Shown here: piece after piece, positions 1-64,000 of the stretch
Position numbering within the stretch: the first letter of the stretch is position 1
Layout: the number at the start of each line of letters is the position of its first letter
Assembly: GCA_002245135.1 (NCBI GenBank)
Contig: NGBS01000608.1
Coordinates: forward strand, 1-64,000
Direction: 5' to 3'
Source: Proteromonas lacertae
Taxonomy: Eukaryota
Length of the DNA stretch: 64,000 nucleotides
Position numbers and translations under genes: made by a program
Notes under the pieces: generated by a model
What the model was told of the DNA's origin: nothing
What the model saw: the letters and a program-made list of their open reading frames with translations, nothing else
The model's database searches: none

Positions 1-3000
1 AACATTAAACTATCATACACTATATAATAACCATTTATTCCACCAACTGAATTAGAAGATTCTACAGAATAATCAAATCCAAAATATGCATTTGTTATTT
101 CTTCTTTTACAGGATAATCTTTCTCTAGTATTAATAATAAATGAATTATATTGGATTTTATATAGATTCCATTCTCATTTATAAAATCACATTGTTTACC
201 TTCATTTCCTTCCATTACACTAGAAAATGGATTTGGATCTAATAAACCAGTTGACTAGCTATTATCTCCACTTTTCCATTCATTATTTTAGCTGCATAGA
301 ATGATCGAGAGATATAGTTATTTGACATTAATTCAACAAAATTCGATCCTATCTCTTTCTTTACTCCTACCATTCCTTTTCTTACTGATGTTGGATCAAA
401 ACTATAAGATTCTCTACTCCCATTTCCCACAGTTTTACAGCTGTATAAGCAGCTTTCTGTTGATTGAACTAATTTGAAATAAGAACCAAATCGATTTGTC
501 ATTTTCATAAAAATTCATTCGCTTTTTCATATTTTCTTTCACTTCCTGTTCCAACTGCTATAAACCAAGAACCAAAGAATATATGATTCTCAAAATATTT
601 TTCATTTGTTTTAGTATCATATGCATCAACAAAATAATGAATATATACAAAATTTACTTCAGATGATTCCAAAGAATATAATGATTCAGATAAAGATAAA
701 GATAATTCATTATTCACTAAATCCATTATTACACAACCTTTATTATAATCACTCTTTATATTCTTTATTTCATCATTGTTAACTATCTCATTATAAATAT
801 AGAAATTATATTTTCTTTTCAATAAATCAAAATATCTTGAAATAATTCTTTAGAGGCATAACTAAATTCATCTTTATCATTATAGATTATACAAAATCCT
901 TTTGAATAACTCAATAAAGTAGATCGGAAGCATGAAGTAATTGATTCAAATTAGCTTGATTCACTATTCCATAACTATTACAATTTTCACCTTTCCGCTA
1001 TTCCCATATAAATAACAATTTCTTCGCTTTGTTAAAATAAGGAATCATTATATTATATTCTTTATCCCATAAACCACCAAATATTGCATTTACACCTGTT
1101 AATGCAGAGGTTTCTTTACTGATTGAATCTAATTTCTTTAAATCACTATCACTACTAATTATATCTACTTCAATCTGATTTTCCTATTAAACCATTTTCA
1201 TTTGTATTTATTTCTTCTACTGCATATAATATCGCACTTACCATCTCTCGGCCTCTTAATTCATCTCGACCATTCAACGATGCTATTATCTCAATCTTGT
1301 TACTTGGTTGTTTGTATTTTGAACCTATCTTTGTATCATTTAATACACATTTATATAATCCTGTATTTATAAACTTCTTCCAAGTTTAGGTCTTCCATTA
1401 TCATCGATTGCTTTCACTGTTATTTTTCCATTTCATCATTATAATATCGACCTACATACGTTCTTCTTTGGATTATGTTATTTGTTGCTAATTGCCATTT
1501 TCCTATTGGAGTTGTATATTCATTTTTGTAGAAATATTCTATTCCTATATCTCTGATCGATTTATCATCTTTTCCACTTATTAAATAATAATATCGATTG
1601 ATTGTTTCAGCCCAAAATAACACACAAGAATACATTGATTCATGATATCCATTCACTTCTAAACCACTTGGTAATGGATATCTCAATATATTCTAAATCC
1701 AATATTTCCAATTGATTCGATTGAGTTTAAATAATGTCTTAAACAAAAGAATGGTAATAATTTCTTTATTGAACCATTTGATACTGCCAAATGACTTACT
1801 TCTTCACATGTTGAGAATGAATAAAAAACATATTCATCAGTTGTTACACCTAAATCAACTAAAGCTTCAGATAATAATAAATGAATTCGAGCATTTCCAA
1901 AGAATAAAATTGTATTTCCACTTGGTAACATTGTCTTTATATTCTTCGCTATTGTACTTAATGACATTATATTCTCATCTAAACTTACGGAATATGTCAC
2001 ACTTCCTTTCAAATAATCGATATATCTTTCAGCATATGTACTGTATTTGATTGAAGTAGATTCAGATGTTCCAATTATTGCAAAATTCTTTAATCCTTGG
2101 TTTAATAATCTCATTATATAGATTTCTATAGAGGTTGGTTCTAATCCAATATGAATTATATTCTTTTCACAACTTTCACCTCCAAATAATCCAATATGAA
2201 ATAGTTTTATATTCTTTTCATTCAATTTGGGTAATATCATTTCTAAACACATTGAATTACTCGTACTAAATACCACATCATATTCATTCGTATTTAACGC
2301 TTCATTTAAACTGTTAAAACATATTGTTGAATCACTTTGATCATCAATTATTAAATAATCAACTTGTTTGTTATTGTTTATTCCTCCCAAATTATTTAAT
2401 TGGATTATTGCTTCTTTAAATGTTTCAGATATACCTACATAATCAGAATAATATATTCCTGAATTTGAAGTTACTAATATCACATGAATTATCTCTGTTG
2501 TGGATGTTGCACCACCATCATCATTATTGATATTTTCATTATTTATTAAGGTTGTTGTATCACACATTTTTCCATAATTTTCTGCAACATTCCAATCAAA
2601 TGCTTTAGGAATTGATCTTTGAACTGTTTTTACTACTTCTATTCCTTTTCCACTGTATTTATATACATACATATCTCGAACTAAATAATTACTCTTATCA
2701 AACCAAGTAGTTTGATCAGAATTTAGATATATACTGTATAAGTATTGTTTTAATATCAACAAATTTAAACTACCAGCATTACTCATTGCACTGATTATTG
2801 CATTTATTCCTATTGACATGGAAATTCCATCATCAGTTGTTTTGTAAAATCCAATATATTTCAATAATCGAGCTTCAGTTCTTTGAATTATATCACTACT
2901 TGTTACTGCACTATCTACACTTGAAACATAATAGAATTGATAAGGAATTCGATTATATTTCTTTTCAACTTCATCAGCATAGATTGACATTGAAAATATA

Positions 3001-6000
3001 TAATAATTATTTTCATCAGGATTGAGTTTCTCTAAAGTTTCTATTAATGAAAAGAATGGCTTTTTACTTAAGAAACTAACAATTATTCCTCCATTACTTA
3101 CACTTAAAGAATTGATTAATTGTTTTACTGTTTCCATCGAAAAGCGTTCAGTTTCTTGCATACTGAACTTTTGAACTACTCTCATTGAAGATGTGATTGA
3201 ATTAACAAATACTTCATAGAATTTATCCCAACTTGGATTTGGAGTATTAATTAAGATTATGTTTGCTTTATTTGTATTTTCCATATAAGAGATTGTTGTA
3301 TCAATTACTTGATTGATTATTGGACCGGTATAAAATACATTCTTATAACATTTTTCACCTATAAATCTTCCACTAACTATCAATAAACTATTATATTCTT
3401 CTGTTATTCGAACTGCTATATTTCGACAATAATCGGTTGTACATCCAACCATCAAGAAATTCACATTTTCATTCTTTATTCCAACTCCTAATTCATTTAT
3501 TTCATTCAATAATTTAGTTTTTAGTTTATTATCATTATCATTGTAGAATATATATATCAAATTCAGAAATCGACCTTTCTTTGTTGTTTCAACATTCAAA
3601 TTTATCTCATCAACTATCGCAGCTGAAGCTACTAACATTTGATAGAAATGAATTTCATTCTTTTGAGATAATATCACAAATAATGGGAAATAATTTATCA
3701 AATATTTTTCACTATTAATTGAAATGGTAAAACTACATTTATAAATATTTTTATTTTCGCTTATTAAATAAGTTGAATAAGGATCGGGAATTCTAGCTGT
3801 TGAAGAATCATATAACACTTTAAAATCGACTACAGAATTCTTGTTTTGAATTGTCATTATCAACGAAGGAATTGAGATTATATGATTTTCATTTATCATT
3901 AATGTTCCAATTGGAGAATTCACACTCACTCCACTTATTGAATTGATGAAATTTTCATATAAAAATGATTTCTTATTCTCAATTATGGATTTCCAAGCTA
4001 ATACACTTATTATTGAATAATACATATTATTAGTTGAATAATAGGATTCTACTAAATATGGATATAAATCTTTATAATATTCTACTATCAAATCATTCAT
4101 TTCATTTCCTTTTATTCCTTTCTTACTTGTCATTATCAACTGATTCACAAAATATCCAGAATATAATGGTAATACATTATAATCAACTCCAATATAATAT
4201 ATTCGGAAATTGGGTCTTACTATTTTACTTTCATAAAATACTTTAGCTAAAAATTGCATTTCACCTGTTTCCATCATTACTATGATTATTCCACTAGAAG
4301 TTAAATATGTAAATACTTGTTCGATTATGGCTTCATAACTTCTTCCATCTTTTAATATTCTGATTGATTTTAATACTTTGATGTTTAATGACGATAAATC
4401 ACTTATCAATATATCTTTAGATTTTCGACAGTATTCTACATCATTGTATAAAATCAAAACTCGAAATTTTGTCTCTAAATAATCACCTTCAATATAATAT
4501 TTTATTAATGTTCTGGATGTAAATGGAATTCCAACATATACTATATTCTCTTTACATTCTAATCCTTCATAATCATGAGGATAAAATAATATCATTTTAT
4601 ATTCAGATAATTTCTCTTTTATCTCATTTCGCATTTCGGAATTACTTAATCCAAATATATAAGATATCTTTTCTTCTTTAAATACATCCAAAGCTCCAAT
4701 TACTTTACTAACATCAGAATTTACATCTTTTACTATTGGTAAAATTATATATCCTCTTATTCCATTGTATTTCTCATTTATTACTTTACATATCAATATG
4801 TATGATAATAACATTGCAATATCTTGTTTAGCATAAGATCCACTTAATGATAATAACAAACCAATATTTATCACTGTTCGATAGTATTTCTCAGATCTTG
4901 AACTAAGCCAGTTACAACTGTATAGTGATTTTGGTAATATTGAATCAATATATACATTTGCTTCATTGGATTGTTCTAATAAAGTCATCATATGTGTTAA
5001 TATTCCATTACTATTATAAGCACTTATTGCTAGTGGATGACTTATCACATTATCTTGAGTAACTACTACTTTCCCAAATAACGTTTCAAATCCATCACTT
5101 GAATATAATTCATTTACTGTTGAATCAAAATTAGATAATACAGAACTGTCTTTTATTGATTCACATAACAAGAATAATGGTAATAAATACTTCAATTCAT
5201 ATCCATTCATTATATAACCATTTCCTAATACATTGTTGATATAATTGATGATTTTGTTACTCTTTAGATTTATTATATCTGATATTAAGAAATAATTTAT
5301 ACTAATTCTATTTTGAGTAAATGAATTATCTAAATTGAATGTGTAATAATAATAACTTAGCTTATAATTATTTAAATTATTTAAGAAATATCTCAATTTA
5401 TCATCACCTAAATTACAGATAATATAAGCATCTGAAAAATTATCTATTTTTCTACTTGAATAGTAATCCAAATTACCAATAAATTGGTTTATTTTATAAG
5501 CTATAGTATTAACATTTTCATTTAAATCTATTTGTAAATGACTTATTACTTGAATATCTAATTCTTTTATGGCTTTTAGAATTAGATTGTTTTGACTTTC
5601 TTTACTTGCATTATTATCATAAATAAATGCGATTTTACTTCCATATCCATATAATAAGAATTTCATCGCTGAATTTATAAATTGATCAGGTGAAGGAGAT
5701 ACAAAGAAGATGTTCTTTTTACAAATATTTCCTTCATTTATTCCAGTATAAAATAATATAGAATTTTGTAAACATAAACTGTTAGAATATAGTTGAAGTG
5801 AATCTATTCCACATCCACCTATGAAGATTCGAATATTATATTCATTTTGATCATTTTCCATTTTTTCAATTAAGGAGGAAGTCATTGGACATTCATAATA
5901 ATGATAAATCTATAAATAATAATAATATCAATTAAATATACAATTATTCTGGAGTTTAGATAATCTTCATTTCTTATATAGTTTGCTGACCATTTCAATA

Positions 6001-9000
6001 ATAATTCTATTTGTTCTTTTATTAGGTAATTATCATTTGATATTATTATTCCAATATGTAATGGATTGTTATAAATATTATTTATATCATATGAAAATAA
6101 ATTGCATGTTTTACTAGTGTTTGTCCACATCTATAATAATAATAATAATCATTATATAAATACTGTTGTATCATATCCATTTCCATACATTGGAGTTGGA
6201 TAACTATAGCTAAGTATAGGAAGTCCTACCATTTCACATCCTGTACTACCAGGTATTGTGCATGGGTAAAATACGATAGCAAATCCTTTGGTATAATAAT
6301 GAGATTCAGATAATTTCACTCCATCCAATTCTGCTGTTTTCATTTCTAAATTGTGGAGATAATTCATCATGGATTCTACCTTAAAAGTACCAATTTTTGA
6401 ATATCCATCTCTCAATATTTTCATTGGTTGATAAACATTCAAGAAGTTTTGAGTGATTAAATCTTTTGTTCCTGAAACTAATTCTATATCTTGGACTAGT
6501 TTATTAAAAGAATTTGATTTAGAAAAAGGATTATAACTATAAACAAAATATTGAGCACCATATGATAAAGAAACTGTATCTCTATAAATGTAATTAAACA
6601 TATATGAGTATTTACAATTTGTCATACTTAACATAGCATAATCATTTCTCACACTATCTGCATCAATGAATAAAATTAAAAATGCAACATATTCATAAAG
6701 ACTTTGATATGTATTACATATTGTTATAAAATCAATTGTTGAAGTTCTTACAAATAAAGAAGTTGTATCATTATATCCTTTGTAGATCAGATAATTCTTA
6801 GATTGTTCAGTTAATGAGATTGAAAATCTATTATATATATAAATAAAAACTATTATACTCATCTTTATCATCATATATTATTATCACATTCTTTGTCAAA
6901 CTCAATATTGTATCAATTGTCAAATATAAACTATTCTCATTTACTCTAGAATAGTAAAAAAAAGAGATAGTTAAAGAAAATATATTATATTAAGATCAAC
7001 AGAAAAAAGATATAACCATTATATTTGATTCACATGTATTACCTTCATAGATATAAAACAATATCAACAATTTATCATACTTATGTAATATTGGATTAAA
7101 ATATTCTACTTCTTTCTTTTTCAATAATCCTAAAAATGCTATTACATTCTCTTTCTTACAATCATTTATCAATGTTTCTTCTATTTCAGTTATATTATTC
7201 TTATATAATGGCAATAATGGACTTAAAATACCATTCGCTATTCCTCCAAATGTGTTAATCAAATCAATTGCATAATAAATATTACTAACTATATCAATTG
7301 ATTCTTTACTATCAAATCCATTTATTGGAACTAAAATCACTATATAATACTCTTTTCTACTCGATATAAATAATGATCCTCCTGTTATATAGTTATTATA
7401 ATCACACATTTCACCTGTTATATTATTAAAATAATAACTCTGTAAATTCGCTTTTGATTCAACCAATTGATCTGTTAAAGACATTACTGCTTTATCTTTT
7501 ACATTCTTTACTATATACTGGTAAGAATAACCAGAATCAGATAAACTATATGGACCATGAATAGTATCAATTCTTGCTGTGAATAATTGTTGAATTAATA
7601 AATCAAATTTCAATGTCATTGAATTACGAATTACTTTATCCCAAAGTTTAACTGAATGAAAAGCAGTAAACTCCATCGAAGATATATACATTGAATTATG
7701 TCCACCCATTTCACTTATAGTATTCATGAAAGAATAATCTTTATCGGCTCTATTCCATGTATATGGTTCAAATGAGTAATAACCCAATATAAATGGATTT
7801 CTATCATCATATTCAGCTATGTATAACACATAAGTTTTTAATGGGTCTAAAGATAATCCTTTATATGCATTTAATATGGATGTAACATAACTACTTTCTA
7901 AACATAAAATCACATTTCCTGAGAATTTATTACTCGATTCTGTATTATCATCTACAAATAGATGCATTCTAATATAAGACATGGCTGTAAATCCTTCAGC
8001 TATTGAATCATCTTTCATCACATATTCATATATATCTTTTATTTCATTCTCCATCAACATATGCTTCAAATAATTCGAAGTTAATTCTCCATATTTCAAT
8101 CTACTAGATATTATTGCTACTGGAGCTGTTGAACTTCTTAAATCGTTAATATAAAGAAATTTGGCTTTTACTGTAAATGATAAACCAGTGTAAACTATTT
8201 TCTCTTGACATTCAACACCTGTTGAATATCTTTCAGCCATTATTTGAATATCTTCCATTTCATTTGATTTTAATTCTATTTAAACACACAAAATATGATT
8301 TATATATACTTTGAATTAATAGATTTCTATCTTCTATTGTTAATGATGTAAATATGAAATTATAAACATTTAAATCATAATAATATTTCAATATTTTCAT
8401 TGTTTCATTTAAGGATTGTTTGTTATAATCAATTATTATTGGATAAACTGTTATCTTCAATAAACCCTAATTAACATTAAATAATATATATATATATACT
8501 TCTTCATTAGATTTTCTAATTTGATGCATTTCAGCAACTAATGCTGCTTTCTCTGAATAATTGTTATTACCTGATAAATAATGTAATAAAACTACACAAT
8601 GAACATAATTCACTTTACTTAAAGGACTAGAAACATTCTTCATCAATTCTGGTCTTCCCATATGTTCAACATAAGTAGATTTTATATTGAATAATAAAGT
8701 ATATACATTTGTAGTGGTATATATATTAACAATTATTGGATATATTATAACATTATATGATGTTAATGTCATTGTATTACTACCATCAAAATCTTCATTT
8801 CTATCATGTAATGAGTATATTAGAGTTGGATATTCTAATGTCTTTGATCTAAAATAACCAGCTTCAAACATTTTATATAACATAAATCTATTAATTAATA
8901 ATATAAAACAATATTTTCATACAGTTTATGAACAACCACTTGATTATCATCAGATGTCAATAATGTTGTGTCTATAACAGATTTATCTTGATTATAAGCT

Positions 9001-9833
9001 AATACAAACCTGATATACTCCCACTCTGGGTCTGATGTTGCTAATGTTGAAGGATTTGTGTCATCTTCAAGAATTACATCGATATCAAATCCACCATCAT
9101 TTCCTTGGGTTTCTAATCCATTGTCATAATATGCTTTCACTAAATCTGCCAAAATTGCATTCTTCACTAACACTATGGAAGAAAAACCTATTTGATTCAC
9201 TAATGGGTATTTCTTCAATGTGGATATTGTATTTGTTAAGTCTGTTGGTGTTTCAGGGAGTTCAATTATTTCTAGAGGAGGAACTGGGAAATATTCCAAC
9301 ATCTTTTTAACGGCTGAAGCATAAGGATGAGAGTTTTGATAAATAAATACACAGTCTCGGTTTTCATTAGCATAAATGTATACTAAAACAGAAAAACAAT
9401 AAATAATATAATATATACATCTTTCGAGTGTTTTGTATATCGATCCAAAGAATATAATATTGCTATATATCTGTGTTTCAGGTAAAGGGTGAATATTCCA
9501 CAATATCATACCATTATCCGATAACAGAGTGTTAATCTCGGTATAATTCGCAAATTTGACTAGATTGAAAATATTAAGAATGCCATTCTGTTTATATTCC
9601 AATAATACTTTTTCTAATCCTTGTCCATTACTACCTACTTCTTTACTTACTATATCTACAGTATATTTAAAAGTTGATGAGATGTTGACTTGCTTAAAGA
9701 AGTCATCTCTATAACCATCATCACTACTTGAGTGTGGATTATTCATTAAAAATCCAATTTTTATAGCATTTTTACAGCTGACTTGTGTAATCAGCAATAG
9801 AAGTGTTATAATGCCAAAATTAGTAAACTTCAT
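1..9833 (-). CDS. Giant secreted/surface protein with at least 9 tandem type-1 periplasmic-binding (UrtA/AmiC-like) domains; 3' end runs off the window
   Basis: ATG 9833 gives signal peptide MKFTNFGIITLLLLITQVSC. Short introns join ORFs 8895, 8467, 8260, 6996, 6152, 5882 and 1683. Repeated motifs INIGLLLSLSG...IN..GGI and FYPHDYEGLECKENIVYVG / IGEKCYKNVFYTGP / GGESCEKNIIHIG resemble UrtA YPVQYEGQECSKNIFYTG. Frameshifts/stops below ~1700. Confidence 0.8.
6954..7013 (-). other. U12-type AT-AC intron (60 nt)
   Basis: 5' ATATCTTTT, branch TTCTTTAAC, 3' TAC. Removal restores NIMV|YSRVNENSL. The nearby GT-AG option leads to an immediate TGA. Confidence 0.8.
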
Positions 9834-10406
9834 TATTAATGAAACGAATATATTTATATCGTTACACATTTTTTTAATATAAATCTTCATATTCGAGTGA
9901 TTAAAATAATATTTCCTCCTTTTGTTGAGCATATTGATTATTATAATAAGAGAAAATTAGATGAATAGGTGAAAATAGTTAATGAAAAGATACTGATAAT
10001 ATCTGCCTATATGATAGTATCATAAATAGGTTTCAAAAAATAAACTCATATTGTGATTGATAAGAGGTAATGAAACTAATTTCGACAGATATGGTGTCTG
10101 GCTGTTTGAAATACATTTTTTATTATAAAGGTAATAGACAGAAAACACATTGATTATTATAATACTCCTAAGTATTGAGTTTATCGTTTTAAATGGAACA
10201 GTTGTAGAAATAATTATAAATAATTTGAATAATAGTAGTATAATATGAATAGTGTAATTATAAAGTTTAATAAATGACCTATTCGTATTCTGACAGATTT
10301 CGTTAATTAAAAGTTATCATGATTATTAAACCCCATATTTGTGTTTGTTTTAAGATTTTAAGCAATTTGATTCATAATAAAACAAAATATAAATTACTGT
10401 TATTTT

Positions 10407-11989
10407 ATGAATAATATCAGTTTAAGGACGAGAGAAGAAGTGTTAGCCAACGAAAATTATCCAGTAAAGATAGAACAAGATGAGGATGGGAATAATGTAT
10501 AAAATAATCTATAATATACATAGATTAGAAAAGATATACTTGATCCAATCCAATATTTAAAGGTATAGTATATTTAATTATATTTTAGCATAAAATTGTA
10601 CAAGATCATAAAGAATATGTCAAAACAATGAAATATATAAAATCACAACACAACAAGCAAATATTTGAAATAAAACATGACCATGACATAAATAAGAATA
10701 GTATTAACGAGAAGATAGAAGAAATAGAAGTGAGAATTAATTCGTTAGGATCTTCAATAAATAGTGCAGATATACAAGAAATAAAAACTAAGTTATACAA
10801 ACAATCACAAATAATGCAAGATTTGCAGTCTGCAGATACATTACAAGGGAATTTTTTAAAGAATGAGTTGTTTAGTAAAATAAAGAAAGTGGAAATGCAA
10901 TATAAATCAACATTTGATAAAGTATATGGAATATATATTAATTACAATATAGAGAAAATTCCAAAAAATAAAAAAATTGTTAGATGGGATAGAATATTTA
11001 TCCAAGAAAATAGATGGAGTATTAGAAACGATAAATAATCCATCAAAAATACGAAAAAGAGCAAATAAAATGCAATTAACTCAAGCTTGGGAAGATGAGC
11101 GAAGATTAGAAGAAATAAAAGAAGAAGATAATAACGAAAATAGTTATAGTAGAGGAAAAGAAGATGAAAAAGATGTGATTATTAAAAGAAAAGGATGTTT
11201 TTATAAAGATGAAGAAAAAATATCAGATACTTTAAAGAAAACAAGACCAATAAAAGAAGATCACATTAACTACAATAATAATAAAGATGAAGAAATAAGA
11301 AAAGATGAAAAAGAAGAAGTAGAAGTTGTAGAAGAAATAAAATTAGAAGAAGATGAGACAATAACTGATTTAAATACTGAAACAATAAACAAAATATTGA
11401 CAAAAGTATTTTTATATATATTTCTATATTTGTTATATATATTTATATATATAATATAGAATGAAGATATATCAATAAAAATCGATGAAACTGGAAAATT
11501 AACATACAAATCCCCTCACATGAAAAAACAAAAAATATTAGAAATCAATAATTCAATCAATTATTTAATCAAACAAATGATTCATTTGTGTCAATTACGA
11601 TTGAATGAGAATAGTAAATTTATGATAAGTTTGTGTTGTAGTGGATGTTATAGAATATTAGACACATGTTTTGTTTTATTCCCTTGTGCACATGTGATTT
11701 GTTTAGACTGTAAAAGAGTATTTTCTTTCTATTTTTATTTTATTTTTTATTTTTAAAAAATATAGAAATTGGATATTAATCCTCATCATATATGTCCTGC
11801 TTGTAAGCCATTAGCACCAGTAGAAGGTTTTGCTTGTTATGATTTGTTGACTAATTTTATATCTTATATTGATAAAAGACAAACTATTCTATTAGTATAT
11901 ATCTATATATATATTTTATGTTTTATTATTTATAGGATAGTATTAAGAATTTAAGAGAATTAAGTGGTAATGAAGTACCTTCTAATTAG
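10407..11989 (+). CDS. Coiled-coil protein with C-terminal C3HC4 RING finger
   Basis: Spliced ORFs 10628, 10977, 11520, 11769; CSGC...FPCAHVICLDC...CPAC; TAG at 11987-11989. Confidence 0.7.
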
Positions 11990-12041
11990 AATAAATTTTA
12001 TAAAAATTAATAAAAATAAAATGTATATATATATAATTATG

Positions 12042-13084
12042 TTAATTACTAATATCTTTATAATAAAAACTATCACCACAACATTGTTCACATACTTTCC
12101 ATACTTTCTTCTGTTTACTTTCCCAATTAGCATCAAATCTAGATCTAACATTTTGACAATCAGTATAATACAAACCACTTTCATTAGTCATATCTACATA
12201 CTTCGACACTGCACAATATACACTAGTAGCTGCACCTTCTGCTGCATTTTTAAGCATAAACCTTGGTACAAACGTTAATGGATTAATTAAGAAGTTTCTC
12301 CATAATTTAGTATTGATTATACCTGGATGTACAGCATAGAATCGAATTCCATGACAATTCTCTTGTCTATTAAATTCTTTCATTAATTGTAAAATTCCCA
12401 TCTTTGAATTACAATAATTGAGCATCCTACAGTATAAACATGCTCTTTCTGGGTTTACTGTATAAAATGGATTACTAAACCAGTGACCAAGCGAAGATAA
12501 GAATATTACTTTTGCTCCTTTGGTTACTCTTAGCTTGGGTAATAATAACTTTGTAAAATACCAAGTACCTAAGACATTTACTCCAAAATGCTTTTCATAT
12601 CCATCTTCAGTTGCTTCATAACTCGATCTACATAGAACTCCTGCATTGTTGATTAATATATCTAAACGACTTTCTTTTTTGTTAAATTCTTTTGTAAAAC
12701 ATTTGATGGATGACATAGAGCCTAAATCCACCAAAGCAACACTAATATTTTCATTACCACTTGATTTTTTTAATTCGTTTGCAACAATTTGACCTCTTTC
12801 TATATCACGACATCCTATTGATATGATATATTTAGATATATTCTCTGAATACCTAAAACAAGTTTTGCTCCTGTCATAGATAATGCTTTAGCTGTTTCAA
12901 ATCCTATTCCTGAAGTGACTCCCTAACAAATTAGATTATTTAAATAGTAGATATACTGTTATAAGAATGAGTTTATCTTTCAGGTTAGGTTTTTCTTGAT
13001 TTATAATATCCATAGCTGTTGTGCGAGATCCATATGGATGACTAGAATATGATTTAAGTAATTATACCTTGAAGAACACCCCAT
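12042..13084 (-). CDS. Short-chain dehydrogenase/reductase, RDH12/WWOX-like, with N-terminal MGC acylation motif
   Basis: MGCSSSHPYGSRTTAMDI...TGVTSGIGFETAKAL, LINNAG, YCNSK, HPGIINT; 3 introns. Confidence 0.9.
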
Positions 13085-13191
13085 TTCGAAAAGTGATTCT
13101 TTTTGCTCGACAAAAAGCTTGTGTCTTTCTTCCTTTTTTTTATTCGATTGTTGGTACGCATAACAAAACAAGTATAAAATATGGTTGTATA

Positions 13192-15074
13192 TTAATCAAA
13201 GTAATCTGCTAAGTTAAATTCAGGATCCATTATGTAATCGTACATATAATCAACCTTAATGTGATTTAAAATCAAATTTTCAACACAATCCTCTAATTCT
13301 GTTTCTCCAACAAGTATTGCCCCATATAAAAATGAATCGTAGAAGAAAAATTTGATATATTCTTTGTTCTGAGTAATCCTAATACCAACTTTCACCTTTT
13401 CATTATCTTTCATTGGTATAACTTTATAATAGGATGTTAATGTAGTGACATTCGGTAATTCATTCACATAATCGTTCTGAATGAATGATTGAATATCATC
13501 TGGAAATGTTTGAGCATTATACAAACCTTACAAGCTCATAAATTAAAGATAAAAATTTATAAATATCTAAGATTGAAAATAGGATATAAGAAGAATCAGT
13601 TTATAATCTCCTATAGTAGTGATGTGAGAAAATATATCAAAAGAAATTCCTTTTTCTAAATCATCAACATCAATCATCTGTTTTGCAGCTTCAATACCCA
13701 TATTCCTCGCCTATTATAAGTAAATTATTGAAAATACTTGAATCCATAGTCTCATCTGTAGAAAGAAAGGGTATTTATTGGTATCATTTAATATATGACA
13801 AACATCTCCAGCAGCATATACATTTTTAACACCAATACACTCCAATTCATTATTTACTAAAATATATCCGTTTTCATCAAACTCAAACTTTGATTTGATT
13901 CTTTTATTTTTTAAAAAGTCACAGTTTGGTATTAATCCAGTGCCACTTATCTATTTATAATATAAACATTATAAAATACAACAAAACTTCCTCCAATTAA
14001 ACTGTTTTTATTGGTAAATACATAAATTGGATATTCTTTATCAATTATAATGCCATTCAACTCTTTTTCATCAATATTTGGTTTTAAAATCCATTCATTT
14101 TTTATATTCGAATATATACCAATAACTTCAGTATTATAATTAATTTGAAATGAATTATTGTTATAATCACCAGTATCAGTTGTAGTATTATTATTGGACA
14201 TTAGTGAGTGTAAAAAATATTTCCACTGTGGTCCAAGTGAAGTTCCATATTTTCCACTAACCAAATCACTTTTATTAATATCTTTAGATTTTTCTACCAT
14301 TTTCTTATTGATTTTATTTTTATCATTCATTTTATTATTATTATTTGTATGAAGTGATGGAATAATAAACTGTGCAATTCCATTATCAATGAATTTATAA
14401 GGCAATATAACTATTACGAATAATCCAACTTATTTTACATGAAGGAATCTAAAAGAAAAATGTTAATTATTAATATATAATATACATTTTGTATTATATC
14501 TAGTGATATTCCTCCATTTCCAATTAGTATAATTTTAAGATTTTCATTTTCTTTAATCTTTTCATTCAAATTATATAAACTCTATTAATATTTAAATATT
14601 GAAGTAAAAATACATTCAAATCTCTAATTCCTAGTATTAATGGATCATTTGCTATAAGTTTTGGACGAGCTCCAGTTGCTACTAATAATTTATCATATCC
14701 TATTTCTTCCTACTATTCTTATATAATTCATTTAATTATACTATCTGTGATTACTATTTGTTTATCAGTGTCAACACCTAATACATTCGCATTTAATACT
14801 GTTAATTGTGGATACTTACTACATAAATCACTCATACTTCTAATTCACTATATTAATAACTATTCATTATACAATTCAACAATATCAAAATTTACGAGCG
14901 ATTCTGTAACTCTAGTGAGGTTACATACCTATAAAAATAAGAAAATCACAGAAATACATCTTTTATTGATGCAGAAGTAGTTATTAAAGTAATTTTATCA
15001 TCTGGATGTCTTGAACTTATAAATTCAATACAAGAAGTACCGCTAATCCCACCACCTATGATTATTTCATGCAT
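13192..15074 (-). CDS. PYROXD1: Pyridine nucleotide-disulfide oxidoreductase domain protein 1
   Basis: IIGGGISG, VATGARPK, IGNGGI, SLGPQW, YAAGDVC, QMRLWIQARNMG, GAILVGETELED..ENLILN...ADYFD. Confidence 0.9.
13528..13587 (-). other. U12-type AT-AA intron (60 nt)
   Basis: 5' ATATCCTAT, branch TCTTTAAT. Removal restores YKLILL|GLYNAQ. Contains an in-frame TAG and there is no GT donor nearby. Confidence 0.8.
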
Positions 15075-15216
15075 TTAATATTAATACACTACAATACAAA
15101 ATGTATTTCTGTGTATTTTTTATTTCCTTGTTAAAACACAACAAAACAACATAATTTAAAAATAAACACATATTAAATATCCTACAAATCTACGAATCAT
15201 TAACATACGTTTACTC

Positions 15217-15822
15217 TCATACATCACAACCACTATCTCCATAAAGCTCTTCTAAGATATTTGATGATTCAATTCTGTATTCCTCACTATTATATATACT
15301 GCTGCTATTGAAAGTGAAGTTAAAATTATCATTTTCATTAATTGAAGTTGTATTTTCTAATTGCCTCTTTATTGATAAATAATTGCTTAATAACTCCTCA
15401 TATTCATCATTTCTTTTCTGTAACTTCTCTTTTAATGTTTTATTCTCTAACTTAAGTTTTTCAACCTCTAATAAATTTGCATCTTCTGTATTTATGTTAC
15501 ACAAATTCTTTCTTTTTATATTTACAAGTAAATCTTCTTGTCCTCTTCTAAATATAGTGTGGACAAATTCACAACTTTTGGTTGACTTTGTTGCGGTTGT
15601 AACTTTCTTAAATCCATAAAAATTCAATTGCCTAATGAAACTATTGAATTTTTTGGTTTTAAAATACTTTGGCATTAATTCTTTTGAGAATTTTATTATA
15701 TCAGTAACTATAATCCCATCTCCATCCTTGTTCCACTTGATAATATGTTCATTTTCATTTCTGAGCATTGTAACTATTTTACCTAAGAATGCTGGTGAGT
15801 TATTATGTAGAGTATCTTGCAT
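15217..15822 (-). CDS. HSF-type DNA-binding transcription factor
   Basis: PAFLGKIVTML...IIKW...PKYFKTKKFNSFIRQLNFYGFKK...EFVH..F.RG, followed by coiled coil; intronless. Confidence 0.93.
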   Translation of the reverse strand: MQDTLHNNSPAFLGKIVTMLRNENEHIIKWNKDGDGIIVTDIIKFSKELMPKYFKTKKFNSFIRQLNFYGFKKVTTATKSTKSCEFVHTIFRRGQEDLLVNIKRKNLCNINTEDANLLEVEKLKLENKTLKEKLQKRNDEYEELLSNYLSIKRQLENTTSINENDNFNFTFNSSSIYNSEEYRIESSNILEELYGDSGCDV

Positions 15823-15993
15823 TTTGCTGTATAAACAATTTTGTTATTGTTTCAAGCTTTTGCTCAAGCCGGAGTTAATAAAAATACAAAAAGGATGTAT
15901 TATTCCATATTGTATCTTTCAACCTTTTTTGTATTTCAGTTACACAAATAATCACATCAAAAAGATATAAACAAAACAATTATAACTTTTATC

Positions 15994-16684
15994 TTACATA
16001 AATACTACAAACAAGAAAACTATTAATAATGACACTCTATAGCTGGAAGCTAAATTCACTTTGAAACAACTATGAGTTTTATCATTATCATCAACTATTT
16101 GTATATCGTAACTATATATTAAAAAATCAAAATAAATGTAATACTCTTCAAAGAATGGAGGTTTTATATTATTCAATAAATTGGATATATTCTCATAATG
16201 ATAGGTGGGTAATATTGCAGTTCCATTTACTCTTAACCCACATTTATCTAAAGATGATTTACCATTACTTTGAACATCCCATATCTTTTCTGCAAATGAT
16301 TTGCATATATAAACCACTTTATCTTTATGATTGGTAGTATTTGACTATAATGTAATAATATTCTTCAATACATACTTCTAGACCATTACATCCATAACAG
16401 AAATAAAATCTTAAAAACCTGTTTTTGTTTCTACAAGCATCAACAATATAATCATTGTAGCCTAATTCATAAAAATATTACTTATACTATCTTTGATTAT
16501 TTCATCATGCACTGAAACACAACATGACATTCTAGTATCAGGATAACAAAATCTAAGTGTAGGATCAGCCTTAAAACAATATTTTCATCATATATACATC
16601 TTCAGGAGCTTTGTGTGTCAAACTACATTTTTCTTTGCTTTTCACAAAACAAATGAAGAGAAAACTTAAAAAAATGGTTTTCAT
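15994..16684 (-). CDS. Cys-rich secreted, probably GPI-anchored folate-receptor/NPC1-NTD-like protein
   Basis: Signal peptide MKTIFLSFLFICFV; FC...SCC...HD..I; FCYGC; ICKSFAEKIW; hydrophobic C-terminus; 4 introns. Confidence 0.6.
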
Positions 16685-16754
16685 GTTTTATCGAAATTAT
16701 ATTTTGAGAACCCCATAAGAAAATAATGGGAAATTAATAGAAATTTCTGAGAAA

Positions 16755-17433
16755 ATGTCATTCTTCACAAGAACTATTAATGCTTATAAAAGATCGCTTA
16801 CTGTATATGATTTACCTAACCTATAGAATCGTCCATTTTTAACAAATGTGTTTGTTGTTTCAGGTTTTATGTTTTTTGGTGATATAGCTGCTCAGAAGAT
16901 TAAAAATCATCGTAATATTAAGGTATAATAATATTAAAATAGTTGATCACAAACCAAAGCCAATTGATTGGGTAAGAAGTGTAGAAATGGGTATTTGGGG
17001 TTGTTTAGTAGCTCCTCCTTTGACAGCATGGTATAGGATTCTAGGTAAGTTTTTTGATGTAAGAAAATACAAAAGTCACATACTTGGTAAAGTAATATGT
17101 GATCAAATTATTTGGGCTCCTCTTAACATATTAACATATCTTTGTTATTGTTCTTTAATTAATCATCCAACAGATTTTGAAGGAATGAAGAATAAATTAA
17201 AAGCTCAATATTTACCAGTAATGAAGACAAATTACTGTGTTTGGCCTTTTGCTCAACTCGTTAATTTCAGTCTTATTCCAGTACAAATATCTTTTTTTAA
17301 TAAGTATTCTATGAATTAGTATATTTTAATCTATGTTGTTTACCATCAAGTTTTATTTGTTCAATTTTGTTCGTTATTATGGTCTGTTTATTTATGTTTC
17401 GTCGGAAATGAAGAAGTTAAAAAAGAAGAATAA
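16755..17433 (+). CDS. Mpv17/PMP22 family membrane protein
   Basis: RPFLTN...GDIAAQ, DWVRS, KVICDQIIWAP, NYCVWPFAQLVNFSLIP. Confidence 0.9.
17287..17343 (+). other. U12-type AT-AC intron (57 nt)
   Basis: 5' ATATCTTTT, branch-like TTTTAAT, 3' TAC. Gives gapless LIPVQ|HQVLFVQ. An in-frame GT-AG alternative (17281-17319) exists but adds 6 residues. Confidence 0.65.
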
Positions 17434-17492
17434 TTATTAATTTACTGTTTGTTATTGTTGTTTTAATATATATATCTTTAAATGTTGTGCTT

Positions 17493-17798
17493 TTATTGTA
17501 AATTTTCTAACAAATCCATTAGACTTGAATCTTTTATCTTTACACTTTCTTTTAATTTGAATAACAACTCATAATACTTCCCATCTTTATTATGGCATTT
17601 CATAGTATTTATAGCTTTTTCAACCATTCCTTTATATTTCTTTTTCATTCTCTCATTAAATTCAATAGAGTCTGCTGGAAATAACCATTCTACCACTTCA
17701 TTATAATTTTCATTACTATAATTGAAATGATTAAGATAATATGAAATATAACACCTTGTTTCTAAAAATGGAACTTCTGCTTTACAGAATCGCTTTAT
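17493..17798 (-). CDS. Gene A: one truncated OGFr-N-like domain; upstream exons toward ~18070 are degenerate
   Basis: IKRFCKAEVPF...YYLN...VVEWLFPADSIEF...LFKLKESVK; paralogous to ORF 18626. Confidence 0.55.
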   Translation of the reverse strand: MKRFCKAEVPFLETRCYISYYLNHFNYSNENYNEVVEWLFPADSIEFNERMKKKYKGMVEKAINTMKCHNKDGKYYELLFKLKESVKIKDSSLMDLLENLQ

Positions 17799-18223
17799 CT
17801 ATTATATATATATATATTATACTATTTCTTTTTTCTCTATTGAATAACTATCTTTTTTACAAATCTTTATTCTTTTCCTTTCTTCATTGCATGTTGAGTC
17901 TATTTCCGTTAAAAATATCATTTCTTCTTTTCTGAGGAGTTGGTTCTTCTTCGAATGAGACTGATTGAAGTTATTAATCAATTTTATACTATTCAAATCA
18001 GATATTATATTATTCAGTTATTAATCGATATTATATTATCGATTTTATATTCGAATTTCACATTTTTCATTGCCTATTTGTAGATTTAACAACTACAGTA
18101 ACAACATAAGATGAGAAAGTAATAAACATACTTCATATTGGTGGTTATTTAACCATGTTGGAAATGGATTCATTTGTTTAGTATATCAAACAAATATTAC
18201 ATATATGAGCAAGATTTACAATT

Positions 18224-19333
18224 TTAAATTTTCAAATTATTCGAGCTTCGGCTTGATATTCTTTTATTTTTATTTATTAACATGCCATTATTATAAACTT
18301 TTTTAACAACTCCTTAAGGCTGAAATTAATTACTTTTATACTCTCATTTTAATCTCTTCTGCAATTCTAAAATTTTATCATACATCAGAAGAATTATCAA
18401 TAGTTATATATGGCTTTTTTCAATCCATTCTTTTAGTAATTTTCTTTCATTTGTATATCATTAAAATCATTTCTATCATATATTCAGCTGGGAAAAAGCC
18501 ATCTAATCACTTCATCATAATTACTAATTTTAAAATTGAAAATCTCTCATTATAATAATCTGAATATCACATGTGAGTGCTAGGAATAGACATACGACCA
18601 TTGTAAAAATTTATAATCTATACAATTATAAACAAAATAATCTTACATCTTCTTTTCTTATTTCAGCTGGATTTATATCATTATTATTATCTTGATTTTG
18701 AATTTGAGTCAGAATATTATCTATTTCACTTACATTTTCTTTTAAATCTGGACAAATTTTATTAACACTTCCACGAATTCTGAACAATAATTCAATGGCT
18801 TTCTTATGATTTGGAGATGATAATGCTACATCACAACCTTTTTCTACCATTTTTAAATATTTATCTTTAGTCTTTTCATCAAAACCAATATATTCTGTTG
18901 GAAACAGCCACTCTATTACTTCATCATATTTCTCAATATTAAAATTGAAATTACCTAAATAATATGTTATATGGTAAGTAGTATTAGGGATTTGAACAGT
19001 CTCCACTGTAAATTTTTATAATCTATATAATAAAAATACAAATTATATGTCTTACCATATCTTTATCTATTCCTCCTAATTTATAACTACTACGATTGTC
19101 TAAATTGTTTCTAATGTTATCTTTTTCTCTATTGTTATGTCTATAATCATTATCATAATTTACTTCATTATTATTTCTATTCTTGTTGTTATGAACATGT
19201 CGTTTTGGAGTTAATGGCCTAATCTCTTGATAGTGAAGGTATACCTTCCATTTTTACTTCGGATAAATGGATAATATTTTGTTTCATCATCTTTAGAATC
19301 CCAGTTATTGGGTACACTAATAATGAGTGACAT
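18224..19333 (-). pseudogene. Gene B: two OGFr-N-like domains with frameshifts (pseudogene or assembly errors)
   Basis: ATG 19333; IIKIYSG/..VIEWLFPTEY; second copy IINFYNGRMSIP...WLFP has stops and shifts. Confidence 0.55.
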
Positions 19334-19493
19334 TTATCAAATATCTTCTCAATTAACTATATTTCTATTATAACTATAGCTAATAATGTTGTTGTATTTT
19401 TGAATAAACTAATAGAGTTTTTCTTCTATGTAAAAACAATCAAAATCTATCAAGCCAAAAGCTTGATATGTTTATGTAATTATTTTTCTAAAC

Positions 19494-21691
19494 ATGTCTC
19501 AGAAGAATGATACTATAATAAAAAGGCTTGGTAGTGGTACATATGGAGTTGTATATTTGGTAAAACATAACAATGAAGAAGTATCAAGAAAAGATATAAA
19601 AGTTGATAAATCAGATCCAAAGAGTGTAGAAAGCTGTTTGAACGAGATAAATATATTGAATAGTTTAAGAGATAGAAATGTATTAATTTATAAAGGTTGT
19701 TGTTGTGATAAATCTACTTCTACATATTATTTATACACAGAATATATGAAGAATGGTGATTTATTTGATTATATAAAAAATAGAAGGATTCAAAAACAAG
19801 AATTTGGTTTATCTGAGATTAAAGAATTTGTAATAGATTTAGTCAGTGGATTGAAATATATTCATTCTAAAAGAATCATCCACAGAGATTTAAAACCTGC
19901 TAATATATTTATAGGAAATCATTATGAGTTAGTTATTGGTGATTTTGGTATATCAATGAATAAAAAGCTTGTAGATTATCAATTGATTGGAACAGCTGCA
20001 TATATTGCACCAGAACTATGGACATGCAGTCCACCTTCATATTCTGTAGCAAGTGATATATTTGCTTTAGGTTGTATTTTGTATGAGATATATACATTTA
20101 AAATGTGTTTTGATCGAATGAATAATATAGCAATTCGTAATTTGATATTAGATGATTATTATCAACCAGATTTCAACTGTAGAAAAGAAAAAATAGAACC
20201 AGTTAAAATTTTAATAACTGATATGTTAAAAAGAAAACCAGAGAAAAGAATCAGTTTAAGTGATATTGAAAATAGAATTAAGAATATGACATTAAAAAGA
20301 AGTAATTCAATGCCAGATGTTCTTAATAATCAAAATGAAAAAAAATATAATAAATTTATAGCAATTTCAAATAGAAATAACTCTGAAATAATACAAATTA
20401 ATAACAATTGTCGTAATTCCAAATCAATATCAATATCATCATCCTCCACCACCCCAACAACATTATCACTCTGCTGGAATTTATTATCAACAGAATTATC
20501 AACAGCCGTTTCAACTTAACCAGCAACAGCAACAACATTATCAATCTGACAATATAATCTATCAACAAAATCAATTTCGATCTCCTCCTCCTCCTCCTCC
20601 TCCACCACCACCACCACCATTACTGCTACAAAATATGCAATTCCAATTATCATCACCTCCTCCAATACACTATCATTCAAAGAAAAACAAAAAGAAAGAA
20701 AAGCAAAATAAAAAAAAGCAAAATAGGAAGAATAGAAGAGAATATAGTTCATCATCATCATCATCATCTTCAGAATCTGATGTAGAAATAGTAAAATCTG
20801 TAGATGATATAGATATACCAGATGAAATAGATGTATAATATATAATATATTAATTTTATATTTGAATAGATAATAAAGTTTTACTCAGGAAATAGTTGTT
20901 ATAAAGATAATGATTTAAACTTCTATTTGAATATGAGAGTTGATAAAAGTCAATCATATTTTAATGAAGATGATATAAAAGTATGAATCTAACGATTATA
21001 ATGAATAGTTCTTATTTCCAGAATTGAATGAATTTTCATTTACACAAAAGCAAAGAGATGAATTTATAAAGAATGATTTAATAAGATATTATTATTTTGA
21101 TTTAATCGTAATTGTAATAAAGGAAATATGGTTATATAATTCGAGATGATTTATCATTTGATAAAGATCCTGATTATTATGAGTATATTTATTCTGTTTA
21201 TTTATATAATAATGATAATAGAAAATGGAAAGGTAAAGAAGAAACAATGAAAATATTGAAAATGTTAAGAAGAAGTATAAAAGACACATTTAATGATAAT
21301 GAATATATAAATTTAATAGAAAAACTAATAAAGAATCGTATATAAAAACATATTTATATTAATTCTATAGAAACAGAAAAAAGATATGAAGATATGAAAA
21401 AAAATAATAATAGGATAATGAAAAGAAGTAAAAAAGAAAATTGTAATAAGAATAACTATGATAATATCGTTCTTAATTATGACAAAATAGAATTATGTGA
21501 TTCTGTGAAAAGAAAGAAAAATAGTGATGTTAGAATAGAAAATGGTGATGATAAAAATGGTATATTATTTATGTGTATATATTTTAGAAGAATCAAAAAG
21601 TATAAAAATTTCAATAATAGTTGTATATCTTACTGTAATGGCTTTTTGCTTATCAAAGATATTTTTATTTATAGGAATTTATGATAGTTAA
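19494..21691 (+). CDS. Gene C: NEK-like Ser/Thr kinase + P/Q-rich linker + OGFr-N-like domain + C-terminal TM tail
   Basis: GSGTYG, HRDLKPANIF, DFG, GTAAYIAPE. One frameshift near 20330-20420 and one near 21122. Exons IIKFYSGN...FLFPELNEF. Last exon EESKSIKISIIVVYLTVMAFCLSKIFLFIGIYDS*. Confidence 0.75.
20819..21378 (+). repeat. Inverted duplication, arm 1 (~560 bp)
   Basis: Reverse complement of 22662-23220, near-identical including introns. Confidence 0.95.
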
Positions 21692-21780
21692 TATGATAGT
21701 CATTTACCCATATGTTTATTTGTTACAACCCCCAAATTACATAATACAATAGAATGTTAATGCATTTACAAATTTAATTT

Positions 21781-23923
21781 CTACATAATAATACATCCAC
21801 CACTATGACTTTTAACTGATTCTCTACATTTTTCCAACCGATTTATTGTTTCATCATCGTTGTATATACTTTTTACACTTTTCTTCATTTGCTTCAATAT
21901 ATCACCTAAATTCTTATTATCTTTATATTTTCTATATCATTATATAAATAATAAATATACAACCAAATCTCTAAGTCAATTTTTGGTAATGAATTTCTAA
22001 TATCAAATCCGAATGTCTCAAGTATTCTATATAACAAACCATAATAATTACTTTTAATCATATTATCGTTTTTAAATTCATTTCTTTCGCAATCCTTCAT
22101 GTAATACTTCTCATCTTCAGAATCTTCAAAACATGGGTATAAAAACTATAAAATATTAATAAATACATAAAAGCAATGATATATATATATACTTTTCTAT
22201 TATCATATAGCCTATCAATGTTAGATAACCCATTATCAACATAATATTTAACATATCTTCCATAAAAAGGTGTTTTACCTTGATAAAATGTAATAATAGT
22301 AACTTCATCTGGCTTTTCGTAATTATCCAAATTATAATTATCTTGTTGATATTGTGGTGGATGATATGGCACTTCTACTATTGGTGGTGGTGGTTGTTGT
22401 TCTCCTTTCTATATCATCAGATGAAAAAAGATTTAAACTTTTTACACTATTCCATAGCCCAGATATAAAACCTGGATTATTATTATCATCATGTTTTTCC
22501 ATTCTTTTTTCTTTTTCTCTTACATTCTCATGATTATTTTCTTTGTCTTTCTTTTCCATTCTTTCATTATTGTCTTTTGGTTTTACAATTACTCCATCTT
22601 CTTTATTCTTATACACTTCTTGTTTTTGTTGTTGATATGATTTTATCTCTACTCTTTCTGGTTCTGTTTCTATAGAATTAATATAAATATGTTTTTATAT
22701 ACGATTCTTTATTAGTTTTTCTATTAAATTTATATATTCATTATCATTAAATGTGTCTTTTATACTTCTTCTTAACATTTTCAATATTTTCATTGTTTCT
22801 TCTTTACCTTTCCATTTTCTATTATCATTATTATATAAATAAACAGAATAAATATACTCATAATAATCAGGATCTTTATCAAATGATAAATCATCTCGAA
22901 TTATATAACCATATTTCTTTATTACAATTACGATTAAATCAAAATAATAATATCTTATTAAATCATTCTTTATAAATTCATCTCTTTGCTTTTGTGTAAA
23001 TGAAAATTCATTCAATTCTGGAAATAAGAACTATTCATTATAATCGTTAGATTTATACTTTTATATCATCTTCATTAAAATATGATTGACTTTTATCAAC
23101 TCTCATATTCAAATAGAAGTTTAAATCATTATCTTTATAACAACTATTTCCTGAGTAAAACTTTATTATCTATTCAAATATAAAATTAATATATTATATA
23201 TTATACATCTATTTCATCTGACAGTTTTACATTATCAGTACGTTTTATTTCTTCTACAGTAGGAGAATTATCAGAATCTGAAGAAGAAGATGATGATGAT
23301 GAACTATATATTTTTCGATTATTCTTTTTATTATCACCTCCCTTCTTGTTTCTCTTTGAATGATAGTTTATAGGAGGCGGAGGTGGAGGTGATGGTTGGA
23401 ATTGTTGTTTAAAAAGAGATGGTGGAGGATTTAACTGAGGTGGAGGAGGAGGAGGTGGTGGTTGGAATTGTGATTGCAGCTGTTGTTGTTGATATGAAGA
23501 TATTTGAGAATTGTTAAATGGATAATTTGGATGAATATTACCCTGACTAGGAAAGACTTGTAGTGGTTGTATTGGTTGTTGATACATTTGTTGTTGTGGA
23601 GGTTGAATTTGATAAGGTTGATATTGATTTGGATTTTGATAGGACATTGACAAATTTTGATTTGAAAGTAGTATATTACTATAACTATTAGAAGGTGTAA
23701 CTGTATTCGTATAGCTAGAAGGAACTTGAGTTACAGAACTATAATTAGTTGGCTGTGTATTATAATAAACATTAGATTGCGGTATTGACATACTCTTAGT
23801 ACCTACAGACAAATTTTGAGTATTATGAATTTGAATGAAGCGATTCATGGGTTGTGCATTTTGAGTTGGTGGTTGGTTTGAAGATTGGTAAATTATGTTG
23901 TTGCTTGGTTGTGTAGGTTGCAT
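21781..23923 (-). CDS. Gene D: P/Q-rich N-terminus + two OGFr-N-like domains + CaaX (CIIM)
   Basis: Spliced ORFs 23201, 22695, 22338, 22097, 21906; ends EKCRESVKSHSGGCIIM-TAG. Confidence 0.75.
22662..23220 (-). repeat. Inverted duplication, arm 2
   Basis: Matches 20819-21378 with only ~2 differences seen. Confidence 0.95.
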
Positions 23924-24286
23924 TATTTAAATTTTTCGACTTCTAATTGTTGTGTAAATTAAGAATATTTCTATCAAACCTTCAAGCCTTTTTTCTTTTT
24001 TAAGCTTAATCTCATCTGCTAAGCTTCATAAAGCTATAAAGTTATGATAAATAAATTAAAAATGTTTAATTTGGCATAACATAGATATGAAGGTTGTTTT
24101 TAGAAAATGTAAATAATTTTGACTAAAATTAATGCTTCAGGTTCTATGTTTATATAAAAATTCTTCATTTGTGTTTCTTTTTAGTTTATATCATTGAAAT
24201 TCATAATTATGTAATATTTTAACTGTTTTTACATAAATTACTAAAATTGGGGATTTAACGAAAATTTTCAAATTTTTATTTTTAGA

Positions 24287-27200
24287 ATGAGCTATAAGAC
24301 AGATGAAATTATAAAAACAATAGGCAAAGGGAGTTTTGGAGATGTATATTTGGTAATTAATAATGGCTGTGAATTGGCTAGAAAGGATATTAAGGCAAGT
24401 AGTTCAGATATGAGTGAGGTACATCACGAAATTGATCTTTTGAAAAAATTAAGGGATAGAAATGTAGTAATATACAAATATGACTTTTATGATAAAGAGA
24501 GTGGCATTTATCATATCTACACTGAATATTTTGCCAAAGGTGATTTATATAATAGTATTAAACAGCATAGAGATAGTAGAAGTGATTTTAATGAAAAAGT
24601 ATATTTTTGTTTTACATTTTCTTTACATAGACTATTATAAGTAGTATTAGAGACTTAGTCAGTGGATTGAAGTATATTCATTCACAAGGAATTATTCATA
24701 GAGATCTAAAACCAGCCAATATATTTATAGGCATTCATAATGAATTAGTTATAGGTGATTTTGGAATATCAATAAAAAAGAATGTAGATAATAGCAATCA
24801 TTTAATTGGAACAGCTGGATATGTAGCTCCAGAACTATGGACAAGTAATCCACCATCATACACACCAGCAAGTGATATATTTGCTTTAGGTTGTATAATA
24901 TATGAAATCTACAGTTTGAATTTATGTTACTGTGGTAATACATCAGCTGTAATTCGTAGTTTGATAATAAATCCGAAATATAAACCTCAGTTTCATAGAT
25001 ATACGTCAAGAAATAAAGCAATAGAAGAATTAATAATGAAGATGTTAGAAAGAGATCCAATGAAAAGAATTAAATTAACAGAAATAACAAATTTTATTAA
25101 TTCAAATAGTTTTGCTATTGATAATATACAGGAAACTCAATTTATAGATGTTAATGAGATGACACCTTTACAACCTCAGCAAATACAATCAGTTCCAATA
25201 CAGCCACCACCTCTTTCTCAACCATCTCAATTACCACGACAAGTACAATCTCAACAACAAATGCCAATACAACAGTTACAATTTCAGCCACCACCACTTC
25301 CTATACCAATTCAACAACCAGTATATAATAATCCCTATAATCAATATCAAATAACTCCACCTCCTTTTTATATTCCAGGTCAATCGTTTCAATTGAATTA
25401 TCAACAACAACAACAAACACAACAACAATATTATATGATGAATCAAAATACAGTATATTCAAATCAACCTACTCCACAACCACCTCAACCTCCACCAAAT
25501 ATATATCATCAACAACAACAGCAGCAACAACAACAACAACAATATCAAACTAAATGTGATGAAGAAGAAGATGAGGAGGAGGAAGAGGAAGAAGAAGAAT
25601 CAAGTGAAGAAGAAGAAGAGACTAATAAAAGACATAGAAATCATCATCATTATAAACATAAACATAAACATAATCACAGTAAATCTCATAAATCAGATAG
25701 TAATGATAATGAAGAAGTAGAAAGGGATGTAAGAAAAGAAAAAGGTGTAAAAGATGTAAGTGAAAAAGATGTTAAAAGTAATATGAAAAAAGATATAAAG
25801 AGTGAAGTTAACAGTGAAATGAGAAATCATTTATCAAATGTATAACTATTATGATATACTTCATATAGATATGTGAATTTTACAGAGGTAATTTTTCATT
25901 CAAAGGAAGAAAGATTATACAATATTTTCAATTAGATTTCAAAGATTTACTGGATATTGATTTTTATGGTGATAAATATGTATTATATAGTTTTATTATT
26001 TATATTGAAATAGTTTTATTTCCCAACGCTCAATCAAACAATATTTCCTTTTACCATAGATAATAGAAGCAGTATAGTGATTTTTTTAAATTTATAATAT
26101 AGCATTTAATAATGATGATATAATAAAAATTAATTATGAAAATCTTGTTGAAACTGCATTAAACAAATATGGTTATGAAGCAGAAAAGTATCCAGGAATA
26201 GTACATTCAAAAGGGTTTGATATGTTTAAAGGAAGAGATGAAACAATTAAAATGTTTCAACAAATAAGAAAATCTATTGAAGATATATACAATAATAAAT
26301 ACTACTTGGATATGATTGATGAATATATAGCTGAACGTATCTTTATTGATGTTATATATAATAGAATATGCTAGTAAGTATGAAAATGAACAGCCAGTTG
26401 TTGAAAATAGATATGAAAGATCTCCAATTATTGATTATTATGAAAATGAAAGAATTATATTAGGATATAAAATCAAAGATTTATCTAAACTAAAAAAAGA
26501 TGAATTTAGAAGAGAATGGAATGAGAATTATTATAAAGTATATTTTGTGTATGTTTATATCTTGTAGTGGATATTTCCTACTATTAGTCAAGAAGATCCA
26601 TCATTTACATTTGAAGATTTACAAATTCTAAAGAATAACAAAAATACTAAAGATATTTATAGAACAGTAATTCAGAAGATATTAGTACTTCATGGAATTG
26701 ATATTAAGAAAAATCAAAATTATAATTTGAATAAACAACACTCTTCAATATTGATAAATCAGATAGAAAGAATATCTCCATTTTTAGATTTAATGGAAGA
26801 TCAAGAATATTCAAATATGTTAGAATCGATTGAATATTCATTGAAAGGCATTATAGATGCAGATGAAGCAAAAACTGTTGTATTTTATTTAATTGTTATA
26901 ATATTTTAGAGTGATTTTCTTTTTTTTAATAAACCATTGAATGGATATACAATTACTGAAATTGAAGCAATGACTGCTGAACAGTTTTATGAGTTTGATA
27001 TTGATAAATATTTACCAGTATAATTCATTACTATTTCTTTTTATCATTTAGTGGATTTTTCCTAATTCGATTCAAGAATATCCTAAAGTATCACAGGAAG
27101 ATAAACATAGTATGATTTATTTGCAGTTTAACAAATTAATAGATATTGACTTACATTCTATGTCAATTATGGATATAACAAGAGATATTATTATTAAAAT

Positions 27201-29018
27201 ATTTCTGAAGTGTGGATTGAAAATATTAGACTATTCTACAGCTATTACTGGATGTAATAAAGATTGGATTAATAATTATGAAAAGCTGAAAGGATTATTG
27301 GATAAAGCAACTGTTTTTCATACAGAAACAACAAATAATCAATCAATTTTAGCATGGCTAAAAGAAGTTTGTCAAAATTTGAATGATTATTATTTAATAG
27401 CCAATGCAAAAGAATAATAACATATCAAATAGTTATGAATCAATAGTATAATTCATTACTTTAATTATTTAGTCTGATTTTCTGAGTAATAAAACTGCTT
27501 TCTATGGTTATAAATATAATGATCTAGTTAATAGTGATCAGATTCATTTCAATCAGTATGAAATTGATCCATTATTGCGTTACATATTTCCACTAGAAGA
27601 AGATGGATTTCTAACGGATGAAGATAAGAAATGTATAAACATTTTTATATACTTTTTGAATAGATATTAGTGATAATATTCATTCTCTAACTGTTAAGTC
27701 ACATATATTATATGATAAAATAAAAATAAGATATGGAGTTAATGTAAATCTACATAACAATTCAATTAATATTACTAAATATGAATTGGTTGGCAATACA
27801 AAAACTTCTATATTGATTTATTTACAAGAATAACATCTTTTTTTAATTCAATAAAATCAAATAGATGTGATGAAGTGCAAAATATATTAAACTACAATTT
27901 AGATAGTGATATATGTGAAGAAAAACGAGTATTATTATATTTAATCTTTCAATTAGATATTGATGTTTTATCAAGGAGAAACACATTTAACTAATGGATA
28001 TAATATACATAAATTCTTCAGTATGTCACAAAGAGAATGCTATGAATTCGATTTTAACTCATATTTATTTGTATATTTGATTATTTGATTATGATATGAA
28101 ATAGACATTAATGCCTATAGTTGGTCAAGAACACCCAAGATTTACTGAAAGTGATAAGCAAAGTATTGAATTACTATGTTATATTATGAAATAGTATTTT
28201 TACATGATGAAACAGTAAAATATAGATATAAAAGATTGTACAGAAAATACTATATCATTGTTCATTAAATTTTGATGATTTTTCAGGAAGAATCACAACA
28301 ATTATATCAAATACATTTAATACACCGATTAAAGATATTGATAAGGATTATTACTTAATCGAATAAAAGAAAGTGTAATATCAATATATAATGATAAAGC
28401 ATTGCCAATAATGATTGATACTTATCAATTGCATCCAGTATTTTTCTTTATTATGTTATATTTATAGTCAGTTTCTTTTTATTTAGGTGGATTTAAAGTC
28501 AGAGGCAAATATATTCATGAGAGTATAGAATATGAATATGTTTATTTTGATGTGAAAGAAGAAATTAATGTATATCACTTATAGATTATATATTCTTTAG
28601 ATATTTTTGCCAATATTAGGAGAAGGAAACCCTGCTTTTTCTTATGAAGATATTGAACAATTCCGAAATAATAATGAAATGAAGGATCGTTATTACAAAA
28701 TGATTATTAAATTGTTATCAACAATGAATTTAATTCAAGTAAATATTCACAGTCAAATAATTCAGAATGATCATGTCAATATTAATGAAGATGAAATGCG
28801 CATGTTAATAAGAATGAGAAATTCTCTAGAACATATATTTCCTTATGCAAGTGAGTATATAAGTCAGTTAGAAACTTTTATATCGAAAGGTATTAATAGT
28901 ATTTATTAACAATGCGACTGGTCTGTTATAATCTCTAGATTCTTTAATTTTGAAATTTTTTATCATTTTTATATGTTTATATGTGTTTCTACGTTTAGTA
29001 CAAACAATTTTCATATAA
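24287..29018 (+). CDS. Gene E: NEK-like kinase + P/Q and acidic linker + ~6 OGFr-N-like domains + C-terminal TM
   Basis: GKGSFG, HRDLKPANIF, DFG, APE. Repeats with FYFP/WIFP/YIFP/FLP cores. Last exon DSLILKFFIIFICLYVFLRLVQTIFI*. Frameshifts ~27.8-28.4 kb. Confidence 0.7.
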
Positions 29019-29200
29019 AATGTCTATAATCATCATTCTAGAAACATATCTAAAATTACTAAAAAAAGAGTCGTTAACCGTTAGCACATCTTTAGCATTT
29101 TCGTTATTATATCCTGCTCATTTTGATATAATTCTTTCACCAGAATTTTCAATAAATCAGATTACACACAGTATACCTTTCAAATATTCAATCAAGACAA

Positions 29201-32200
29201 ATGAGCGAAGAAAACATCTCAATCGTATGATTATTCGTTTACTTGTAGATTGATTTCTATTTCTATGATCTGCCTGTCAATGGAATGCTATTCAAAGACG
29301 TTTTAGCCAAAGATCAAGACTATTTCAACGACTTACCTCTAGATAAGTTCATTCCAGTATATTTCTCTAATATTATTTTTCCTACAGTGGATTTATCCAA
29401 AAGATGACCAAGATAATCCAAAATTTACTGAAGAAGATGATGCAAGTATTTAATCACTTTATTGATCATTTAGAATTGCATAGATATGCTGGAACAGCCT
29501 CATCAGAAGCAAGGTTATTCTTAAGAAAGTTCCTAGAAAAATATGGAATAATCCTACTCGAAACTAACATAATTAAGATGAAAAATGAGTATAATAACAT
29601 CTATTTAATGCATAGTAACTGGAAATCTAATGTCAATTACATTACAGAAGTCATAAATCGAGCATCTAATTTCATTCACATCCACACTCGTAATAGGTCA
29701 GCTATTCGGTTAATAAACAATTTATTAGTCCAATTACACGAATGCATGCCTGACGTAGCTGTAAGCGATGAAAATAGTGAAAATGAAAAATTCGATGATG
29801 ATGAAGAAAATCCTTTATTAGAACGTTCTATTCGAAAAGCATCTTATTATTTAGGATTAGAAGAGAATGATGAAAAATTAGGCTTTAATAATGATGATAA
29901 TAACAATAACAAAGATAAAATTTCACCAACAAGAGCTTTACAAAAGAGAAATTTAAAGAAGAGTATTAACAAAGCTGATGATGATAAAGTTACAATTGTA
30001 TTTATTTATTATTATTTGTTATTATTATTTAGAGTGATTTTCTAGGTAATTCAAAGAGTGTTAATAATTATATGTTTATTAATATATCAAAAATGGATCA
30101 AGATAAGTTTAATGAATTTCCATTAGATGAATATATGGTTGTATATATATATATTATTATTATTAAAAATATAGTGGTTATATCCTAACGGAACTCAAGA
30201 TAATCCAATGTTGACAGAGAATGATATAAAATGTATAGTTATCTTTATTAATTATAATGTTCGTATAGTTATTCGTTCTAATAAATACACCATCAGTGTA
30301 TTATCAAATAATATCTTTGATTTGATTTTGAACAAATATGATTTGAATTATAATAATAGAAGAAAAGAAGTAACTTCAGAATCAAAGTATTATTTATATA
30401 TATTTATATTTATATATATATAGGAAATGGGAAGATAATAAAGAATACTTAATTGAAACAATCAAAAGAGTTATCAACTTCTATCGAATAATGAATGACA
30501 ATAACAACCTTAAGAAATCAGAAATCGTATTAGATTACGTTGAGAATCATATAAACAATGAAGAAAACCTATTTGATGATGATAATAATGATGTGAATGA
30601 AGTAAATGAAGAAAACTTACCAGATAATGTCATTATAAAGAAAACAGAACAATTAAATGTTGATGAATCAGCTGCACCAACTGAGAATAACAATGAGAAT
30701 GTAGAAACAGCTAAAGAAGAATCTAATAATAATAATAATAGTGAAGAAAACCCAGTAAAAGAAGAAAGTGAAGTTGTTAAAGCTGAAGAAGTACAAAATT
30801 CTGAAGAATTGCCAGAAGAAGAAAGAAATGAAGAAAATAGCACAACAGAAACAGCAGAAGAAGTTAATAACGATAATGAAATAGTAAAAGAAGAAGAAGA
30901 AGAAGAAGAAAGTAATGAATCACCAGCAGTTATACAATCTGAAGATAATAATTATGCTGAAAGTAAACCAAATGAAGTAGTGGAAGAAGGTGATGTAACA
31001 GTAAGTCAATTCCTTGGTAATGAAAAGAGTGTTAATAATAATAAATACAAGGAAATATCAGTAATGGATCAAGATACATTTAATTCATTTCCACTGGAAA
31101 ACTATATAAATGTATATCTATAATCTATTTTTAAAAATATAGTGGTTATATCCAAACGAGAATCAAACTAATCCAACAGTTACTGATGAAGATATTAAAT
31201 GTATAGTTATTTATTTATAATTAATTAATGTGTTTGTATAGTTATTCAACGAGAAAAGACCCAAATTGGTGAAACATCAAGATTAATATTAGATTTAATC
31301 TTAAAGAAGAACGACTTAAAGTATAGTAATAGAAAGAAGGAAGTAACAGAAGATTCACCTAAATGGAGAGACAATAAAGACAATTTAATTGAAATAATGA
31401 AAAGAGTAATCAGTTTCTATGATATGATGGGAGATAAGAATAGAATGAAAGGTGCTGAGATAATATTGAAATATTTACAGAATAATAGCAATAGTAATAA
31501 CATTTCATCACCACCTCCTCCTCCTCCATCCTCATCTAGTGGAAATGATAGTGAATTGGTTAAAGCAGATGAAATGACAAATGCTGAAGAAGTTCCATCA
31601 GCAGAAGAAAAACCAGCAACTAAAGAAGAGAATGAAGTAGTAGAAGCTCAAGAGGTGGTTAATGAAGAAGAAGCTCCAAAGAGAGAAGAAGCAATTCATT
31701 CTGATGAATCTGCTCCAGTTGTAAAAGAAGAAGAAGAAGAATCAGAAACAGTAAAAGAACAAAATCAAGAAACAGTAAATCAAGAAAATCCAAGAAAAGA
31801 TGAAGTTGTGAATGACGACAATAGTGAATCTGTTCCTGTTGAAGAAGCAGAAATAAAGAAAGTAAGCGTAATAACAGAAAATTCGGAATCTACTCCATCA
31901 CCAAACATTTCACCAGCTCAAAAACAAGAAAATTCACCAATTAAAGTTGAAAAAGAAGAATCAATTGTATTATATATTATATATTTTATTCTATTAGACA
32001 AAATTCTTGAGTAATATTACTCCTGTCAATGGAATATTATTTGTAACAATCACCAAAATGAATAATGACAAATTTGAGAATATAAATATTGATGATTTCA
32101 TGAAATGGATTTTCCCATCAAAGAATCAATCAGAACCTGAATTGAAAGATAGTGATATAAAATGTATAGTTATTTAGTTATTTATTGATTATTATAGATA

Positions 32201-34492
32201 TTAAAGATAAGAAGTATGATTTAGGTATTATGACGTTTAATATCTTCAATTTAATCATTGAAAAATATGGTTTGAAATACATCGAAAGAAAAAAAGAAGT
32301 TAAAGAAATCAACAAATCATACAAAGATGAGCCAAATAAAGGTAAAATCTTAGAATTATTAAACCAAATGAAAGAATATTATGAAACAGTAATGGTTGAT
32401 AGAAATCGTAAAACAGCTTGTGAATTAGTCATTGAATATATACAAAAAGGAGGAGGAGGAGATAGTAATACAACAATAGTTTCTTCACCAACTAGAAATT
32501 CAGATTTACCACCAATTAAACCGCCATCTCCATCAAAATCTTCAACAAATAAACAACAACAACAACAACAAAATAATTCAAAAACTCCATCAAGAATAAC
32601 TCATAACAACAATAATAGTAGTGAAAGTGTGAAAGTTGATACTTCTGAAGAAATGTTGACTCCAGCAAAGAACATCACTGAGCGAAGAAAAAAATCTATT
32701 TTTACACCTCCCAAAAAACTTGAAAAACCATTGGATGAAAATTTCCATGAGATTTGTAGATTTTACAGTGGAAATGAAGAATATAATGGATATTTAATTA
32801 ATGATTACTTAGAAATGAATAATTGTAAGTTAATTAGAGAAGTGATGAAGAATTTACACTATTTCTTTCCACTAATTGGAGAAACAATTGAAGGTGTTCA
32901 ATTCAAAGAAAAAGATAAATATATATTCGTTTCAACTTTGGTTATTCGTCAAAATTTCAACCGTTTTATGGATTATATATTAGTTGGATTAGGGATAAGA
33001 GAATTGGAAGAAAATAATTCATTAAAATGGGTTAATAATAGCCAAATCTATCCATCTTATGAATTGAAAAAGATTGTGAAAAGAATGAGAGAATGTTTAT
33101 TACAATTATTTGATAAATGGGTTGTATATATTGAGAATTTAAATACAATAATTAAAGATAATAATATAGAAAAGGAATTAAAAGATGAAAATAATAATAA
33201 TGAAGAAGAAAATGGAGGTCATGATATTCAATTTAATAATGATTTGAACCAAACAATACAAATGAAAAATAGTATTTATTATGATAGATTACATCCAGTA
33301 TATATATTACAATATTTATTATTTATAGATTTTAGCATTTTATTCTGGTTCAATATCTTATGATAAATACATCTTAGATTACTTTAAACTTAAACAAAAT
33401 GTATTAATCGATGAAATTATCAAAGAAAAATCATTCTTTTATCCAACACTAAACAACTGAAGAAATATCTCCAGAATTTGAAGAAAATGAAGTAAATACA
33501 ATGAGAGAAGAATTAATAATTCGTCAACATTACAACGAACTGATTTGACTGCGTATTATGTGGTTTAAAAATAAGAGAAAAAGTGAAAGGATCAAGCCAT
33601 TACATTTGGAATGATTTTGACAAGCTGAGGTTTGATGAAGATGAAAAAGATTTGATAAGACAAATGAAAGAAAGTGTTGAATTGATCTATCCAAAGTGGA
33701 AAATATATATTGAAGCATTGGAGAAGGTTATTGCAAGATTTAATGCTGTTATTGTTAAAGAGAATAGCTAAGAAGATATTTGATAAAGAATATATTCCAC
33801 CTGTTAAACCAACAACAACATCTACTCCAGTTAAACCAAAGAGTGAAGAACAAGAGGAAGTTAAACCAACAAGTGAAATAGAAGAAGTTAAACCTGATAG
33901 TACAGAGAGTAAACCAACAACAACAACAACTGAAGAGGAAGTTAAACCAACTGAATATCCAGTAGTAACTGCCACTTATATAAGTGATGATAAACCAGAC
34001 AATGAAGCTGAATTTAAAAAGATGATTCAACCAGTTCGTAAATCAACAATTCACTATGAAGATAATATTCATCCTACATTAAAGTTCTACAGTTGTAATT
34101 ACAATAGCGATAAAGACGATGAAAATTTGAATATTGAAAAATACTTTGAATTAAGTGGTGATGAATTACTTACAAAAATGATAGGTAAAATTGAAATAAT
34201 CTTCCCATTCGTTAATGAAGGAAATCCAGTGTTTTTAAACAGTGATAAAGAGAAATTGACTGATGATATAATCATGAGACAGAACTACAACAGACTGGTT
34301 GATAATGTGTTAGTAGAAATGGGAATTAGAGGTAAGAGAAAGAGTAGTCAGTTGAAATGGAGTAAGAGTGATTTATCTAATATGAGTGACAAGGTGATCA
34401 CTATTTTGAAGAGAATGAGAAAGAGTATAGAGGATATATTCCCTTCTTGGATAATTTATTTGAATGTGTTGAATAAATTATTGGAAAATTAA
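29201..34492 (+). CDS. Gene F: ~7 tandem OGFr-N-like domains with E/N/P-rich spacers
   Basis: MSEENISI|IDFYFYDLPVNG...; repeats with WIYP, WLYP, WLYP, WIFP, YFFP, FFYP, IIFP cores. Frameshifts in the 6th repeat (~33.45-33.78 kb). Confidence 0.7.
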
Positions 34493-34610
34493 TAGAAATA
34501 TTATATACTATTCATTATATAATGTGTTGTTTGTGAGATTAGCTTATAAAATAAAATAAAACCGTTTCAATAAAATCAAGCCAAGTCGTTTTTTAAAATA
34601 AAAATTTTGA

Positions 34611-35780
34611 ATGGATGACGATGATAACAGAATAATGAGTAGTGCAGATCTTGTATAAATATTATTTTTGTAATAAAATTCAAATAGAAAGTCTCAATAG
34701 ATTTGTCCGATTCGTCAGATTCTGATAGCGACAATGAAGACAATAAATCTTCTTCCTCCAATGATAGTGATGATAGTAGAAAACATAAAAATAGAAAAAA
34801 GAAGAACAAAAGAAAAAAGAAAAAGAAGAAGTATAGTTCCAGTGATGATGATGAAGATGATAGTGATGAAGACAGTGATTATGATAGAAAGAAAAAGAAA
34901 AAGAATAAAAATAAGAGTAAGAAAAAGAAAAATGATACAACAGATAGTAGTGCTTTATTGTTAGATTTAGATCGTTTAATTAAGAAAAGTGTAAGTAAGA
35001 TAGATGTAGTAAAAAGTGATAAGAGGATTGAAACAAAAAGTAAACTGAATGTAATGACAAAAGAAGAAGAAAACAACAACAATGAAGAAGATGAAAATAT
35101 AGAAATAAGAAAAGACTTAGAACCTCCATTAATAGTAAATGTAAAAGATGTACCAAGGAGAAAGAGTGATTTAAGAAAAAAATTATTAAAAAATCAAATG
35201 AAAACAAAAGAAAAAGAAAATCCAATTCAATTTGACGATGATGAAAATGATCCACCTTTATTCTTAAAGTCTCGTTCAAATACAATGGATGGATTATCTG
35301 ATGAAGATGTTGTTGATGAGAATAGAACAAAATCGAATGATTCTATTGGAGAAAAGATAGAAGTAGAAGAAGAACAGAATAATGAAAGTGGAAATGGTAT
35401 TGCAGAGAAAGAAGAAAATGAGAATAATGATGAGAATATAGTAGTTAATAGTGATATTGAAAATGAGAATGAAATGAAATGAAAATGAAAATGTTGAAAA
35501 TGTTAAATTGGATGTTGAAAGTGGAAATATAGATGGAAATAAAGATGATAAAAATGAGTTTAATAACAATGAATTAGATGAAAATAGAAATGAAGATATG
35601 AATAATGATGAAGGAGGTAAAGATAAGGAAGAGGAAATGGAAGACAATTTCAATGAAGAAGTGAAGGAAGAAGAGAATAATGAGATATATAAAGATGAAC
35701 AAGTAAGTAAAAATGATTTTGAGAATGATTTTGAAGAAGAAAGAGAAAATGAAGAAAAAAAGAAGAAAAAGAGAAAAGAA

Positions 35781-35815
<35 letters not shown>

Positions 35816-38262
35816 GAAAGAGAAAGAGAAAGAGAAAGAGAAAGAGAAATCTAAAAAAGAATCACCTCCATATATATCCTCCTCAAGACAAAAACAAGAA
35901 AGGAGTGTAATTGATATATTAAATGATTTAAACCTAAACGATGATAGTGATGATGATGAATATGCAAAACCGAAGAAAACAAAAGAGAAAGAGAAAAAAA
36001 TAGAAAAATCTATATCTAAAGATGAAGTTTTACCATCTCCACCAATAGAATCAGCTCAACAACCAAATCAGATTATAGAGCAACAACCACCTTTGCAATC
36101 ACAACCATTTTATCAACAACCATCTCAGCCAGTACAACCTATACCACCATTATTACAATCATTTCAGTCTTTTCATTCACAAAATTCTCAACAATCATTT
36201 CAACAAATCCAAACGCAACCAATTCAACAACAACAATCCATTCCTCCTCAAACAACTTACCAACAGCAATTACCTTCTAAAGCAATATACCAACAACCAA
36301 TTCCTCAGCAACAGAATCAACATCAACAACAGAATGAACAACAACAGCAACAACTGCCTATTCAACATCACAAAAGCTCAAGAAGAACACTTGGTGATGA
36401 AGGATTTAATAAAAACACAATATTAAAACCAAAAAGAAAATCAGAAGCCAATAAGAATACCAACTGTAAGAAACAATGAAACAGATCTAATTCAACAAGC
36501 CAAGCTTTTTACATTCACAGAAAGTACATCGCAATCAACTTTTAGTGAAGATTTTAGTGAAGCAGATACTAATAATAATAAAGAAATAAGTTCAAAAAGA
36601 AAGTTGTTGAAAAGATTGAAAGAAAAATATCAATTGTGTAATCAAAGAAATGATGTAACTGTTGGTAATATTTTACTAAAATCCATTACTCAATTGGAAG
36701 AAGAAATAAAAGAATTAGAAATGAATAATGAGAATTTATTCTACAGTAACAATATAGAAATATATATTGATAATTTAAAAGAAGAATATGAAAAAATAAA
36801 AGAAGAAATTGAGAATTATTATAAATATGAGAAGATGAGAATAATAGAAGAAGATGAAAAGAGATATTACGATGATTTAGAAAATAAAAATGAATTAGAA
36901 AAGAACAATTTATTGAATAAATTAAAAGATGAAAGTAATGGCAAGAATGTAATAATAAAATGTAACTGTAGAGGTGAACATACTGAGTATTGTAAGATAT
37001 TAAATAGTAGAAATAAAATGAGATATTGTGATAGCTTGAGTCTTCAAACCTTGAAACGAACATATTTTGAAATTAAGAATGGATATAAAAATGAAGGTGA
37101 TATACTGATAAATATAGAGAAAGAAATGAATGAATTGGAAGCAAAAGAAAGAAATGATTATAAGATGAAATTTAATGAAGTAATTATACCAGAAAGATGT
37201 AATTTACTGTTGAATTACCAAAACAAAGAAAAATTGAAATTAAAAATGAAATTTGATAAATTAAAGAATGAAGTATTAAAAGAGAAAGAAAATATATTAA
37301 AAGAGTATAAAAAACAATTTGAAATAATGAAAAATCGAATGAGAAATGAAAAGAATGTAATTTTACATTTACCTCCTTTTAAAGATGGTAAAATCATTAC
37401 AACAATAGATAAAGGAAGTAATAATTACAATTATAATAATTACAATAGTAATAAATTAAATAAAAAGCAAAGAATATCCATTAAATCTACGCAATCCAAT
37501 CAAATTCAAACAGAACCAATTCAAACCAGAATTCAAGCCTCTTATGTTAGACAAATCAATAAGAATGATAATATTAAGAGTAATAAATTAGATGATTATG
37601 AAAAAGATATAGAAAAGAAGAGAAAATTAGATAAATATGAAATAGGATATGAGAAAAGAAGTAATAAAATGAAAGATGAAATATTATCACTATTAAAAAA
37701 ACCACAACCAGTAGAAACAACAGAAAAAACACCAAAAATAAATAATAATCACAATATGTGTTATTATCCTTCACCAATTGTACCAAATAGGAAATTATCA
37801 ATTCAATCAACTACTATTACATTGAAATCACAACCACAACATAATAAACCAAAAGTATATAAACATATTGAGTATAGTAATAATAATGAAGAAAATAATG
37901 ATGAAGAAGAAGTTGAAGTTGATTCAGATGGTTCAATTCATGAAGAAATAGAGACGAAGGTAATAAATAGAAAAGAGATGTTGAGAAGGAAATTCCAATC
38001 TAATAAAAGTAACAATAACAACAGTGGAAATAGATATTCACCAATAACAGTAAGAGAAGAAGAAGAAGAAAAAGAATATGAAGAATATGATAGAAAAGAT
38101 GAAAAAATAGTTAGATATAAACCTACCCCTAAATCTCATAAGAGAAATAAAGTAGATTTCTTATACACAAGTCCATTAATAGAATTATTAGATGATAATA
38201 ATGAAGAGAATTATTCAAATTATAAAAAACCACATCCTCCTTTATCAAATAGAAATAAATAA
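34611..38262 (+). CDS. Large low-complexity (K/E/N/Q-rich) and coiled-coil protein
   Basis: ATG 34611, one intron; ORFs 34703, 35508 and 36604 join via 1-bp shifts near 35480 and 36430. Confidence 0.6.
35796..35849 (+). repeat. (GAGAAA)n coding hexamer repeat (poly-EK)
   Basis: About 9 perfect units. Confidence 0.9.
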
Positions 38263-38367
38263 TTAGATATTATGTGTTTGTTTATTAATTATTTTGTTCT
38301 TTCTAAGATTTAAAAAAGAAATTTTAAAAATAACCACAAAATATTTTAATATATAATAATATAATAT

Positions 38368-40344
38368 TTATATATCTAAATTCTCAATTCCATCAGCCAT
38401 TTCTTCATCATTTCTATCATTATTCTTATAACTTTCACTACTACTTCTTGATATTGAACCACTACTGTTGCTTCTGCTTTGGCTTCTTGATAAACTATTA
38501 TTACTATTGCTTCTGCTTCTTGATACACTGCTACGACTGCTGTTGCTACTACTGTTTCTACGATGATGTTGATTACCAATTTGAATCTCTTCATCAGATG
38601 AATTGTAATTATTCTCATTAACTGGAGGTAAACTCTTTGAACCATAAGCTTCATCTCTCATACGTTGAGATGATTCTAAATCATAATAACCACGATCTGC
38701 TTTAGTCTGAGTAACTAAAATTGTATTAGATTCAGGCGACTTTGTGATAGTTAATGAAGATTTTCTTTGATTCATTATATCATTTGGTTGTACTGTGGAT
38801 GAATACATTGAATTTCTCATTTTGGGGGAAGATTTTGTACTTCCATAACCACTGGATGTTGGAGCATATGATCTTCTTCTATATTTGTTAATTGCTGGAG
38901 TAAAAGTACATTCTTTCATTAAATCATTTTCTACTCTCATTTTGGTGGTTGTATCATATTCATAATGGTATAAACGATCATAGACTTTGTGGTTTTGTAC
39001 TTCAATTTTGACTTTATTGATTCTTGGCTTTCCTGTTACTTCACAGAGTTCATCTTGAGTCTTTTTATCAGCCATCTATGTATATATATAATAAGAGAAA
39101 ATAAAGAAGAAAAAAAAGAATAAATAAATAAATAAATAAATAAATAATAATATATATACATCTCTCAATTTTCTCTGTTTAATAGCCTCAGCTTCTGCTT
39201 GTCTTTCTAAAAACGATTTCTTCTCTTCAGGAGTCATTTTCTTTGCTTTAGGTCCTCTTTCACTTTCTTCTTTCATCTGTTTCAATTGTCTTTCTTTATA
39301 TTTTCTCTTCTCCAAATCTTGCTGAGTTCTGGTTAAGAAATCGTTATATTCAGTCTTTTTATTGGCATAAGTATCATCTTTATTAATTTGAGGTTTTGCA
39401 TTCTTTTTCTTCATTTCTTCTTTCTTAATTTGTTCTTTTTTCTTCTTCTCAGATTCTAAGCCACGTTTGTATAATGATAAAAACACCGATTTCCTATTTT
39501 TCTTTTCTTCTTCATCTTCTTCTTCCTCTTCTCCTTGATTTTCTTCTTCTTCAGCTCTTTTCTGTTGTAGTATTTCTTCACTCTTTGGATTGATCTGTGG
39601 TTTGAAAGTTCCTTCTTTCTGATCAGATGGTTGTAATTGTTTTAATAACTCTTGTCTTTTCTTCTCTTTCTCTTGAGGTGTTGGAATATTTAAGTACCTT
39701 GGTTGTGCATGTGATCCTAATTCAGTAACTTCTGGTTTTGGTTTCATTATTTCTTCTTCTCTTTCTTTCATTTTCTTTTCATGTCTTACTTTTCTCTTTT
39801 TACTTTCTTTATATAATCGTTTGTACACTTTACCGCTGTGTTTTTTCTTTCCACCTTCTAATTCGTTGATATTTGGTTGGAATGTACATTCTTCTTCTAT
39901 AACCTCTTTTCTTCTTAATTCTCTGCTTTCTTCGAATTTCTTTTTTACTTGTTGACGCTTCTCTTCATCTGCTTCAAATTGTTCTTTATATCTTTGCATT
40001 AATGTCTTCTTTCTTTCAAAATTAGATTCATTGATATGTGGAACACCAACATTATCGACATCTGCGTTTTTTACTTCTTCTAGACGTTTTTCTTTTTCTT
40101 TTCTGGCTAAAGCTTCATCATATAGTTGATCAAATCGGCTCTATGTGGTTATAAAAATGATATTTATAATACTTTCCCTTGTGTACGACTGATTCTACGA
40201 CTTTCTTCATTGATTGTGGGTGTAAATGTGCAATTATCGTCCCCACCTTTATTATTACCTTTCTTTGTAGGAGTTTTTGCTGTCTAGTAAATTAATATAA
40301 GACTGCTATATTTATACTTGACTTGTTCTCTTTGGGTAACTCAT
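38368..40344 (-). CDS. Charged protein with repeated CTFxPxIN / VYxRLY motifs (protist cytoskeletal-type repeat)
   Basis: NCTFTPTIN, ECTFQPNIN, GTFKPQIN, ECTFTPAIN; 3 introns join ORFs 39076 and 38368. Confidence 0.75.
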
Positions 40345-40641
40345 TTCAGTAATGTAGTTAGTTCAAAATTAATATTGATAAGATATATGAATGTATGCTA
40401 ATTGTTGATAAATATAAAAACTATGTAATGAATTACGATGAATGAGGGGGGAATAAAACGTTTAAAAAATAATTAAAAGATATCAAACCTTTATTTGAAT
40501 TTCTTTTGAAATAAGCCTCACCAATAAAAATTAAAAAATTCAAACAAATTTCTCTGATAATTTTTTAAATTTTGTTATATCGAACAACAGCCACACATAT
40601 ATGTACAGATTACACATATAATAAAGATAATGTTCATTTAA

Positions 40642-42023
40642 TCACAATCTACTCAAGCATTTCATTCGTTTATTCAAATTATAACACTCTTCTTTCATCT
40701 CATTCAGTATTTCATTCTTCCGCGATGTGTAATAGAATATGCAAAGGAAGAAAACACAAGATACAGTAACAAAAGCACTAACCACGAATGGAACTCTATG
40801 GTGAATAGTATACAATCCACCGAATATAAGTGGACTAATAATTTGACTTAAACATGAAAAGGTATTAATAGTTCCTAGAATTTTACCTTGATTCTTACTA
40901 GAGAAATATGACTAACCAAAACAGAGTAACTTGATACAGTCATACCAAATCCAAGCAAATACACTACACTGCCACTCATTACGATTGAAAATGGTGTTGA
41001 TATAATGAATATCCATCCAATAATTTGAATAATATATCCTATAAACATTGTATGTCCAATATAAACATATTTACATAATAATGGAAAAAGAAATAATTGA
41101 AAAATTGTCATTATACATGAATTAAAAGATGCAATACCTCTATATATAATTAAAAAAGGAATATATATATACGCTAATATTACTTGGTTATTAGTATAAT
41201 CATCTTTTAATCTTTTACCTAAATAAGAAGAATTACACATTAATGCAACATTATCACACAATGATAATATGCAAATAATATACTATAAATAATAACATTA
41301 GAAAATATACAATTGATATGTTGGATAAATCCTGATTTGAAGTATCTTCACTTTTGTTATTATTTTCTTCAATTTCTATTTTTCTCACTGCATCATTACT
41401 TTCGTGAGTCAATAATCTCATACTACTTCCTATATAATAATAGAATAGATTATGCTTTGATTATCAAAGTCAAATTTTGGACTGTCATCTAACAGTATCA
41501 AATCAACTACAAATATTAATGTATAAACTACACCACACATAGAAAATGGAATCCAATTGCCATAGTTATATAAAACACTACTAACAAGTGGACCAATTGA
41601 TAATGAAAGTGTTGAACAACCAATTATTCTACTTAAATATTTTGTTTTTTCTTCTTTCTTTACACAATCTGAAATATAAGCTTGACAAGTACCAAGTGTA
41701 GTTCCAAAAAAGCCAGCGATGAATCGAAACAATATCATGAAATAAATTGAAGGTGAAAACATTTGTAATACTGCGCCTAGCATTGATCCAAATAGTGTAA
41801 TTAAGATCAGTTTCTTACGACCAAATTTGTCACTTAAATAACCTGTTGGAATATAACTAATGAACTGAGCAGCAGGATAGCTTGAAAATAGTAAAGAGTA
41901 CAATAAGTTGCTGTTATTTCCAGCATAAAATGGTAGTAATGGCATTATAAAAGACATGCATGCCATATCTGACACTACAGTTAAGAATATAAGTACCAAA
42001 TTCTTTTTAAACTTGTTGTTCAT
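40642..42023 (-). CDS. MFS transporter (DHA1/TetA-like) copy 1, with a 1-bp frameshift and a GC-AG intron
   Basis: GYLSDKFGRKK motif A. One base is missing near 40903 relative to copy 2. Intron 41430-41455 starts with GC. Confidence 0.85.
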
Positions 42024-42164
42024 TTGTTAGACAAAAAATGTTTTGTATGTCAAGCTTTTCTTCAAATCTTTGTGTTTTATTTTTTAAATATCATTGTATA
42101 GATTCTATATAACATTAAATCACATGTTTTTATTTAATATATGTGTAAAGCTGATTATACAAAT

Positions 42165-42359
42165 AAAGAGTAATACCTTTTGATTTAATACACAAAGAAA
42201 GACTTATAAGTATATATATATCATAAAAATAAGAGAAATATTTACTTCATTTGTTTATTCAGGTTATAACACTCTTCTTTCATCTCATTCAATATCACAT
42301 TCTTCCTCGACGTAAAGTAGAATAATAACAAGAATAAAACACAAGCAACTGAAATAAAA
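42165..42359 (-). pseudogene. 3' remnant of an MFS copy; direct repeat of ~46443-46684
   Basis: 42253-42359 matches 46578-46684 with one mismatch seen. Confidence 0.9.
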
Positions 42360-42616
42360 TTAACTCAGATTAATACATACTTTAAGTTGAGGTTAAAATT
42401 ATGGTTATAGCACTAACAACTATTGAGAGTTATTCTTTAACAAAAAGATAAATAAACATATTTGAATATAGTCAATATAATAATAGATCATTATTGCTGT
42501 ATAGCAAAATCATTAGTTAATAAGGAAATTAATTAGCATATTGAGATAATTCTTCAAATGTAATACACACTGTTCTTGCTTTATCCTTTGCTAGAGCATT
42601 TAAAATAACTTTTTCG

Positions 42617-45600
42617 TCATGCCTCTAAATCATTAGGAATAAAATTTTTAAGCCATTCTGGATAGAATTTCATACTTCTATCATCTACTTCATTTATACT
42701 TACTGTTTCATTGGGACTGATGAAGAATAAACCAAATGGACTTTTCTTTGTAACACGTGTAGTATTGCTAATATCATTTATGTGATTATAGTGTTTGTAT
42801 ACATGTTGTAGTATTCTAACCATCTCGGGTGAAAAAGTATGGCTATTACTAATCGTAAGTTGAATACCAAAAGGACCAATCATTCCGTCAATATCGGGGA
42901 AATTTGTTCTGTAACTTAAGTCTAGTAAGTACATCTTCCCTTTTTCTTCTATTTTCTCTTTAATTTCATCATCATTTCTCACTGCAACCACTTCTATTTT
43001 CTTTTCACTTGTTGAGAATTCTTTTCTAATATTCTTTTTATCTTCTCTATTTATGCCAATCACATCTACATATGTATCTTTTAAACTCTTGTTTTCACTA
43101 CACATTCTATTAAAAACTAAATTCATAAAATTATTATCTACTTTCATTAAATAAAATACAATATTCTCATATAAGCATCCTTTTATACTTTCATTTCTTA
43201 ATGTTAACAATAAATCTATCATTTGTATACATTTTTCTTTTGTTGTAATTTTAAATATAGATTCTTTCACCATATTTTTTACAGTTTCAGATATAAATGT
43301 TAAGTTATCGTATATTCTAACATCATCTTCATAAGTTTTATAAATAAATATATTGTTGTTGTATTTACCTTCAATTATATCCTTTATTCTAATCTGTTTA
43401 ATTTCATAGTCTATTCCACTCTGATCAATTCCATTATTTCCTATTACACCACCATAATATTCATAGTTGTTCCTGTAATTTTTTCTGATTTTGTTATATG
43501 AAACAAACGAACGTTTATTATTTAGTTTTTGTTGAAGAAATCTATTTTCATCAAATTCTTCCTCTTTTATTAATGACGAATTTAAATGCATTTCTGTAAT
43601 TGCCATATTTGACACATGTACATCTAAATCATGTTTATTCATGAAGCAATTGGGATAATTTCGATATAATTTATATTTTGGATGTTTCAGAATTATCACT
43701 TTTTCCACTTCTTCTTTTGTAAATGGAGGTATATACATCACAAGTGGACATCTTTTACTTTGAAATGCCTTATACTCTTCTTTTGTTTGATCAGCTATTA
43801 ATATTATCATTTTCGCTTCTGGATATTCATCTTCACCAATTACAGCTCCAAGTGAAATAACAATATATGGTTCAGTATCTTTATAGTTATATATATTTTC
43901 TTTTCGTTTTTCTTTATCATTAATTGTTATTATTTTGAAATTTTGATTGTTTTGATGAATATGTTCTTTTAATACAGCTGCTAAGACTGTTTTACCAATT
44001 CTTTCATGACCAAAAATTAAGTAGTTCTTTTGATTTTCATTAGTAAAACTGTAATCATTATTAAAAATAACATCAAGTATCTTTTTATAACAATCTCGCA
44101 TTAAATAAATTCTTATATTATTCTCTATAAATGCTTCTATTTTCTCTGGTTCTTGTACTTTACATAATGGAGGCGGAATTTTTGTATTTAATCTTTCTAT
44201 TAATTCATTCCTACTTCCATTTGCATCTAATCCATTCATTGTTAATATATTCTTTAATTCATCTTCTGTTAAGTTATTGTAATCATAATCCATTTCTTCA
44301 TTGTTATTATATCCTTCTTCTTTTGCTTCTTCTTCTGTTGCTGCTTTTGCTTCTTCTTCTGCTGCTGCTGCTTCTTCTGCTTCTGCTTCTGCTTCTGCTG
44401 CTTTTAATTTATTAATTAATTGCGCCTTGTTTCCATTTTTTGTTAATCCTTTCTTTCCTAATAATTCTTTTAACTGAACAACTGTTAATTCTTCATAATT
44501 AACATTATTTTCACCTCCTACACTTACTATATCAATTTTATCCCCATCTTCTTTTAATATACAATAAACAAATTTGCTATTTTGGTTCTCATTATAGTTC
44601 TATTATATATTATAAGTTATATATAGATAATACTTTTACTGATTCTTCCATTTTATTTTTAGTATCATTATTATCTATAAATGTCTCATTGTTATATAAT
44701 ATTTTTATAAATACACCATTCATAATTAAGTCAAAATAACTATCTTTATCCAATATAAAATAAAGAAAATTCTTTGCACCTACAGGACAGTATAGTGAAT
44801 TCTTTTTCGTTGACTTAAATTGAAAATATTCATCTTTATTCTCAATTTTGATTACTTCTGTTGCTAGTTGATACGCTGTAATTTGTTTCAATGCTACTTT
44901 CTTCATATCCACATCAGCTATGCTACTGTAATTCTTAACTAGATTAAGATATTCATCATTATTTCTAGGAGGATAGAAATTATAAATTATGTAATCTTTA
45001 ACATATTTTGATATAAATTTCAAATGATCTTTGTTTGGTTGATATACATCATGACGTAAAATTTCATTATACATCTTCTTTAAATCATATTTTAATATGA
45101 TATTCGACAAATCTTTTCTTTTTAAATAATTATTATTCTTATAATTATTTAAAAATTTGTCATAACCATCTGAACCTACAACACCTTCTATGAGTTTTGT
45201 ATAATATTTCCAATAATCTTCATTATAATTCTTATTATATAAATAACTGAAGTACACTAACCTGGGAATATTACCATAACGTTTACAAACAAGTTTAAAA
45301 CTATCACTTTTTACATCAACATTATCAAAACCAATACAATTCTTAAACCAATTCTGAATTTCCTTAAATGTTAATGATTGAAAATATAATTCGACTTTAT
45401 ATTCATTCTTTAGATATATATCATTATTCTCTTCGTCTGGAGAACTAATAGAAATAACTGTATTATCATTTTTGAAATGCATATTACAAGTATCCACTAT
45501 TATTATTGCTTTGCTAATAGCAGAAGTATCAATATCACTTAGAGTAAGACAATAACTCATCATTGTCGTATATACCAATCTATAAACTTTTGTTTTTGAA

Positions 45601-46181
45601 TAATCACCATGTTTCTTACCTTTTACAACAAATACACCACCTGTATATCTTTCATTCCAAAATGGATTCTTCTTTAGTTTGTATAATAAAAAATAAATAA
45701 ACGAGGTCTTACCAATACCAGGCTGACCAGTTATTACTGCATTCCAATGAAACTCTTTTTCAATAATTTTCTTTATATCTTCATACATGCTATTATAACA
45801 TTTTCTGATGTAAACTTTTTTCTTAGGAAATTGAAATACATTTACATTAACACTTGAAAATTCCAAATACTCACTATCTGCACTATTATCTTCTTCATCT
45901 TCATCATCATCTTCATCTTCTTCTTCATAATCATCTTTTTCATTTGGTATTTTGGTTAGATTCATAGAATTAATGATATCCACAAAACTATCACTTATTA
46001 TATCTACTATTCTTAGATAGTTATTATCTCCTTGGTTATTACCACCTCCATTTCCATTCATATTCATAACTGGAGTTGTGCCTGAAGCTGTATTTACAAA
46101 TCCACCTGTATGTTCATCTTTACATTCATCTTCAGCTACGTTTTTACCTTCATCTTTATTTATAATAGAATCTTGCTCCAT
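42617..46181 (-). CDS. Crinkler/RHS-type protein: P-loop NTPase - degenerate REase - SAP - SAP - NTPase - PD-(D/E)XK-like REase
   Basis: Phase-0 intron 44600-44633 joins the two ORFs. VYIRKCY..VITGQPGIGKT; SAP motifs LTVVQLKELLGKKGL..NGNKAQLI and LTEDELK..L..NGL..NGSRNELIERL; YLMRDCY..GHERIGKT; NFPDIDG...IQLTISNSH. Confidence 0.75.
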
Positions 46182-46563
46182 ATAATTGTTTAAAGGCTAT
46201 TAAGTGAGATATTAAGGATTATAATTTCAATCAAATCAAATCAAACCTAATTTTATCAGTCAATAGAGAGAGAGAGAGAGATGTTGATAACAAATGAATA
46301 ATTATCTTTTTTCATTAACTTTCTTCGGGTCAATTATTATCTTAAAATAAACTATATTACCACATTGTTATAAAAATATTAACTGATGATACTACTATAT
46401 CATCTTCCACTTCGAATTAAAAATGGTGTAAGGAGTAGAATTAAAGAGTAACACATTCATGTTGTTGATAAAGCATATTCAATTTAATAGCACAAAAACA
46501 CATATTTAAGTATATATATCATAAAAATAAAGAGAAATATTTTTCATTTAATCACAAACTATT

Positions 46564-48032
46564 TTAACTACTCACTCGTTTATTCAGGTTATAACACTCT
46601 TCTTTCATCTCATTCAATATCACATTCTTCTTCGACGTAAAGTAGAATAATAACAAGAATAAAACACAAGCAACTGAAATAAAAGTACTTACAAAGAAAG
46701 GAACTTTATGATGTATAGTATACAATCCACCAAAAATGATTGGACTAATAATTTGACTTAAACATGAAAAGGTATTAATAGTTCCTAGAATCTTACCTTG
46801 ATTCTTACTAGATACAATATGACTAACCAAAACAGAGTAACTTGATACAGTCATGCCAAATCCAAGTTCATGAATTACAGCACCACATAAAACAATTGAG
46901 AATGGAGTAAATACTATTAACATCCATCCAATAATTTGAATCATATATCCTATAAACATTGTATGTCCAATATAAACATATTTACATAATAATGGAAAAA
47001 GAAAAATTTGAAAAATTGTCAATACGCATGAATTGAATGAAGCAACTCCTCTATATATATATATATATATATTTATATTTATTATTATTATTATTATTAT
47101 TATTAATACGCAACAATGATTTGATTATTAGTATAATCATCTTTGATTCTTTTACCTAAGTATGAAGAATTACACATTAATGCAACATTATCACATAATG
47201 ATAATAAACATATAATATACTATAAATAATAAAATATATATTAATAAATATACAATGGATATATTAGTTAAATATTGATTCATATTCTCTTCAGATTTAT
47301 AACTTTCTTGTCTTGATATTTTGGGTAAATATATTTCTATATTTCCACTACTTGCTCTTGGAATCCTTCCAGCTATTGTATCTTCACTGGTTATAACAAC
47401 ATCATCATCTTCATGACTTAATAATCTCATACTACTTCCTATAAAATAGAAGACTAATGAATACTTTGATTATCCATATCGAATTTTGGACTGTCATCTA
47501 ACAGAATTAGATCTATTATAAATATTAATGTATAAACTATTACACACATTAAAAAAGGAATCCAAGTTCCAAAATCATATAAAATACTACTCACAAATGG
47601 ACCTACAGAGAATGCAAGTGTTGAACATCCAATTATTCGACTTAAATATTTTGATTTTTCTTCTCTTTTCACACAGTCGGTTATGTAGGCTTGACAAGAA
47701 ACGATTGTTGTTCCAAAGAAACCTGCGATAAATCGAAATAATATTAAGTAACCAAGTGATGGAGACAACATTTGCGCTACAGCACCTAGTATAGATCCAA
47801 ATAGTGTAATTAAGATCATTCTTTTACGACCAAATTTATCACTTAAGCAACCCATGGGAATGAAACCAATAAACTGTGCTGCTGGATAACATGCAAATAA
47901 AAATGAATAAACTGTTGCATTACCATTACCAGCATAAAATGGTAATAATGGCATAATGAATGATACTGCTGCCATATCTGACACTACAGTTAAGAATATA
48001 AGTACCAAATTCTTTTTAAATTTGTCATTCAT
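46564..48032 (-). CDS. MFS transporter copy 2
   Basis: GCLSDKFGRKR; 3 introns; paralog of copies 1 and 3. Confidence 0.9.
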
Positions 48033-48246
48033 TCTGTTTTTAATAAAGAATCAAATATTTACAAGCTGTACTTCAAGCTTTTTGTTTTAATAAACCTTCA
48101 TATTTCATCTTTTAATTCATATTGAAGTACTGAGACATATTATTGTATATTCATTTTGCCTAATACAAAACTAAATCAATAGAATACATATAATTCAACA
48201 AATATATGATAATAGCATAACTATCCATTTAGTTATATATCCTATA

Positions 48247-49610
48247 TTAACAAGTAACTCCTTTATTCACATTATAACATTCTTCCTTCATTTTATTCAA
48301 TACTTCATTCTTTCTGGATGTATAATAGAAAATAAAAATGAAAAAAACGCAACTTATATTAATCAAGGTAGCAGTAAAGAAAGGAACTTTATGATCAATA
48401 GTATATAATCCACCAAAAATGATTGGACTAATAATTTGGCTTAAAGAAGAGAAAGTATTAATTAATCCCAAATATTTCCCCATATTCTCATTTGAAACAA
48501 GATGACTAACCATAACAGAATAACTGGAAGCTGTCATACCATAACCTAATCCTTTAATTACAGCTCCACTTACCATTAATGAGAATGGAGTTGATAATAT
48601 TAGCACACATCCAATGATTTGAATAATATATCCAATCAACATAAAATGTGGAATGAAAAGAAATTTACATAATAATGGAAATAAAAAGAGTTGAAAAATT
48701 GTTAATACAAAAGAATTGAATGAAGTTAATCCACTATATTTTAAAAATAATAAATAGAATTATACGCAACAATTACTTGATTGTTTGTATAATCATCTTT
48801 GATTCTTTTACCTAAGTATGAAGAATTACACATTAATGCAACATTATCACATAATGATAATAAACATATAATATACTATAAATAATAAAATATATATTAA
48901 TAAATATACAATGGATATATTAGTTAAATATTGATTAGTTTTATCTTCACTTGTTTGATTTGGTATTTTCATTATTTCTTCTTGCTCTTCCTGACTTAAT
49001 AATCTCATACTACTTCCTATTAAATAGAAGAATAAAGAATACTCTGATTGTCTTCATCATATTTTGGACTATCATCCAAATATATTAAATCAATCACAAA
49101 TATTATCCCATAAACTATTGCACACATTAAGAAAGGAATCCATTTGCCATAATTGTATAAAACACTGCTTATAAATGGCCCAATAGAAAAGGAAAGTGTC
49201 GCAAATCCAACTGTACGGCTTAAATATTTTGATTTTTCTTCTTTCTTAACACTATCTGATATATAAGCCATACATGAAACTATTGCTGTTCCAAAACAAC
49301 CAGCTACAAATCTAGCAAGTATTAAATAGATTAGTGATGGAGAGAACATTTGTAATATTGAGCCTATTATAGATCCAAATAATGGTATTAAGATCATTAT
49401 TTTTCTTCCAAATTTATCACTTAAACAACCAACTGGTATGGAACTAATAAACTGTGCTGCTGAATAACTAGCAAACAGAAAAGAATACATTGTGGCACTG
49501 TTATTACCAGCATAAAAAGGCAATAACGGCATTATAAATGACATTGCTGACATATTTGCTACAACTGTTAGAAAAATAAGAATTAGATTCTTTTTAAACT
49601 TGTTATTCAT
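48247..49610 (-). CDS. MFS transporter copy 3
   Basis: GCLSDKFGRKI; same exon structure as the other copies. Confidence 0.9.
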
Positions 49611-49811
49611 TGAATTTTATATTCTGTCAAGCCAAATTCTTTTATGATTTGTGTTTTTCTTATTGTATAGTTCGTATATTATTGCTAGAAGATATTCATT
49701 TATCATGAATTGTAATGTTAATAGCAATGCCCCCATATATTAAAACACAGATAAATCAAATGAACTCTCTAATGAAAAGATGGACATTTAAACGATACTA
49801 TGCTAATAATA

Positions 49812-51269
49812 TTAGACCTTAGCTTCAATTGAAGAAGTTGAGTTGGTTACTTTACTTATTTCAGGAGTAACAGGCGAAATAGGTGACACTAGATTGTCAT
49901 AAGTATTTTCAGGTGATTTAATTGCAGAAATAGAAGAATCTTCATCAGATCTATCACTAGAATCATCAATTTCAATATCACTAAATACAATTTGTCTTGG
50001 CATACTGGACATCCTAGGATAATCTTTCTTATTATTATTATCATCATCATCTTCATTACGTTTCAGATTTTTCGATTCATCAATATCATGAGGAAGAAGA
50101 AATTTATAAGATAGATCAGTACCAAAGGCACCAAGTGGAGCTGTTATTAAAATAGCAAAAACAGTACAACTAATAATCGTTTGGCCTGATGAAATACCTT
50201 TAGCAAGTGGAATTCCTCCAATTGCAGCTTGAACAGTAGCTTTAGGTAAATAAGCGATTATACAAAACAATATTTCCTTCCATGAGAATTTATTACCAAT
50301 TACACTTAAAAATACACCAATGGTTCTAAAGCAAAGAGCTAAAAAGATTGTTGCAATTAATTTACCAGCTATTTTACCTAATCCACTCATGTCAACAGCA
50401 GCACCTACCAATGTGAATAAAATCATTTCAGCAACCATCCACATAGATGTATATCTTTTACTTAATCGATCTGCACATTTAGGGAATAGATTGTGGATAG
50501 TTATACCCATACAAATAACGGCTAGTAATCCAGCAATAGGTAACCATTTTTTAATTGCGTTTTCTAAGGCTACAAATAGAAAAGAAAAGCTTACAAGAAT
50601 TACACACTTTTTTGCATCACCTACCTTCGTTCTTTTGAAGAATAAGGTCAATACATACCCTGTTGTTACTCCTAAGATAACTGCTAGTATTATTGAAACA
50701 GGGATCTGCCATAGTATATTAAAGCTGAAACCATCACCTACAGCTACATCACATAATGCTCCAAATAATACTATTGCATATACATCATCAACACTTGATC
50801 CAGCTATTATTATTTGAGGTATTCCGTGTTTTGTTCCATAATGATTCTCTATTAAATACAGCATTCGAGGTACTACTACTGCTGGAGATACTGCTGCCAT
50901 TACACAACCCATGATAGCACCATGTAAACGAGGAATTCCTACGATATCAGGAGCTACAGCTAAATATCCTAATATTTCACAGGATGCTGGGATAAAACAC
51001 ATCATAATAGCTGATCTTCCTATTTTTTTCAAATCACCTACATCTAAGCTTAATCCACCACGACTTAGAATAATGATTAAAGCCATTTCTCTTAAATCGG
51101 TAGACATATCTAATAGTTCTTTGTTGATTAAATTGAGAGCGTTTGGTCCTAATGCTAAGCCAATACCAATCATTCCCACAAGAGGCGGTAGTTTTACCAA
51201 CGTCAAAACATAGCCAACAATTAGTGAACAAATGAACAGGATGCCTAAGCTTAATAACAACTCAATCAT
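49812..51269 (-). CDS. Cation/H+ antiporter (NHA/SLC9B-like, bacterial type), copy 1
   Basis: AAVSPAVVVPRM, AGSSVDDV, LPKATVQAAIG; intronless. Confidence 0.92.
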   Translation of the reverse strand: MIELLLSLGILFICSLIVGYVLTLVKLPPLVGMIGIGLALGPNALNLINKELLDMSTDLREMALIIILSRGGLSLDVGDLKKIGRSAIMMCFIPASCEILGYLAVAPDIVGIPRLHGAIMGCVMAAVSPAVVVPRMLYLIENHYGTKHGIPQIIIAGSSVDDVYAIVLFGALCDVAVGDGFSFNILWQIPVSIILAVILGVTTGYVLTLFFKRTKVGDAKKCVILVSFSFLFVALENAIKKWLPIAGLLAVICMGITIHNLFPKCADRLSKRYTSMWMVAEMILFTLVGAAVDMSGLGKIAGKLIATIFLALCFRTIGVFLSVIGNKFSWKEILFCIIAYLPKATVQAAIGGIPLAKGISSGQTIISCTVFAILITAPLGAFGTDLSYKFLLPHDIDESKNLKRNEDDDDNNNKKDYPRMSSMPRQIVFSDIEIDDSSDRSDEDSSISAIKSPENTYDNLVSPISPVTPEISKVTNSTSSIEAKV

Positions 51270-51839
51270 TTTATAAATTGTGATTGAAATTTGATTCGCT
51301 GTTTGATATTATCAGTTGTTCTATAAGAAATTATTTAAACAAGGTTTCTTTGCGTCATAAGTATTAGTAATTATATTTATGCAATTTTACAGAAAAGAAA
51401 AAATTAAAAAGGCTTCTAATTAAAATATTGAAGAATTTAACTTAGTTTCATTCTATAACTGACAGAATGAAACATATGGTTAGAATCACTAAGATTATTT
51501 CATCAAAATACCTTAAAGTATGTTATTTGTGTTGTTATGAAAAAAATAATGATCAAGCTTTTTAATCAAGCCTGATTTTGTTATTGTCAATAATATCTCA
51601 TCATATACATCATATGGAATGATGAAATGTATATCTCGCTATATATACTACAAAATAAATTAATATACCCCCTATAACAATAGAATAGGCAAATAAAATA
51701 ATTATAAATATTAAAACAAATCTATCTAAATGATGCAATACTAATATTATTAAATTGAAGTATCTGAAAAAGGAGTTATATTCAATAGCACAATTCAACT
51801 AAAGATAATAAGGTAAAAGTAAACTTTACATTGATAGAG

Positions 51840-53165
51840 TTACTGTACATGTTTTGGATCTTCATCATTATACGTAATTTCAATGTCACTAAACACAATC
51901 TGCCTAGGTAAGCTTGAATTTCTTGAATTATCACTTTTCTTATCATTGTCATCATCATTCTCATCATTAGATTCATCAATATCATGCGGTAGTAAATATT
52001 TATAAGATAAATCAGTTCCAAAAGCACCTAATGGAGCTGTTATAAAAATTGATAATACAGCACAACTCAATATCTCTTGACCTGAAGACACACCTCTATC
52101 CAATGGAATTCCACCAATTGCAGCTTGAACAGTTGCTTTTGGCAAGAAACCAATAATACAAAATATTACCTCCTTCCAGGATAACTTATTACCAATTACA
52201 CATATTACTGTTCCTATTGATCTGAATATAAGAGCTATAAATATAGTTGCAATTAATTTACCAGCTATTTTACCTAATCCACTAACATCAACAGCTGCAC
52301 CTACCAATGTGAATAAAATTACTTCAGCAACCATCCACATAGTACTATACTTCTTACTTAATCGATCTGCACAATCTGGAGATAAATAATGTATAGCTAA
52401 TCCCATACATATTACAGCTAGTAATCCAGCAATAGGAACCCAATCTTTAACAGCATTTTCAAGTGCTGCAAATAAAAAAGAAATGCTAATTAATATAAAA
52501 CATTTTCTAGAGTCACCTATATCTGTTTTTTTGAAGAATAATGTTAATATATATCCCACAAATACACCTAATATTAGTGCTAATATTATTGAAACAGGGA
52601 TTTGCCAGAATATGTTATAACTAAATCTATCACCAACAGCTACATCGCATAATGCTCCAAATACTACAATCGTAAATACATCATCAACACTTGATCCAGC
52701 TATTATTATTTGAGGTATTCCGTGTTTTGTTCCATAATGATTCTCTATTAAATGCAGCATTCGAGGTACTACTACTGCTGGCGTAACAGCACCCATTACA
52801 CAACCCATAATAGCACCATGTAAACGAGGAATTCCTACGATATCAGGAGCTACAGCTAAATATCCTAATATTTCACATGTAGCAGGAACAAAACACATCA
52901 TAATAGCTGATCTTCCTATTTTCTTCAAATCGCTTACATCAAGACTTAATCCGCCATTTGTTAATATTATAATCAAAGCTATGTTCCTTAAATCAGTAGA
53001 TATATCAAGTATTTCTGTGTTTATCAAATTGAGTGCATTGGGTCCTAATGCTAAGCCAATACCAATCATTCCCACAAGAGGTGGTAATTTTATCAACATT
53101 AACACATAACCTAATGCCATTGAGCAAATAAACAGTAAAGCTAGACTTAATAACACTTCTATCAT
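51840..53165 (-). CDS. Cation/H+ antiporter, copy 2
   Basis: Tandem paralog with the same motifs. Confidence 0.92.
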   Translation of the reverse strand: MIEVLLSLALLFICSMALGYVLMLIKLPPLVGMIGIGLALGPNALNLINTEILDISTDLRNIALIIILTNGGLSLDVSDLKKIGRSAIMMCFVPATCEILGYLAVAPDIVGIPRLHGAIMGCVMGAVTPAVVVPRMLHLIENHYGTKHGIPQIIIAGSSVDDVFTIVVFGALCDVAVGDRFSYNIFWQIPVSIILALILGVFVGYILTLFFKKTDIGDSRKCFILISISFLFAALENAVKDWVPIAGLLAVICMGLAIHYLSPDCADRLSKKYSTMWMVAEVILFTLVGAAVDVSGLGKIAGKLIATIFIALIFRSIGTVICVIGNKLSWKEVIFCIIGFLPKATVQAAIGGIPLDRGVSSGQEILSCAVLSIFITAPLGAFGTDLSYKYLLPHDIDESNDENDDDNDKKSDNSRNSSLPRQIVFSDIEITYNDEDPKHVQ

Positions 53166-53332
53166 GATGTTTTTATTTAGTGAATATAACTGGATGAAAT
53201 GTTCAGCTAGTTAAATAAAATTATTGCCACAGTTGAGTATATGTATAAGTAAATAGAATGATGTAAAAAAGTTACAAACATAACAGATGAACAATCGAAA
53301 ATATCAATTTATTTTTAAAATAACAACAAAAA

Positions 53333-55283
53333 TTAATTTATTACAGTAGCACCAACTCCAATAATCTCGTCAGGATTAACTAATTGAACAGGACTATAAT
53401 TCCTACTGATTATATCTCTAATAAATCTAATCCTCCCATATTCTCCACATAGTATGATATTGGTAATTTCATTCTTTAAAACAGTGCATTTTCCATTTCC
53501 CACCGTACATTCATTCAATTTTTCTAAAAATTGTCTTTTATAATTACTATTGATTGTTTCATATAGTGAATAACTCATTTCACTTTCTACATCATATATT
53601 TCAAATAACGAATTAATAAAATTAAATTGCTTACTGGCTAAACTATAAAAAGATTCTCTACATTCAATTATTTCACTTTCTAAAGATTCAAGCTTATGTT
53701 TGATGGAATTATTATTTTCTATTTTACTTTGTTCTAAACCATTCTGAATGAATTGATTTACATAGTAATTATAAATATTATTATCAATTAATTTTCCACT
53801 TAAATTAGTTATTTCTCCACTATCATATAATATATCACATTTCAAATCAATCACATTGATAATTGTTATATTTACTCTATTCTTTTCAATTATTATAACA
53901 ACATAAATTCCATTTTCTATTTTTTGATCTAAGTTGTAATAATATCCAGCAATTGCTGCAAGTGGTTCTTTGATAATTCCACGAAGAAATAATTTACTTT
54001 CTATTTCATAAAAATATAAAAATATAAAAATATAAAATATTATATATATATTTATACTATATAAATTCAATGATTCTGCCATTCCTCCTATTTGCTCTTT
54101 ATTAAAATAACTTGGTACAGTAATATTAATATCTCTCAAATGAAACTCACTAAATTTCATTGAATATTTCACCATTTCACATAATAGTATGTTATATAAT
54201 GCAATAACATCATATTTCACCTCATGGTCTTTATCTTCATTTATTATAATTTCAGGATATTCTCCATTCTTAACAATTTTGAAATTCCATTTATTTAATT
54301 CATTCTCTATATCTACATATTTTTTACCAATTAAATGCTCTAAATCATAAATTAATGGATTATCTAATTTATGCTCATTATAAGCACAATTTCCAATCAA
54401 CCAATTATTTTTAGTTTTACTAAATGATAGATAAGAACGTAAGTATATATCATTATTTATTGGTAAACTAACTACTCTACCTTGCTTCCATATTCCACTT
54501 AATATATAATCTAAAGATATATGACAACCGATTCTACCTTGATCTGGACTGATGACGAGATTCTCTTTTAATAGATTGCTACAGTCGGAAGTGATGGAAC
54601 GTGATTGGAGGAATCTTATACCAGTGTGACGAATTAATGGAGTTGTTGGTAATCTAAAACAAAATAAGAATTATAAAAAGTGTTTAGAAATTATATATAT
54701 ACTCAGGAGCATTTGCATCTACAGTAATATGAAATTCATTCTCTCTATCTGAGAATACATATTTAATTGTATAATTATTGACAGATGTATAAAACAAAGG
54801 AGGTCTTTCAGCTGGTAATTCAAACATTTTTAGAATAATACAACTTGAGAGTTGTTTGGATATATATGGCATCATCTATTAAATTAAATTTAAAAATATT
54901 TAAAATATACTAACTGTAAATATCTCTCTTTATCATGCTCTGTCTTGTCTGAAGTGTAAAATCCAAGAATATTAGTTTCTTTCTGTAAAGTCTTCAAATA
55001 TTTTTTACATTCTGAGTCTTTGTCTCTACGATCGTTCGGAATATTGTAACCTATGTTGATTATCTTCTTTTCTTGATCAATATTGCCAGTAATCACTCCA
55101 AGAATTGAGCAGTGTATATCAAGGCTTAAAGCTTCCAAAATGTCTTTATGAATCTTCTCCATCACAATCTAATTTTAGATAATTTGCCTATACTGTTGTA
55201 ATTTTTATTTGATATGTTTTGATTTCTTCTTCTGAGAGCACATCATCATCTGGACTTGGTATAATAATATCATCAGAAGACAT
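53333..55283 (-). CDS. MPN/JAB-like N-terminal region fused to a divergent Hsp70 nucleotide-binding-domain-like region
   Basis: Four GT-AG introns give one reading frame. ILGVITG...NILGFYTSD; then IGCHISLDY, ITVPSYF, IIKEPLAA, LSGKLID, IILCGEYGRI, NPDEIIGVGA. Confidence 0.65.
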
Positions 55284-55367
55284 TATTATGATAAAAAGTC
55301 AAATTTTTGAAAATCTCAAACTCCTCTCAAACCTAAAAAAAACTAGTTGTTGAGTTTTTTTCTAAAC

Positions 55368-56790
55368 ATGAATGACAGCTATATGAGAAGTCCAATGCAA
55401 GGGAATTATGCAGAATCTGAAGTAGATCAAATAAAAGTATTGAATGTTTGTTTCATATGTTATTTAGGGAAGTATTGAGAGATTGAAATGGCAAAGAGCA
55501 CAAGTTGAAAAACTCAGATTAGAGGTTGAAGCAAAAGACAACACAATTGACCAGTTAAATCAACAAATTATGAATCTTACAGAACAAAACAGTGTGTTAA
55601 GACAAGACTCTGAAGAATTAGAAAGGATGAAAATGGATGTAAAGAGGATTAAAGACACAGTCAATTCATTGGAAGAAGAAAAAATAAAGACTTTAACACA
55701 AATGGCAGAAATGGAGAGTGTAATAGAACATTCAAAGAATGATATGCAAAAGTATGAGAATTTAGTAGCAAATCAAAAATGTGAATATGAAAATCTCCAG
55801 TCAAATGCTAAGAATCAGATTAATGAGTTAAAGAATCAACTAGAATCTCAATCAAAACAAAATAACCAATTAAATATGGAGTTAATAAACACCAGAAATC
55901 AATTAATGGAATATAAGAAAGAATACGAAAACATTGCAAATGAAAAAGAAAATTTAAAGAATATGTTGAAAAGCGTTAATAATGATAAAGAAGTATTGAA
56001 TAACAAAGTGATAGAAGTAACGAATCAATATTCAAAAACAAGTGACAATTTAGAATCAATAAAATATGACAATAATCAATTACAGAATGAATTGGAAGTT
56101 ATTAAAAATGAAAGAAATAGTTTGAAAAAATTGGTGAATGAGCAAGACAATAAAAACAATGAATTAACAGAGATTGTAAATAAATTAAAAATTATGAATA
56201 ATAACTATGAAATGAAAATTAATGAATATGAAAAAAATATTAAAAATTTGCAGAATATGTCAAAATTTGAGAATGAAAAAATGATTAAAAAATATAATGA
56301 AATGAGCGAAGTAAATGAGAATGAAATAAACAAATTAAAAAATGAAATAACTTCATTAAAAAATAGTGTATATGAATCTGAGAGAGAAAAGAGTAATATA
56401 TTGATGAAATATGAAGAATTAAAGAAAGAAAATGAAATGTTAAATAACAATAACATGTTTTTAAATGAGAAAAATGACACGAATGAAAAATTATTAAAAG
56501 ATAATAAAAAAGCTATTAATGATTATGAAACAAAATATAATGACTTGAAGATGAAATATGAATACGAAAAGAATGAATATGAGAAATGGTTAACTGTGAG
56601 AAAGGAATTATTAGATGAATTCGTAAAAGAAGAAAGTAAATTGAATGTAATAATTAGTTCACCTCCAAGATCCAATAAAATGATGATTAGTAATACCAGT
56701 AACAACAACAACAATATGAATAATTCTTATACAAGTCCAAACAAATTCGTAAATAGTTTTACTAAGACTCCTTTTAAAGATAATTATTAA
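55368..56790 (+). CDS. Long coiled-coil protein
   Basis: Heptad-rich E/K/N/L sequence; one intron near 55437-55467. Confidence 0.8.
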
Positions 56791-56873
56791 TTTTATTATT
56801 TTCTATATATTCTAAAAAATATTTAATGTATATATAATATATTATTAATTAATAAAAATAATTACTCTACTAA

Positions 56874-57618
56874 TTATTCGTTTCGTACCATAGCCATTAT
56901 TACAGCTAGATCATTATTACCACTAACAAAATAGCATATCTTATCATCATCTTTCATTTCTCTTCCATTAATAAATAATCTCATTTTATCTTTACTAAAT
57001 TCAACTTTATTTTCCTTAGCTTTACCTTCTATTGATTCTTTTAGTTCAGATACTTTATTAGATATTTCCATTTGTACTTTTAACTCTAAATCTCTACCTA
57101 AATTACATAAACGAATTCTAATTTCTTTTTCTCCTGTTATATCTTTCTTTTCTTCGGTATTTGCACCGTCAGGATTTAGACCACCTGAAGTAATATTGGA
57201 AGGGAATGAAAAACAATATAAAGGTACTTCGTATTTATTACCTAGCTGATCATAGCATAACGCTAAGCTTCCTTTAGGTGTAGTAATAGCTGAAGCTTCC
57301 AAAATTGCATTAGCTGTTGCCATATCACCTATTTAGTGTTAATCGAATGTTTAGTGAGAAATAAATAGTTTATACTTTCTATTAAAGCTTCACTACATGC
57401 TTTAAGTGTGTTCCAAACAATTTCAACACCTTCTGTTCTACTTGCCCAGAATTCCTAAAATTTAGTGTTTTCAAAAATAATACTTTTCTCATATTTAATA
57501 TTTCTTCTACTGTAAGAGGTTTACTTGAACGCCAAGCCTCAATTTTATTAATAGGAACGCTTTTACGTTCTACATCATAACCATTTGTTTCTTGTTCCCT
57601 AGAACCGTTACAACCCAT
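56874..57618 (-). CDS. UBTD: Ubiquitin domain-containing protein (UBTD1/2, DC-UbP-like)
   Basis: MGC N-terminus, RK|EFWASR.EG..IVW.TLK, GSL..CYDQLGNKYEVPLYC..P, C-terminal Ubl. Confidence 0.88.
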
Positions 57619-57931
57619 TTATATTTTTTATCTAAAAGACAGAATAAAAACTATATAGAATAAAAAAGAAAATGGTTTTCTTCAGATGTTCAGTTTATTT
57701 CAGTTTTGTTTTTGAATGTGTTTTTTAAGTGATCTAACCAAAGGATTGAGGAAAGGAACAACTTTATTGAAATTACCATATACTCATTTATTATAACGCC
57801 ATGATTTCATCGAAGAAACAAATAATTTTAGATTATTTGATATTACAACCTTTTCAAAAACAGAAATAATTCAAATTTTAGGAATAAATCATGGTATGAA
57901 GATACAAAAAATATTGAAATTTCTATATTAT

Positions 57932-58549
57932 TTATACTGGATCACCTTCATCTTTCTTTGACACTCCACTAAATTGTTCTACACACTGAGAAATGAATGG
58001 AATTGCACAGATTATATTCAGACCAGGTAACTATGATATGATTATACCGAATATTTATACTTGTTTTAAATATGGAACGATATTTGCAAAGACTGAACCA
58101 AATAGTTTTGCTCCTCCTTATATATTATTAAAGACGTAATGTATGTTATTAATATAATACATAAAAAAAAGATATATATACTTCAACAGCAAAACCAATA
58201 AATGTATATCTGAAGAAAAAAATAAGTACTACTCCAATGAAAAATAGTAAAACTGGTACTCTTTTCTAGTATTATTTACATAATATTGGATGATAAATAC
58301 TGTGGGATGTCGTATTGGGTTGAAAAATTGAAGAGTTGTTTGAAAACCAATCAAAAATGGAAAACCTCTATATACATAAAATGCACATAAATAAATGATA
58401 TACCCTAAAAATAATAAATTGCCTAAAGCCATTAAACCTCTATCAAAAATCATAACTACTCCAATAAAAAAGAAGAATGATCCTAGAGATATCATCATAA
58501 TTCCAATGGTTCTATTATCAGACAATTGCAATGACTGTAACAGTGACAT
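57932..58549 (-). CDS. GOT1: Got1/GOLT1 vesicle transport protein
   Basis: LSDNRTIG...FFFIGVVMIFDRGLMALGNLLFL; GFAVEVYGG..LFG; 4 introns. Confidence 0.9.
58118..58175 (-). other. U12-type AT-AA intron (58 nt)
   Basis: 5' ATATCTTTT, branch GTCTTTAAT. Restores EVY|GGAKLFG. The GT-AG option shifts the frame into a stop. Confidence 0.8.
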
Positions 58550-58573
58550 TTTTAAAAGAATAAAAATTTGAAA

Positions 58574-58603
58574 TCAAGCTTTATCAAGCTTTTTCACTCA
58601 AGC
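58574..58603. promoter_or_regulatory. Three TCAAGC motifs in the ~93 bp divergent Got1/EF-hand promoter
   Basis: Copies at 58574, 58584 and 58598; the same motif precedes many other start codons. Confidence 0.55.
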
Positions 58604-58642
58604 CAAGTTTAGATTGAATAACGATAATACGATTATTGAGTG

Positions 58643-60640
58643 ATGCAGACTCCAGCTTTGCATAAGAAAGAAAGAACCATGACAGGTAAGACGAATAGAT
58701 CTACCTTGTCAACTCCTGAACTTCCTTTAGTAAATCATAGTAAAAATAGTTCAAAAAGATCAACATCAAGATTATCATCGAGGCATTCTAAATCATCTAC
58801 AGGATTAAGAAGTGTTACACCCTTATCTCCAATAAATTCAAGACCTCATTCTGAACAACAGTCAGATGAAGTAGTAGAAGATCCACTATTCATGACCACA
58901 TCAATTATCAATAGAAAAAGAGAAACAACTCTTGAAAGACTCAATACATCTTTAATTTCTCGATCAATGACGAAATATAAGAATTTTCACGATAATTTTA
59001 GAGATTTAGATAAGAACCATGATGGAAAATTACAATTTGATGAATTCCTCAATATGGTAGTTTCAAACGGATTAGATACAGAAGAACATGCAAAAGTACT
59101 ATTCGATCAATTCAAAGATTCAACAGGTAATATGCCCTACAAAAATTTCTTAAAATTATTACAGTCTGATCAAGGTGGATTAAATCGAGTTGAATATATC
59201 CCACCAGTAATCAAGCCAGTAAAGTTAAGAGATAATCCAGATGAAGATAAGCAGGCACATAAACGTGTGGATCAGATAAAAGATGATTTATTGTATTATT
59301 TGCAACAGAAAATGAAAATTCATTATGATAAGAAGAATGTATATTTTATTTTTATTTTTATTTTGTAAATAGAATAGTACGGTGTTATATAAAGCATTTA
59401 AATCAATGGATCGAGATCATGTATATATTTATTTATTTATTTATTTAGAATGGATATTTGACATATGATGTATTAAAAAGGAATCTTGGACCATTTGTCA
59501 TTAATAAACAATTAAAAGATGAAGAGATTGAAGATTTATGTAGAGTAATAGATCATAATCATAATGGAATTATTAGCTACTGTGAATGGATGAGTGAAAT
59601 GGCAGAAGTGGATTATGAACCAGGTTATGATATGCTTGGACCAGTATATGATGAAATATTTCATCTTTTTTTATTATCTTTTTTTTTTTAATCTTTAATT
59701 TAATCTTATTATTATTATTATTATTTGTATAGGCTAGAGAAAGATCTGTAGCTGCTCTTTACAAACCATTACCAGAAGTATATGATCCAACCAATGATCC
59801 AATAGCAGAACCATATCCTATTAATGGTTATAACTCTATTAATGTCGATGATATCAATAGAACATTGAGTATATGTGAAAATACAAGTTATGATTTAAGA
59901 AGTATAATATATATATATATATATATTTGTATTATATTATTATAAAATAGAAACAAAGAGATATTCACCACCAGTAAAGAATCCATTTTATGATACTTCC
60001 AATATGAATTTGAAACGTGAGACTTTAAGATTGAGTAAAAGTGATAAATGCTATTTCCCTGACTTTCATAATAGTTATGATCATGAAGAATTATATAATA
60101 CATTGTATGAAACAAGCAAAGGAGAAGTATTAATTATTATAATCATTATTTTTCATTATTATTTATTATTTATAGATGAAAACTAGACATGGTGCAACAC
60201 CTGCTCCACCTGATACTTACTACGATCTATCATTAGGTAAATTCATTGAACCATCACCACTTGAAATTGAACCAGAAAAGCAATTTATTACAACCTATAT
60301 GGAGAACTACAACAATGTAAGAAAGATTCCACTAACAATTCAACGAAAATTAGAAAGTGATAAAAAATGGAAGATTAAAAATGCTTTAAGTATTAAATAT
60401 AAGAAGGATTTAACTAAGCATATTGTTGAAGACCAATATAAAAAGGATGTTTATGATTCTGGACATGTTTGGGTCAAATCTAAACAAAAGGCGAAATATT
60501 TTGCACAAGTGTATGAGAAAGCTGATAGAGAGAATGAATATGCCAAACCATCCGAGCATGAATTGAAATGTCAATTAAGGACATTTAGTTGTAGTCCTGA
60601 AAATATGTTTTATAAAAGTTATGAATCTCCTGCAAAGTAA
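58643..60640 (+). CDS. EF-hand calcium-binding protein
   Basis: DKNHDGKLQFDEF, DRDH|NGYL, DHNHNGIISYCEW. Confidence 0.8.
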
Positions 60641-61059
60641 TATAAATATAAATTAATTTCATTACTTTTTTGTGTATATTTTTCACAAATAACATAAGAT
60701 GAATTGTAAGGATTAATAATGCATTTCATAGAGTAATAGTGTAACAAAACAAAATACCATTTTTTAAAAATCTTTTAAAATATATTCTATTTCCTACAAC
60801 AGAATTACAGTTAAGTCGAAATAATGAATGTTATATGTATCTTTTTTTCACATTTAATTGTAAAATATGCTATTAATTATTGTCTTATATAAATAATAAC
60901 TGTAGTGATATATTTTTTATTTTATCTCTAACATTTTCTTTACATAACATTATTTTTCACAAGAATGTAAATCATATTAATTGTATTTACACCTTTTAAA
61001 ATTTGATGATGAATAAAACGGATAGTTTATTGATTCGTTTCACTTTAGTTGTTTTTATT

Positions 61060-62414
61060 ATGAATTCGCCTAGCGAGGCTCCGTTAAGCAAAGATGAAGA
61101 AATTGAGGAAGTATTATAATATGTAATATTCATAGATATCGAGATTAAACAATGCATTTACTAAATCTAAGAAAAGACAAATCAATGAATTATTATACCC
61201 TATTGATGATGAAACGCTTTATTTAGCTTCGCTTTTTTATTGTATACCCTTATAAATATGCTGTTAGTAAATAATTATGAAATTAGTGAGTGGGAAGAGA
61301 CATACCTTCGTTTGTGGATTAAAAATCCTGAACACTCGTATATTTTGACCTCCACATTTTTTCGATTCTTGAATATCTCACCAACAGATTTATTAATCCA
61401 ATTTTTCTCATATACAAGTATATTTAATAAATATTTCTAATAACGTATATAGATTTTCGTCTAACAATCAATAATTATCTTCAATTTGTAATTTTATTAA
61501 GTTTTGTCTCAATTGAAGAATTATTACCTTGTTTTTTCTCTATTAGTGGTATTTATAGTAAACTATCCGTTACATCAGATCAAATACACATTTTTTTACG
61601 GAATTTGAATAGTTTAGATGGTTTTGGTAGTAAAATGAGAGAATTTATCAAAGGATCTAATAAAACAGTCGAAGGAAGAATTCCTATAAAAGACTTCAAG
61701 AATTTCCTCATATCCAACATAAATATATTTAATAATGTCCTTCTTTGTCGAGATTCAATAATTGAAAACGTAATTACCAAAAGTGAATTTAAAAATATAG
61801 AAAGACGAAATACTTACTATAACAGTCGATATAATGGAGAAGGAGATGGATTAATTACAGAAATTCCAAATGAAAGTTGTTTTAATAAATTCTATAGAAT
61901 TTTATTTCTCAAAGAACCATCTCCTTATCACTACGATTATAACTTTGTAATAAATTATGAAAGAATGAAAGATAATGAAAATGATAAAGAAAAGAAAAAA
62001 GATAAAAATATAATCCTTCTAGAACAATATATTCATAGAATAATGATGAGATATCATAAAAATTTGAGAAATGGAAGTTATTGTCAAAGTTCAAAATACA
62101 GTAATCGAAGTATGCTACGTAATTCATCAGCTCAAATTCGTCGAACTAGTGGTTTGAATAGTAATTACAATTTGAATGGAAATACTAATTTATTAAAAGG
62201 TTCAAAGAAGTTGAGAATGTCAACAACTCCATTAGTTAAATATGGAGACAACAACAACAATAATAATAATAATAATGAAAATGACAATGAGGAAGATAAT
62301 TTGAATAATAATGTAAATAACAGTAATGATCATAGTAATAGTAATCACAGTAATAAGAAAAAGAGTGTAAAACAAGGCTTGACTGTGCTTGAAGGAGATG
62401 AACAAGTTATTTGA
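61060..62414 (+). CDS. Hypothetical protein (4 introns), N-rich tail
   Basis: GT-AG splicing joins ORFs 61240 and 61605 into one frame. Confidence 0.6.
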
Positions 62415-62989
62415 TAGATATTTTGTTATTGGTGTTTTAGTAAATAGTGTTATGTAAATATTTATTAGATTTATGTTTTTTTGTTTTCATGTGTATTTAT
62501 TTGTTAAATAATACTCATATTTATGATAATCAACACCAGTTGTTAGTGTGCATACTTTTTTAACATTTGACTAGTTTATAAATGCTTACTACAATGTATA
62601 AACAAATCTTACAATTATAGAGCCTATTTTTATTGATAAATCTAAAGATGAAGGTGCATAGGGTATTAAAAATTATATTATGCTTATTTTATTTTTTATA
62701 TAACTAAATATAGTTTTATTACCTAAATATAAAAGATAGCAATTACAAAATCTAACTAATTCAAACTATAAAAAATATTTTTGGAAAGAGATGAAAATAT
62801 ACAAACATATGATCATGTGAATGACTGTGACAAGATGAAGCAACTTCATTATTGAATTTCTTCTAAAACAATAAGTATATATAAATAATTACAACTTCGT
62901 CTATTATCCTTCTAATAGCTCATTTATCTAATAATCAAATCAATCAATGATTTAAAGATTTTGAGTCGTTACACATCAACATAAATAAA

Positions 62990-64000
62990 ATGTCATTCTT
63001 CATGAAGCTTTTACTTTGCTGTCTGTTTGTTTTAACTGTTTATTCTTCTTGCCCTGGTGGCTGCAGTGGACACGGAACGTGTGGTGCTAATGGTGTATGT
63101 ACTTGCGCTTCAATCACTTCAACTGGTTGGGGATCAGCCTTAAATGCTGGTTATACTGGTGCAGATTGTTCATTAAGTATAATATAAATTATTTTCTATT
63201 TTTTAACTAGGAACTTGTCCTGTTGGTGCTTCTATTCAAACAATTCCTGTAGTCTTTAGAGGAACTGTTTATCCTCATCCAATTGATGGTCAAAGACGAT
63301 TAGATGAAGTAGCTTCAACAATTAGTCCAAACTTTCCAATTAAAAACACATATAAAGTAGAATCTGAAGATTTAAAAGGTTTGATGAATGTGGAAGGAGG
63401 TATTTTGAAATGTAGTAGATTAGATAATAGTGGTTATTTAGGAACAGCAAATGTTCTTGCCTTTGATGGTGAGAAGATAGCAATTATTCAATACAACTTC
63501 AACTTAACAAAAGCAGCACCAATACCATTGAATGATACAGAACCAGAAGAAGATGAATATGATTATAATGATTATATTGGAAATACCGTTTGTTCTATAT
63601 TTTCAACCAGAAATGATTTAAGTCAATATAAATCAATAAAAGGTGAAGGTAGTACTATTAATCCTTGGTTAAATTATGCCGAAATGTTGAACTTAATGAA
63701 ATGGTCAAATGAAGTATCAACAAGTGAAGAAGATTCAACAACTAGTGAAGAAAAAGAAGAAAAATTACAAGTTGCTTGTTATAAAACTAAACTAGCTGAT
63801 GATGATAAAGAAACAACAAGATCATATGTATTCTATGGTGATTTAACTGTAACAGTTGGAGTTACTGATGTAGAGTTCAAAATAGAAGGTGTAACTCTAG
63901 ATAATTATACAGTATGTTATATTTTAGCTAAAGGAAATGGTGATGTAATTAGTATTGAAGAATCAGATTTATCAAAGAAATTAAAGAAAGAAGGTGATAA
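62990..64000 (+). CDS. Secreted EGF-like Cys-repeat protein, mastigoneme/Sig1-type N-terminus; partial
   Basis: Signal peptide; CPGGCSGHGTCG...CTC...YTGADCSL|RTCPVG; open to the window end. Confidence 0.75.

Follow-up and report, generated by a model that had tools for sequence, protein, structure and literature searches.

How does a eukaryotic gene, likely of a protist, come to encode a row of bacterial-type binding domains, and what might such a protein sense? The question arises at the low-numbered end of the window (the whole 64,000-nucleotide stretch analysed here), for which the original prediction described at least nine whole UrtA/AmiC-like domains joined into an extracellular multi-ligand receptor or scavenger. 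A textbook class C G-protein-coupled receptor (GPCR) has one flytrap per chain, and a chain of nine raises the question of how binding many domains away from the membrane reaches the seven-transmembrane (7TM) bundle. The reading favoured here, to which we give a probability of roughly three in four, is a giant protein with a row of UrtA-like flytraps, probably closed at the membrane by a GABA-B-like class C GPCR bundle; it would sense small solutes at the cell surface, urea probably not being among them.

Gene model and reading frame

On the minus strand, one spliced frame of at least 3181 aa runs stop-free, with eight introns, from the ATG at 9833 to the window edge (Table 1), which bears out the predicted concatenation into a protein of more than 3000 aa. 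From the continuity of the frame and from relatives, we infer that all exons belong to one transcript; co-linear relatives predict a full length of about 3800 to 3900 aa. The first intron (9418-9383) is in frame, and its spliced form is weakly preferred (22.9 versus 19.7 bits). At 7013-6954, the AT-AC choice restores both frame and motif; a GT-AG intron at 7016-6946 was considered as an alternative and rejected, the frame being broken. The gene is intron-bearing and multi-unit and lies among eukaryote-type neighbours (HSF, protein kinases), unlike a stand-alone prokaryotic ABC-transporter protein.

Table 1. Features of the array gene in the window.
Feature	Position	Strand	Remarks
Multi-exon gene	1..9833	-	3181 aa inside window, runs off low edge
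Exons	9833-9419, 9382-8923, 8887-8500, 8466-8310, 8275-7014, 6953-6859, 6827-6164, 6130-5942, 5909-edge	-	no stop
Seven short GT-AG introns, 31-36 nt	9418-9383, 8922-8888, 8499-8467, 8309-8276, 6858-6828, 6163-6131, 5941-5910	-	
Predicted U12-type AT-AC intron, 60 nt	6954..7013	-	minor-type 5' site and branch-point-like sequence; frame-based prediction
Predicted signal peptide, aa 1-21	9771..9833	-	translation read by eye, not by signal-peptide predictor
Unit 1, highly degenerate flytrap	8527..9770	-	family profile
Unit 2, Cys pair 496/764	7380..8502	-	
Unit 3, Cys pair 888/1156	6083..7352	-	PF13433 E 4.2e-05 on its first exon
Unit 4, Cys pair 1273/1542	4893..6070	-	
Unit 5, most UrtA-like	3714..4880	-	3/8 urea residues kept
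Unit 6	2541..3701	-	
Unit 7, S122/N246/S274 equivalents kept	1329..2501	-	
Unit 8	168..1301	-	
Unit 9, first 50 aa	3..152	-	78-86% identical to orthologues that continue
Stretch needing 12 one-base frameshifts	253..1694	-	probable consensus errors

All 12 frameshifts fall within the last 1.7 kb, with none in 1693-5861 (4.2 kb upstream, also covered by orthologues). They are probably assembly errors, because orthologues P0001-P0004 (Logan) each cover the affected stretch with one uninterrupted ORF of about 2100 aa; P0001 and P0002 share 73-76% identity with the window protein and 73% with each other. Only 8/12 shifts lie near base runs of at least 3 (background 0.51), so that a homopolymer signature is not significant, and this, together with the number of shifts itself, would suit a pseudogene of such a receptor. 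We consider a pseudogene very unlikely: the shifts are confined to one end, no in-frame nonsense codon occurs, and identity to orthologues is not lower in the shifted part (unit 8, 74-79%). Similar frame breaks in unrelated window genes (near 10960, 20410, 35478 and 36470) suggest indel errors across the whole assembly.

The window has a GC content of about 23-30%, and its low GC, short GT-AG introns and AT-AC intron resemble Blastocystis, as a resemblance only. The downstream motif of Blastocystis was not enriched in the window (9 versus 5.8 expected; 15/100 shuffles as high). In the available text of the respective reports, Blastocystis is described as having many AT-AC minor introns (PMC10639083, PMC5608401) and low-GC lineages with longer introns (PMC12129017).

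The flytrap units and their origin

The array comprises eight complete UrtA-like units of about 385 aa and the first 50 aa or so of a ninth; the repetition of UrtA-like units thus stands, with unit 1 very degenerate, and the count of at least nine whole ones does not. The motifs that had been quoted are present on the minus strand (IPDPY at 3791-3777 and YKCSF at 3743-3729; PKAFDW at 2609-2592 and GKMCDT at 2573-2556; DPNPF at 239-225 and GKQCDF at 200-183). The profile scan called for at the outset placed the main ORF (1408 aa, 1686-5909) in PF13433 (E 1.1e-50) and TIGR03407 UrtA (E 4.4e-46), with UrtA as the best PDB sequence. It scores 173 bits on PF13433 versus 40 bits on PF01094 (ANF); on TIGR03407 it collects 157 bits over four stretches, below the curated cut-off of 492.75. 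Matches to Latrotoxin_C (E 0.017) and Tet(45) (E 0.071) were below cut-offs and were taken as chance.

Scored singly, units 2 to 8 reach 20-142 bits on a canonical UrtA-type unit profile (shuffles, 50 each, at most 8.9 bits). Unit 1 scores 1.5 bits on that profile, which is not significant, and 23 bits on a family profile (97 units from AT-rich relatives, window orthologues excluded; shuffle maximum 0.6); BLAST found nothing similar to it in the first 400 aa of relative P0025. The units are highly dissimilar among themselves, units 3 and 8 being the closest pair (36 bits). A cysteine pair 262-275 aa apart is kept in 7/7 of units 2 to 8 and presumably forms a disulphide; 58 of the 80 bacterial UrtA loci fetched have a pair 261-269 aa apart.

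In the fold search with the model of unit 5 (pLDDT 85.8), which was built on a UrtA-rich alignment and therefore leans toward UrtA, the first six places go to UrtA chains (TM-score 0.81-0.82, rmsd 2.8-3.2); AmiC follows, and mGlu5 and GABA-B come at ranks 30 and 37, respectively. By sequence and by fold the units come closest to UrtA (TIGR03407; PDB 8hic, 7s6e, 7s6f, 8tg1), which has a similar cysteine spacing. UrtA, however, is a single soluble transporter domain, whereas the window units share about 18-24% identity with the closest bacterial rows and retain 0-3/8 urea residues. The amide receptor AmiC (PDB 1pea, 1qnl), a PF13433-type sensing domain whose role is taken from PDB titles, is the next-best match in fold and sequence, weaker than UrtA and a single bacterial domain.

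With a canonical eukaryotic protein as the query row, the best 80 of 599 genome matches were led by cyanobacteria (50-53%). A first, quick tree was built from 65 rows: 24 of these 80 loci, 15 bacterial-type matches, 17 canonical units and 9 AT-rich units. In it the 26 eukaryotic units all share a branch (SH-aLRT 87) whose neighbour is cyanobacterial-type UrtA (91), subject to warnings about long branches and composition; the window units sit there on very long, composition-biased branches, and their placement among eukaryotic units has an SH-aLRT of 87 only. For a careful tree, the 9 AT-rich rows, 3 long bacterial rows and degenerate units were left out, the window units among them, and the outgroup was not cleanly separated; the 17 canonical eukaryotic units formed one clade (98/91), joined with cyanobacterial-type UrtA at 96/99. 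Both trees are confined to rows other than ANF or GABA-B flytraps, the comparison with those being one of scores and folds, by which the units match UrtA far above ANF_receptor or GABA-B/mGlu. The units were likely gained from a cyanobacterium, laterally or endosymbiotically, in line with the bacterial UrtA origin first put forward. The family would illustrate unusually clearly the proposed descent of class C ectodomains from bacterial binding proteins, its donor family being still recognisable.

The probable membrane end

Relatives were collected with HMMER (471 proteins at E <= 0.001), the highest ranks being multi-unit proteins; 53, chosen from the best 150 of the 471, were scanned with Pfam, and 11 of these carry 7tm_3. 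We mapped 41 AT-rich-type relatives or fragments, chosen by length and composition, on the window protein. Nine extend beyond unit 9, all of them with 7tm_3 starting at window-equivalent aa 3508-3546 and none ending after unit 9 without it; P0031, a tenth, was mis-mapped in this exercise and fits by separate alignment. The remaining 31 stop within the array, many of them close to residue 150 of unit 9. The 7tm_3 match of P0011, a truncated protein, reaches 27 bits, under the 33.5 cut-off. As a side observation, the ORFs of several relatives stop near unit-9 residue 150 in sequence that looks like a retained intron or like a minor-type 5' splice site read through, which may point to a conserved intron there.

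The nearest relative with a 7TM, P0008, is co-linear over its residues 1-1449 with window aa 1694-3178 (35% over 1501 aa), and its ORF then runs uninterrupted through unit 9 to a 7tm_3 domain at 1793-2038 (E 1.2e-13). P0025 extends from a signal peptide as far as unit 9, in register with the window, orthologues (73-76% identity) share the unit order, and close orthologues end inside unit 9; where relatives continue, unit 9 adjoins the membrane domain. Because relatives that pass unit 9 carry 7tm_3 in register, the window gene very likely encodes a signal peptide, nine units and 7tm_3, with a C-terminus off the window; the suggestion that a 7TM domain might lie beyond the edge is upheld by way of these relatives.

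The scavenger that had been offered as the other role, here a secreted or anchored multi-site protein with no 7TM, would agree with a window that contains no transmembrane segment (no hydrophobic 19-mer above 1.9 anywhere in the 3181-aa protein, X placed at frame breaks) and with the dinoflagellate protein P0193, whose membrane part gives no 7tm_3 match and implies that other endings exist. Against the 7tm_3 found at the same register in 9/9 co-linear relatives past unit 9, it appears highly improbable. A word-based search with the main ORF, aimed at longer relatives, gave none among 4403 candidates, where HMMER found many; a metagenome contig scan with P0002 returned 19 pattern matches and no relative, and a plasmid search returned one weak partial match only.

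The model of P0008 unit 9 plus 7TM (pLDDT 75.7), biased like that of unit 5 by the family or UrtA alignments used to build it, contains, besides a flytrap and a stalk strand, seven helices with an ECL2 hairpin. In a Foldseek search the model comes closest to GABA-B chains, with a flytrap-7TM orientation that is not superposable (rmsd about 25); for the flytrap taken by itself, UrtA is the best match (Z 35.0, rmsd 3.8, 344 aligned). GABA-B subunits (PDB 6uo8, 7eb2, 9jr0) likewise combine a flytrap, a short stalk, no nine-cysteine domain and a 7tm_3 bundle, and they are also the best sequence match of the relatives' 7TM; they have one ANF-type flytrap, whereas the array here has nine UrtA-type units and a 7TM known from relatives only. 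The single ANF_receptor-type flytrap of mGlu and GABA-B is not the type seen here. Traits that the window gene shares with class C GPCRs are a large, presumably extracellular N-terminus, a signal peptide read by eye and a predicted type I flytrap fold.

The TM3 motif K-x-W/Y-R is an intracellular coupling motif of GABA-B. It is present in 5/13 scanned relatives, several of those without it being cut short, and it is absent in P0008, so that G-protein coupling or output may be atypical in that branch.

Ligand pockets, distant relatives and known receptors

Eight urea-site residues (W120, S122, Y141, Q144, E146, Y190, N246, S274) are called conserved in the available text of a Prochlorococcus UrtA study, which reports that single mutation of S122, Q144, Y190 or N246 strongly reduced or abolished binding and that W120A was unable to bind (PMC10392092). 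Units 2 to 8 keep 0, 1, 2, 3, 1, 3 and 1 of the eight, respectively, in an alignment that is uncertain for such divergent units and in which unit 1 is unalignable; unit 5 keeps S122, Y141 and E146. W120 is in no window unit, and none keeps more than two of S122, Q144, Y190 and N246. Since the units keep at most 3/8 of the urea residues, they are not intact urea binders and the window copy is probably not a urea receptor; the urea or amide binding first envisaged is not supported for it. Pocket sites are invariant across three lineages at 32/43 positions, barely above whole units (0.58-0.71), and therefore give no sign of a conserved ligand. The array may plausibly bind several ligands.

That the protein is still a urea or amide receptor, through a rebuilt pocket, would accord with UrtA as the nearest family by sequence and fold and with the residues retained in unit 5 and in unit 7 (S122 and N246); with W120 gone from every unit and at most two of the four binding-critical residues left (PMC10392092), we find this very unlikely. 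The same pockets bear on a nine-unit 7TM protein without small-molecule ligands, a disulphide-stabilised surface rod serving adhesion, contact or mechanical sensing, with a 7TM perhaps not G-protein-coupled. The urea site is kept in no unit, extra conservation of pocket sites is slight, the cysteine pair persists throughout units 2 to 8, and TM3 of P0008 is without the GABA-B coupling motif, all of which would fit a rod. However, the predicted two-lobed fold is intact, the pockets are position-specific and held across lineages in units 5, 7 and 8, and full urea sites occur in distant relatives; a rod is unlikely on this balance, and a sensor of small solutes remains our preferred reading.

Three distant eukaryotic relatives, P0191 (ENA, 4080 aa), P0192 (JGI, 3909 aa) and P0009 (Logan, 3745 aa, N-terminus cut), have nine units and 7tm_3 each. 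The units of these proteins group with cyanobacterial UrtA (96/99), and P0009 scores 2937 bits on PF13433 versus 74 bits on PF01094 (ANF). All eight urea residues are kept in 8/9 units of P0191, 7/9 of P0192 and 5/9 of P0009, and the membrane-proximal unit of each keeps at most one. The best PDB match of all three 7TM bundles is GABA-B2. These proteins are the best candidates for a eukaryotic urea GPCR, and the complete, experimentally defined urea site in some members makes a named ligand directly testable. Single units of the window could not be paired as orthologues with single units of the canonical relatives; the canonical units do not pair by position, and nine may therefore be inherited or reached separately.

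A solute sensor of this kind could have arisen from an ancestral array, derived from a cyanobacterial-type UrtA, that multiplied to nine units and was fused to a class C 7TM. Displayed at the surface, the outer units would bind solutes, and in relatives with intact pockets they would bind urea; the always-degenerate membrane-adjacent unit would relay the conformational change to the 7TM, with G-protein output. In GABA-B2, a non-binding flytrap passes a conformational change. In the AT-rich lineage, with its many divergent family members, pockets would have drifted to other ligands or structural roles. More tentatively, and at somewhat less than even odds, the locus may belong to an old, undescribed protist class C GPCR family with a fixed set of nine cyanobacterial-UrtA flytraps, in which intact members sense urea through at most eight sites per chain and a Blastocystis-like lineage has expanded to a repertoire of rebuilt pockets. 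If the host is Blastocystis-like, gut protists may possess an enlarged set of sensors that has so far gone unstudied.

Outside metazoa, class C GPCRs that carry bacterial-type binding domains are known (Bmp, OpuAC, SBP_bac_1 and Peripla_BP domains, and diatom PBP1 receptors), according to the accessible portions of PMC3251606, PMC3971589, PMC3727952 and PMC5168858, and also of PMC12716839; a GPI-anchored flytrap is described for Entamoeba in such a portion of PMC12965686. The supplement of PMC3971589 has a generic Peripla_BP + 7tm_3 label, with no readable subtype or copy number in the part available. In the texts at hand, bacterial-type N-termini of class C receptors reach up to 730 aa (diatoms), 1600 aa (gut fungi) or 1667 aa, compared with about 3500 aa and nine UrtA-type units here. 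The last unit and 7TM of relative P0040 have as nearest Atlas clusters mostly diatom proteins with 7tm_3 and ANF (810-901 aa). A nine-unit UrtA-derived array on a class C GPCR was not found in the literature searched (UrtA with GPCR, tandem flytrap, Blastocystis and diatom topics; some by title or abstract, with subscription journals outside the scope). The distinct features here are the UrtA origin and the count of nine; tandem flytraps on 7tm_3 are possibly not unique.

UrtA-type domains were also seen in other arrangements. P0193 (Pfiesteria piscicida, EukProt) has four UrtA-type stretches, intact and degenerate ones alternating, with ephrin-receptor-like repeats. P0038, P0049, P0050, P0054, P0109 and P0137 (about 1450-1600 aa), likely bacterial, have two UrtA-type domains at or near both ends, most with HEAT, NACHT, NB-ARC or AAA domains between.

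Elsewhere in the window, paralogous protein kinase genes with Gln/Pro-rich tails occupy 19467-25845. Repeated MFS transporter genes at 40875-49616 (minus strand) surround two long ORFs, one with SAP domains (42617-44599) and one with no Pfam match and a P-loop-like motif (44610-46196). Two tandem Na+/H+ exchanger genes, presumably bacterial-like, lie at 49812-53210 (minus strand), each as one long ORF.

Follow-up and report, generated by a model that had tools for sequence, protein, structure and literature searches.

How does an intron of the minor spliceosome come to lie within a protein domain of bacterial type? The question is raised by a gene on the reverse strand of the window, as we call the whole stretch of 64,000 nucleotides of Proteromonas lacertae DNA analysed here, in which one of the tandem repeats appears to be interrupted by a 60-nt AT-AC intron. 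Introns of this class are excised by a machinery in which U11 and U12 pair with the donor and the branch site and U6atac catalyses removal, and the 60-nt intron would be removed by the same pairing and catalysis. Most minor introns are regarded as ancient, and there is scant evidence that new ones have arisen outside Physarum (Larue and Roy, 2023; PMC10639083). In Physarum polycephalum a massive gain of U12-type introns has been described, amounting to ~20,899 introns, and the presence of minor introns in young genes was read there as gain (Larue, Elias and Roy; 10.1101/2020.10.12.336362). A minor intron in a bacterial-type domain cannot predate the transfer of that domain, so that genes of this kind offer a direct test of gain.

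Such a test is of interest for Blastocystis, where 346 U12-type introns in 319 genes, together with all four snRNAs, have been reported for ST1 (Gentekaki et al., 2017; PMC5608401). A later survey counted 253, of which 196 (77%) are AT-AC and 124 (49%) are in phase 0, and named recent gain as one possible cause of the ST1 pattern without deciding the matter (Larue and Roy, 2023; PMC10639083); the gene described here makes that question testable. Our main reading, to which we assign a probability of roughly two in three, is that the 60-nt intron belongs to the minor spliceosome and was gained in the third repeat after the UrtA domain had entered the lineage and multiplied. A minor intron in a bacterial-derived gene was nowhere reported for the Blastocystis/Proteromonas group in the literature covered, from which subscription papers were mostly absent.

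The host gene and its predicted AT-AC intron

The gene model (Table 1) runs from an ATG at 9833 to position 1700 and comprises eight introns and an open frame of 2,613 aa. The seven introns other than the AT-AC candidate are GT-AG, 31–36 nt long, and all begin with GTAT (7/7); the window as a whole has ~26% G+C and major introns of 27–37 nt. PF13433 positions 18–111 match the upstream exon, below cut-off, and the match ends at the donor. Within positions 1–1700 the gene carries ~8 one-base frameshifts relative to orthologs, which are likely to be long-read errors or else a sign that the gene is decaying in its 3' portion. Since the assembly is indel-prone below 1700, the worry expressed earlier, that an indel might hide a GT-AG intron, was a fair one.

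Table 1. Coordinates of the host gene, the elements of its predicted AT-AC intron, and a second AT-AC candidate in the window.
Feature	Positions	Strand	Remarks
Host gene	1..9833	-	Predicted signal peptide; nine or more UrtA-like repeats (PF13433/PF13458) in tandem; runs past the window edge
Upstream exon	7014..8275	-	Bulk of repeat 2, N-terminal portion of repeat 3
Predicted AT-AC (U12-type) intron, repeat 3	6954..7013	-	60 nt, phase 0
Predicted 5' splice site ATATCTTTT	7005..7013	-	Homologs encode Val, then Ile-Ser-Phe (11/11 close ORFs and P0027)
Branch-point-like motif TTCTTTAAC	6970..6978	-	16 nt from the 3' end; putative function
Predicted 3' splice site TAC	6954..6956	-	Back-translated tails of P0015 and P0027 give AC and a similar exon start
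Downstream exon	6859..6953	-	95 nt
Major GT-AG intron	6828..6858	-	31 nt, phase 2; in repeat 3
Second candidate AT-AC intron	17287..17343	+	57 nt, phase 0; Mpv17/PMP22 gene; weak branch signal

Read-through of the 60-nt stretch is impossible, as its sixth codon in the upstream frame is TGA. The donor ATATCTTTT departs from RTATCCTT by a single change, at +6, and fits the form RTATC[C/T]TTT; the Ile-Ser-Phe that it encodes is conserved in 12 homolog ORFs. The branch-like TTCTTTAAC has one mismatch to the TTCCTT[G/A]AC consensus and is separated from the terminal TAC by a T-rich run, the whole intron being 83% A+T. A pattern of donor, branch motif and AC, composed after the site had been seen, matches once in the 64-kb window, at this very site, and finds matches in 3 of 100 dinucleotide shuffles (mean 0.04). 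Among eight listed minor-like donors with open flanks, this is the only one accompanied by a branch motif with at most one mismatch. When the intron is taken out, the junction at 7014/6953 can be aligned with cyanobacterial UrtA, as with the other repeats, without additional gaps, and the gap columns against cyanobacterial UrtA and against repeat 8 are identical, which bears out the gapless match to UrtA that had been claimed for the spliced form. A search of the window with Rfam returned no U11, U12, U4atac or U6atac snRNA, two weak matches lying below cut-off, and a gene for U11/U12 25K is listed for both tortoise Blastocystis and P. lacertae (PMC12129017).

In its AT-AC ends, its conserved donor and branch motif and the placing of the latter near the 3' end, the intron resembles the canonical animal and plant members of the AT-AC U12 class (Turunen et al., 2012; PMC3584512). 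It differs from them in that its branch motif lies 16 nt from the end instead of at the 11–13 nt optimum, and in being in phase 0, whereas canonical U12-type introns are described as mostly ancient, located in old genes and underrepresented in phase 0 (PMC3584512). Blastocystis ST1 offers another likeness, namely short AT-AC introns in phase 0 amid major introns of ~30 nt, but the two AT-AC introns of the window are longer, at 57–60 nt against an ST1 median of 39, and the window donor is ATATCTT, a start shared by 2 ST1 introns as against 284 that begin with ATATCCT (PMC5608401). Compared with the ST1 introns, the window intron sits in an AT-rich genome and in a bacterial-type host domain that bounds its age.

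Splice-site read-throughs in homologs

That the intron does not belong to the minor class at all is a reading that could take several forms: an indel in the assembly might hide a GT-AG intron, splicing might run in frame from GT 7000 to AG 6944, or the AT-AC ends might be handled by the major spliceosome, such ends not being exclusive to U12-type introns (PMC3584512). The frameshifts at the 3' part of the gene lend it some weight, as do two exact in-frame GT-AG options in the window, starting at offsets -3 and +13. Profile scores by themselves discriminate only weakly between the splice alternatives: when 71 candidate splice forms were compared, one profile placed the AT-AC form at the top (73.1 bits, against 71.9 for the best GT-AG form that needs an indel and 68.8 for the best exact GT-AG form) and another placed it second (31.6 against 33.7 for a GT-AC form with which it has the acceptor in common), so that the competing forms are a mere 1–4 bits apart. 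Against these points, the alternative donors, GTTG and GTTA, are unlike the GTAT donors of the host gene, and the extended donor and the branch motif fit the minor consensus.

We take the homolog read-throughs, and not the profile scores, to be the decisive support for the predicted boundaries. The ORFs in question were predicted on genomic, unspliced contigs and continue into the intron. All 11 ORFs at ~74% identity continue with Val-Ile-Ser-Phe into the donor and diverge after it, as does P0027, at 44% identity over 94 aa; ATATCYTTY encodes Ile-Ser-Phe. In P0027 and P0015 the tail reaches far enough to cross the acceptor, and when the two tails are back-translated in the shifted frame, which makes this evidence from protein and not from DNA, they indicate introns of 53 nt (P0027) and 52 nt (P0015) that end in AC and are followed by an exon start like that of the window. 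In the second shuffle test, for which the fixed window length was picked after the result was known, the P0027 score was reached by 0/1000 shuffled tails and 0/1000 shuffled exons, and that of P0015 by 2/1000 and 1/1000, respectively; a variable-length test was non-discriminating, with 559 and 479 of 1000 for P0027 and 1000 and 997 of 1000 for P0015. No in-frame GT-AG start is common to the window and either P0015 or P0027. A branch motif is allowed at nt 35 in both of these homologs and also by ~600 of 1000 shuffled tails, and single-frame back-translation of the motif does not discriminate.

Other homologs had less to offer. Five of six distant repeat-3 homologs end at an earlier intron and are uninformative for this site, no longer, spliced homolog of the upstream exon was present among 4,268 candidates, and ortholog DNA was found in none of 594 and none of 114 pattern matches in JGI metagenomes. 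From the tails that do reach the site, the same intron appears to be present in homologs down to 44% identity; its presence in orthologs had been proposed as a check. An indel-rescued GT-AG intron, which the original prediction had kept in view as an alternative, is made unlikely by the recurrence of donor, AC and exon start in independently assembled homologs, with which no in-frame GT-AG option is shared. We therefore regard a non-minor identity as very improbable, and the assignment of the stretch to a real minor-type AT-AC intron, as originally predicted from its letters, now has behind it the splice signals, the internal stop, the open 2,613-aa frame and the homolog read-throughs, which together make it very probably correct.

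Repeat relationships and bacterial affinity of the domain

The site of the intron is uninterrupted in repeats 1, 2, 4–7 and 8 of the window, extending what had been noted for repeats 4–7, and also in repeat 9 of P0001, P0002 and P0014. The AT-AC intron is thus absent from eight of the gene's own nine repeats; it is absent as well from bacteria and from the continuous ORF of P0030, which is possibly a transcript. Nearest to repeat 3 is the intron-free repeat 8 (profile score 61–66), and quick trees with long branches join the two with support of 82 and 89, the second tree omitting P0001 repeats 4–7, window repeats 1–2 and the repeat 9 fragments. A sister relation of repeats 3 and 9 found no support, as repeat 3 scores 61–66 with repeat 8 and 13–18 with repeat 9. 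Introns differ elsewhere in the family too: P0001–P0014 hold repeats 4–9 within one very long exon, and two introns, each present in five homolog lineages, are missing from the window gene, which points to intron gain or loss being common in this family.

Six PDB sequences matched the domain, UrtA being the best (1e-29); next come an extracellular ligand-binding receptor chain of 393 aa and AmiC, and none of the six bears the name of an animal class C receptor. By its PDB and Pfam matches, the host domain is classed as of the bacterial UrtA type. It has its domain family (PF13433) in common with UrtA, AmiC and P0030, and its tandem arrangement in common with P0030, but its repeats are far more diverged from UrtA (17–25% identity, long branches in quick trees) than are repeats 1–7 of P0030, which are 42–56% identical to cyanobacterial UrtA. 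P0030, of 3,745 aa, has nine UrtA-like repeats and a 7tm_3 domain, and its repeats match cyanobacterial loci at 53–56%; it looks like a class C GPCR-like receptor carrying a bacterial-type sensor array.

Published counts (PMC12129017) give 4 leucine-binding-domain proteins in Cafeteria and 54 in Proteromonas, the figures for class C GPCR domains being 2 and 116, respectively; since both kinds of domain occur in both organisms, the family may be old. The same source gives no periplasmic-binding-protein-I proteins for tortoise Blastocystis, one each for ST3 and ST4 and 182 for P. lacertae, and G+C contents of 21–23% for tortoise Blastocystis and 27% for P. lacertae.

Further candidate minor introns

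The second AT-AC candidate of the window lies in an Mpv17/PMP22 gene whose flanking exons match PF04117 positions 7–44 and 45–62, which are contiguous. A Blastocystis-type downstream element, TGTTTGTT, stands 13 nt past the stop of this gene; it is found 12–13 nt past 2 of the 18 gene ends checked, some of which were guessed.

Within the host-gene family itself, ortholog ORFs stop at an intron in repeat 9. P0001, P0002, P0004 and P0005 break off there after Glu-Tyr-Pro-Phe, a string compatible with a phase-2 donor of the form RTATCCTTT, and the ORF of P0003 ends at that codon too. Read in two frames, the tail is confined to TTTTTCTTTAAY, the branch-like motif of the window intron. It is probable that repeat 9 of the orthologs carries a minor-type intron, with the acceptor not located and Tyr-Pro possibly coding. 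In position and phase this intron coincides with the 31-nt major intron of repeat 3 that begins at 6858; with 45 pairs and uniform sites, chance would produce such a match in ~4% of cases.

The host gene and its orthologs would thus supply one well-supported and one probable minor intron, and a third appears to be held by OAO16379, a lateral-transfer fusion gene of Blastocystis ST1. Intron 11 of OAO16379 is annotated as 270 nt long (PMC5608401, S11 Data), and at its end, by eye, an embedded stretch of 38 nt can be made out, with ATATCCTT, CCTTAAC and a CAC end; it is likely to be an unannotated AT-AC intron of 38 nt. No intron among 41 of the 43 listed for 11 ST1 lateral-transfer accessions, five of which have no listed introns, is annotated with an AT start. 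Annotation that admits only GT-AG introns would break genes of this kind. Among the first 28 listed of the 284 ST1 introns that start with ATATCCT, ten end in AG and one in AT (PMC5608401, S11 Data).

Discussion

Because a minor intron in a bacterial-type domain must be younger than the transfer, gain is the likeliest history of the repeat-3 intron, and we think it probable that the intron was gained after the domain had been acquired. This much of the original prediction stands. Its further step to de novo creation goes beyond what the data support: a homolog at 44% identity has the intron in common with the window gene, which makes the gain old, and conversion from a prior major intron explains the data no less well than insertion does. 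Nor would gain as such be new, as it has already been published for Physarum and suggested for Blastocystis. Absence from the other repeats, on which the prediction leaned, is weaker evidence than it seems, both because another intron position appears to be common to repeats 3 and 9, neither of which is the other's nearest relative, and because two introns of other lineages are missing from the window gene.

These same two considerations favour a different history, in which the intron was present in the single ancestral domain of an old eukaryotic receptor family and was lost from the other repeats through recombination with cDNA. The possession of the intron by the 44%-identity homolog, the very long exon that spans repeats 4–9 in P0001–P0014, and the nine such repeats that P0030, a eukaryote-type protein, joins to its 7tm_3 domain would all agree with inheritance followed by loss, and loss can be extensive, as 11 of 12 ST1 minor introns are reported as lost in B. 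hominis (Larue and Roy, 2023; PMC10639083). Yet up to eight repeats must then have lost the intron, and the match of the domain is to bacterial UrtA, not to any class C receptor chain of animals. With a domain of bacterial type, even an intron already present in the ancestral repeat would be younger than the transfer, except if the latter preceded the last eukaryotic common ancestor. We consider this history quite improbable. A ready-made minor intron might instead have been inserted directly, by reverse splicing and recombination, in connection with repair or by a transposon like that proposed to drive intron creation in Physarum (10.1101/2020.10.12.336362), with no major-type stage. Such an insertion would account for the precision of the event, which left exon length unchanged, and would suit the phase 0 of both AT-AC introns of the window, a phase also common in the ST1 set (49%). 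The Physarum introns resemble the window intron in their RTATCYTTT donors; they differ in a branch altered to TTTGA, where that of the window intron is near-classic, and in carrying inverted-repeat and TA-duplication signatures. No target-site duplication or terminal inverted repeat was seen by eye in the flanks of the window intron, and BLAST found no copy of it longer than 16 nt elsewhere in the window, although age might erase either trace. Direct insertion strikes us as unlikely, if still a serious contender.

Given a gain, we favour class switching over direct insertion and see it as the most likely route, at a level of confidence that stops somewhat short of even odds. A short major intron would first have been gained in repeat 3; its GTAT-type donor would then have drifted to the minor consensus, while the AT-rich genome could easily have yielded a branch-like TTTAAY; and the ends would finally have shifted from GT-AG through AT-AG to AT-AC. 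The raw material is at hand in the window, where 17 of 19 candidate major donors start with GTAT and 11 of 19 are one or two changes away from GTATCYTT. The AG ends found among the ATATCCT introns of ST1 (10/28 of those first listed) suggest that an AT-AG intermediate is tolerated there, and one and the same repeat position holds a major-type donor in repeat 3 and a probable minor-type donor in repeat 9. Opinion on such conversions is divided: class conversion is considered possible in both directions by Olthof et al. (PMC11347168), whereas Turunen et al. (2012; PMC3584512) judged the change from major to minor highly unlikely, with the AT-AG-type intermediate as the barrier. AT-AG introns could also be intermediates of the reverse change, and the evidence for the route does not show the direction. 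A variant in which the intron slid by 3 nt from a GT-AG intron, the Val codon being the old donor, was discarded; Val or Ile stands at this place in repeat 8 as well, which has no intron, and the idea loses its support.

It is tempting to speculate further that protists like Blastocystis and Proteromonas are a second lineage, after Physarum, that makes minor introns at an appreciable rate, and does so by class switching, with bacterial-derived genes as time stamps of the gains and with repeats 3 and 9 preserving one position in both states. Switching would then start at short GTAT major introns and pass through AT-AG intermediates. We put this broader proposal forward as a doubtful one. No regulatory role is claimed for the 60-nt intron.

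Other features of the window

Two tandem, intron-free cation/H+ antiporter genes (PF00999) occupy 49815-53210 on the reverse strand, and their nearest Atlas clusters are bacterial, with Bacillota the commonest, which makes the pair a candidate for lateral transfer. At least three paralogous MFS transporter genes, nearly identical in their intron regions, stand in tandem at 40878-42026 and 46567-49616 (-), and amid these copies, at 42620-46196 (-), are two ORFs with P-loop NTPase-like regions, one of them with SAP domains. Duplicated protein kinase genes with Q/P-rich tails are found at 19467-20519 and 24245-25842 (+). Between them, an identical 37-nt intron sequence occurs at 20833 (+) and 23206 (-), and its repetition on opposite strands suggests an inverted duplication.

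Follow-up and report, generated by a model that had tools for sequence, protein, structure and literature searches.

What is the function of a small protein module that recurs many times within one gene cluster and is joined, in some of the genes, to a protein kinase? The cluster occupies positions 17493–34492 of the window, by which we mean the whole 64,000-nucleotide stretch of Proteromonas lacertae DNA that was analysed (contig NGBS01000608.1). A first-pass annotation had proposed that the modules resemble OGFr_N, the opioid growth factor receptor's conserved domain, and that with NEK-like kinases they form a diversifying ligand-binding array, possibly for defence.

Gene models and the repeated module

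Removal of short GT..AG introns, mostly of the form GTAT..TAG and 24–47 nt long, resolves the region into six gene models, and the window genes are probably spliced as modelled. The spliced models contain 18 translatable modules of approximately 135 amino acids each (A1, B1, C1, D1–2, E1–6 and F1–7), and a 19th copy, B2, is degraded by several indels, which matches exactly the approximately 19 modules counted previously (A1, B2, C1, D2, E6, F7). A phase-0 intron lies directly upstream of the aromatic-x-aromatic-Pro motif in 11 of the 18 modules, and 8 of the 18 have a phase-1 intron approximately 20 codons after that site. No further copies were found elsewhere in the window (best E 0.7).

Three of the genes lie on the reverse strand. 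Gene A (17493..17921) encodes one short OGFr-like module, A1 (17798–17498); its true start may be further upstream, in an indel-rich stretch up to ~18170. The degraded B2 (18250..18600) is matched in tblastn by B1 (E 4e-4) and A1 (E 6e-5) and scores 12.8 bits by HMM, and the readable part of gene B (18634..19333) comprises an Asn-rich N-terminus and the short module B1 (19055–18706). Gene D (21781..23923) has a Gln/Pro-rich N-terminus followed by D1 (23169–22706) and D2 (22297–21819); it contains no kinase, and no kinase remnant was found upstream of it. On the forward strand, gene C consists of a kinase domain (19494..20318) and a region (20319..21691) with a Gln/Pro-rich and basic/Ser linker and module C1 (20870–21334). 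Positions 20819–21377 of this gene repeat the D1 region in inverted orientation almost identically, down to the introns, with one substitution and one indel in ~560 nt. Gene E, also forward, has a kinase domain (24287..25110) interrupted by one 32-nt intron, then a Gln/Pro-rich and acidic linker and six modules (25111..28909): E1 25869–26333, E2 26427–26838, E3 26877–27410, E4 27443–27893, E5 27957–28432 and E6 28468–28886. Gene F (29201..34492, forward) lacks a kinase and carries seven modules separated by acidic/Pro-rich spacers: F1 29222–29731, F2 29995–30536, F3 31001–31472, F4 31964–32437, F5 32752–33157, F6 33329–33742 and F7 34076–34487. The highest 19-residue hydropathy is no greater than 1.55 and no product has a strongly hydrophobic segment, consistent with soluble intracellular proteins.

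The repeats were scored with a leave-subfamily-out HMM against 200 shuffles per module. Sixteen of the 18 modules score 37.9–67.3 bits, where shuffle maxima do not exceed 17.2. B1 scores 19.2 bits, which none of its 200 shuffles reach, and A1 is the weakest at 7.5 bits, a score equalled or passed by 2 of 200. These two are 37% identical and are short forms of 101–106 amino acids from which the middle is missing. Fragment alignments labelled A1 and A2 were misaligned and were discarded, and one related sequence, P0020, was removed as a spurious repeat match.

Remote homology to OGFr_N and its lost polar residues

A profile of 15 window fragments, covering the module only, was searched against 1.84 billion proteins and gave 59 matches, 29 of which are Pfam OGFr_N (PF04664; best E 1.7e-8). 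Alignment with hhalign gives a probability of 98.5–98.7% over 86–124 columns for templates chosen by the query profile, and with the OGFr HMM 10 of the 18 spliced modules outscore all 300 shuffles. The AF2 model of a module alone has a pLDDT of 96.7 and a pTM of 0.89, and its top Foldseek match in BFVD is a marseillevirus OGFr (E 2.9e-3, probability 1.00, TM 0.67, both structures being predicted); the second match has an E of 0.46. The homology suggested in the first-pass annotation is thereby borne out as a remote one, by profile search, by hhalign and by predicted structure, and the modules are predicted to share the all-helical OGFr_N fold. They score below the Pfam gathering threshold for the family (22 bits): when 23 pieces (exons or ORFs), with intron-free F5 and F7 among them, were simply scanned against Pfam, none gave OGFr_N at E≤10, and the lineage homologues of the modules gave none at E≤0.01. 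The cluster defines a divergent OGFr_N subfamily that is invisible to Pfam.

Neither the module profile nor the canonical one gave anything significant in PDB sequence searches, no solved OGFr_N structure was found in the PDB search, and Foldseek of a canonical OGFr_N model against the PDB gave zero matches at E≤0.001. The ESM Atlas, queried with a canonical member and with PF04664 excluded, gave no usable feature match. PDB matches from VIA-align, with best Z of 7.4 for the canonical model and 6.2 for the module (the Smaug PHAT domain), were not counted as relatives. A possible relative, Rv1873 (PDB 2JEK), which has the DUF1810 fold, aligns with the canonical model at Z 6.8 (rmsd 4.0, 117 residues aligned) and with the module model at Z 5.2 (rmsd 4.1, 113 aligned), values that common helical arrangements also reach.

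The human proteins OGFR and OGFRL1, reported to be poorly understood in their molecular function (PMC11062026), contain OGFr_N, which also occurs as standalone bacterial and viral proteins of ~170 amino acids. The modules share its motif order and predicted fold but are shorter, at ~135 amino acids, and occur in up to seven tandem copies. A survey of 52 module sequences found scaffold residues retained (P43 in 44/44, together with F7, P55, G87, D61 and W114), while the invariant features of the family, namely the His and Gln before W-x-F-P, the His-Asn-x-x-Arg-x-Thr-Arg motif and the C-terminal Trp helix, are absent apart from R127, kept in 25 of 50. The counts are 0/42 for H35, 0/41 for Q39, 0/49 for both H120 and N121 and 0/50 for R124, confirming the loss of His and Asn noted earlier, and the last helix, which bears W166, is missing. 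No replacement set of invariant polar residues was found; the top new polar site is a Gln in 28 of 43.

Given the loss of these residues and of the last helix, the original pocket has probably not survived intact. Between orthologues, pocket-equivalent positions are identical at 54 of 80 sites (68%) against 857 of 1388 (62%) elsewhere (P=0.34), and so appear neither hypervariable nor specially conserved; a small-ligand site may have been rebuilt from new residues. Because the polar residues were lost cleanly from a fold that was kept, they are candidates for the active site of intact members, where they provide targets for mutagenesis, and the modules provide a matched dead control.

Kinases and their fusion to modules

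The kinases of genes C and E have the Gly-loop, catalytic Lys, αC Glu, HRD-K-N, DFG, APE and subdomain IX Asp, so the description of them as intact-looking stands at the level of sequence. Both are of the Ser/Thr type and they are ~52% identical; Pfam Pkinase (PF00069) matches the gene C domain at E 4.2e-54 and the two exons of the gene E domain at 3e-12 and 3e-33. Support for the label “NEK-like”, after the NIMA-related kinases, is weak: NEK1 ranks best among single-domain PDB matches (E 2e-29), but B-Raf does almost as well (4e-29). The closest kinases, at 40–55% identity, are lineage relatives, and named kinases are 31–34% identical. Expanded protist NEKs carry C-terminal interaction modules, and the cluster resembles them in having an N-terminal Ser/Thr kinase, a linker and repeated C-terminal modules; it differs in the short activation segment, the OGFr-like nature of the attached module and the near-equal score of B-Raf. 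For Giardia, 198 NEKs are reported.

In gene E the kinase and modules are in frame across canonical introns under the predicted splicing, and a single ORF (24631–25845) holds the kinase C-lobe and the linker together. In gene C the fusion depends on one assumed frameshift, at ~20418, which splits the kinase from the linker and C1. Relatives supply both orders without splicing: in four (P0016, P0068, P0069 and P0072) a single ORF encodes a kinase and then a full module of 59–77 bits, in P0035 a module precedes a kinase N-lobe in a single ORF, and in P0074 a partial module (19.1 bits, 0/500 shuffles) precedes a kinase. The evidence supports the proposed kinase–OGFr fusion as a real and recurring architecture. 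Canonical OGFr showed no such fusion in 17 long ORFs scanned (of 21 found) or in 29 canonical matches. Full-text literature searches listed no paper whose title or abstract deals with kinase–OGFr fusions or OGFr tandem arrays, although supplements of genome papers could list such genes; this agrees with the first-pass annotation, which knew of no described architecture of this kind, and in either order it was not found in print.

Possible functions of the modules

The reading that we hold with moderate confidence is that the modules are OGFr_N-derived domains which, having lost their polar residues, serve as non-catalytic docking or regulatory units of lineage-specific Ser/Thr kinases. They keep the predicted fold without the invariant polar residues and would probably target or control the kinases; what they bind would be a protein (a substrate, a partner array or the kinase itself) and not a small ligand, and the kinase-free arrays of genes D and F would be likely scaffolds. 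On this reading the ancestral OGFr_N would have been an enzyme or binder related to ADP-ribose. Some signalling proteins carry pseudo-enzyme domains for sensing or docking, such as dead versions of Macro or sirtuin, and the modules are like them in keeping a fold without catalytic residues while fused to a signalling enzyme; they differ in that the chemistry of the parent OGFr_N is only putative.

Conservation among relatives bears on this reading. Position-specific counterparts of F4–F7, E1, E2, E6 and C1/D1 occur in related DNA at 45–84% identity, the order F4–F7 is orthologous in five relatives (P0001–P0003, P0008 and P0009), and F5, F6 and F7 each form one starred clade in the tree. F5 is 62–82% identical to four relatives and the F4–F5 linker 24–74%; F6 and F7 are 60% and 72% identical, against 14–39% for the linker between them. 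Modules conserved above neighbouring linkers suggest that F5–F7 are under purifying selection. DNA scans of genome and metagenome contigs with F5 found no relative.

Dead enzymes often retain ligand binding, so the modules might instead be readers, pseudo-enzymes whose binding of ADP-ribose, or of molecules carrying it, has survived, with ADP-ribosylation (in stress, DNA damage or antiviral signalling) switching the kinases. We consider this unlikely, but the company kept by intact OGFr_N lends it some weight: in a bacterial cluster of 99 members the domain is joined to ADP-ribosylglycohydrolase, on a phage contig (L025) it is fused to NADAR, and in an RNA-virus replicase (L056) it has the methyltransferase on one side and the helicase on the other; Macro and NADAR are described as embedded in polyproteins of this kind (PMC9503650). 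Sirtuin, Nudix and ThsA-Macro genes make up 5 of 124 immediate neighbours scanned, a count without a control. Among 35 viral records (of 39 requested), NADAR, Macro or SIR2 lay within 2.5 kb of OGFr at 3 of 47 sites against 0.94 expected (P=0.07, not significant), and the presence of NADAR in 18 of the 35 is no evidence because ~48% of medium and jumbo phages are reported to carry it (PMC9503650). A phylum-wide PF04664 search found the domain in 2 of 301 genomes with no informative fusion, and no paper was found that joins OGFr to ADP-ribosylglycohydrolase. Against the reader stand the pocket, unlikely to be intact, and the putative status of OGFr_N activity itself. Together with the fusions, the modules make the idea that OGFr_N works on ADP-ribose directly testable. 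It is a similarly doubtful prospect that a eukaryotic lineage turned a dead ADP-ribose-processing OGFr_N into readers coupled to kinases of its own. If true, such a lineage would possess an ADP-ribose-sensing kinase pathway not described before and, as a natural experiment on the human OGFR domain, would pinpoint the active-site residues and ligand of that domain.

A diversifying array of defence receptors or decoys wired to kinases, such as baits that would catch viral proteins aimed at OGFr domains, would fit module paralogues that are mostly 7–38% identical, the several fusion architectures, the recent C/D duplication with the decayed B2, and the 55 loci at which intact OGFr_N, common in large viral contigs, was found. 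Kinase-linked modules of relatives are mostly not one-to-one orthologues of E1 (30–35% identity), which with the very recent C1/D1 duplicate implies that the kinase-linked subset turns over, as defence genes do. However, the order and identity of the gene F modules are kept across relatives, above the linkers, the pocket positions are not hypervariable, and the cluster is flanked by Mpv17 and HSF with no adjoining defence genes. The defence array envisaged by the first-pass annotation finds no clear support in these results, and we rate it as rather improbable.

The cluster could also be decaying here, with genes A to C and some stretches of E and F as pseudogenes and functional copies only in relatives. 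The models assume eight single-base frameshifts in ~12.9 kb of modelled coding DNA, two in gene C (that at ~20418 and one at ~21123), three in gene E (~27790, ~28231 and ~28346) and three in gene F (~33452, ~33546 and ~33757), where elsewhere in the window a 1408-codon ORF runs uninterrupted; these and the many indels of B2 could reflect real decay. We give this little credence, and the frameshifts are presumably for the most part sequence errors. In a homopolymer test of that origin, 6 of the 8 sites had a run of at least 3 close by, which says little against a background of 59%. Once the indels are bridged, genes C, D, E and F contain zero substitution-type stop codons, the C and D copies are nearly identical, and the branch of the thrice-broken F6 region (0.35) is not longer than that of its intact orthologue (0.40).

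The module cluster and its surroundings

The window has a GC content of approximately 26%, with densely packed genes and very short GT..AG introns, features that point to a eukaryote, probably a protist. Within it six gene models, obtained from the DNA alone by a simple spliced predictor and hand curation, form a kinase and module cluster that is a real feature of the contig. On the minus strand genes A (17921-17493) and B (19333-18634) each encode one short module, followed in B by a degraded copy (B2), and gene D (23923-21781) encodes a Gln/Pro region and two modules. On the plus strand gene C (19494-21691) encodes a kinase, a Gln/Pro linker and one module, gene E (24287-28909) a kinase, a linker and six modules, and gene F (29201-34492) seven modules. 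Together with B2 the 18 modules of the curated models make 19, which agrees with the approximately 19 repeats of the first-pass annotation, and no further copies were found elsewhere in the 64-kb window.

With its own subfamily left out of the HMM, 16 of the 18 modules scored 37.9-67.3 bits against shuffle maxima of at most 17.2. B1 scored 19.2 bits, reached by none of 200 shuffles, and A1 7.5 bits, with two of 200 shuffles as high. Paralogous modules mostly share 7-38% pairwise identity, the exceptions being F2/F3 (57%) and C1/D1, whose proteins are identical save for one frameshift. Intron positions are common to modules across genes: of the 18 modules, 11 have a phase 0 intron ahead of the aromatic-x-aromatic-Pro motif and eight a phase 1 intron approximately 20 codons past that site, while 12 begin with a phase 0 intron, which falls at either of two sites that differ by one codon. 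A near-identical inverted repeat, introns included (20819-21377 and 22663-23220; one substitution and one indel), is either a recent gene conversion or an assembly artefact.

Eight single-base slips were bridged across genes C, E and F to build the models, and the gene E intron at 27367-27400 is ambiguous, the alternative being a ninth slip. That the slips are sequence errors is consistent with the bridged models, in which no substitution-type stops are left, with the continuity of the F6 region in relatives P0003 and P0008, and with the F6 tree branch, which is not lengthened. Against an error origin count the long unbroken ORFs elsewhere in the window and the heavily broken B2. Six of the eight sites lie close to a homopolymer run of three or more, with a background of 59%, which favours neither side. 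Local decay of the cluster is a quite improbable explanation.

The rest of the window includes several minus-strand genes. Very long gene(s) at 1686-9956 with repeated periplasmic-binding-protein domains probably encode a large receptor. Three tandem MFS transporter paralogues occupy 41433-49616 with a SAP/NTPase gene in between; the two adjoining ORFs at 42620-46196 encode SAP domains together with a P-loop NTPase that matches nSTAND3 weakly, and presumably resemble Crinkler/RHS-type NTPases. Two tandem Na+/H+ exchanger genes at 49815-53210, with 44-51% identity to Clostridia and Bacteroidales proteins, are likely a transfer from gut bacteria.

Relationship of the modules to OGFr_N

The module was not recognised in a Pfam scan of window pieces. 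The profile A3, built solely from 15 window fragments and searched against 1.84 billion proteins (E<=0.001), gave 59 matches, of which 29 are OGFr_N above the Pfam cut-off (best E 1.7e-8) and another 29 are more modules of the divergent type, with no OGFr_N match; P0020 was discarded as spurious. Profile-profile comparison of the modules with 21 canonical OGFr_N members gave a probability of 98.5-98.7% over 86-124 columns, which is not fully independent because these members were chosen by the same module profile. Comparison of predicted structures is an independent test of the relationship. When an AlphaFold model of F5 (pLDDT 96.7), from a 33-row alignment with zero canonical OGFr rows, was compared with viral models, a marseillevirus OGFr ranked first (E 2.9e-3, prob 1.00, TM 0.67), the second-best match having an E of 0.46. 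Sequence and fold searches of the PDB with module and canonical models gave no clear relative; Rv1873 (2JEK) appeared with a modest Z in the fold searches with both. In a tree, eight canonical sequences lie on one side of a 99/99 branch and all window modules on the other. The cluster modules are a divergent type of the known OGFr_N domain family.

Numbered by P0029, an intact OGFr_N, residues H35, F42, P43 and W114 are invariant in the 21 canonical members, and Q39, S48, H120, N121, R124, T126, R127 and W166 are near-invariant. A survey of 52 module sequences took in 35 from relatives and 17 from the window, C1 being omitted as a duplicate. None of them retains H35, Q39, H120, N121 or R124; S48 is retained in 4 of 43 and R127 in 25 of 50. 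The modules also lack the last helix. P43 is retained in 44 of 44 modules, and residues F7, P55, G87, D61 and W114 also stay. Both the OGFr_N kinship and the loss of His and Asn residues had been put forward in the first-pass annotation, and the profile matches, the F5 model and this survey bear them out. Loss of polar residues with a kept scaffold is what a dead enzyme, or a binding domain that has been rebuilt, would show. The lost residues may line one putative pocket; the equivalent positions show no special behaviour between orthologous modules.

Kinase fusions and the history of the arrays

The kinases of genes C and E, approximately 52% identical to each other, keep every catalytic motif. 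NEK1 and B-Raf match them about equally well, which leaves the NEK-like label putative. In gene E the kinase C-lobe and linker form a single 404-codon ORF, which ends at a 29-nt GTAT..TAG intron ahead of module E1, which itself lacks a usable start codon; in gene C a frameshift intervenes between kinase and module. The architecture is settled by fusion proteins of relatives: the kinase-module fusion claimed at first reading is found in a single ORF in each of P0016, P0068, P0069 and P0072, kinase then module. In P0035 a module precedes a kinase N-lobe, and in P0074 the kinase follows a partial module. In the gene E model the two parts are joined across the predicted GTAT..TAG intron. Among 23 kinase matches, three of the six closest have a full module and one a partial module, and none was seen in the other 17. 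Literature searches, which did not extend to subscription journals, InterPro or supplements, turned up no account of kinase-OGFr proteins or of OGFr arrays.

Counterparts in relatives number four for F5 (62-82% identity), two for F6 (59-71%), one each for F7 (71%), E1 (71%) and E2 (61%), and two each for E6 (45-47%) and C1/D1 (49-52%); F5, F6 and F7 each form a starred clade in the tree. Module identity exceeds adjacent linker identity, clearly so in distant relatives (62% vs 24%). Since the F counterparts are position-specific and modules are kept better than linkers, array F is old and maintained position by position. In relatives, most kinase-linked modules share only 30-35% identity with any module of the window, and the C1/D1 pair arose very recently as an inverted duplicate, so the kinase-linked subset turns over. 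No cluster gene product contains a strongly hydrophobic segment.

Possible roles and intact OGFr_N elsewhere

The most likely reading, which we hold with roughly even confidence, is that the modules would be non-catalytic docking or regulatory domains that serve a kinase family specific to this lineage, and that D and F act as kinase-free scaffolds. It is unlikely that the modules form a defence receptor or decoy array. That they read ADP-ribose is a minor possibility, on which the settings of intact OGFr_N bear. Viral loci with intact copies number 55, many of them on contigs >100 kb, and the domain is also present in bacteria. An OGFr ORF was found at 136 loci; 21 of these ORFs are longer than 235 aa, and the 17 non-redundant ones scanned for a second domain gave NADAR in one, a deubiquitinase in two, UBA in one and an RNA-virus replicase in one, with no second family in the remainder. 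The NADAR-OGFr_N fusion protein is encoded on a phage contig (L025, 3356-4486), and OGFr_N is joined to a UCH deubiquitinase, a UBA domain or a histone fold in loci L038, L045 and L060 and protein P0063. An ADP-ribosylglycohydrolase-OGFr_N fusion forms a 99-member bacterial cluster in Atlas. In L056 (166-6270) an RNA-virus-like replicase ORF (methyltransferase, helicase, RdRp) carries intact OGFr_N at aa 582-701, between methyltransferase and helicase. This is the kind of polyprotein known for Macro and NADAR domains, which are embedded in RNA-virus polyproteins according to the available part of Iyer et al. 2022 (PMC9503650), where OGFr is not mentioned. Sirtuin, Nudix or Macro account for 5 of 124 immediate neighbours of OGFr loci (136 listed, duplicates omitted). 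As the neighbour count has no control, and a distance test for NADAR, Macro and SIR2 near viral OGFr genes was not significant, an ADP-ribose role for the parent OGFr_N domain is a good lead and not a result.

In other published accounts, OGFRL1 function is poorly understood (PMC11062026), a nematode protein has a short OGFr_N match (PMC5876317) and OGFr expression is described in a ciliate (PMC11308186). Proteins P0058, P0059 and P0060, from other organisms, have two tandem OGFr_N copies each, those of P0059 and P0060 being partly degenerate, yet above the Pfam cut-off. In both annotated cases of plasmid OGFr_N genes (L142 and L143), WYL-domain genes lie within approximately 1.3 kb.

Follow-up and report, generated by a model that had tools for sequence, protein, structure and literature searches.

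A predicted spliced gene from Proteromonas encoding tandem NTPase and nuclease-like modules with complementary motif loss and twin SAP domains

The gene described here lies in a 64,000-nucleotide stretch of Proteromonas lacertae DNA that was analysed whole and is called the window below. The window is eukaryotic DNA and is AT-rich, with a GC content of 23-31% in 2-kb windows. Among its other genes are some for protein kinases and Na+/H+ exchangers, one for an Hsp70-like protein and one for a protein of 1408 aa with periplasmic-binding/ANF-receptor domains. Rfam and tRNA scans of the window returned no match. The standard code leaves frames of 1408, 660 and 516 codons open, and the ORFs of at least 180 aa terminate in TAA (20), TGA (9) or TAG (4). 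A ciliate code, in which TAA and TAG are read as glutamine, was rejected, given these three frames; it is also contradicted by the TGA that is met soon after ORF A (see below) when TAA is read as glutamine.

Introns in the window are tiny. Removal of a predicted 32-nt GTAT...ATAG intron is required to restore the protein-kinase domain in a neighbouring gene, a predicted 26-nt intron links two exons of an MFS-transporter gene, and further GTAT...ATAG candidates span 26-54 nt. Scanning of the long frames for in-frame GTA...TAG links yielded 36 candidate introns, not all of them real, which were mostly 24-54 nt long and started with GTAT.

Two long open frames were found on the minus strand at the positions given for them in an earlier sequence-only reading. 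They and the gene model built from them comprise the following features.

46181..44610, minus strand: ORF A, 523 aa, stop TAA at 44610 (ORF listing).
44293..42617, minus strand: ORF B, 558 aa, ATG at 44293 (ORF listing).
44634..46181, minus strand: exon 1, 516 codons, encoding an acidic low-complexity N-terminus and module 1.
45852..46181, minus strand: the N-terminal ~110 residues, acidic and of low complexity by composition.
44600..44633, minus strand: predicted intron, 34 nt, GT...AG, GTATTATC...ATAATAG.
42617..44599, minus strand: exon 2, 660 codons plus a TGA stop, encoding SAP1, an E/A linker, SAP2 and module 2.

Excision of 44633..44600 puts the 516 codons of 46181-44634 in phase with the 660-codon frame of 44599-42620 and gives a product of 1176 aa, in line with the ~1180 aa originally proposed for a fusion of the two frames. 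An alternative donor at 44639, 6 nt upstream, would yield a 40-nt intron that is likewise in frame and removes two more residues. The final TAG of the predicted intron is the in-frame stop where the exon-2 frame opens, and from this acceptor the frame runs open over 102 ATG-less codons before its first ATG. At window composition, the chance of 102, 516 and 660 open codons is ~2e-5, 5e-25 and 8e-32, respectively, and open frames by chance are excluded. A single frameshift was ruled out as the join, because the stop of the first frame (44612-44610) precedes the opening of the second (44599).

The two frames are read as one gene because the exon-2 frame opens at the acceptor TAG, because the entire SAP1 sits within the ATG-less stretch, and because the intron fits the local type. 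The same reading follows from the relative P0001, where a single uninterrupted ORF holds the two modules and is colinear with the Proteromonas gene. On this sequence evidence, the locus would be one gene with a predicted splice at the 34-nt intron, encoding an intracellular protein of ~1176 residues; we put the probability of this reading, taken whole with the function proposed below, at roughly 0.5. The N-terminus of the predicted protein has neither a signal-peptide-like hydrophobic start nor a Crinkler header, and in a scan covering the header types represented in Pfam no family, Crinkler (PF20147) included, was matched by residues 1-108 at E<=1.

Module 1 follows the acidic N-terminus, and its main features are listed here.

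45705..45728, minus strand: Walker A, GQPGIGKT, residues 152-159, fitting the family consensus G.PGIGK[ST].
45492..45494, minus strand: Walker B aspartate, D230 in IIIVDT, kept (alignment A1 column 379).
44634..45023, minus strand: C-terminal region, residues ~387-516, shortened and degenerate, containing YFDLIMNGVFIKI at 44700-44738.

Besides Walker A and the Walker B residue D230, module 1 retains the SSPD motif and the G...R motif. Its C-terminal region departs from the family at E->K432, Q->K493, T->L495 and H->T500, with D484 retained, and aligned to the canonical C-terminal profile over the first 54 columns only, at a probability of 29% (hhalign). The canonical GQPGIGKT (45728-45705) and the decayed nuclease-like region (44738-44700) noticed in the sequence-only reading are thus both present. 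The nSTAND3 family (PF20720) scored 21.2 bits on module 1, below the gathering score of 27.2, and covered only positions 5-44 of the 155 in the profile.

Between the modules, the start of exon 2 encodes two SAP domains and the linker that separates them.

44396..44500, minus strand: SAP domain 1, exon-2 residues 34-68, upstream of the first ATG of the frame.
44312..44404, minus strand: E/A-rich low-complexity linker, read in translation and encoded by GCA/GAA repeats.
44186..44284, minus strand: SAP domain 2, exon-2 residues 106-138.

Each SAP copy was scanned separately against the Pfam gathering score of 23.9 bits for PF02037, and both exceeded it, SAP1 with 38.6 bits (E 7.9e-10) and SAP2 with 38.2 bits (E 1e-9). 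The twin SAP motifs claimed earlier are therefore real, and an E/A-rich stretch does lie between them, in a region covered by the direct-repeat family D1 (44314-44421). PDB sequence searches returned nothing for module 1 and, for exon 2, only the SAP region, which matched the THO1 SAP structures 1h1j/4uzw at E about 1e-3. The SAP pair is absent from 39 of 39 relatives (BLASTP).

Module 2 occupies the remainder of exon 2, and its residues are given in exon-2 numbering.

43505..44110, minus strand: NTPase-fold domain, residues ~164-365, well folded, with 11 of 22 family positions lost.
43988..44011, minus strand: Walker A-like motif, GHERIGKT, residues 197-204.
43847..43852, minus strand: position where the Walker B aspartate is missing (IVISLG, residues 250-251).
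42620..43306, minus strand: C-terminal nuclease-like domain, residues ~432-660.
43166-43168, minus strand: E478.
42887-42889, minus strand: D571.
42854-42862, minus strand: Q580-x-T582.
42839-42841, minus strand: H587.

As described in the sequence-only reading, the Walker A of module 2 (44011-43988) is altered: GHERIGKT fits GxxxxGKT but has E and R where the family invariably has P and G. Further changes affect SP, which becomes DQ, and the G...R pair, which becomes N...S. A close relative, P0039 (47% identity to module 2), keeps the Walker B aspartate in the form ISDE, so the decay of module 2 is partly lineage-specific. In the C-terminal domain E478, D571, Q580, T582 and H587 are kept, and one family residue is lost (H->F482).

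To compare the two modules, 34 alignment positions were used (initial Met excluded), each conserved in at least five of six canonical single-module relatives. Module 1 keeps 20 of the 22 positions in the NTPase half and 3 of the 12 C-terminal positions, and module 2 keeps 11 of 22 and 7 of 12, respectively. Module 1 has kept the family NTPase motifs and lost the C-terminal motifs, whereas in module 2 the Walker B aspartate and the other NTPase motifs are gone and the C-terminal ones remain. The reciprocal degeneration proposed at the outset is hence supported at the level of motifs.

ORF A, searched against the full set of 1.84 billion representatives, recovered 30 proteins at E<=0.001, 13 of them at <=1e-10; the ten relatives that were looked up came from Logan or ENA assemblies. 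Homologue searches with module 2, at near and longer lengths, returned none, profile A1 returned P0039 only, and two scans of metagenome contigs found no relatives. Several relatives carry a single module. In P0012 and P0009 the P-loop NTPase is intact and is followed by a helical middle and a C-terminal domain bearing the motifs of module 2 (G..YE...H, FPD.D and FQ.T....H), and P0013 is a single-module protein as well. Residues 166 to 591 of module 2 align end to end with P0012 (E 1e-14), which was also recovered by module 1 (E 1.6e-11). By hhalign, the module-1 type matched the six canonical relatives at 97.5% and module 2 matched the same set at 98.5%, while the direct match of module 1 to module 2 was not significant (BLASTP E 0.36; hhalign 3%).

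The 1041-aa relative P0001 contains counterparts of both modules. Its residues 329-662 match residues 180-513 of module 1 (E 2e-38), and residues 777-1032 match exon-2 residues 163-454, in module 2 (E 7e-24); nSTAND3 scored 35.9 bits on this protein (cut-off 27.2), over profile positions 10-46 only. In a maximum-likelihood tree of 23 rows, with P0001 split into two halves, module 2 grouped with P0001 half B and P0039 (support 100/99), module 1 grouped with P0001 half A and P0013 (97/91), and the intact single modules P0012 and P0009 formed their own clade (99/96). These groups, read from sequence, mark the two modules as old, diverged paralogues of a Crinkler/RHS-like NTPase and nuclease-like module, and make the fusion older than the split from P0001. 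The grouping with the P0001 halves argues against a recent tandem duplication as the origin of the two modules, which was rejected.

The fold of the C-terminal domain of module 2 was examined by structure prediction. In an AF2 model of the whole module, the C-terminal half had a pLDDT below 50; modelled alone, the C-terminal 236 residues reached a mean pLDDT of 59. The predicted order of elements is a helix (E478), a strand, a strand preceded by D571, a strand with Q580-x-T582, a helix and a strand. This is the order of the restriction-endonuclease core and is consistent with that fold, not proof of it. Support for the proposed PD-(D/E)XK fold is accordingly weak: the element order fits the core, but the mean pLDDT is 59 and Foldseek gave no match at E<=0.001 with the C-terminal model, a second structural look giving the same result. 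The top non-significant Foldseek rows were arenavirus cap-snatching endonucleases, and the weak structural matches over the core were nearly all nucleases. No significant match to a nuclease fold or nuclease family was obtained, and PADLOC returned no match of any kind below E 0.007, those above it being P-loop stretches only.

Compared with the PD-(D/E)xK catalytic set, E478 and D571 stand at the expected places, while strand 3 reads Q580-L-T582. The motifs G.LYE, NFPDIDG and IQLTISNSH, described earlier as typical of a nuclease, are all present, but strand 3 carries QxT and not (D/E)xK. All six canonical relatives share this QxT. Because it is without the canonical acid and lysine of (D/E)xK both in this gene and in all six of them, catalysis by module 2 is treated as putative. 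Complex prediction for module 1 with module 2 gave 0.01, 0.39 and 0.01 in three runs, which speaks neither for nor against pairing.

The family setting was taken from earlier work on Crinkler-RHS-type (CR) proteins. As outlined in PMC5289972 and PMC11064341, CR proteins (Zhang et al. 2016) consist of a header domain followed by C-terminal modules, NTPase + HTH + REase is the commonest C-terminus of Phytophthora CRNs, and the REase is proposed to be the toxic part with the NTPase as its regulator. CR modules are further proposed to descend from transposon-linked NTPase-REase pairs (PMC5289972). The Crinkler AACRNL (PMC12957317) is an ADP-ribosyltransferase and has no bearing on this gene. In a language-model atlas, the look-alike clusters of module 2 bore the names Crinkler (CRN) family (0.96) and RHS protein (0.91), and those of the C-terminal part alone were Oomycota and Euglenozoa clusters (0.93-0.95). 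In the Pfam scan neither module matched any CR/RHS model, including RHSP; the relative P0022 scored 18.2 bits against RHSP (PF07999; cut-off 25) over profile positions 3-136 of 312.

The protein carries a Walker A GxxxxGK[ST] and a Walker B hhhhD on a P-loop fold, as P-loop NTPases (ASCE; AAA+/STAND-like) do, and both the alignments and the AF2 secondary structure place helices after the NTPase and an alpha/beta domain after the helices. No header of a type represented in Pfam, the ubiquitin-like Crinkler header among them, was found in the acidic low-complexity N-terminus. The Crinkler/RHS-type label attached to the locus earlier therefore holds for the order of parts and the names of the look-alikes, but not for the header or for CR/RHS Pfam models. 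The protein would work like a CR module and is probably CR-derived.

The gene sits inside a three-gene MFS-transporter array and is flanked by direct repeats.

40592-42079, 46440-48100 and 48242-49611: tandem MFS-transporter array, copies 76-79% identical to each other.
42183..42362, no strand assigned: direct repeat flanking the gene downstream, a copied piece of the 3' end of MFS copy B.
46482..46687, no strand assigned: direct repeat flanking the gene upstream, here the genuine 3' end of the middle gene, MFS copy B.

The repeats are 81% identical over 208 nt and 97% identical over a 116-nt core (46572-46687 in the original), compared with 76-79% between the full MFS copies. Such a repeat copy on the far side of the gene suggests that the gene arrived there by a fairly recent insertion or rearrangement.

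Taken together, these features suggest a SAP-tethered, NTP-regulated DNA-processing enzyme acting in the nucleus as a fused pseudo-heterodimer, a proposal we hold at even odds. In this model, module 1 would bind and hydrolyse NTP, and module 2 would provide the sole competent nuclease-like site. The SAP pair would serve as the anchor to DNA or chromatin, and NTP turnover by module 1 may gate module 2, whether the latter cuts or nicks at one site or binds tightly. A more specific version, which we regard as speculative and rather improbable, is that of a domesticated toxin-type module: a single-chain mimic of an NTPase-nuclease heterodimer, clamped by its SAP domains on chromatin, that would serve as an NTP-gated nickase in the nucleus of the producing cell, acting in genome defence or in the programmed processing of DNA.

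A different account, unlikely in our estimate though deserving serious weight, is that neither module cuts and that the protein is a domesticated non-catalytic chromatin protein, whose SAP domains and one working NTPase form a chromatin or transcription switch or scaffold, like trypanosome RHS. The QxT lacking the acidic residue and lysine of (D/E)xK, the loss of H482, the want of a significant nuclease-fold or nuclease-family match, and the combination of two SAP domains with no header or secretion signal would all fit such a protein, as would the roles of T. brucei RHS in Pol II transcription and chromatin described in PMC6393297. However, E, D, Q, T and H do not vary among the six canonical relatives and are kept in module 2 but lost in module 1, a pattern that suggests selection on the site and not merely on the fold, and nucleases make up nearly all of the weak structural matches over the core. 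If instead the 34-nt segment were retained, there would be two separate genes, ORF A with module 1 and ORF B, from the ATG at 44293, with SAP2 only. Each of these ORFs does have its own ATG and stop, and single-module relatives exist (P0012, P0009 and P0013); nevertheless, SAP1, at 38.6 bits, would be left untranslated in a 102-codon open frame with no ATG, the predicted intron fits the local consensus, and P0001 joins both modules colinearly in one ORF, so that we give this arrangement very little credence.

Two further accounts concern where the protein acts and how the gene came to its present place. Delivery into the cells of another organism, as a secreted Crinkler-type effector toxin, would accord with the look-alike clusters named Crinkler or RHS and with the NTPase + REase combination given as typical of cell-death-inducing CRNs in PMC5289972 and PMC11064341. 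Here, however, the N-terminus is acidic and of low complexity and shows neither a Pfam Crinkler header nor a hydrophobic signal. SAP domains, moreover, point to action on the cell's own chromatin, and we consider secretion the least credible of the readings. The gene may also, whatever the biochemistry of its product, be carried by a mobile segment, a selfish element, that was recently inserted or duplicated; this would be compatible with the other readings and is improbable in our view. A gene-bearing segment of ~4.1 kb does lie in the MFS array between direct repeats of ~200 nt from the 3' end of copy B, and the proposed origin of CR modules from transposon-linked NTPase-REase pairs (PMC5289972) would suit it. 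On the other hand, the 64-kb window holds one copy only, the segment contains no transposase, terminal inverted repeats or other hallmarks of an element, and ectopic recombination within the array gives the same repeats.

CR-type NTPase-nuclease modules are widespread in eukaryotes, and regulation of the nuclease by the NTPase is only proposed; the fusion splits NTPase motifs and nuclease-like motifs between two copies, a division of labour testable by point mutants. The insertion of two SAP domains, together with the lack of a header, also suggests that a toxin-type module has been re-used in the nucleus of its producer, adding to the trypanosome RHS precedent.

Among known systems, the C-terminal modules of CR proteins share with this protein the order of an NTPase, a helical middle and a C-terminal alpha/beta domain with E...D...Q-x-x motifs. 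They differ in that the Proteromonas protein has no Ubl or other header, carries its modules in tandem with complementary motif loss, has two SAP domains inserted between them, and shows QxT on strand 3 where (D/E)xK would stand. The likeness to the T. brucei RHS proteins (Florini et al. 2018, PMC6393297) is a weak P-loop one, through the relative P0022. As that study describes them, these proteins have roles in Pol II transcription and at chromatin, and such nuclear or chromatin-linked use sets a precedent for the domestication of a CR-type protein; the domain order and SAP content are different here, and the window contains no multigene array of the gene.

Among AAA+/STAND NTPases (Cdc6/Orc1, the NB-ARC of plant NLRs, Apaf-1 and nSTAND3), the nSTAND3 matches are confined to the Walker A region and are mostly below cut-off; SF1 helicases and TnsC reach similar scores, so that the assignment goes no further than the general P-loop class. 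The type II restriction endonucleases Cfr10I/Bse634I/NgoMIV and the heterodimeric nickase BspD6I are also among the nearest known systems. A search for papers combining 'Crinkler' and 'SAP domain' found none in the library covered, the architectures of Zhang et al. 2016 lying outside the comparison. With SAP-domain proteins (THO1, SAF-A and others; PF02037) the protein shares two above-cut-off SAP domains and the sequence match to the THO1 SAP, but here the SAP pair forms an internal linker between two enzyme-like modules. What is new is therefore the tandem, SAP-bearing architecture, set apart from these systems with the Zhang et al. 2016 architectures left aside, in a family that is already known.

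The putative NTPase gene (42617..46181, minus strand), which encodes two Crinkler/RHS-like modules and two SAP domains, lies inside a tandem array of MFS-transporter paralogues sharing 76-79% DNA identity:

40592-42079, MFS transporter, copy A
42183-42362, fragment of ~200 nt copying the 3' end of the middle MFS copy
46440-48100, MFS transporter, copy B (the middle copy)
48242-49611, MFS transporter, third copy

Since the fragment closely resembles its original in copy B, with 97% identity over a 116-nt core, the NTPase gene is placed between direct repeats within the array. On the strand opposite the gene, a 94-aa poly-Leu-rich open reading frame (44131-44415, plus strand) mirrors the GCA/GAA repeat that codes for the E/A linker between the two SAP domains (44312..44404), and is almost certainly not a gene.

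Elsewhere in the window, the following features were annotated:

1686-5909, minus strand, open frame of 1408 codons carrying domains of the periplasmic-binding-protein (Peripla_BP_5/6) and ANF-receptor types
5910-5941, minus strand, candidate 32-nt intron upstream of this frame
49815-51308 and 51843-53210, minus strand, two tandem Na+/H+ exchanger genes
53336-54670, Hsp70-like frame adjoining the exchanger pair, its match limited to positions 166-371 of the Pfam HSP70 profile

The window uses the standard genetic code and has a GC content of 23-31%; a scan of all 64 kb found no tRNA genes or Rfam families.

Predicted introns in the window are very short, about 24-54 nt, with the form GTAT...ATAG. 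MFS copy B contains a 26-nt GT...AG intron at 47439-47464. At the matching site in copy A (41430-41455, minus strand) the donor is GC, not GT, and the last exon is read in a different frame from that of copy B; the site may be an intron of GC-AG type, or copy A may be in decay. Two protein relatives bear on the predicted 34-nt intron of the NTPase gene, at the end of exon 1 (44634..46181). P0003 ends (...KKSIEV) one codon beyond the residues aligning with the exon-1 end (...EESVK), which would be compatible with an intron at the corresponding position in that relative, as judged solely from the protein ends. P0001, a 1041-aa relative with both modules in one open frame, reads through this position without an intron, according to its protein sequence.
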